In this document: one piece after another, positions 1-20,000 of the stretch
Layout of the letters: each line of letters opens with the position of its first letter
Position numbering within the stretch: the stretch's first letter is position 1
Source of the DNA: an uncultured virus (IMG/VR IMGVR_UViG_3300050821_001955)
Taxonomy: Duplodnaviria > Heunggongvirae > Uroviricota > Caudoviricetes
IMG/VR virus record: IMGVR_UViG_3300050821_001955
Direction: 5' to 3' (one strand)
Length of the DNA stretch: 20,000 nucleotides
The notes under the pieces: generated by a model
Databases searched by the model: none
What the model was told of the DNA's origin: nothing
The model's input: only the letters and a program-made list of their open reading frames with translations
Translations under genes and position numbers: made by a program

Positions 1-342
1 ATTTACGTCTCCGGCTATGAGGGTACTTAGCACAGTCTGTACGATAGTAGAGAGACTATCTCCTCCTTGTAGATCAGTTATTCTATGGACGCTAGTATCT
101 TCTGTCATCGTAACGAATCCTACCGGGAGCATCGTAGCTCCGATATGGATAAAAGCTTGATAGACTCCTACTAGACCCGTAGTAGTTGCTTGATAGAGTC
201 CCTTTCGGCTCGTATCTTCTACTAATGAGAGTCCTGAGACTACCGGAGAGACGGTGTTTAACGCTCCTAGCGGATACAGATCTAGCGTCATCGTCAACCC
301 AGACGTATTTATATATTCGATGATAGAAGTAGGGAGAGGCAT
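1..342 (-). CDS. Hypothetical, probably virion-associated protein; 3'-truncated by the window edge; absent from the ORF track
   Basis: Manual translation from ATG at 342 gives MPLPTSIIEYINTSGLTMTLDLYPLGALNTVSPVVSGLSLVEDTSRKGLYQATTTGLVGVYQAFIHIG..., open for 114 codons to base 1. It starts 2 nt after the stop of 345..668 and has beta-rich composition like its neighbours. Confidence 0.8.
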   Translation of the reverse strand, partial: MPLPTSIIEYINTSGLTMTLDLYPLGALNTVSPVVSGLSLVEDTSRKGLYQATTTGLVGVYQAFIHIGATMLPVGFVTMTEDTSVHRITDLQGGDSLSTIVQTVLSTLIAGDVN

Positions 343-344
343 AG

Positions 345-668
345 TTAGTCAATAGCCTGAGTAACTAAAGGATTAGCAAGTTTTTCTAAGTTCTGTCCCC
401 AAGCGGAAGTCGCTACAGCACTACCTTCCCAAAAAGCTAGAAAGACATTGAGAGATCCAATAGCGTTAGAAATATCTCCCGGTGCGGCTTGAGTCCCTAC
501 TACTAGTCCATTAGAGACAGAAGCACCGCTAAGAGAATTCCAACCCGGATCAGTTACACCATTGTAATTACTAAACTCCTTAGCAGCTACATAAGCTGCT
601 TTAAGTTGATTAGCAAGAGCTACTACCGCTTGAGCGGATTGACTAATTTGAGACGCGGTTAAAGCCAT
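345..668 (-). CDS. Hypothetical protein (107 aa), possibly fibre-associated structural protein or chaperone
   Basis: Clean ORF, Ala/Ser/Gly/Asn-rich, operonic position after the fibre genes, AGGA upstream; no recognised motif. Confidence 0.7.
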   Translation of the reverse strand: MALTASQISQSAQAVVALANQLKAAYVAAKEFSNYNGVTDPGWNSLSGASVSNGLVVGTQAAPGDISNAIGSLNVFLAFWEGSAVATSAWGQNLEKLANPLVTQAID

Positions 669-724
669 AGTCTAAATTCCTAAGTGTCTTACTTTCCTTT
701 ACGAGTCACGATTTTTGGCCCGCA

Positions 725-1396
725 TTACCAAGTAATAGAAAATTTTCCTACTGCCCCGTTACCACTAGCTCCATGTCTAGAAGCTCCACCCCCTCCTCCT
801 CCCGGTACGGTTCCGTCTCCTCCGTTTCCCGCAGAAGCTACTCCGCCAGCACCACCTGCTCCTCCGTTTCCCCCGGCCCCGCCATTACCTCCGGTATTAC
901 TACTAGAGCCTATCCCATTAACACCAGGTGTTTCAGATGTACCGCCAGTACCTCCCGTACCTCCTAAGCCTCCCGATGCAGTTCCTGACCCTCCCGTTCC
1001 AACGGCTTTTCCCCCGTTCGCAGTCATAGCGGGAGACGTTACCGTAGCATTTCCTCCCGCTTGTCCGTCCGTAGCCGTAGAACTAGCAGGTCTAGAAGCT
1101 CCACCAGATGGAACTGTATAAGTAATAGTAGTTCCATTAGGTATGCTAACTCCAGTTTTCTTTACATATTCTCCACCGCCGCCACCGCCACTACCGTCAC
1201 TCGCATTACCATCTCCTGCTCCTCCGCTAGCCCCTGCTGCCCAAATTTCTATAGTCGCTGTAATAGTCTGTCCTGTAGTATTAGTCCAAGTCTTACCGCT
1301 CCCTGCCGTTGTATCTGAGAAAGAACCATGAGATACTCCAACGGAATGATACCATCCCCAGCCCACTAAGATGAGTATTGGAATTAAGAAGATCAT
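725..1396 (-). CDS. Glycine-rich domain protein of the type found with phage tail fibres (223 aa)
   Basis: IEIWAAGASGGAG...SGGGGGGEY...YTVPSGG and PGGGGGG...GxGAxG pattern typical of phage glycine-rich domains; hydrophobic N-terminus; ATGA overlap with the fibre gene stop. Confidence 0.75.
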   Translation of the reverse strand: MIFLIPILILVGWGWYHSVGVSHGSFSDTTAGSGKTWTNTTGQTITATIEIWAAGASGGAGDGNASDGSGGGGGGEYVKKTGVSIPNGTTITYTVPSGGASRPASSTATDGQAGGNATVTSPAMTANGGKAVGTGGSGTASGGLGGTGGTGGTSETPGVNGIGSSSNTGGNGGAGGNGGAGGAGGVASAGNGGDGTVPGGGGGGASRHGASGNGAVGKFSITW

Positions 1397-4300
1397 GCGA
1401 ATGCCGCTAATCCCGTTACGTGGATATTCGTTCCATCCGGACTATACCAGCTTAAAGTATCTACTGCATTAGCAGCCGTAGACGTTACAAACTTAGTTCC
1501 TCCTGCGAATAGATAGTGACTACTCCAAGTTATTACCGGAGGAGTGCCAGAAGCCGGTTGAGTAATAGTTATAAATCCACTAGCCCCGGCTACTAAGTTA
1601 GTCGGATTAGATAGGGTATAGTTTTGAGCTTGAGTAGGAGCTAGAGTAACGTTCCATCCGGAAGCCATATTCCAAGATACAGTAGTTCCAGGGGTAAGGG
1701 CTTGTACCGTAGTAGAGAGTAGAGTACCTCCCCAAGAGGGAAGAGTAACAGAAGTATTAGCGGTTACGGTAAGAGTTGTAGTAAACGCTCCTGAAAACGT
1801 AACGCTACCTCCTATTGTTATTGTAGAAGCTCCGTTATTAACTCCCGTACCCCCGTAAGTAGCTCCTACTACCGTTCCTTGCCAGACCCCAGTTCCAATA
1901 GTCCCTATAGAGGTAAGACTACTAAGGGTAGCTACAGCACTATTAACTAATGTTCCAGAAGTAGGGAGAGTAACGTTAGTGGACGCAGTTGTAGTTAAGG
2001 TGAGAGCGAAATTACCGGAAGTCGTAAAGGTATTTGCTAGTGAAAGGTTATTAGCGGTTATATTACCCGCAAACGTAGCTAGTTTTGTACTATCTATCGT
2101 TAGAGCCGTAGCGAGAGCATTAACCGATGATCCGGTAGTTCCCGCTGGAGCTACTTGTACTATAAATGAGCCACCTATTCCCGTTCCAGTACCTTGCGAA
2201 CACTTAAATGTAAAGTTAGCTCCCGCAGCATTAGACGTAGCAGTTACTACACTCTGACAAGATATATTCTGGGCTACTGGTGCCGCAGCATCTACATTAC
2301 CTAGTTGAAAAGTAGCTGCCGCTTTACGAGTTAGCATCGTATCAAAAGTAGCCGCAAGATTACCAGCCGTCCAACCAAAAACGGCAGAACTCCACATCCG
2401 TATAGACCCATCAGAACTTACTACTTCAAACGCATTATTTCCTAGAACCGTAATGCCCGTGGAAGTTAATGCCGTACAAGACATCGTTCCAGTTATAACT
2501 AATCCGGCTGTTCCATAGGTACAATTCGCCGGAAGCATCGGATGATTATCCCAAACTCCCGCAGCCGATCCAATATTCGTTACAATAACTAATCCATAGC
2601 CGCCAGCGGGAACAGTACAAACCGCCCCGGACGCATTATCTACAACCGTCAACGCTCCCGTACTGTTATTATTAAACTCGAAAGTCTGATAGAGAGAGAG
2701 GGTAGTAGCGTCCGGAAGCTTAAACGTCTGTGTATTAGTCCCCGTTAATAACTGTACTCTTGTAGAGGCTACCGTAAGAGTTGTAGTACCCGCAGCGGAC
2801 GTTACAGAAGTACATGCACTAATAGCATTATTAAAAGCGGAGTTACCGTTGCTATCCCGATAGGCTACAGTACTAGCAGTAGCAGCAGCCGTTAGAGAAA
2901 TAGCCGTAGCATTAGCAAGACTTCCCGTAGAATTACCTACTACACTATTAGCCGCTACCTGCTGAAACTTAGCGTAAGTCACCGCGTTAGCCGCTATCGT
3001 TGTAGCAAAGGAACCTGTTCCCGTTCCAGTAACGTCATTAGTCAAAGTTATCGTTTGATCCCCGGTATTACTCCCGGATACACTAGCACTAGCCCCTATC
3101 GTGAGAGTATTAGATCCGTTATTTACTCCAGTCCCTCCGTAAGTAGCTCCTATTAGAGTACCGTGCCACGTTCCGGACGTAATCGTACCTATCGTTGCTA
3201 TATCTGTTCCTACTAGCTTAGAAGCTGCTATAGATCCTGATAGCATCGCGTTAGTAACTGCTCCGGCTGCGATAGTCGTAGCAAAGCTTCCCGTACCGCT
3301 TCCGGTTACGTTGCCTGTTAGCGTTATCGTCTGGTCCCCCGTATTACTTCCCGAAACGCTAGCGGAAGCTCCGATAGTTAAAGTGTTTGATCCGTTGTTA
3401 ACTCCCGTTCCCCCATAAGTAGGTCCAATAACCGAAGCATTCCAAGTTCCCGTTACTAGAGTACCTACCGCTGTTACTTGAGTCTGACTAGCTAATACGC
3501 TGAATGTACTTCCGGAGAGTCCTAGCCCAGTCCCGTTTACATAGGTTCCCGGTCCAGCCACTTGAGTAAACGAGATAGCCGTAGTTCCTACCGTTATCGA
3601 TCCGCCGGTTATCATCGTCCAAGTTGTACCGGCTAAAGTTGATCCGCTAGTAACGAATACCGTATCTCCCGCAGCTATCTCCGCTGTAGAGTTAAAGTCT
3701 GTACTACGAGTTAGTACATAAACCGTTCCGGACGTACCTACTATTGTTACTGTAAAGATACCATTATTAGCGGCAGTAGCTTCGTGATCTACTAAAATCC
3801 TATCCCCAACGCTAGGAGTTGATCCGTCTATCGTAAGGATTCCATTGACTACTCCAGTTAGAGTAGCTCCTACACCGCTAGATCCGTTATTGTAAATATT
3901 AGTAGGAAGGGCAGCTGTTGTTGAGTATTTACAAGCAGTCTTAGTAGTAGAGTTAGCTAGGAGAGTATTGATAGCCGTAGTAACATAAGCAGTAGAAGCA
4001 GCGAGCGTACTATTATCAGAAGTTGCCTGGGTCCCTACTATCGGATTAGTAAGAGTAGCTCCGGAAGCTAAGACAATATTACCGCTGCCCGTTGTACTTG
4101 TACTAAGATCCGTAACGGCTAATTGACCTACTGTAACTGCTCCTCCCGAGCTAGTCTGTTTAAGAACTTGAGACGTACCTCCCGTAGCACTAAGATCGGA
4201 GTTAGTCCCTCCGTAAGCTAATCCAACTTTAGTTCCCTGCCAAGTTCCGGTTCCTATAGTTCCTACCGTCGTTAAAGAGGACGTTACTACATTAGAAGCG

Positions 4301-5007
4301 AGAGTAGTCCCGGTTAGAGTTCCAGCAGCAGCTGTAACGGTTATGCTAGCTGATCCGTCAAACGCTACTCCATTGATATTTCTAGCAGTCTGTAAAATAG
4401 TAGCGGTTCCGGCATTTCCACTTATATTAGTCTGATCTCCCGTATTAGTCCCCGATGTATTTCCTATGACTACTAGTTCCGCGTCCGTAACATATCTCTT
4501 ATTACTTGAATCTGCTATATCAGCCGTAGTAAGAGTTACATTACTCGAAAGAGCATGTCCGTTTACAGTAGTTGTCTTAGGAACCAATCCACTAAGGTCT
4601 TGATCTCCTGTATTCGATCCGCTAAGATTTGCCCCCGAAATATTTCCACTAGCTACTATACTTGTAGGAGTGATAGCCCCTAAAGTCAAAGTAATCGCGG
4701 GAGTAGTTGTAGGATTAGCTACTATCCCAGAAACCCCGTTAGCCGTTACTATTGAAAGAGTAGTTACCGTCCCACTCCCACTACTCGCAGCTGCCCAAGA
4801 GAGATTATGACTTCCGTCCGTAGTTAGAACATACCCACCTGATCCATCTACAGACGGAAGTACGTAATCAATACTACCAGCTACTGCTTGAGGCTTAAAT
4901 CCTACACTTCCGGATGTAGAACCGTAGAGTCTAAAACCCCAGCCATTGACTAGAGGTCTTACAAACCCTACCACCGCATCGATTATAAATCCGGGAAACA
5001 AGGACAT
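1393..5007 (-). CDS. Long tail fibre / virion fibre protein (1204 aa)
   Basis: Thr/Gly/Ser/Ala-rich with 4x SG[ST]NTGDQ, 3x TYGGTGVNNG and several GTxxTGxWxG repeats. Includes a fibre module (IDG..VGDRILV..EATAANNGIF...LTRSTDF) and a C-terminal beta domain (TLSNPTNLVAGASGFITITQ...W...STAANAVD). Confidence 0.8.
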   Translation of the reverse strand: MSLFPGFIIDAVVGFVRPLVNGWGFRLYGSTSGSVGFKPQAVAGSIDYVLPSVDGSGGYVLTTDGSHNLSWAAASSGSGTVTTLSIVTANGVSGIVANPTTTPAITLTLGAITPTSIVASGNISGANLSGSNTGDQDLSGLVPKTTTVNGHALSSNVTLTTADIADSSNKRYVTDAELVVIGNTSGTNTGDQTNISGNAGTATILQTARNINGVAFDGSASITVTAAAGTLTGTTLASNVVTSSLTTVGTIGTGTWQGTKVGLAYGGTNSDLSATGGTSQVLKQTSSGGAVTVGQLAVTDLSTSTTGSGNIVLASGATLTNPIVGTQATSDNSTLAASTAYVTTAINTLLANSTTKTACKYSTTAALPTNIYNNGSSGVGATLTGVVNGILTIDGSTPSVGDRILVDHEATAANNGIFTVTIVGTSGTVYVLTRSTDFNSTAEIAAGDTVFVTSGSTLAGTTWTMITGGSITVGTTAISFTQVAGPGTYVNGTGLGLSGSTFSVLASQTQVTAVGTLVTGTWNASVIGPTYGGTGVNNGSNTLTIGASASVSGSNTGDQTITLTGNVTGSGTGSFATTIAAGAVTNAMLSGSIAASKLVGTDIATIGTITSGTWHGTLIGATYGGTGVNNGSNTLTIGASASVSGSNTGDQTITLTNDVTGTGTGSFATTIAANAVTYAKFQQVAANSVVGNSTGSLANATAISLTAAATASTVAYRDSNGNSAFNNAISACTSVTSAAGTTTLTVASTRVQLLTGTNTQTFKLPDATTLSLYQTFEFNNNSTGALTVVDNASGAVCTVPAGGYGLVIVTNIGSAAGVWDNHPMLPANCTYGTAGLVITGTMSCTALTSTGITVLGNNAFEVVSSDGSIRMWSSAVFGWTAGNLAATFDTMLTRKAAATFQLGNVDAAAPVAQNISCQSVVTATSNAAGANFTFKCSQGTGTGIGGSFIVQVAPAGTTGSSVNALATALTIDSTKLATFAGNITANNLSLANTFTTSGNFALTLTTTASTNVTLPTSGTLVNSAVATLSSLTSIGTIGTGVWQGTVVGATYGGTGVNNGASTITIGGSVTFSGAFTTTLTVTANTSVTLPSWGGTLLSTTVQALTPGTTVSWNMASGWNVTLAPTQAQNYTLSNPTNLVAGASGFITITQPASGTPPVITWSSHYLFAGGTKFVTSTAANAVDTLSWYSPDGTNIHVTGLAAFA
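2975..3450 (-). repeat. Internal tandem duplication (276 nt / 92 aa period) in the fibre gene
   Basis: TYGGTGVNNGSNTLTIGASASVSGSNTGDQTITLT is present twice, identically; corresponding codons at 3055 and 3331. Outer boundaries approximate. Confidence 0.9.
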
Positions 5008-5079
5008 TTAAATACCTATGACTTCTACTAAGGACAAGTACATCTTAACCAACCATCCTACTACTGTTAAGATTCTCAT
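5008..5079 (-). CDS. Possible 23-aa hydrophobic peptide (MRILTVVGWLVKMYLSLVEVIGI)
   Basis: AGAAGGA SD-like site just upstream of ATG 5079; its TAA abuts the fibre ATG at 5007. Confidence 0.35.
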   Translation of the reverse strand: MRILTVVGWLVKMYLSLVEVIGI

Positions 5080-5098
5080 AGTCGATCCTTCTATTTAA

Positions 5099-5190
5099 GG
5101 GAACTGGCTCTAGTGTTTACTGAGCGGGATAGGCGGACCACCGTTCAACACTAGAAACCAGCCTCCCGAGAGAGACTCAAAGATTCTCTC
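5099..5190 (-). promoter_or_regulatory. Intergenic RNA stem-loops (processing site, attenuator or terminator-like)
   Basis: Perfect inverted repeat TCTAGTGTT (5109-5117) / AACACTAGA (5147-5155), extendable to about 5099-5167 with G-U pairs and bulges on the minus strand. Adjacent GAGAGA (5168-5173) / TCTCTC (5185-5190) hairpin. No strong U-tract. Confidence 0.5.
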
Positions 5191-5216
5191 AAACTAAAGT
5201 AAGAGAGACAAGCGAA

Positions 5217-5687
5217 CTAAGCCGGAGGGGCTGGAGTAGGTTCCGGAGTAGGAACAGGAGGAGTATCGGGAATTTGAACTACTGTCCCGAGAACTGCGGT
5301 AATAGCTCCAGCCGGAGCAGGAGGAGTAAGGTCAGGGACAGTATAGTCAAAAGTAGTAGGGGCACTAGATTCAAACGCTCCATTCTCAACAACATTGATA
5401 TGAAACGTATCTCCGCTCTTGACTTGAGGAACGTTAAAACTACCTTGGGTGGGAGCGATACTTTGAACAGGCTGAACAACGTTGTTAATCGAGAGATTAA
5501 CGGTTTGACCTACGATACCAGGAGTAGGAGTCCAATTAAACGTAAGAGGAGCTACGTACATAGTCTTTACCCACCTAGCCTTTCCTATCTTGACTTGGAT
5601 CACTTTGACGGGGTTGACTCCATAGTAGAGTTCATACCACCACCGTCCGAACAGTCGCCACTTCACATTAACTAGTTTCTCACCCAT
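5217..5687 (-). CDS. Hypothetical protein with a predicted Ig/Fn3-like beta-sandwich and Pro-rich tail (156 aa; start uncertain)
   Basis: Alternating hydrophobic beta-strand pattern (LTFNWTP, VNLSIN, FHINVVE, FDYTVPD-PPAP) followed by PTPEPTPAPPA. Confidence 0.6.
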   Translation of the reverse strand: MGEKLVNVKWRLFGRWWYELYYGVNPVKVIQVKIGKARWVKTMYVAPLTFNWTPTPGIVGQTVNLSINNVVQPVQSIAPTQGSFNVPQVKSGDTFHINVVENGAFESSAPTTFDYTVPDLTPPAPAGAITAVLGTVVQIPDTPPVPTPEPTPAPPA

Positions 5688-5708
5688 GATTTGCCTATCA
5701 TAATTGAG

Positions 5709-6119
5709 CTACTCCGGGATATTATTTTCTTGACACACCGCTGAATACTGTTGAGGAGTAGCTTCGCGAGTCTGATCTAGAGCCGCAATAGCTACGTCCC
5801 TAGCGGCGTTCCTACGTACTCGTTGTCCTTGACCCCTAAGATGTCGGAGAGTTTGAGTAGTAGCCGGACCTAAAACAATAGGATCATACTGACCGTTATC
5901 ATAGTGCTCGTCAATAAAGTCCGTAGCACTTTGAGTAGCAGCGGGAGGAGTAGGAGTTACCGGGGTTTTCTTACAAGCGGAGAACAGAGTCATAAGCGTA
6001 GGGAACAGAGTAGTAAAGATCGTAATCAGTGTAGTCGGATCAAATACCCCGTAAGTATTAGGAGCACTCGCTTGGAGTTTTTGAGCCGCTAGAGTAGCTT
6101 GATTGTTAGTTTCATTCAT
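5709..6119 (-). CDS. Hypothetical membrane-anchored protein (136 aa), possible lipoprotein
   Basis: Hydrophobic segment TLITIFTTLFPTLMTLFSAC ending in Cys, then a Pro/Thr linker; TAATG coupling to the upstream gene. Confidence 0.65.
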   Translation of the reverse strand: MNETNNQATLAAQKLQASAPNTYGVFDPTTLITIFTTLFPTLMTLFSACKKTPVTPTPPAATQSATDFIDEHYDNGQYDPIVLGPATTQTLRHLRGQGQRVRRNAARDVAIAALDQTREATPQQYSAVCQENNIPE

Positions 6120-6442
6120 TATTTCTCTCCCTTATTCTTGTTTTCTTGGGCTGTTCTATACATATTTAAGTAGTAAAAGTTAAACGCTGAGTCCCTATCC
6201 TTAGTCTTCATAGCTTCTATTTCTCCTATAGTCATCTTTCTCCACTTATCTTCAAACTCCCATACCATTCGATAGTAGTCTCGTTCTGCTTCCTTATAGA
6301 AGATCCAACGCTTATTCCAATACTCATCTCTATCCTTTGGATCTAAAGGAGGGGCGGAGCTAGCGTATCCTACCCCTAAACAAACTAACGCTGTAGCTAG
6401 AAGACTAACAAAGGTAATAGATCCTTCCGGGAATCTTTTCAT
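6119..6442 (-). CDS. Hypothetical exported helical protein (107 aa)
   Basis: Signal-peptide-like N-terminus (MKRF...FVSLLATALVCLGVGYASS-APP); aromatic and charged helical body. Confidence 0.65.
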   Translation of the reverse strand: MKRFPEGSITFVSLLATALVCLGVGYASSAPPLDPKDRDEYWNKRWIFYKEAERDYYRMVWEFEDKWRKMTIGEIEAMKTKDRDSAFNFYYLNMYRTAQENKNKGEK

Positions 6443-6449
6443 ATATCAC

Positions 6450-7115
6450 CTATCTAGGTCCGTGAATAGTGTGCCATCGGTCGTGTTCGTAAACCATTTG
6501 AGAGTAACTCATTCCACTAGTATTTATTCCATGAGAGCTTTCAAGATGTCTCTTAAGACTACTAGGAGTATTATCAGGCCAAGTATATCTAGGTACAGGC
6601 AATCTTGCGTTAGCTTGAGATAGGCTCTGACTATCTCTTGTCTGTACGATCTGTTTTGGCTTAGCTTCTTTCGGTAGTAGGCTCTTCTCAGTAGCTTCAT
6701 ATTTGTTAAGGAAGTAGTCTACTCCTAGCCAACCTTCTTCTTTCCTCCAATCCCCTTTAGAGTCTTGCCAAAGTAGGAAAGGAGTTCCCGTAGCTTCTTT
6801 CGGTAGATCGGTTCTAAAGACTACATTGAACTTATCTTTGATCCTAGGGTCTTGACAATCCTTATACCCTTTTATACAGTTCTTACAACTACCGTGTCCT
6901 GCGGCTAGTTGTTTCTCTGTTTCTTTCGAGTAGAACCTTATACAAGGCTTTTTCGGAAGTAGCGGAGGAGCTACGTGTTTCTGATCTTCAATATGCTCGA
7001 AATGAGGTAGCTCTCCTTTTTCTATCTTGTACTCATAAATCGTTTCGGGTAGCGGAGACACCTGTACTTTGAACTCTATGTCTCCTACAAATAGAGCTAG
7101 TAATAAAAGGTACAT
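6450..7115 (-). CDS. Thioredoxin/glutaredoxin-like CxxC protein with His-rich C-terminal motif (221 aa)
   Basis: Beta strand CIRFYS, then C77-K-N-C80, then GTP112FLLWQ...GW (cis-Pro strand pattern). C-terminal RYTWP...LKRHLESSHG...EHDRWH. Short hydrophobic N-terminus; TAATG-coupled to the protease gene. Confidence 0.65.
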   Translation of the reverse strand: MYLLLLALFVGDIEFKVQVSPLPETIYEYKIEKGELPHFEHIEDQKHVAPPLLPKKPCIRFYSKETEKQLAAGHGSCKNCIKGYKDCQDPRIKDKFNVVFRTDLPKEATGTPFLLWQDSKGDWRKEEGWLGVDYFLNKYEATEKSLLPKEAKPKQIVQTRDSQSLSQANARLPVPRYTWPDNTPSSLKRHLESSHGINTSGMSYSQMVYEHDRWHTIHGPR

Positions 7116-7900
7116 TAAGCAGCTACCGTAGAGAGAGGACAGACAGCGTCGTCAGCTAGTATTTTTGTACCCTGCAAGACACTAAAGCCTTGAGATCCAA
7201 ATCCATCGCCCCAGCTATTTCTGAACCGAATCGCGATAGCTCCGTTAAGCCAAACCGCATCGCAAAATACTACTTCGTGACCCCACCAATTAAGTCCTAC
7301 CGCTACGGGGATGTTTCGGAGCAGACAAGAGATCATCTGGTTAGTATTCTTAGGTACTAGCTCATACCAACCTACGATCCGATAATCAAGGGCAGCTTGA
7401 ACGTTAGCCGGAGTATGGTACTTACTACTAATCGCGTTAACAGGCCAAAGAGATTCCGGAACAATACCGTTATCAACGATATACTTAAGAGCAGCTTCCC
7501 CCCAACCTCCTACGTTCTTATAGCCGGTAATCGGTCCCCCTACGCTAGCTGCCGAGAGCTTAACCATAGGCTCATTTTGTATAACCCTAAGCATCTCTAC
7601 TGTACCCGTCGGAGCATTACACCAACAGTAGTTAGTTTGTTGCTGGTTCTTACTAGGAAGATTAGCTTGAAGAACTAAGTCCGAGATACGATTTTTAAGT
7701 TGTTCTTTTTCGGCTATCCTAGCTTGCCATTCCGATTGAGGAATAAGTAGTTCATCGGGAAACGGAGTAGTAGTAGCCATCCGTCCGTAAGGGGTAGTCC
7801 TAGCTCCCGCCATATACCCAGTACTCATCCCATCCGGAGTAACGATACTAGGAGTATCATCGTCAATAACAATTTCGTTATCGAATAATTCGCTAGTCAT
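7115..7900 (-). CDS. Papain-like cysteine peptidase (clan CA, family C1-like; 261 aa)
   Basis: KNQ86QQTNYC92W matches papain KNQGSCGSCW (oxyanion Gln, catalytic Cys 6 residues later). Also KLS motif, GH208EV catalytic His, RN228SWGxxFGxxG catalytic Asn motif. No signal peptide. Confidence 0.9.
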   Translation of the reverse strand: MTSELFDNEIVIDDDTPSIVTPDGMSTGYMAGARTTPYGRMATTTPFPDELLIPQSEWQARIAEKEQLKNRISDLVLQANLPSKNQQQTNYCWCNAPTGTVEMLRVIQNEPMVKLSAASVGGPITGYKNVGGWGEAALKYIVDNGIVPESLWPVNAISSKYHTPANVQAALDYRIVGWYELVPKNTNQMISCLLRNIPVAVGLNWWGHEVVFCDAVWLNGAIAIRFRNSWGDGFGSQGFSVLQGTKILADDAVCPLSTVAA

Positions 7901-8754
7901 TATTGACCTCCTTGTTGCTTAAGGAAATTAAGCGTATCTGTCTCGGTATTTGGGAGAGGATAAACCTTAGCTGCTCCGTTTACGGAAATCACTAGTTGAG
8001 GACTAGTTCCTACTAACAACGGCCCCATTTGAGACTTAGTAGCATTCCATAGAGCTACCATAGTAGGAGATTCCTTAGTCCCTACTTCTAAAGTTGGAGC
8101 CCACATACGCCATTCCGGTCTTCCGTCCGCTCCTTTAACACAATGAGAGTTTAGATAGTCTCGAATACTAGTAGAGTAGATTGTATTTAATTGATCTCTA
8201 GTATTATTCGCCATCGGATCAAATACGATTATGACTCTAAATCCGGTAGGAGTTACTACGTTGGGAGTAGGTGGAACTACCGGGGTAGGATTAACCGGAT
8301 TAACTGGTGTAGGGTTAATCGGAATAGGGACTGGAGCAGGAGCAGGTAGCAAACCATGCTTAGTCTCTACTCCTTGTAAGAGAGTTTGGAGCTTAGTAAG
8401 TAGGGTTAGTGCTCCGTTCTTTTGAGTTTCCGATTGAGTAAACTCTTGATCTATAGCCGCTATTAAGCTAGCTAAGTCTGTAACCGGAATAGGTACAGGA
8501 GCAGGAGGATTAACTGGAACCGGAGGTATGACCGGTGTAGGATTAACAGGGACTACGGGAACCGGAGCAGGAGGTACTACCGGAACTACCGTAGTGTTAG
8601 GAGACGGAATAGGTTGAGGGGGAACTACTATTACATCTGTCGGGTTGGGAGCGGGAGTTGGTCCGGGTGCGGGAAAATAGTGACCTATCGCTGTTCCCGC
8701 GAATAGTAAGAGAGCAGCTATAAAAGCTCTCCAACCTGTTAAGTTATTTTGCAT
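7900..8754 (-). CDS. Pro-rich exported or membrane-tethered protein with C-terminal alpha/beta domain (284 aa)
   Basis: N-terminal hydrophobic segment (WRAFIAALLLFAGTAIG), two Pro/Val-rich linkers (PVNPTP, PAPVP repeats) flanking a helical hairpin, and a C-terminal domain (FRVIIVFD...SPQLVIS) resembling a Trx-like fold without CxxC. Confidence 0.7.
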   Translation of the reverse strand: MQNNLTGWRAFIAALLLFAGTAIGHYFPAPGPTPAPNPTDVIVVPPQPIPSPNTTVVPVVPPAPVPVVPVNPTPVIPPVPVNPPAPVPIPVTDLASLIAAIDQEFTQSETQKNGALTLLTKLQTLLQGVETKHGLLPAPAPVPIPINPTPVNPVNPTPVVPPTPNVVTPTGFRVIIVFDPMANNTRDQLNTIYSTSIRDYLNSHCVKGADGRPEWRMWAPTLEVGTKESPTMVALWNATKSQMGPLLVGTSPQLVISVNGAAKVYPLPNTETDTLNFLKQQGGQ

Positions 8755-8795
8755 TTTGTTACCTATCTAGTTAGAAGCCTATCTTACCTATCAAA

Positions 8796-9269
8796 CTAAA
8801 CTACTATTTCACCTTCTCTAATTTGCCTAGCCCTATCGTGATATTTCCACATAGGACATTTAGTAGAAATCCATTCCTTACAAGTACATCCTTCCATAAC
8901 TACTTTACTAGGATTTTTCTTAGCATTAATAAAAAAGAATTCTCTATCTTCTTCATTAAATTTCCTACACTTTAAAGGAGCGGAAGCAAAGCTAGTCTCC
9001 CGGATTAGTTCTCCTTTTTCCGGATCTTCTAACATGTTTCCGTCTTTGTTAAGTTTATAGTATTGAATCTCTCCCGTTATAGTGTTTACTTGTACTAATC
9101 GGTGAGTAACTCTCTTTCCATACCTATCGAAAGTAGCTATACAATAGGGTGCATCTTTTGTATAGATACCGGGAGGAAGCCATTCACTAGTCTCTTTAGC
9201 TTCTACTTTTCCGTAGATCAGCCAAGTGAATAATCCTACTAGCGTTTTGAGAAATTCATTCCTATTCAT
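8796..9269 (-). CDS. Hypothetical protein with a Tat-like leader (157 aa)
   Basis: MNRNEFLKTLVGLF...VEA resembles the S/T-RRxFLK consensus with the second Arg replaced by Asn; Cys cluster near the C-terminus. Confidence 0.65.
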   Translation of the reverse strand: MNRNEFLKTLVGLFTWLIYGKVEAKETSEWLPPGIYTKDAPYCIATFDRYGKRVTHRLVQVNTITGEIQYYKLNKDGNMLEDPEKGELIRETSFASAPLKCRKFNEEDREFFFINAKKNPSKVVMEGCTCKEWISTKCPMWKYHDRARQIREGEIVV

Positions 9270-9278
9270 AATCTATTC

Positions 9279-9611
9279 CTACGGAGTAACTACCGGAGTC
9301 ACGTGCCTATGGTGATGGTGCTTAACGTGAGTATGAACTCGACCAAAAATCCCTACGTGAGTGCTCTCTCGGTGATTAACGCTCTCATAACCTACTGCTC
9401 CGTAGCTACTAGGAGCACCACAATCGGCTACTCCCGCGTAGCCTCCGTAACTACGTCCGTAAACCCCCCTAGAAGACCCGTAGGAGCGATAGGACCGGGA
9501 ATAGGATCTTCCTACCCCGTTAGGACAGACGCCTCCGGGGCAGCCCGCTAGAGCGGTTTCCGAGAGGATAAGAGAAACGAGTAAAAGACTAGCCACAATC
9601 AACGTTTTCAT
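9279..9611 (-). CDS. Small secreted protein with CPGGVCP motif and His-rich tail (110 aa)
   Basis: Sec-type signal peptide ending ALA, mature N-terminus GCPGGVCP, Ser/Tyr/Gly/Arg low-complexity middle, HTHVKHHHHRH near the C-terminus; AAGGA SD. Confidence 0.75.
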   Translation of the reverse strand: MKTLIVASLLLVSLILSETALAGCPGGVCPNGVGRSYSRSYRSYGSSRGVYGRSYGGYAGVADCGAPSSYGAVGYESVNHRESTHVGIFGRVHTHVKHHHHRHVTPVVTP

Positions 9612-9626
9612 TAGTAGTTTCCTTGA

Positions 9627-9914
9627 TTAGACAAATTGTTCGATAAAGTCTGAAAGCTTCTCCGCGAAAATAGTAGGATCTATCTCCGTATGTAGTGGTT
9701 GTCCGTGATCGTCGGACTTTTGGAGATAAATCTTTCCTCCTTCGTTAAGGATTATAGCAGGGTCAGTAAACTTGATACTGAAGTTTTTATTATGTCCTAT
9801 GACTAGCGACTTATTAGCCTTATCTCGATAGAAATGAACGTCTCCGTTTTTATAGGTAAGCCAAACTCCTTCAATCTGTCCGGTTCTAGCAAAGGCCATT
9901 TTAGTAGGTAGCAT
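9627..9914 (-). CDS. Hypothetical protein (95 aa)
   Basis: Clean ORF filling the operon slot with short gaps on both sides; soluble, beta-rich. Confidence 0.65.
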   Translation of the reverse strand: MLPTKMAFARTGQIEGVWLTYKNGDVHFYRDKANKSLVIGHNKNFSIKFTDPAIILNEGGKIYLQKSDDHGQPLHTEIDPTIFAEKLSDFIEQFV

Positions 9915-9929
9915 AGGTATAATTAGTCT

Positions 9930-10184
9930 CTATTGAGGAATAGTAGGTTTAGGAGCAGGAGCAGGGATAAGATGAATCCCTAGTAAATTCTCCATCGTAA
10001 TAATTCCCTGAAGGATAGGAAGTATCTCGGCTGCGTAAGGTACTAGCGGAAGGACCCAAGCCGGAGGAGGGACTAGGGCCAAATCCCTAGCTACGTCACG
10101 GATCAAAGTATCTCCTCCGGCGATAACTTGATTAAACGCTACTTGAGCACCGCTACTCAGATTCTTAGGAACTTGAATACTCAT
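9930..10184 (-). CDS. Hypothetical hydrophobic protein (84 aa)
   Basis: AAAGGAG SD; amphipathic to hydrophobic C-terminal half, Pro-rich tail. Confidence 0.7.
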   Translation of the reverse strand: MSIQVPKNLSSGAQVAFNQVIAGGDTLIRDVARDLALVPPPAWVLPLVPYAAEILPILQGIITMENLLGIHLIPAPAPKPTIPQ

Positions 10185-10203
10185 AGCCTATCTCCTTTAT
10201 TAG

Positions 10204-10419
10204 CTAGTCTTTGAAACGTAAAACGGGAACACCGGCAAAGTTTAGCAACATACCTATCAATACCAGCACTATCAAAACTTTAAGGACTATGTTAATCCAG
10301 TTCTTATAAGGTTCCGGAATAGGAACGATAGAGATCAGATAGAACAAGAGTCCTACTATACATCCGAATACAAGTAGAGTAACTATCAACGTAACTAGAC
10401 CGCCAATTGTAAGTACCAT
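10204..10419 (-). CDS. Two-TM small membrane protein (Thivi_2564-like), candidate holin or antiholin (71 aa)
   Basis: Two long hydrophobic helices joined by an IVPIPEPYKNWINI loop, resembling the Thivi_2564 family pattern. Confidence 0.7.
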   Translation of the reverse strand: MVLTIGGLVTLIVTLLVFGCIVGLLFYLISIVPIPEPYKNWINIVLKVLIVLVLIGMLLNFAGVPVLRFKD

Positions 10420-10431
10420 GATGTTTCTCTT

Positions 10432-11046
10432 CTAGTGGTGCGGTTTCTTAGGTTTGTGACTATCCGGTTTTGGTTTATGTTCTTCTTCCGCTACAACCGG
10501 AGTTACTTCCGGAGGAGGATCATTATGAGTGTCTACAGTAGTCTCGGTATGAGTAGTTACCGTAGTAGGATTAGGACTAGGAGCAGGATTTACTATAACA
10601 GCTGGAGGAGCGGGAGTTTGTACTATTGTAGTCGTTGTATCTACCGGCTTGGGATCGGGAGCGAACTTAGGAATCATATCACTCCAACCTCCCCAAATCG
10701 GAATACCACAAGCTTTGAGATTAGTAGAGATGCTAAGGAGTTCAAATCCTGAATAGAACATAGAGATACCTTTAGTCACCGGGAAATCGGGAACCATAGT
10801 TTCTACTACTGCCCCCGCTCCTATTGCTAAGAGAGTTCCGATTTTTCGATTCGTAGCTTTAAATATATCATGCATACAGACCGTGTCCGTAGATACAGCA
10901 GCACAATAGCGAGTAATAATGTCTATAACCATTAGTACAAGTAGTCCTAAGACTATAGGTACATATTGTATATAGTGAAATACTACTTGAAGCTCCGGAG
11001 AGACAGCGGGGTGTTCAGCTAGGAGAAACATCTGTATCCCTTTCAA
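10432..11046 (-). CDS. Phage holin, Phage_holin_4_1-like, with a Pro/Thr-rich C-terminal extension (204 aa; true start may be MFLLAEH)
   Basis: LLVLMVIDIIT...A...RKIGTLLAIGAG...FY..FELLSISTNL...GIPI parallels the family pattern D-x-I-T-G / K-K / FYxxxExxSIxEN / GxPxP. Confidence 0.75.
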   Translation of the reverse strand: MKGIQMFLLAEHPAVSPELQVVFHYIQYVPIVLGLLVLMVIDIITRYCAAVSTDTVCMHDIFKATNRKIGTLLAIGAGAVVETMVPDFPVTKGISMFYSGFELLSISTNLKACGIPIWGGWSDMIPKFAPDPKPVDTTTTIVQTPAPPAVIVNPAPSPNPTTVTTHTETTVDTHNDPPPEVTPVVAEEEHKPKPDSHKPKKPHH

Positions 11047-11467
11047 TGGTAGGCTCTTTCGCTATCTCTACAGCAGCGGTTATTACTGACCCATGAGTGA
11101 GATTATTTGGAATCCCTATGTCTTTCATTAGATGATCTCCAAATTCTTTATCAAGTATTACAAATATTTCGTTATCGGAGAGACTAGAACAGTTCTCTTC
11201 ATAGAACTTCCTTAAGTCTCCTATGTAGTTTCTAAAAAATACTCTAGTTGCTTCATTGAGAATGAACGGGCTGTTTATGTTACCTAGTCCTTTAGCTACC
11301 GCTTCACTATGAGCCCCTCTAATCAAATAGTCCCAAAGAGCATCTACCCGTTTCTCAATCTGATCAAACCTACCCATGATATAATAATAGGGGACGCCTA
11401 TCCCTACTCCAAAAAGTAAGAGAATAGCTATAACGGAACAAGCTATTACGGTAGAGCTAAGAGTCAT
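11015..11467 (-). CDS. Single-pass membrane protein (150 aa)
   Basis: N-terminal TM helix, short coiled coil (RFDQIEKRVDALW), globular C-terminus; ATGA-coupled to the upstream gene. Confidence 0.7.
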   Translation of the reverse strand: MTLSSTVIACSVIAILLLFGVGIGVPYYYIMGRFDQIEKRVDALWDYLIRGAHSEAVAKGLGNINSPFILNEATRVFFRNYIGDLRKFYEENCSSLSDNEIFVILDKEFGDHLMKDIGIPNNLTHGSVITAAVEIAKEPTIERDTDVSPS

Positions 11468-11907
11468 GCTGTATCATCGTTTTGAGAAGTTCTTTCAGGA
11501 TGTTTCCTTAACTCTTGCTCTTGCTTGGCTAAAGCTCTGCTTTGGTCTCTAGCTTCCTTAGATTTCTCTAGAGCTTCTAATCGTAGCTGAGTCTTAGTCT
11601 TAAACTCGGCTGTATCTGTCTTGAAAGCTTTATAAGAGTCCCAATGTCTAGTGTATTCTTGCTTAGCCGTAGAATCGTTCTCTATACACTCCTTTATATT
11701 CTGTAAGCAAGAGTCTATCCTAGTCTCAATCTTAGTGATATGCTTAATCTTAGCTAAGTCCGTAAAGAACAGAACTAATCCTCCTGCCGCTAGTAGCAAA
11801 CTAACCGCAATTCCTACTATCGTAAGTGTGCCTATCGCGGTAAGGATATGAGTTAAAGTCTCATTATTCTCTACCATAGTACCTATCGATCCTTTAACTA
11901 AGTTCAT
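11464..11907 (-). CDS. Membrane protein with C-terminal coiled coil (147 aa; alternative start at 11877), holin- or spanin-like architecture
   Basis: Long hydrophobic segment (ILTAIG...LVLFF) followed by a charged heptad-like region. Confidence 0.7.
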   Translation of the reverse strand: MNLVKGSIGTMVENNETLTHILTAIGTLTIVGIAVSLLLAAGGLVLFFTDLAKIKHITKIETRIDSCLQNIKECIENDSTAKQEYTRHWDSYKAFKTDTAEFKTKTQLRLEALEKSKEARDQSRALAKQEQELRKHPERTSQNDDTA

Positions 11908-12277
11908 GTATAGACGCCATTACATATAAAGCCCCAGAAGCATAAAAAGGCCAAAGAGCTACTAAGACTCGAATCTCAGTACTATCGCTACGTCGTCCCT
12001 TAACTTCTCGACCTAAGTTCATAGACTTGCTAAGAGGATTTCTAATGAATTCATCTCTTAGTCTTACATGGTCTTCTACTACGGGAAGAGGGAGAACCGA
12101 TTCAATTTTCTTACCTATCAATCCGCCCATAATAGTTTTAAACATACCCTCAGCTTGAGAGTTAGCTACTACAATAGTTCCTTTGTCGTCTATGACTATC
12201 TTACCAGAACTTTCCCAAGCGATGTCTTTACAATCATTGAGAGATAAAACTACTCCAAAGCTAATAGCGTTTGTCAT
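11894..12277 (-). CDS. Standalone PAS-domain protein, FixL-like (127 aa)
   Basis: IVIDDKGTIVVANSQAEGMF...LIGKKIESVLP...H70...LGR90EVKGRRSDSTEI.V.V.L is a complete PAS/PAC signature; no output domain. Confidence 0.9.
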   Translation of the reverse strand: MTNAISFGVVLSLNDCKDIAWESSGKIVIDDKGTIVVANSQAEGMFKTIMGGLIGKKIESVLPLPVVEDHVRLRDEFIRNPLSKSMNLGREVKGRRSDSTEIRVLVALWPFYASGALYVMASIHELS

Positions 12278-12669
12278 GGATGAATACTTTCAGTCTTAGA
12301 GAGAGCATTTACTGCTTGGCTCAGAGTTTGAAGAGCTACTCTAAGACTTTGCATCTCCGATTGCATTCCTTGAAGATTCCTATCTCCGTCTCTACTTGCT
12401 CGTTCTAATATTGAATTGAGAGCTTTAGAGAATTCTGCGTGCTGTTCTTTTCTCTCCTCCGTACAAGCTTTATGAAGCTCTTTATTATGTTCGGCTTGAC
12501 TCTTAATCAATCCATCAAACTGTTTGTCTTTATCGGGAAGATGTTTTAGAAGTAACCAACCTAACACTAGTCCTAGTAAACCCGCTCCGGCCCATCCTGC
12601 TCCTCCGGAGATAAGATTAGCATCTGTAACCGGAGTATTACTAGCTTGAGCTAAGATAAAAAGGTTCAT
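12274..12669 (-). CDS. Single-TM plus coiled-coil membrane protein (131 aa), holin- or lysis-accessory-like
   Basis: GWAGAGLLGLVLGWLLL TM helix followed by a long coiled coil; ATGA-coupled to the PAS gene. Confidence 0.7.
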   Translation of the reverse strand: MNLFILAQASNTPVTDANLISGGAGWAGAGLLGLVLGWLLLKHLPDKDKQFDGLIKSQAEHNKELHKACTEERKEQHAEFSKALNSILERASRDGDRNLQGMQSEMQSLRVALQTLSQAVNALSKTESIHP

Positions 12670-12672
12670 TAG

Positions 12673-13041
12673 TTATTTCAGACGAGTAAAAGCACTAGCT
12701 CTTAAATTACCCGTGTCGACTGGCACGAGTAGTTGACTCTCTCTTTGTAATCTTAGTCCCGCCAGTAGTAGAGCATTGGCTAGAGTCATTTTATTATTGA
12801 ATACTAAGTCTCTTACCATCTCGACTATCTCTGGTCTCAACTGTCTAACTGGAGTCTCAAGAAATTTAGCTTGTCCTCCATTAGGGTGATTAGCTTCTAA
12901 GTTCTCGTGAACATAAACTGCATATGCGGCTGTATAGCCTACGATTACTTGAGGATTAGTCTTAGTAGCTCCGGAACCGAAAGCACTCTTAGAGAGTCCC
13001 CTAAACGCTCGTTGAATTCCGTCTATTCCGGTAACTTTCAT
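12673..13041 (-). CDS. HK97 gp10-like neck / tail-completion protein (122 aa)
   Basis: Hallmark motifs VPVDTGNLRAS, VGYTAAYAVYVHE and QAKFLE; position after head-joining genes. Confidence 0.85.
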   Translation of the reverse strand: MKVTGIDGIQRAFRGLSKSAFGSGATKTNPQVIVGYTAAYAVYVHENLEANHPNGGQAKFLETPVRQLRPEIVEMVRDLVFNNKMTLANALLLAGLRLQRESQLLVPVDTGNLRASAFTRLK

Positions 13042-13045
13042 AATA

Positions 13046-13414
13046 CTAGTCTGCTAAAGGGGGTAAAGTACCGGCATAGTTCATAAGAGTTACAGTACGT
13101 CGTATAGCTCTACCTTTTACATCCTTCATAGCCTTGAAGTTGATCACCTCCCTTAACTGATCTGGAGGATTAGGTAGATAAGCTAAAGCTCCTAGTCTCA
13201 TTACACTCCCAACCGGAATATCAACTACAACAACTACCGTAGTAGGCTTAGATACTGGCCCAGTTAGAGCAGAGACGGTTTCTATAGTAGAGTCATCCCA
13301 ACGTACTGTAATCTCTACAGGTTTATCTAGAGTAACAATAGCGAAGTCAGTAACCCCTAGCTTACGCCAGAGTACGGCTTTCTCATAACGTCCTATAACC
13401 TCTGGAGCGGGCAT
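13046..13414 (-). CDS. Putative head closure (stopper) protein (122 aa)
   Basis: Size, beta-rich pattern (AVLWR...PVEITVRWDD) and position between the adaptor and the gp10-like gene. Confidence 0.65.
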   Translation of the reverse strand: MPAPEVIGRYEKAVLWRKLGVTDFAIVTLDKPVEITVRWDDSTIETVSALTGPVSKPTTVVVVVDIPVGSVMRLGALAYLPNPPDQLREVINFKAMKDVKGRAIRRTVTLMNYAGTLPPLAD

Positions 13415-13416
13415 AG

Positions 13417-13812
13417 CTAATTACAATCCGATCCTAACCAGAGTACCGTAGCTCTCGCGTTATTATCGAAAGAGGACAACCCTCCGGAGATGTCTAGACG
13501 CTTAGCCTGCTGTCCGTAGCGAGTTCCTTCTAGACCCATAGCGGATTGACCTTGGAAGCTTCCGCTAGCTCCTTGTGTACTCTTAGACATGTAGAGAGGA
13601 TCAGCTTGAGCATAGTAATGAGCCGCTAACCAAGCTTCTATTCGCTCTTGGAGAGTAGTGCTAAGGGTTATTCCCCGTTCTGTAGCGAAGTTTACTGACT
13701 CGTCTACTAACGCACTAGCCGTATCGATAAACCCGGTTAAGTCCGGATTCTTAAGCGTGTCGTAGTTATCGAGTAGTATATTTTTTACAGCGATAGCGGT
13801 AGTTCTAGCCAT
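13417..13812 (-). CDS. Head-to-tail adaptor protein (131 aa)
   Basis: FIDTASALVD...RIEAWLAAHY...LEGTRYGQ...LDISGGL pattern typical of phage adaptor proteins; position downstream of the capsid gene. Confidence 0.8.
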   Translation of the reverse strand: MARTTAIAVKNILLDNYDTLKNPDLTGFIDTASALVDESVNFATERGITLSTTLQERIEAWLAAHYYAQADPLYMSKSTQGASGSFQGQSAMGLEGTRYGQQAKRLDISGGLSSFDNNARATVLWLGSDCN

Positions 13813-13863
13813 TATGTACTCTTTCTAAGTAGTGAACTATTAACAGAGTACCGAGTCTAGAAC

Positions 13864-14343
13864 TTATTGAGGAGCACTCCGAAGAATCTTAATGATCTCT
13901 TCCTTAGTCTTAGCCTTACCCAAAGGAATCTCTTCCGCTTGGGCATGAGCTTGAAGCTGAGGAATAGTCATATCATCGAAAGGATCATTAGCACTAGGAT
14001 TGAGGTTAGCCGTATTACCGATCTCAAATCCTGATTTAGCGGCTAGAGCTACGGGAGAGAGCTTATCGCTAGGATTAACGTTGAAAATCTCTTCAAACTT
14101 AATCGAACCGGGATAGTTGAACTTTTTACAAAGGTCAGCGGTATCCGGAACTAGATCGCCACCCCATTGATCGTCCTCAATACCATCGGGAGGACGTTTG
14201 ACTCCGTAAATAATAGGCCGGTGAGTAGGTTCCCCATCTTCGTTTACAACGCACTTACCTCCGTGGAATCCTGCGAGAATCCGGAAGTAGCGAATGGGCT
14301 TAACTTTCTTTTGAATAACGGGAGTGGTTTCAACGCTAGACAT
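13864..14343 (-). CDS. Protein with C-terminal Rho_N/HeH-like helix-extension-helix domain (159 aa)
   Basis: FDDMTIPQLQAHAQAEEIPLGKAKTKEEIIKIL fits the Rho_N/HeH pattern often found just after phage capsid genes; AAGGAG SD. Confidence 0.75.
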   Translation of the reverse strand: MSSVETTPVIQKKVKPIRYFRILAGFHGGKCVVNEDGEPTHRPIIYGVKRPPDGIEDDQWGGDLVPDTADLCKKFNYPGSIKFEEIFNVNPSDKLSPVALAAKSGFEIGNTANLNPSANDPFDDMTIPQLQAHAQAEEIPLGKAKTKEEIIKILRSAPQ

Positions 14344-14387
14344 AGTTCTCTCTCCTTAGTGTAAAGTTTTAAAGTTACCTATCTAAA

Positions 14388-14654
14388 CTATTGGGTTTCT
14401 CGTTCCGGCCAGTGCCAAGTATTTAGTACGTGATTGTCTCCGTGAATTACCGATCCTACTGCCATCGTAGCTCCGTGGTGTTCTTTAGCTTCCCGGTCGT
14501 GATCGCTATCTAAGAACACTACTAAATTACAACATCCAGCGTTCATTAGTCCTTGACCTACGTTAGCGGGAATATTCGCTACGATAGCAGGTCTATGTTC
14601 TCCGCTACTTCTAAGAACATAGTGAACTATCCTTCCTACTGCTAAGCCTATCAT
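14388..14654 (-). CDS. Conserved-looking phage hypothetical protein (88 aa)
   Basis: VGRIVHYV...RPAIV...LVVF...TWHWPER motif set; AAGGAG SD. Confidence 0.75.
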   Translation of the reverse strand: MIGLAVGRIVHYVLRSSGEHRPAIVANIPANVGQGLMNAGCCNLVVFLDSDHDREAKEHHGATMAVGSVIHGDNHVLNTWHWPERETQ

Positions 14655-14669
14655 TTGCCTATCTCCTTT

Positions 14670-15392
14670 TTAAGCTGCTTCGTTTTGTTTAATCTTATCG
14701 GCTTCTCTTTGGCGTCTAGTATTCCAGATTCTCTCGGCTATTTCCGCTGCATCCGGTCGTTTACTCCAATGATTTGTTTTAGCACTTTCTTTTAGCTTCT
14801 CCGCCATGTTCCTAATCTTCTCTTCTGTTTCTTCTCCTCCCCGTTTAGTCCAATGCGCATCACTAATCTTTTTCTTAGTAGCGTCATCCATTTTACGCCC
14901 GGTTTGGAACTTTCTTACAGCTTCGTTAACATGTAAAGGACGTTTCTTTCCTTTATTAGCTATCGCTGCTGCTATAGTAGCTTTCACGCGGTTTAAGTTT
15001 CCCTTTTGACTAATACGCATCTTAGCTCTAGATTCCTCAGTATGTTTAACTCCTAACATATTTTGAGTAACACTCCGAGCTATGTTATATCCTAAAGTTC
15101 TGTCATAGGGAGTAAAGTGGTCTATCCAAAATTGTTCCCTAGGTAAGCAGTCTTCCTTATTTTTGCACGTCTCTAATATATACCAATCAAAATACTTAGC
15201 TCCGTATTTATTCCAAGCATTTTGCAAGTATCTATTAACATGCTTCCCGCTTTCCAACGCCTTTTTATGACCGTTCCATCGATCCTTAAAACTAGTAGCA
15301 GTGCTTCCTATATACATTTTACCATTTACAGTATTTAGTATCTGGTAAACTCCTATCTTGTTTTTCAAACGACTTATATTAGCTTTTGGCAT
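14670..15392 (-). CDS. Free-standing GIY-YIG homing endonuclease with NUMOD3-like repeats
   Basis: GVYQI..NGKMYIGS, catalytic-type R (KDRW), E (REQFWID) and N (GYNI); basic repeats GVKHTEESRAKM and GRKMDDATKKKIS. The AGGGAG SD (15399-15404) favours ATG 15392 over 15398. Confidence 0.92.
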   Translation of the reverse strand: MPKANISRLKNKIGVYQILNTVNGKMYIGSTATSFKDRWNGHKKALESGKHVNRYLQNAWNKYGAKYFDWYILETCKNKEDCLPREQFWIDHFTPYDRTLGYNIARSVTQNMLGVKHTEESRAKMRISQKGNLNRVKATIAAAIANKGKKRPLHVNEAVRKFQTGRKMDDATKKKISDAHWTKRGGEETEEKIRNMAEKLKESAKTNHWSKRPDAAEIAERIWNTRRQREADKIKQNEAA

Positions 15393-15426
15393 TATCATCT
15401 CCCTTAGAATGATACCCTAGAAAAGT

Positions 15427-15479
15427 TACGCGGAAGGCGATAGGGAAATCGCTTTTCAGTCGGCCAACCTATCCGCGTA
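15427..15479 (-). ncRNA. Structured cis-RNA (three-way junction) in the leader of the homing endonuclease
   Basis: P1 TACGCGGA/TCCGCGTA (8 bp perfect); P2 GGTT-ggcc-GACT (pairs fully only on the minus strand via G-U); P3 GCGAT-ttccct-ATCGC. Confidence 0.6.
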
Positions 15480-15498
15480 TTTGAAGTAGTCTCTATTG

Positions 15499-16683
15499 TT
15501 ATGAAGTTGTTCCATGCCCTATCCCGCTGCGGCCATTGAAATCGGCACGTAGCTGCGGACACTGAATTGCCATCACCTTGAAGTTCAAACGCATACCACC
15601 GAGCGATTCCCATTGAACCGTAGTGATATCCATACCGTTAATAGCCCTAGCTACGTCCGGAGTCATTTGAACAAAGATAACGGTGAACGGGTTAGTAGCA
15701 TTCGTCAAGTAGTCCAAACGACGGATACCCGCAATACCGTCAATCTGCAAAAGCATACGACGGAGAGTACCAGCAGCCGGGTTAGTGCTACTATAGATCC
15801 GATCAAGATACTGATCCCAGTCCGTGGAAGTATAGACCATAAACGGGCCAAAGAACCGCTGGCTATACATCGTCTCACGGAGAGCCAACCAGCTACCCAT
15901 AACCGCGTCACCGTTCGTTCCCGTAGGCTGAACGATAGAGGTAAAGGTAACTCGGTTAGTGAAGTTCGTATAACCAAAGACCGTACTAGCCCGACCATAT
16001 TGAGGGGTCAAAGAACCGCCACCGTAAGTTACTCCGGTAGTAGTTCCGATCAAAGTCTGCTCGATAGTTTCCGCAACACGACGGCCAGCTGCTTCTCCCA
16101 TCGTCAGATCTAAAGGAGTCCCCCGATTACGAGAAACCATAAGACGACGCTTAGAGAACCAGAAGTCACTATGAGTAATCGGCAACGGAATACCTTGGAG
16201 TTGGAACAGAGGATTATCTGTCCGTCCTTCCGAGAGTCCGTCCATATCGACGATAGCCTCACCCGGATCACTCATCGTTTCATGTTCGAGAATCGGGGTA
16301 CTCATACCATCGAGAGAGTAGCTATTCGCTCCCGCCAGATCTGCCCACGCTCGCAAACGGAGACGAGCGGCACGGAGAATAACGTCATCTAGCTTAATCC
16401 ACTCTTCCTTACGGAGAGTCGTAGCGTTAAAGACTGGGCTATCAATCTCTAAGTCCCTAGCTTCGTTAAGAGTCATCTTAACCAGCTTAGGTCGGTAGGT
16501 TTGAGTAGCTTCGTCCCATACCTTACGTCCGCTGTTGACTGTAACGCATTTCTTACCGTAACGGGGAGATTCAGGATTCGTCTCAAAGAACGGACGCAAG
16601 AGTCCCGTATCAAATCGAGAACCTTCCAGAACTTCACCAACCGGTCCAACTCCGGAACCGTTCAAAATAAAATCCGAAAACAT
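15499..16683 (-). CDS. Major capsid protein, HK97 fold, encapsulin/Linocin_M18-like type (394 aa)
   Basis: NATTLRKEEWIKLDDVI...ARLRLRAWADL, PLPITHSDF, AGRRVAETIE and C-terminal KVMAIQCPQLRAD...SGIGH motifs; strong AAGGAG SD; canonical head-module position. Confidence 0.88.
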   Translation of the reverse strand: MFSDFILNGSGVGPVGEVLEGSRFDTGLLRPFFETNPESPRYGKKCVTVNSGRKVWDEATQTYRPKLVKMTLNEARDLEIDSPVFNATTLRKEEWIKLDDVILRAARLRLRAWADLAGANSYSLDGMSTPILEHETMSDPGEAIVDMDGLSEGRTDNPLFQLQGIPLPITHSDFWFSKRRLMVSRNRGTPLDLTMGEAAGRRVAETIEQTLIGTTTGVTYGGGSLTPQYGRASTVFGYTNFTNRVTFTSIVQPTGTNGDAVMGSWLALRETMYSQRFFGPFMVYTSTDWDQYLDRIYSSTNPAAGTLRRMLLQIDGIAGIRRLDYLTNATNPFTVIFVQMTPDVARAINGMDITTVQWESLGGMRLNFKVMAIQCPQLRADFNGRSGIGHGTTS

Positions 16684-16733
16684 TTAACTTCTCCTTACAA
16701 AAGATTGAAATGGTTAATCCCTATAAGGGAAGA

Positions 16734-17204
16734 TTAGGTACGCGAAACATAGCAGAGAATATCAGCCGTAGGAGCGGCAAGAGTCTCTCGAACAATAAAC
16801 GGTTCCGATTGAGGAGTACCCGTAGTAACGACAAACTTACCAGAACCGCTCTTAGCGATAAGGAAGTCCCCAATAGCGTGGGTATCCCCCGTACCAGCTA
16901 CGTCTAAGAGAAGGACATTCATCTCTTCTCCGCTAAGCGGGTAGTAGACTTGTGCCCGAGTATTAGCCACGTAAGCGGTTCCTACCGGAATACCTTGAAG
17001 CACGTCATCGAGAAGAATACAAATAGGAGTCCGTTGACCGTCGCTACCCCTTTGGAAACAACGCATCTTAAACCGACCACTAACAGGTTCCGTAGCCGGA
17101 ACAACCTCCATCAGCGTACCCGGCTTTGAAGTATCGGTGATGATAATTTCTTCAAACCGTCCTTTAGGATCTGCCGAAACGATAATACCGTTTCCCTTAG
17201 CCAT
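16734..17204 (-). CDS. Putative head decoration / cement protein (156 aa)
   Basis: Size and position between scaffold and capsid genes; KPGTLM...IGDFLI...GSGK beta-rich pattern; GGAGG SD. Confidence 0.65.
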   Translation of the reverse strand: MAKGNGIIVSADPKGRFEEIIITDTSKPGTLMEVVPATEPVSGRFKMRCFQRGSDGQRTPICILLDDVLQGIPVGTAYVANTRAQVYYPLSGEEMNVLLLDVAGTGDTHAIGDFLIAKSGSGKFVVTTGTPQSEPFIVRETLAAPTADILCYVSRT

Positions 17205-17262
17205 TATTACTTAACCTCCGTTGATTGAATAGAAAACTAGACTAGTTACACAACCAAACGGA

Positions 17263-19998
17263 TTAAGCCGTCTGCTGTTCTACATACTTACCGTTGACGA
17301 TAGGATTCTTAAAGTTACAAGTAGGCAACGGAAGGAAGTCATTATCATCCTTCTCATTCGCTACTACCTTTTTCTCATTTCCAGTAGGAACGGCCGCACC
17401 AAGATAGCTAGGAGCAGGACGCATCTCTACCGGAGCAGCGAGTTGAGCGAGAGGAGTCAACTGCTCAACATCCATCTTCTCAAGTTGGTCCTTACTAAAA
17501 GGATTACGAGAGTTACTAGTAATAGCTTCGATCAAGCTAGCCTTTTGTTCGGCTTCATAGCGTTGAGCGTTACGAACCATCCGCTGCATACTAGGCGGGA
17601 GTTCCCGCACATACTCTTCTTCCGTTTTCATTCGGGGTTTCTCCCACTTAGAGGTACTAGAGTTAAACACAAACCCTTCTGCTTTCTTAGTCTCCGCTTC
17701 GTTCACGATAATATGCTCGTGTTTGAGACCTTCTACTAGTTGATTGAGAATAGAATCCGGAAGCTTCATAAGAGCTTCTTTATCACTATCCTTAAATCGT
17801 TCGTTTTTAGTAGTACATCCTTTACAATGTATCCCGCCGCAGTTGTTAGTGAGAAGACCATTAACAGCGGTTTCTCGTTCGTTAGCCGTCAGTTTCATTT
17901 CAGTCTCCTCATTCTCTTCGTTAGCTTTATAACCAATATCACCGGTTTTCTCATCGTCACTTTTATACAAAGGAGACTTAGACCAAAGGTCATACTTCGC
18001 TACGTCTCCGATAATCGAATGACCTCCTACCGTAGTAAGACTAGCTTTAACTCCGTTAGGTCCAGAGCCATTACCTTTGAATTCGGTAATCTTCCCCGTA
18101 GCTCCGTGAAGTAAGTCATTACTAGGAGCGTTGACCCTAACTACCGTCCCTACCTTAAGAGGATTACCTTGAGTTCCGGCCATATCTGTTCCATGCCCGT
18201 GAATACGATTCCACTCGGTAAAGTCCGTACTAGCGTTAAGATCGGCAGCAGGATCTACTTGAAGCCCTTTCTTAGTCGAGTAGCCCATATCCGCATCGTC
18301 GTCATTGAGTTCCATAGATTCATCCTCATTAAGAGTTCCGTGTTTCGCTAGGACTTTATTCATCTTAATAGTATTAGCCTGTTGGTTGTGAAACGTAGCT
18401 TGACTACCATGAAGATTGGCCATATCCATATGCTGTTTAGCGGTGTCATGCATTCCGTTACGTTTCAGAACCTTAGCTACTTCTAGATGACTAGCTTGCT
18501 TAGCTTCGTGCATCTTTTGTTGTTTTTGATGGAATCCTAAACTACTCCCTTTAGCTCCTCCCGGACTAGCTCCGCTATGTTCGGCATTCCATTTCTTCCA
18601 ATCGTTATCTATAAGTTCATCTTCGTCCATATTCTCCTCCTCATTAAAGGATTCATTATCCTCCATATCATCGGAGGGAACATACTTTTGTTCTACTTCT
18701 ACCGATTCGTTATCAAAGTCTACTTCGTCATGAACCCAAGAGTAGTCTAGTTTATGTAAGTCGTCATCTTCATCCTTATAGATAACGTATCCGTCATAGC
18801 AATCGACTAGCTTAGCACTAGCTTTACCCATTCCGTTGTAATCATAGACTACGGGGAACCGATCTAAGAAAGCTTCTCGGATTTCTTCCTCAGCATCCGA
18901 GAAAGACATATCTTCCGGTAGCTCATTTTGAGTAAGATGGAACTCGGCGTTATCCGTCTTATCATCTTCTTTCCAACTATCCGGAATCGAGAAGCCTTTA
19001 CGCTTAGCGATCTTTATTATGTTCCTTTTAACTTGATCGGGATTATCCGCATGTCCTATAAGCTTAGCAGCGGCAGCTACGTCCTCTTGCTTTTGAATAG
19101 GAAAGCTAGTACCAGGACCAGCGAAGTCACTACTAGCCATCTTCTCTCGCTTAGACTGAGGAATGTCTCGGTTAGTAGTTTGGTTACGTACCTTCACCTG
19201 CTTAACGCTATCCTCTTGAGGATGATCTTCCGCTTCTTCGTCCTCATCTCCATAAGGGTCAGCTACGTCTACCTTCTTATTACCGCTAGCCGGAGCAGGA
19301 CTAGAGACAGTAGCCTTACCGCTCTTAGGTTGTTTAGTAGTATATTGATCTTCTTCGCTAGGACGTTTATCAGCTGGTTCAACTTCTAGAGCGTTTCTAG
19401 CCATAACAGATCTTTCGTGAAGTTTAGCGTGAATGTTACTAGCTTTGACATGAGCTTCTGCTGCGCTAGTATGGAGTTTTTCTGCGGTAGATCCGGCTTT
19501 AGTAGCAAACGCGGCTTGACTATGTTCTTGAGAAGCCTGTCTATGAGCCATAGCAGCTTCCATATGACTACCACTAGCGGCTGCTAGAGAAGCATTATTA
19601 GAATGAGTAAGAGCCGATTTAAGAAGAGGAGCTTTAGCCGTTCTACCTCCCGCAACTAGAGAAGCTCTATTACCATGAGTAGCGTTCCACTGCTTCCAAT
19701 CGTTAGTCTCTAACTCGTTCATAGTTGATCCTAATAATCTAGAGTCTCCTTCTTTTATAGGTTGTCTAGAAATAGCATAATGAGCTTCTAGATGTCGGTT
19801 AGCGGCTTCTACATGAGTATCGGCAGCGACTTTATGAGCTAGTCCCTTAGAAGAGTTACCTTGAGAGTCCTGTTCTTTCGCTACTCCTAAGTGAGCGTCC
19901 GCTGCTCTACGATGAGAGTTAGAAGCAGCTAGGTGTTCTCCCTTTTTATTATGTCTTAAAGCGTTACGAGAGCGAACTAGAGCTTGCTTCTCATTATG
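17263..19998 (-). CDS. Large modular head morphogenesis protein (probable protease-scaffold type), >911 aa, 5'-truncated
   Basis: The frame of the 819-aa ORF stays open from 19722 to the window edge (HNEKQALVRSRNALRH...LLGSTMNELETN). It has His/Ala-rich helices, acidic linkers, a DUF6582-like module (about 18970-19170), a KOW/SH3-like module (about 18000-18165) and a helical scaffold-like C-terminus. Any protease domain would lie outside the window. Confidence 0.75.
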   Translation of the reverse strand, partial: HNEKQALVRSRNALRHNKKGEHLAASNSHRRAADAHLGVAKEQDSQGNSSKGLAHKVAADTHVEAANRHLEAHYAISRQPIKEGDSRLLGSTMNELETNDWKQWNATHGNRASLVAGGRTAKAPLLKSALTHSNNASLAAASGSHMEAAMAHRQASQEHSQAAFATKAGSTAEKLHTSAAEAHVKASNIHAKLHERSVMARNALEVEPADKRPSEEDQYTTKQPKSGKATVSSPAPASGNKKVDVADPYGDEDEEAEDHPQEDSVKQVKVRNQTTNRDIPQSKREKMASSDFAGPGTSFPIQKQEDVAAAAKLIGHADNPDQVKRNIIKIAKRKGFSIPDSWKEDDKTDNAEFHLTQNELPEDMSFSDAEEEIREAFLDRFPVVYDYNGMGKASAKLVDCYDGYVIYKDEDDDLHKLDYSWVHDEVDFDNESVEVEQKYVPSDDMEDNESFNEEENMDEDELIDNDWKKWNAEHSGASPGGAKGSSLGFHQKQQKMHEAKQASHLEVAKVLKRNGMHDTAKQHMDMANLHGSQATFHNQQANTIKMNKVLAKHGTLNEDESMELNDDDADMGYSTKKGLQVDPAADLNASTDFTEWNRIHGHGTDMAGTQGNPLKVGTVVRVNAPSNDLLHGATGKITEFKGNGSGPNGVKASLTTVGGHSIIGDVAKYDLWSKSPLYKSDDEKTGDIGYKANEENEETEMKLTANERETAVNGLLTNNCGGIHCKGCTTKNERFKDSDKEALMKLPDSILNQLVEGLKHEHIIVNEAETKKAEGFVFNSSTSKWEKPRMKTEEEYVRELPPSMQRMVRNAQRYEAEQKASLIEAITSNSRNPFSKDQLEKMDVEQLTPLAQLAAPVEMRPAPSYLGAAVPTGNEKKVVANEKDDNDFLPLPTCNFKNPIVNGKYVEQQTA

Positions 19999-20000
19999 GC

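Follow-up and report, generated by a model that had tools for sequence, protein, structure and literature searches.

The window (the whole stretch of 20,000 nucleotides analysed here, from an uncultured virus of the Caudoviricetes) contains a block of 16 open reading frames, all on the minus strand, that fill positions 5217-12669. The genes are as tightly packed as the original prediction held, with overlaps at seven of the 15 junctions (1, 1, 1, 32, 4, 14 and 4 nt) and a widest gap of 41 nt. The neck and fibre genes that were said to flank the block are also present, and a 209-nt gap separates the last block gene from the fibre gene. From the upstream to the downstream border the features are:

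12673..13812, minus strand: three neck or head-tail connector genes (weak PHROG matches), upstream border
12274..12669, minus strand: 131-aa lineage-specific protein, one transmembrane (TM) segment (residues 23-41), long helical tail; overlaps the next gene by 4 nt
11894..12277, minus strand: stand-alone PAS-like protein, 127 aa, without a TM segment (PAS_9, sensory_box, FixL)
11464..11907, minus strand: 147-aa protein, one TM segment (30-48), charged helical tail
11015..11467, minus strand: 150-aa protein, N-terminal TM segment (7-25), then a domain of ~120 aa
10432..11046, minus strand: holin, Phage_holin_4_1 domain at residues 30-117, above the Pfam cut-off
10204..10419, minus strand: 71-aa protein, two strong TM segments (8-26, 44-62)
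9930..10184, minus strand: 84-aa protein, hydrophobic segment (44-62), Pro-rich C-terminus
9627..9914, minus strand: 95-aa soluble protein, no Pfam, PHROGs or NCBIfam family
9279..9611, minus strand: predicted lipoprotein, 110 aa, signal peptide and LAGC lipobox
8796..9269, minus strand: Cys-containing protein, 157 aa, weakly hydrophobic N-terminus (MNRNEFLK...)
7900..8754, minus strand: c1, N-terminal signal-anchor, Pro-rich linkers, C-terminal thioredoxin fold
7115..7900, minus strand: PEP, C1A papain-type cysteine peptidase (Pfam Peptidase_C1)
6450..7115, minus strand: exported CxxC protein (CKNC at residue 77), 221 aa, C-terminal His-rich motif domain
6119..6442, minus strand: 107-aa protein, N-terminal signal or anchor
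5709..6119, minus strand: c11/c30 family member, 136 aa
5217..5687, minus strand: 156-aa protein, possible Ig-like (TIG) domain, Pro-rich tail; last block gene
1393..5007, minus strand: repeat-rich fibre-like protein, 1204 aa (phrog_30390, 1.4e-14), downstream border

Ten of the 16 block proteins have a hydrophobic export or anchor segment (19 residues with a Kyte-Doolittle mean of at least 1.6), in keeping with the claim that most of the genes encode such signals; beyond these ten, the products of the genes at 6450 and 8796 have shorter N-terminal hydrophobic stretches. The predicted holin is well supported by Pfam (Phage_holin_4_1, E 3.6e-12, 46.8 bits, cut-off 22.2) and also matches phrog_199, a holin family (2.1e-6), and, below the NCBIfam cut-off, TIGR01593 (4e-6); its tail is rich in Pro, Thr, His and Lys. 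The protein with two TM segments may act as a second holin or as an antiholin, and has no family above threshold in Pfam, PHROGs or NCBIfam. Proteins combining a TM segment with a helical region had likewise been foreseen and are encoded at 11464..11907 and 12274..12669. The architecture of the former resembles that of an i-spanin, and neither an NCBIfam family nor a homologue in related loci was found for it, while the latter has only sub-threshold Pfam matches of the coiled-coil type and no homologue in 93 related loci. The lipoprotein has a body rich in Gly, Tyr, Ser and Arg and a tail rich in His, and may be an o-spanin-like component of the outer membrane. Searches of the PDB returned no sequence match for the product of 11015..11467, which falls in unnamed Atlas clusters only, and none for that of 8796..9269, whose Atlas scores do not exceed 0.80. 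The TIG match of the last block gene (5.3e-3) lies below the Pfam cut-off. Identification of the PAS protein is weak but consistent, as PAS_9 (E 3.1e-4, 21.4 against a Pfam cut-off of 27) and sensory_box (1e-4, 22.4 against an NCBIfam cut-off of 22.9) both fall short of threshold and residues 25-126 match full-length FixL PAS chains in the PDB (E 0.005-0.03).

Five block genes are conserved in relatives, namely those for the holin, the c11/c30 protein, c1, PEP and the thioredoxin-like protein, whereas no homologues of the other 11 were found in 93 related loci. The 16 genes of the proposed expanded exit module are not one conserved unit. The proposed linkage of holin, C1 peptidase and thiol-redox genes is conserved. 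In L016/L017 the neck, holin, c30, c1, PEP and thioredoxin genes are contiguous in that order, and homologues of the neck genes of the window precede the holin both there and in L005. In six of 94 sources, including L013, L016/L017, L070 and L082, a holin homologue is found no more than 2.5 kb from PEP. Small proteins with at least two TM segments are enriched within four genes of PEP (13/566 versus 5/1016, p 0.002, redundancy not removed), and TM-PAS proteins above the Pfam cut-off adjoin the module in L056, L062 and L084. The module occurs on sipho-, podo-, lambda-like and crAss-like backbones. In lambda-like relatives the gpA-type terminase follows it directly; in G004 it separates the portal gene from the Mu F gene, and in the G372 prophage it adjoins replication genes.

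PEP, the C1 protease of the original prediction, is a true member of the C1A enzymes and retains the full catalytic set (Peptidase_C1, E 7e-9, 36.5 bits, cut-off 20.7). The protein lacks a signal peptide and consists of an N-terminal pro-segment of ~52 residues followed by a catalytic domain with Q86, C92, H208 and N228. Homologues number 245, and the 30 that were aligned show no variation at Gln, Cys, His, Asn and Trp. The top structural matches of the AF2 model (pLDDT 92) are procathepsins and xylellain of Xylella fastidiosa, the latter being the best (PDB 3OIS, Z 22.9, rmsd 2.1 over 211 residues). PEP shares catalytic residues with xylellain and procathepsins L, K and B, and its N-terminal segment aligns with zymogen pro-peptides: pro-forms begin to align at residues 4-14 and mature enzymes at ~53, which suggests that PEP is a latent, zymogen-like peptidase. 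Unlike these enzymes, PEP is phage-encoded, is linked to holin and thioredoxin genes, and has a helical insertion of ~20 residues (~55-78) that forms much of the modelled interface with c1. BFVD contains C1-like peptidases from uncultured Caudovirales (A0A6J5QDM8 and others) that have the fold and length of PEP (266 aa, TM 0.72) and probably belong to the same family; they are annotated only as 'Peptidase C1A', without functional description. The aligned homologues have no second conserved Cys that could cage Cys92, and no peptidoglycan-binding domain was detected in PEP or c1 (Pfam; Foldseek for c1). Inteins occur in three PEP homologues, each inserted exactly at the catalytic Cys, and an intein at a catalytic site is typical of genes that a phage cannot lose.

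In 85 of 94 sources the c1 gene is the immediate upstream neighbour of PEP and shares its strand; c1 belongs to a family of 3,587 representative clusters. In c1 two Pro-rich linkers flank a helical stretch, and the thioredoxin-fold domain (residues ~171-284) lacks a CxxC motif; the top Foldseek matches of the AF2 model (pLDDT 91) are all thioredoxins or PDI domains (E 5e-3, TM ~0.5). Three lineages (L071, L073 and L074/L075) have c1 and PEP fused in one reading frame, and these fusions begin with a signal, anchor or lipobox, so the peptidase of these relatives works outside the cytoplasm together with c1, in support of the original proposal of the protease as effector. Modelling predicts that c1 is a docking partner of PEP. 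The complex scored 0.89 compared with 0.03 for the best control. Of 157 solved complexes 116 came up to the mark set for this measure, as did 2 of 215 mismatched pairs; in the c1-PEP model 100% of contacts agreed between runs, partner pLDDT was at least 84, and the modelled interface leaves out the PEP active site.

The CxxC protein, also noted originally, corresponds in position to an exported thioredoxin encoded after PEP in relatives; this WCGPC thioredoxin lies directly downstream of PEP in 32 of 94 sources. Its N-terminal LFVGDIEFKV matches the signal end of a thioredoxin cluster, and its C-terminal motif is common to the proteins at position +1 in L016, L082 and L087, which have Pfam thioredoxin matches; the thioredoxin HMM itself gave a non-significant match (E 0.12). 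Some relatives have a trypsin-like protease fused to thioredoxin. The c11/c30 family, found in 28 of 94 sources, is characterised here by a moderately hydrophobic helix, a conserved Cys and a helical domain in that order. Its gene is directly upstream of c1 everywhere but in the window phage, where it lies 987 nt downstream of PEP.

The absence of a muralytic enzyme from the block, a central point of the original prediction, was borne out: comparison of the 16 proteins with Pfam, PHROGs and NCBIfam (E<=0.01) gave no lysozyme, amidase, SLT, M15, M23, CHAP or NlpC/P60 match. Nor was a muralytic Pfam family found in four of four complete relatives, in a 77-kb prophage-bearing region of a 3.02-Mb contig from a Planctomycetota genome, or among all 248 non-redundant genes neighbouring the module in relatives. 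These scans covered PEP-bearing relatives alone and reading frames from 90-95 aa upward; gene calling for G007 was crude, and the majority of genes in the complete relatives match no Pfam family. Seven endolysin families, NLPC_P60 among them, were found in none of 31 related records, in searches that could miss divergent endolysins because the same search found the divergent PEP, the positive control, in only 16 of the 31, and controls were silent for two of the seven families. A conventional endolysin may lie elsewhere in the window phage since its genome is incomplete, the sole extension found adding 1.4 kb.

Relatives of the window phage are linked to Planctomycetota. Among 13 genome matches of PEP, six are in Planctomycetota MAGs and the MAGs with the other seven belong to different phyla; phage contigs are not reliably binned. 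PEP occurs in 3 of 401 Planctomycetota genomes versus 1 of 401 (the centre itself) in a comparison phylum. Planctomycetota are described as having a cysteine-rich protein wall (PMC3422733, PMC12673574). The protein-rich-envelope host proposed originally finds a basis in the relatives but not in the window phage itself, whose host we infer. Planctomycetes are also reported to possess peptidoglycan (PMC4432640), so that a wall protease alone may not suffice.

From the computed family assignments, export signals, synteny, fusions, c1-PEP model and muralytic non-detection we infer a lysis role, an order of events, a substrate and a host. The reading we prefer, at about even confidence, is that the block is a phage lysis region whose core would be the holin and a four-gene envelope-attack module (the c11/c30 protein, c1, PEP and the CxxC protein), with PEP replacing a muralytic endolysin and the other 11 genes serving as lineage-specific membrane, lipoprotein and PAS accessories. 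PEP is the most likely lysis effector, though the chances that it is one are evenly balanced. Late in infection, signal sequences would export c1 and the thioredoxin-like protein, while PEP, lacking a signal, would build up as a cytoplasmic zymogen whose active-site cleft is covered by the pro-segment. Upon holin triggering PEP would reach the periplasm (passage through the membrane is assumed), dock on the tethered c1 domain and shed its pro-segment. The thioredoxin could keep the catalytic thiol of PEP reduced, open disulfide cross-links in the envelope, or both, and PEP would then cut the polymer that bears the load of the envelope, doing the work of a muralytic endolysin. Candidate substrates are peptidoglycan peptides or, in a Planctomycetota-type host, the cysteine-rich proteins of the wall.

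The lysis cassette of phage lambda comprises holin, endolysin and spanins (S, R, Rz/Rz1). Like that cassette, the block is a tight late-gene group with a holin, an effector without a signal peptide, and membrane-anchored and lipoprotein accessories, and in lambda-like relatives the module directly precedes the large terminase gene. It differs from the lambda cassette in that no muralytic enzyme or adjacent or embedded spanin gene pair was detected, its enzyme is a C1A peptidase zymogen, and PEP is paired with the thioredoxin-fold partner c1 and an exported thioredoxin. The SAR endolysin Lyz of phage P1 is activated by thiol-disulfide isomerisation. PEP is likewise proposed to be a periplasmic lysis enzyme whose catalytic Cys depends on thiol redox, but it has no SAR domain and its redox partner would be a separate exported thioredoxin. 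Mycobacteriophage LysB is described as lipolytic and as acting beside LysA, a peptidoglycan hydrolase (PMC6116114); one proposed target of PEP, as for LysB, is a non-peptidoglycan envelope layer in a host with an atypical wall, but no LysA equivalent was detected alongside PEP.

Alternatively, and less probably, PEP could represent a new class of true endolysin, an endopeptidase of C1A fold acting on the stem peptides or cross-links of peptidoglycan in a host with an ordinary envelope, which would be a sub-case of the lysis reading with another substrate. CHAP, NlpC/P60, Amidase_5 and the pseudomurein endoisopeptidases PeiW and PeiP are described as papain-superfamily phage wall hydrolases (PMC10318531), and PEP is similarly a Cys-His peptidase of the papain-like superfamily; it differs from them in belonging to family C1A, with Gln-Cys-His-Asn and a pro-segment. 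Relatives of PEP in non-planctomycete MAGs (7 of 13) also favour a true endolysin. Some distant C1-like domains of uncultured phages in BFVD occur in a 484-aa protein with the name 'Peptidoglycan binding-like' (rank 10) and a 385-aa one with the name 'N acetylmuramidase (Fragment)' (rank 19), names that suggest multi-domain endolysin architectures; these names are automatic, however, the identity is 17%, and PEP is not fused to such modules. The closest structural matches of PEP are all protein-cleaving C1A enzymes or zymogens, PEP and c1 lack a peptidoglycan-binding domain, and the trypsin-like protease-thioredoxin fusions fit protein degradation better.

It is rather improbable that c1, PEP and thioredoxin carry out exported envelope remodelling, such as destruction of a protein receptor (to exclude superinfection or to keep progeny from being trapped) or processing of another exported phage protein, with lysis left to an unrecognised enzyme. 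The c1-PEP fusions are exported by signal or lipobox without need for a holin, only six of 94 sources have a holin of the recognised type near PEP, and module position varies with phage type (as in G004 and the G372 prophage). Near-universal conservation of the module and inteins at the catalytic Cys nevertheless argue for an essential function, and further points against remodelling are its placement ahead of the terminase in lambda-like relatives, as for a lysis cassette, contiguity with the holin in L016/L017, and the lack of a detected alternative lysis enzyme in four complete genomes. Equally improbable is a mosaic of unrelated accessory membrane genes with a conventional endolysin in the unsequenced part of the genome and PEP at most a LysB-like accessory enzyme against an extra envelope layer, which would suit the 11 of 16 genes without homologues, the incomplete genome and the limited sensitivity of the endolysin searches (16/31 for the control) but not the retention of a five-gene module across four backbone types or the complete relatives, which show no conventional endolysin.

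The observation behind the original prediction is real and its interpretation partly supported. No published account of a gene set with a holin, a C1A peptidase and a thioredoxin was found in the literature. This gene set without a recognisable cell-wall-cutting enzyme may be an undescribed phage route to host bursting.

The 16-gene block is read most economically as a lysis region, with PEP, the C1A papain-type peptidase encoded at 7115-7900, as its effector. All genes in the window are oriented on the minus strand. The features that frame the block, together with several of its membrane-associated products, are as follows, in order of transcription.

17263-19998, minus strand: large acidic protein, first in transcription order, open at the window end
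Next after 17263-19998, minus strand: decoration-like protein
After the decoration-like gene, minus strand: major capsid protein (DUF6260/phrog_771)
14670-15398, minus strand: GIY-YIG/NUMOD3 homing endonuclease (phrog_314, 1.5e-33), immediately following the major capsid gene
12673-13812, minus strand: three neck-type genes, before the block
12669 down to 5217, minus strand: the 16-gene block, between the neck-type genes and the fibre-like gene
12274-12669 and 11464-11907, minus strand: two proteins, each with one TM segment and a long helical tail
10204-10419, minus strand: protein with two TM segments
9279-9611, minus strand: predicted lipoprotein with a lipobox
1393-5007, minus strand: fibre-like protein of 1204 aa, after the block; a gene for a glycine-rich protein is then last

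The large acidic protein, to which neither Pfam, PHROGs nor NCBIfam assigns a family, carries an NDWKKWNAxH-type motif three times (TNDWKQWNATHG, DNDWKKWNAEHSG and FTEWNRIHGHG). The end of the capsid gene is overlapped by a 69-aa ORF (15404-15613). Long internal repeats are found in the fibre-like protein, for example GATYGGTGVNNGSNTLTIGASASVSGSNTGDQTITLT, which occurs twice and of whose first part a shorter variant appears once more near the C-terminus. Genes of the block are tightly packed, with overlaps at 7 of 15 junctions and a widest gap of 41 nt, and in 10 of the 16 products a hydrophobic segment passes the threshold set. The two-TM protein and the TM plus coiled-coil proteins named in the original prediction correspond to 10204-10419 and to 11464-11907 and 12274-12669, respectively. 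The latter two and the lipoprotein at 9279-9611 are candidates for a spanin pair; the three genes are mutually non-adjacent, and their products had no family match in NCBIfam and no homologues in the relatives. The lipoprotein has an unusual low-complexity body rich in Gly, Tyr, Ser and Arg and an HHHHRH tail. A hidden enzyme in 11015-11467 or 8796-9269 was sought by PDB sequence searches and in the Atlas, with no usable match, and promoter and terminator sites between 4900 and 14500 were no more numerous than in shuffled sequences. The block DNA has no similarity to GenBank phages, and no match to the window was found in the viral contigs searched. The window could be extended by only 1.4 kb, through one 2.5-kb metagenome contig, and this extension contains no lysis gene.

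Assignment of PEP to the C1 family, as in the original prediction, rests on a match to PF00112 (Peptidase_C1) of 36.5 bits, above the cut-off of 20.7 (E 7e-9). In papain the catalytic set consists of Gln19, which forms the oxyanion hole, Cys25, His159 and the orienting Asn175. PEP has the Cys-His dyad, oxyanion Gln and orienting Asn that characterize C1A enzymes and is predicted to be active; Q86, C92, W93, H208, N228 and W230 are invariant in all 30 aligned sequences. The AF2 model (pLDDT 92) has the two-lobed papain fold, and its best structural match is xylellain (Z 22.9, rmsd 2.1, 211 residues). Procathepsins follow at Z ~21, with zymogens aligning from PEP residues 4-14 and mature enzymes from ~53, so that the first ~52 residues of PEP behave like a short pro-segment. 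Judging from the model, PEP is probably made in a latent form. A caging disulfide like that of P1 Lyz is not favoured since PEP has no second conserved Cys. Homologues of PEP number 245 at E<=0.001 among 584 candidates and are for the most part at 50-57% identity, with lengths of ~260 aa; the handful with names are labelled as proteins of Planctomycetota, Isosphaeraceae or Cupriavidus MAGs. Three homologues (P0047, P0071 and P0086) contain inteins, with the Pfam labels Intein_splicing and Hom_end_hint, inserted exactly at the catalytic Cys (TNY/C...HN/CW, the slashes marking the junctions). The conservation of PEP and the presence of these inteins suggest that the peptidase is essential. PEP itself has no signal peptide. 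No match was found with two divergent tblastn queries in 50,697 GenBank phage records or in a search of plasmids, and PHROGs has no family for PEP.

Upstream of PEP lies c1 (7900-8754). Of 56 clustered c1 members, 44 have a signal or anchor at the N-terminus; Pro-rich linkers come next, and then a C-terminal domain that AF2 models with a pLDDT of 91. All of the top Foldseek rows for this domain are thioredoxins or PDI domains, matched weakly (E 5e-3, TM ~0.5). CxxC is absent from the window c1, and an alignment of 38 c1 sequences has no invariant column; the domain is a predicted redox-inactive thioredoxin fold. At E<=0.001 its family comprises 3,587 representative clusters in public data, a figure that falls to 2,786 at E<=1e-10. 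In several of the loci that carry PEP relatives (L071, L073 and L074/L075), c1 and PEP are fused into a single ORF led by a signal peptide, by an anchor or by a lipobox (LLLAGC). These fusions behind export signals indicate that the two proteins act together outside the cytoplasm. A role for PEP as a head-maturation protease was rejected on account of the same fusions, which occur in three lineages, and of the separate S49 protease of the lambda-like relatives. Export of PEP by Tat hitch-hiking on c1 was also rejected; a bare RR flag was raised for 6 of 56 c1 rows (4 distinct sequences), the window c1 being negative.

A direct contact between the two proteins is supported by modelling. The complex of PEP with the c1 domain scores 0.89, the best of three controls scoring 0.03. 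For comparison, 116 of 157 solved complexes and 2 of 215 mismatched pairs attained this mark; the counts hold only roughly here, since the complex was run on custom alignments. The runs had 100% contact agreement and a partner pLDDT of at least 84. On PEP, the modelled interface covers residues 48-78, 107-111, 171-179, 194-197 and 256-261, and it involves the PEP-specific helices 55-78. Inhibition of the active site by c1 is not favoured because the modelled interface leaves out C92 and H208.

The genomic context of PEP was followed with profile HMMs on six-frame ORFs in 93 loci (80 viral contigs and 13 genome contigs), which with the window make 94 sources, all containing PEP. Upstream of PEP on the same strand, and almost always adjacent to it, c1 is found in 85 of 94 sources; in three of the nine that lack it (L003, L024 and L061) the contig ends just before PEP. 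An exported WCGPC thioredoxin is encoded directly downstream of PEP in 32 sources. The c11/c30 family, characterized by a hydrophobic helix and a conserved Cys and including 5709-6119, occurs in 28 sources and is directly upstream of c1 in every one but the window. Six of the 94 sources have a holin of the window's type no more than 2.5 kb from PEP. The holin, C1 and thioredoxin genes, whose synteny the original prediction put up for testing, are contiguous in L016 and L017, where the order is neck, holin, c30, c1, PEP and thioredoxin-like. The linkage of c1, PEP, thioredoxin, c30 and holin recurs, but the 16 genes do not hold together as a unit, as 11 of them have no homologue in the 93 loci. 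In a lambda-like group the module, as the first gene set, precedes the gpA-type terminase; G015, a complete genome, has it as the final gene set ahead of the terminal repeat. In L023 (2896-4938) it adjoins crAss-type tail-ring and auxiliary capsid genes, which indicates that the module moves between very different backbones (sipho, Mu-like, lambda-like and crAss-like). Seven loci (L057, L058, L049, L050, L053, L012 and L040) have a DUF1353 protein (phrog_1158, 'tail assembly chaperone') between c1 and PEP or nearby. Two PEP-bearing phages have metalloprotease matches, astacin/matrixin-like and reprolysin-like, in genome G007 (L102:3922-4941) and at L079:7429-8427, and so carry additional protease genes.

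The CxxC protein noted in the original prediction is the product of 6450-7115, with CKNC at residues 77-80; relatives carry WCGPC. It had no Pfam match at E<=0.01, and its match to the HMM of the downstream thioredoxin cluster was not significant (E 0.12). Pfam thioredoxin models match its positional counterparts in L016, L005, L082 and L087, its signal-end motif is common to the counterparts in the cluster, and it has a C-terminal W-P-G...HL...HG...HD..H motif in common with the +1 proteins of L016, L082 and L087. Based on these matches and motifs, and given its own non-significant profile score, 6450-7115 is filed as thioredoxin-like by synteny and not as a proven member. Export signals of c1 and thioredoxin genes in L039-L048 and L085, and that of 6450-7115, are atypical in having a short hydrophobic stretch, no positive n-region and an acidic end (LLLLLDDPALVFP, LLIADEWRF, LFVGDIEF). 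A Trypsin_2 serine protease domain is fused to, or replaces, the thioredoxin downstream of PEP in L030, L040/L043, L056 and the prophage-bearing genome G372 (L117:35-1168), and could be an activating or second protease.

The holin of the original prediction was upheld, as 10432-11046 matches Phage_holin_4_1 (PF05105) with 46.8 bits, above the cut-off of 22.2 (E 3.6e-12), and phrog_199 'holin' at 2.1e-6; against TIGR01593 it scores 26.8, below the cut-off of 40.2. A simple hydropathy scan of this putative hole-forming protein gave one segment of at least 1.6, where several TM segments are expected of the family. The PAS protein was recovered less firmly: 11894-12277 is PAS-like in three libraries but just below threshold in each, scoring 21.4 against Pfam PAS_9 (cut-off 27) and 22.4 against NCBIfam sensory_box (cut-off 22.9). 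Twelve PDB chains matched at E<=1, 10 of them of the PAS/FixL type over residues ~25-126, and FixL PAS chains aligned at full length with E 0.005-0.03. Since it aligns best with the heme-binding PAS domains of FixL and DosP and has a His within ...EDHVRLRDEF..., sensing of heme or of oxygen/redox is conceivable. TM-anchored PAS proteins above the Pfam cut-off adjoin the module in L056, L062 and L084, making the PAS protein a recurrent accessory.

It is possible that a conventional endolysin is present and went undetected, and this is a real rival to PEP as the effector. The absence of muralytic motifs from the block held up, in that, with E<=0.01 as the limit, Pfam, PHROGs and NCBIfam gave no muralytic family for any of the 16 proteins, those next to the holin included. 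No muralytic Pfam family was found in any of four complete relatives (G004, G007, G011 and G015), for which all ORFs of at least 95 aa were scanned (with E<=1e-3 for 122 proteins, E<=1e-4 for 149), ORF calling for G007 being crude. The PEP triad also occurs in a 3.02-Mb Planctomycetota contig, surrounded by integrase, tail tube, capsid, portal and terminase genes; none of 87 ORFs of at least 90 aa in a 77-kb region matched a muralytic family, and the prophage may run past that region. The same holds at E<=1e-3 for 248 non-redundant neighbours that lie up to five genes from PEP on its strand. Among 31 PEP-bearing viral records of at least 40 kb, 7 of them at least 90% complete, none yielded Phage_lysozyme, Glyco_hydro_19, SLT, Amidase_2, Glyco_hydro_108, Peptidase_M15_4 or NLPC_P60. 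Against this, controls for two of these seven endolysin families were silent, and PF00112 recovers PEP itself in only 16 of the 31 records by the same method.

As for the host, 6 of 13 PEP matches in the genome collection are in MAGs labelled Planctomycetota, the others being in Nannocystaceae, Fonsibacter, Gemmatimonadota, two Gammaproteobacteria, Hyphomicrobium and one unclassified bacterium. Among 401 sampled Planctomycetota genomes 3 contain PEP, one of them in four copies, as does 1 of 401 genomes of the phylum of the Fonsibacter MAG, that one being the centre itself; these numbers are too small for significance alone. The Planctomycetota MAG behind L082 has four different PEP copies on four contigs. 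L001 encodes a PF07638-type ECF sigma factor. The planctomycete literature describes an SDS-resistant protein wall (PMC3422733), cysteine-rich YTV proteins in the wall (PMC12673574) and the presence of peptidoglycan (PMC4432640).

Several considerations favour PEP as the lysis effector. PEP is a hydrolase-class enzyme, probably latent, whose partners are an exported docking protein and an exported thiol reductase; a holin is linked to it, and its place is that of lysis genes; its conservation and inteins point to an essential protein; and no muralytic enzyme could be detected in the phages that have it. Alternatively, the module could have an envelope role other than lysis, which is likewise a real rival. 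The substrate of PEP could be either wall proteins or peptidoglycan peptides: the folds nearest PEP are protein-cutting enzymes, and in BFVD distant phage C1-like domains occur in proteins named peptidoglycan-binding or muramidase.

A further proposal, which we consider rather unlikely, is that phages of Planctomycetota-type hosts lyse without a peptidoglycan hydrolase, through the joint action of holin, docked protease, thioredoxin and PAS-based timing. In such a scheme the holin would release the latent papain-type protease, which would dock on the tethered thioredoxin-fold adaptor. The exported thioredoxin would reduce disulfide cross-links of the cysteine-rich protein wall, allowing the protease to dismantle the reduced wall, and membrane-anchored PAS proteins would sense the redox or energy state and gate the timing of lysis.

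To our knowledge, every described lysis system of tailed phages depends on a peptidoglycan hydrolase, and in the literature, surveyed mostly at abstract level, no description of a C1 peptidase in phage lysis or of such a cassette was found. Lysis based on a protease and redox chemistry, if true, would differ categorically from every described phage lysis system. A cassette whose sole recognisable enzyme is a C1A peptidase directed at protein and paired with redox proteins would be a new effector class. The 3,587 c1-domain clusters, together with the lack of a PEP match in GenBank phages, indicate that the module is common in nature and absent from cultured phages. It is amenable to direct test with recombinant proteins and isolated envelopes. 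In a 2025 review (PMC12673574), the word 'phage' occurs once. The cassette could explain how phages exit from hosts with walls rich in cross-linked protein, and would give access to planctomycete phages, a field that has hardly been studied.

Follow-up and report, generated by a model that had tools for sequence, protein, structure and literature searches.

What does a stand-alone PAS domain related to FixL do among the lysis genes of a tailed phage? The timing of phage lysis is usually ascribed to a holin clock, with antiholins and the superinfection signal of T4 as its known modifiers, and a preliminary description of the 20,000-nucleotide stretch analyzed here (the window) had proposed that a FixL-like protein gates lysis by oxygen or redox state. 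The features concerned are as follows:

12673..13041, minus strand: neck or tail-completion-like gene with a weak PHROG 5 match, at the upstream edge of the cassette
12274..12669, minus strand: 131-aa protein upstream of the PAS gene, anchored by a single transmembrane segment (residues 23-41), its C-terminal part being a long helical stretch predicted to lie in the cytoplasm
11894..12277, minus strand: stand-alone PAS protein of 127 aa, of the FixL/DosP/FG214 class by homology, with neither an output domain nor a hydrophobic segment
11464..11907, minus strand: 147-aa heptad coiled-coil protein encoded immediately after the PAS gene, with a single transmembrane segment (residues 30-48) and a soluble part predicted to face the cytoplasm
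11015..11467, minus strand: 150-aa protein with an N-terminal transmembrane segment (residues 7-25) and a 125-aa soluble part, assigned to no family
10432..11046, minus strand: holin (Phage_holin_4_1) of 204 aa whose C-terminal tail is rich in Pro, Thr, and Lys
10204..10419, minus strand: 71-aa protein with two transmembrane segments, resembling a class II holin or antiholin in size and shape, a role suggested by its architecture

The reading frame that had been described as a single-domain PAS gene is real: 11894..12277 translates into 127 aa from the minus strand, with the codons of H70 and R90 where they had been placed. No transmembrane segment is predicted in its product, and it carries no covalent output domain (kinase, GGDEF/EAL, or HTH), the reading frame being bounded by overlapping neighbors. 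Pfam support for the product was weak (PAS_9 at 21.4 bits against a curated cut-off of 27), and in NCBIfam, the generic sensory_box model came first, followed by the heme-PAS regions of FixL and DosP. Despite the subthreshold Pfam scores, an exhaustive HMMER search with the window PAS puts the assignment to PAS beyond doubt: at E ≤ 1e-3 it matched 10,974 proteins, almost all being multi-PAS sensors. The 50,697 GenBank phage records gave neither a DNA nor a protein match for it, and it matched no PHROG family at E ≤ 0.01.

Superposition of a predicted structure on FixL and EcDOS had been put forward as a check of the heme-PAS reading. The AF2 model of the 127-aa protein (mean pLDDT 83.3, pTM 0.76) has the five-stranded sheet and flanking helices of the PAS fold, with 412 PDB matches at E ≤ 0.001 in Foldseek, and it superposes best on heme PAS domains: ranks 1 to 32 are all FixL, EcDOS/DosP, or FG214 (TM 0.72-0.82). 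At the level of sequence, we searched the PDB with a profile of the window protein and its two closest homologues, also stand-alone; the first 14 matches were all heme-b PAS (E 1.2e-6 to 2.8e-4), and no non-heme PAS chain appeared at E ≤ 1. We consider it well supported by this homology that 11894..12277 encodes a single-domain PAS sensor of the FixL/DosP/FG214 heme type, for which heme binding is predicted.

The residues on which a heme function would depend are the following:

12068..12070, minus strand: CAT codon of H70 (in LPLPVVEDH), candidate proximal heme ligand in the F-alpha helix
12020..12022, minus strand: M86, candidate distal ligand, aligned with the Met of FG214 RRTMGEH
12008..12010, minus strand: CGA codon of R90 (in LGREVKGRR), candidate distal O2-stabilizing Arg at the start of G-beta
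12230..12232, minus strand: C16, in the N-terminal motif CKD[VI]AW[ED]S, invariant in the three closest stand-alone proteins

In alignments, H70, which lies in helix 64-79 of the AF2 model, falls on the proximal His of RmFixL, BjFixL, EcDOS, and FG214, while R90 aligns with R220 of BjFixL (IGRIVTGKR) and R97 of EcDOS (MSRELQ). As distal residues, we looked for an Arg at the start of G-beta or a Met or His in the FG loop, and the window protein has R90 and M86. The claim of a FixL-like His/Arg context with 20-residue spacing was borne out, the window pair aligning without gaps with the proximal His and distal Arg of FixL. The FixL heme-PAS of Bradyrhizobium and Sinorhizobium (PDB 1drm, 1d06, 1xj4) also has the same fold (TM 0.72-0.78, rmsd 1.8-2.5 Å over 102-116 columns), but the identity is only 21-24%, and the window protein is phage-encoded, sits in a lysis cassette, and lacks the kinase or any other output. 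In FixL numbering, R206 and I215 of BjFixL fall on E76 and S85 in an ungapped alignment, leaving the pocket not identical, and the hydrophobic positions L236 and I238 correspond to V106 and L108. The FixL-like reading of the preliminary description is upheld by homology in profile, fold, and ligand positions, although not in the identity of its pocket residues.

EcDOS/DosP (PDB 1s66, 1v9y, 1vb6, 9cmf) gave the best profile match (E 1.2e-6; TM 0.80, rmsd 1.7 Å), but its distal Met aligns with L88 of the window protein rather than with M86, and DosP carries PAS, GGDEF, and EAL output domains where the window PAS has none. The closest single-sequence PDB match of the window PAS was FG214 of Fimbriimonas ginsengisoli (PDB 10jx; E 0.0049), and the two have in common the motif subtype H-x3-R ... 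P-x2-[RK]-x-M. The available text of the FG214 study (bioRxiv 10.64898/2026.03.15.711900) describes a heme-b PAS of this same subtype, whose proximal His156 and alternative distal Met172 correspond to H70 and M86 and whose monomer-dimer equilibrium is switched by ligand or redox state. FG214 differs in its DNA-binding HTH domain and in its distal residue His175; the window PAS shows no HTH and has G89 at that position. By analogy, monomer-dimer switching would be a plausible signaling route for a PAS protein that lacks an output domain.

Residue conservation was scored on 420 aligned domains taken from the best 150 of the 10,974 HMMER matches. His occupies the H70 position in 400 of these, Met the M86 position in 349, and Arg the R90 position in 244, which makes the His/Arg pattern a feature of the family and not a product of chance. 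The three closest stand-alone proteins all have H70, R74, M86, and R90, and among six stand-alone homologues with overall identities of 24-59%, His is present in 6, Met in 5, and Arg in 3. Loss of H70 and R90 in phage homologues had been named as a sign against the heme reading; H70 is kept throughout, R90 in only half of the six. The other three viral stand-alone PAS proteins have Met, Gly, and Met in place of R90, and O2-specific sensing is therefore not a trait of the family.

Many PAS domains with the same His/Arg pattern have no demonstrated heme, and the variation of the distal residues among viral homologues also fits a cofactor-less or non-heme adaptor, that is, a subunit of a flanking coiled-coil membrane complex (for lysis, spanin control, or superinfection exclusion) in which the His is structural. 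A complex of this kind would agree with the membrane-anchored coiled-coil genes that recur next to the PAS genes, as described below. Within the PAS cluster that contains FixL and DosP (cluster 3), the available text of Xing et al. 2023 records members with another cofactor; it also gives the F-alpha His for more than 9,700 sequences (60%) of the cluster and predicts that these bind heme. Such an adaptor seems improbable to us: it is difficult to reconcile with a proximal His retained in all six stand-alone homologues at such low identities and in most domains of the family, or with the fact that every significant solved relative binds heme. The FG loop is, moreover, the sole low-confidence part of the core of the AF2 model (block 81-90, pLDDT 60), as expected if a cofactor orders it.

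The nearest relatives of the window PAS outside phages are tandem PAS repeats of long sensors, with a best domain identity of 38.5%. This kinship could point to a decoy that forms mixed dimers with host multi-PAS kinases or cyclic-di-GMP enzymes and blunts their oxygen or redox response, the cassette being a tolerated accessory site. That same-class PAS domains act as dimers (FixL and FG214, in the available text of bioRxiv 10.64898/2026.03.15.711900) would allow it, as would the accessory, patchy occurrence of the gene in a variable region. However, the motif CKD[VI]AW[ED]S sets the three closest stand-alone proteins apart; it was not found in the cellular domains, 411 of the 420 being gapped at C16, and its absence there argues against simple mimicry. 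In the AF2 model, C16 lies in a low-confidence helix (residues 13-20). A decoy also leaves the late-operon placement unexplained, since a gene expressed late could hardly rewire host transcription in the time left, and gives no reason for the membrane-anchored coiled-coil neighbor, often with overlapping stop and start codons, in all four of the other contigs considered below. We regard a decoy as quite unlikely.

Within the window, the PAS gene is co-oriented with the holin in a cassette whose genes overlap or abut. Its ATG (12277-12275) overlaps the TGA of the upstream reading frame 12274..12669, confirming the ATGA coupling reported before, and the holin is, as reported, three genes away: 10432..11046, third in order downstream and likewise on the minus strand, matches Phage_holin_4_1 with an E value of 3.6e-12, above the curated Pfam cut-off, as well as PHROG 199 (holin, 2.1e-6) and, below the cut-off of that model, NCBIfam holin_tox_secr (4e-6). 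The upstream gene had been called a transmembrane and coiled-coil gene; the transmembrane segment (23-41) and a long helical tail were found, but the strict heptad test did not flag it. Its Atlas look-alikes are viral hypothetical clusters (0.92-0.93), and its shape is that of an anchor followed by a long helix. The downstream gene 11464..11907 was flagged by our heuristic for a transmembrane segment plus coiled coil (TM+CC). Started at its first ATG, it overlaps the PAS gene by 14 nt, which corrects the preliminary description; translation could instead begin at an internal ATG (11877) that has AAAGGA ahead of it. Neither 11464..11907 nor 11015..11467 matched a Pfam or PHROG family, and 10204..10419 had no family match.

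The positive-inside rule places the soluble part of each neighbor of the PAS gene in the cytoplasm, the compartment of the PAS protein. Co-folding of the PAS protein with the membrane proteins 12274..12669, 11464..11907, and 11015..11467, each reduced to its soluble part, gave a score of 0.00, which speaks neither for nor against binding. The two TM+CC proteins of the window were rejected as paralogues (BLASTP E 1.4). Nor did we adopt a spanin pair as their reading: the protein with a lipobox (LAGC), 9279..9611, lies 1.9-2.7 kb from the TM+CC genes, and the positive-inside rule puts the coiled coils in the cytoplasm. A promoter and terminator scan of the window found fewer sites than in shuffled sequence. 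The sequencing runs listed for the window DNA, two of DNA and zero of RNA, have no bearing on expression.

A survey of PAS-only genes near phage holins had been suggested as a further check, and unrelated viral contigs were found to repeat the arrangement. Scans of IMG/VR with the back-translated PAS motif alone, plus one homology scan, yielded four distinct PAS-bearing viral contigs, three with a stand-alone heme-type PAS (L080, L083, and L117) and one with a REC-PAS protein (L081). The PAS gene adjoins a membrane-anchored coiled-coil gene in all four, and an endolysin or holin lies within 2.5 kb in three. In L080, a 78-aa gene for a coiled coil with a C-terminal transmembrane segment overlaps the gene of the 133-aa PAS by 4 nt, transmembrane genes lie upstream, and a PHROG endolysin (4.9e-35) follows 1.8 kb downstream. 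The PAS gene of L117 is flanked on one side by a tail-anchored coiled-coil gene and on the other by a TM+CC gene, with a protein of three transmembrane segments nearby and a Phage_lysozyme match (1.8e-37) 2.5 kb downstream. In L083, at the end of a late operon, a TM+CC gene overlaps the PAS gene and a lipoprotein gene follows; no recognized holin or endolysin lies nearby. In L081, 3 nt separate the REC-PAS gene from the coiled-coil membrane gene that comes after it, and a holin (9.4e-9) lies at a distance of 1.2 kb.

The capsid family of the window phage is absent from L080, L083, and L117, and the GC content of the PAS-bearing viral contigs ranges from 31% to 69%. Heme PAS domains made up 14 of the 15 PDB matches for the protein of L080, 9 of 9 for L083, and 8 of 8 for L117, and the GenBank phages held no match for the PAS of L080 or L117. 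Across all loci gathered, focal genes included, the TM+CC heuristic flags 17 of 1,607 ORF-genes. At the four stand-alone PAS loci (the window, L080, L083, and L117), a flagged, co-oriented immediate neighbor was present every time, and 5 of the 8 immediate neighbors were flagged; the sample is five contigs, and both the calling of genes and the test for coiled coils were crude. The adjacent partners in L080, L083, and L117 likewise have cytoplasmic soluble parts when judged by the positive-inside rule. The flanking membrane proteins have no detectable similarity across loci, apart from two pairs: L083 5330 with L117 2291 (E 2.5e-6) and, weakly, L080 4093 with L117 4326 (E 0.006).

The LHSPHT family adjoins the PAS genes of L083 and L117. 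As a homologue of this family, 11015..11467 was rejected (no BLASTP match; probabilities of 0.3% and 0.5% in hhalign), and a motif R-x3-IE-x-[KR]...W that by eye seemed common to the two is unsupported. The family comprises 72 proteins, encoded on contigs of roughly 60-76 kb. A genome scan with the LHSPHT profile returned no matches.

The adjacency of PAS and membrane genes may merely restate the location in lysis cassettes, which are rich in membrane proteins anyway. Some of the TM+CC neighbors, such as L117 3611-3910 or L081 4261-4791, for which we obtained weak Rz-like matches (0.0015 and 0.0048), may also be i-spanins; their coiled coils would then be periplasmic and beyond the reach of a cytoplasmic PAS protein. 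In its general form, the lysis-regulator reading would make a stand-alone heme-PAS protein and its membrane-anchored coiled-coil partners an unrecognized sensory module of lysis cassettes, a ligand-gated antiholin system, which would have been acquired independently by tailed phages unrelated to one another, with GC contents of 31-69% and genome sizes of 37 to 120 kb, and which would read oxygen, NO, or redox state via heme to hold or trigger the holin. That general form seems to us rather unlikely. The link to lysis itself is partly supported: the comparative support comes from a genomic arrangement that recurs in unrelated viral contigs, found mainly by the PAS motif alone; heme binding, a membrane partner, and an effect on lysis are proposed.

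The close clade of the window protein is small, with three sequences among about 15 billion proteins, each a singleton cluster. The two homologues, P0009 and P0123, are stand-alone proteins of 130 and 136 aa on contigs of 2,785 and 1,451 bp, and neither turned up in the viral, metagenome, or genome collections scanned. When the window PAS or the three-protein alignment was run against viral and metagenome sequences, the only matches were a 6,318-bp contig identical to the window (L001 = L005) and short chance matches. Relatives of the phage are more numerous: the neck gene 12673..13041 has 68 related viral loci, 35 of them with at least 3.5 kb downstream, and four genome loci are related via the capsid gene. 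A PAS gene is absent from all 72 loci retrieved, making it dispensable for this phage group. The holin was the only cassette gene matched in the neck-gene loci, in a single locus (L007), and the region between the neck and tail genes varies across the related loci. The capsid relatives fall in MAG bins of four different phyla and are most likely misbinned phage contigs, and we therefore infer no host for the phage.

A host sensor fragment, recently captured and persisting by chance in a recombination-prone cassette with no part in lysis, would be expected to show the absence from related loci and the rarity of the clade seen here. The GC content of the cassette (about 10,800 to 12,800), at 39-40% somewhat below that of the capsid genes, would agree with such a passenger. 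Yet the three clade members share their start, their length (127-136 aa), and, at identities of 44-59%, 46 invariant columns, which indicates constraint on the PAS protein as a stand-alone unit. Independent phages, furthermore, repeat the context of the PAS gene, and its translational coupling to both neighbors implies that it is co-expressed with them. We consider a chance passenger very improbable.

Small regulators in or near the lysis cassette, such as RI and RIII of T4, S107 of lambda, and LydB of P1, delay holin triggering by protein contact, and T4 RIII is a soluble cytoplasmic antiholin or lysis-inhibition factor. To our knowledge, none of these four is a PAS or cofactor-binding protein, and the window PAS showed no homology to a known antiholin or lysis regulator among PHROG families (E ≤ 0.01) or the 50,697 GenBank phage records. 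Photoactive yellow protein and short LOV proteins are likewise single PAS domains of about 125-150 aa that bear a cofactor, have no output domain, and signal via partners or dimerization, but their cofactors are p-coumaric acid or FMN, they fall in other PAS clusters, and they come from cells rather than viruses. Among phages, VqmA_Phage of vibriophage VP882 is a PAS sensor that makes a life-cycle decision, one that ends in lysis, dependent on a small molecule (available text of PMC8284805). According to the same source, VqmA combines PAS with HTH, binds the autoinducer DPO, and acts on transcription in the lysogeny-to-lysis switch, outside the lysis cassette. The window protein, by contrast, is single-domain, with no such PAS-HTH fusion, and the lack of a match in the GenBank phage collection gave no sign of a sequence relation to VqmA_Phage.

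For the window phage itself, the following course of events is possible, if somewhat short of an even chance. A tailed phage would have captured a gene for a cytoplasmic single-domain PAS protein and put it first in its lysis cassette, and H70 of the protein would bind host-made heme b. Binding of O2, NO, or CO, or a redox change of the iron, would alter the shape or dimer state of the PAS domain, as in FixL and FG214. The altered domain would bind differently to the cytoplasmic coiled coil of a flanking membrane protein, or to the holin, and the holin would be triggered earlier or later, such that the timing of lysis tracks the oxygen or redox state of the host.

If true, this would be a new kind of input to lysis timing, a cofactor-bearing gas or redox sensor within the lysis cassette, and the first case in which lysis timing is set by a cofactor-based environmental sensor rather than by the holin clock alone. 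A soil phage could then delay or hasten bursting according to host respiration, which is plausible where soil oxygen fluctuates, with a bearing on models of burst size and on viral carbon turnover in oxic-anoxic habitats. Compact, output-free heme-PAS switches with natural membrane partners would also be of use to synthetic biology. If only the conservative part holds, a new clade of viral single-domain heme-type PAS proteins still stands. As a cellular control, we collected 79 PAS ORFs of the same type in 80 cellular genome loci. Their median length was 543 aa; only 2 of the 79 were of 200 aa or less, and neither of these had a TM+CC neighbor. Heme-type PAS proteins occurring as single domains in viruses are a well-defined new clade, their cellular kin being almost always parts of long sensors.

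The stand-alone PAS gene lies in what is the structural region of a tailed phage: the window encodes a capsid protein (DUF6260 / PHROG 771), a head decoration protein, neck proteins and a 1,204-aa tail protein, and every one of its genes is on the minus strand. Direct reading of the DNA confirmed the ORF and, at the codons listed below, the residues H70 and R90 that the preliminary description had put forward as heme ligands. Its account of the gene order was also borne out, the start ATG of the PAS gene overlapping the TGA of the upstream ORF (12274..12669) and the holin following as the third gene on.

Features of the window around the stand-alone PAS gene
14670..15398, minus strand: GIY-YIG / NUMOD3 homing endonuclease (Pfam 1.1e-11, PHROG 314 at 1.5e-33)
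12274..12669, minus strand: upstream neighbour, one hydrophobic segment (23-41) and a long helical tail
11894..12277, minus strand: stand-alone PAS protein, 127 aa (ORF)
12070-12068, minus strand: codon of H70, in LPLPVVEDH (DNA reading)
12010-12008, minus strand: codon of R90, in LGREVKGRR (DNA reading)
11464..11907, minus strand: downstream neighbour, one transmembrane (TM) segment (30-48) and a heptad coiled coil
11015..11467, minus strand: second gene downstream, N-terminal-TM protein (TM prediction)
10432..11046, minus strand: third gene downstream, holin (Pfam Phage_holin_4_1, E 3.6e-12; PHROG 199 holin)
7115..7900, minus strand: papain-family Peptidase_C1 protein, 261 aa, downstream of the holin block (E 7e-9, above the cut-off)

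The upstream neighbour appears in the Atlas collection of structure models as an anchor plus long helix. None of the window's genes was recognised as a classical endolysin, which makes the Peptidase_C1 protein a candidate for the lytic enzyme, or else for a tail-associated peptidase.

On sequence grounds the exhaustive HMMER search leaves no doubt about the PAS assignment, despite sub-threshold Pfam scores (PAS_9 at 21.4 bits against a cut-off of 27). The search returned 10,974 proteins at E<=1e-3, mostly long sensor proteins with 2-4 tandem copies of the same PAS subtype (LVP..R..H...R..[FY]...P..R.MG.GR.L.G.RKDG) at ~30-38% identity. Given such relatives, the phage protein could alternatively be a decoy of host PAS kinases. 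Against all PDB chain sequences, the single sequence gave marginal matches (best E 0.0049), FG214, FixL or EcDOS making up 10 of the 14 listed and the other four being unrelated. When the query was a profile built from the three stand-alone proteins, all 14 top matches were EcDOS/DosP, FG214 or FixL (E 1.2e-6 to 2.8e-4) and no non-heme PAS structure appeared at E<=1. Structure prediction and comparison with FixL/EcDOS had been proposed as a check: in a Foldseek search of the PDB with an AlphaFold2 model (40-row alignment; mean pLDDT 83.3, pTM 0.76; low confidence confined to residues 1-8 and the FG-loop block 81-90), ranks 1 to 32 were all FixL, EcDOS/DosP or FG214 (TM 0.69-0.82), the first non-heme PAS coming at rank 33.

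In ungapped alignments, H70 falls on the proximal His in each of the four heme-PAS proteins compared (RmFixL, BjFixL, EcDOS, FG214), R90 on the Arg within BjFixL IGRIVTGKR and EcDOS MSRELQ, and M86 on the Met within FG214 RRTMGEH; the FixL likeness noted earlier for H70 and R90 thus stands. Of 420 aligned domains from the best 150 of the 10,974 HMMER matches, 400 have His at the H70 position, 324 have Arg at R74, 377 have Arg or Lys at position 84 and 349 have Met at M86; at R90, Arg is found in 244 and Leu in 109, and 199 domains carry the full His-Met-Arg triple. The relevant residues are H200, R206, H214, I215, R220, L236 and I238 in FixL and H77, M95 and R97 in EcDOS. Counted along the alignment, FixL R206, H214, I215, L236 and I238 correspond to E76, K84, S85, V106 and L108, and the pocket is therefore similar, not identical. 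A preprint on FG214 gives His156 as the proximal and Met172/His175 as the distal ligands of its heme b (10.64898/2026.03.15.711900). Xing et al. group FixL with DosP in a single large PAS cluster in which more than 9,700 sequences (60%) have the F-alpha His, and predict heme binding for these (10.1101/2023.04.23.537977). From these correspondences we infer that the phage protein probably binds heme.

Only two close homologues were present in the protein collections, both singletons on short contigs: P0009 (136 aa, 62% identical) and P0123 (130 aa, 44%). All three proteins start MT[ND][AS], share an N-terminal CKD[VI]AW[ED]S that is missing from the cellular domains, and keep H70, R74, M86 and R90. 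We then considered relatives of the phage itself, 68 viral loci found via the neck gene 12673..13041 (at least 3.5 kb downstream of it being present in 35) and 4 genome loci found via the capsid gene. Head and neck genes are common to the window and these relatives at 40-68% identity; no PAS domain was found in the 68 viral and 4 genome loci with either the three-sequence or the 420-domain profile, and downstream of the neck gene nothing is shared except the holin in L007, the closest relative locus. There, an inserted block with the neck gene on one side and a weak tail-terminator match on the other contains TM, lipoprotein and holin genes (Phage_holin_4_1, E 1.3e-23) and no PAS. This distribution identifies the PAS gene as an accessory gene in a variable, lysis-related insert; it might be a passenger there, a reading to be weighed against its recurrence in other phages.

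The preliminary description had proposed a survey of PAS-only genes next to phage holins. For a context-blind version, we back-translated the conserved KDGxEFPV(E) motif, scanned IMG/VR and screened the ORFs of the 56 loci fitting the DNA pattern with the 420-domain profile. Four distinct PAS-bearing viral contigs emerged, L080 (=L125), L083 (=L089), L117 and L081 (=L079), L083 being recovered also by homology to the L080 PAS; by that profile the remaining loci were chance pattern matches with no PAS. In L080 and L117 the PAS gene is within 2.5 kb of an endolysin or lysozyme.

Surroundings of the PAS genes in the other viral contigs (TM+CC, transmembrane plus coiled coil)
L080 (68.8 kb, GC 69%), PAS: 133 aa, Pfam PAS E 1.6e-13
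L080, upstream: two N-terminal-TM genes and a small helical gene
L080, 4-nt overlap with PAS gene: 78-aa coiled-coil gene with C-terminal TM, then an HTH gene
L080, 1.8 kb downstream: endolysin (Peptidase_M15_4 7e-11, PHROG 17001 4.9e-35), overlapped by a small TM gene
L117 (119.5 kb, complete with terminal repeats, GC 37%), before PAS: TM+CC gene, 3-TM gene, 85-aa tail-anchored coiled-coil gene overlapping the PAS ORF
L117, after PAS: 99-aa TM+CC gene (weak Rz-like, E 0.0015), TM protein, 4-TM protein
L117, 2.5 kb downstream: Phage_lysozyme (E 1.8e-37)
L083 (73.1 kb, complete, GC 51%), PAS: 156 aa, preceded by a glycine-rich tail-fibre-like gene
L083, after PAS: 148-aa TM+CC gene overlapping PAS, lipoprotein (LAAC), secreted protein, another TM-helical protein
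L081 (37.1 kb, GC 31%), 3311..4258, plus strand: receiver-PAS fusion, 315 aa (Response_reg 7.5e-11, PAS_9 7.6e-9)
L081, 3 nt downstream: 176-aa membrane protein with N-terminal coiled coil (weak Rz-like, E 0.0048)
L081, other side, divergent: lipoprotein, 181-aa protein, and holin 1.2 kb away (PHROG 36209, E 9.4e-9)

The L083 group ends a late operon, immediately before the strand switch to replication genes, and no holin or endolysin was recognised near it. The PAS of L081 has no F-alpha His and its F-G region is shorter, and so it is not of the heme type; it adds a second, non-heme kind to the PAS proteins of lysis neighbourhoods. For the PAS proteins of L080, L083 and L117, heme PAS made up 14/15, 9/9 and 8/8 of the PDB matches. 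The expectation that phage homologues conserve both residues held for H70, the proximal His being kept in all three, and failed for R90, replaced by Met, Gly and Met, respectively; the M86 position is Val, Met and Met. With R90 so variable, the protein could also be a cofactor-less adaptor, a reading to be weighed against the retained His. The DUF6260 capsid family of the window phage is present in L007 and missing from L080, L083 and L117. A PAS gene coupled to membrane-anchored helical proteins within a lysis cassette is thus an arrangement that recurs in unrelated phages.

A crude classifier counted a gene as TM+CC if its product was <=200 aa long and had exactly one hydrophobic 19-mer (Kyte-Doolittle mean >=1.6) and, apart from it, a heptad window of 28 residues; it flagged 17 of 1,607 ORF-derived genes across all loci, focal genes included. 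With genes called by ORF length, a home-made coiled-coil test and a sample of five contigs, each of the four stand-alone PAS genes (window, L080, L083, L117) had one or more flagged genes immediately beside it in the same orientation; in all, 5 of the 8 adjacent genes were flagged, 12274..12669 upstream of the window's PAS gene not being among them. Because lysis cassettes abound in membrane proteins, this adjacency is not evidence independent of the cassette location. For comparison with cellular genomes, one scan with the L083 PAS gave 80 loci with 79 PAS ORFs (median 543 aa), just two of which were <=200 aa, both without a TM+CC neighbour. The positive-inside rule predicts a cytoplasmic soluble part for both window neighbours, for the products of the genes at 5330 in L083 and 4865 in L117, and for the tail-anchored ones at 4093 in L080 and 4326 in L117; that at 3611 in L117 has the opposite, spanin-like topology. 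The neighbours showed no sequence similarity across loci except in two pairs: L083 5330 resembles L117 2291 (E 2.5e-6; 25% over 106 aa), and L080 4093 weakly resembles L117 4326 (E 0.006). The former two belong to a family that is marked by a conserved LHSPHT motif and has 72 homologues, many lying on 58-76 kb contigs.

Members of the LHSPHT family
L083 5330..5776, plus strand: directly downstream of PAS
L117 2291..2674, minus strand: three genes downstream of PAS
P0151-P0222: homologues

These conserved phage proteins (homologues of 83-184 aa) have an N-terminal TM, a helical stretch and the invariant LHSPHT-like motif, and matched no Pfam or PHROG family.

Heme-PAS sensors are already well known, and so is a phage-encoded PAS sensor, VqmA_Phage, which is a PAS-HTH fusion (PMC8284805), whereas the PAS protein of the window has no output domain. 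BFVD contains 16 viral PAS-fold proteins at E<=1e-3, including short 'PAS domain' proteins of uncultured Caudovirales. Full-text searches of a literature collection with few subscription journals turned up no account of PAS proteins in phage lysis cassettes, nor of holins acted on by a heme or oxygen sensor. In the mechanism we propose, heme b would bind via H70, with M86 and/or R90 acting on the distal side; ligand or redox state would alter conformation or dimer state, as in FixL and FG214, and direct contact would pass the change to a cytoplasm-facing membrane partner or the holin, shifting its triggering time. We lean towards a putative functional tie between the PAS protein and the membrane proteins of the cassette; true ligand-gated control of lysis timing is rather unlikely.

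Several minor observations concern the window and its relatives. Its holin (204 aa) matches Phage_holin_4_1 over residues 30-117 and ends in a Pro/Thr/Lys-rich tail of ~85 residues with a terminal KPKKPHH; the L007 holin is likewise 204 aa with a similar extension. The homing endonuclease sits between the capsid gene and the head-tail genes and, having a homologue in only 2 related loci, is probably a mobile insertion. In 13864..14343 (minus strand, 159 aa), the C-terminal ~45 residues match the C-terminal end of PHROG 3281 (E 4.7e-6), annotated as endonuclease VII, and nothing matched the remainder; rather than a nuclease, it seems to be a small helical module that is shared. The four genome loci L074-L077 are 65-74 kb contigs with capsid genes 53-59% identical to the window's, binned in MAGs of four phyla (Opitutaceae, Dehalococcoidia, Peribacteria, Planctomycetaceae); most are probably mis-binned whole phage genomes, and the MAG labels therefore give no host. 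Small secreted proteins by the holin, 9279..9611 (minus strand) in the window and 12284..12541 (plus strand) in L007, share a CPGG[VI]CP motif and a His-rich run (HTHVKHHHHRH and HRRHTHH, respectively) in reversed order along the chain. The window protein, with a lipobox (LAGC) and a middle rich in Gly/Ser/Tyr/Arg, may be an envelope protein that binds metal, or else a lipoprotein of the o-spanin kind.
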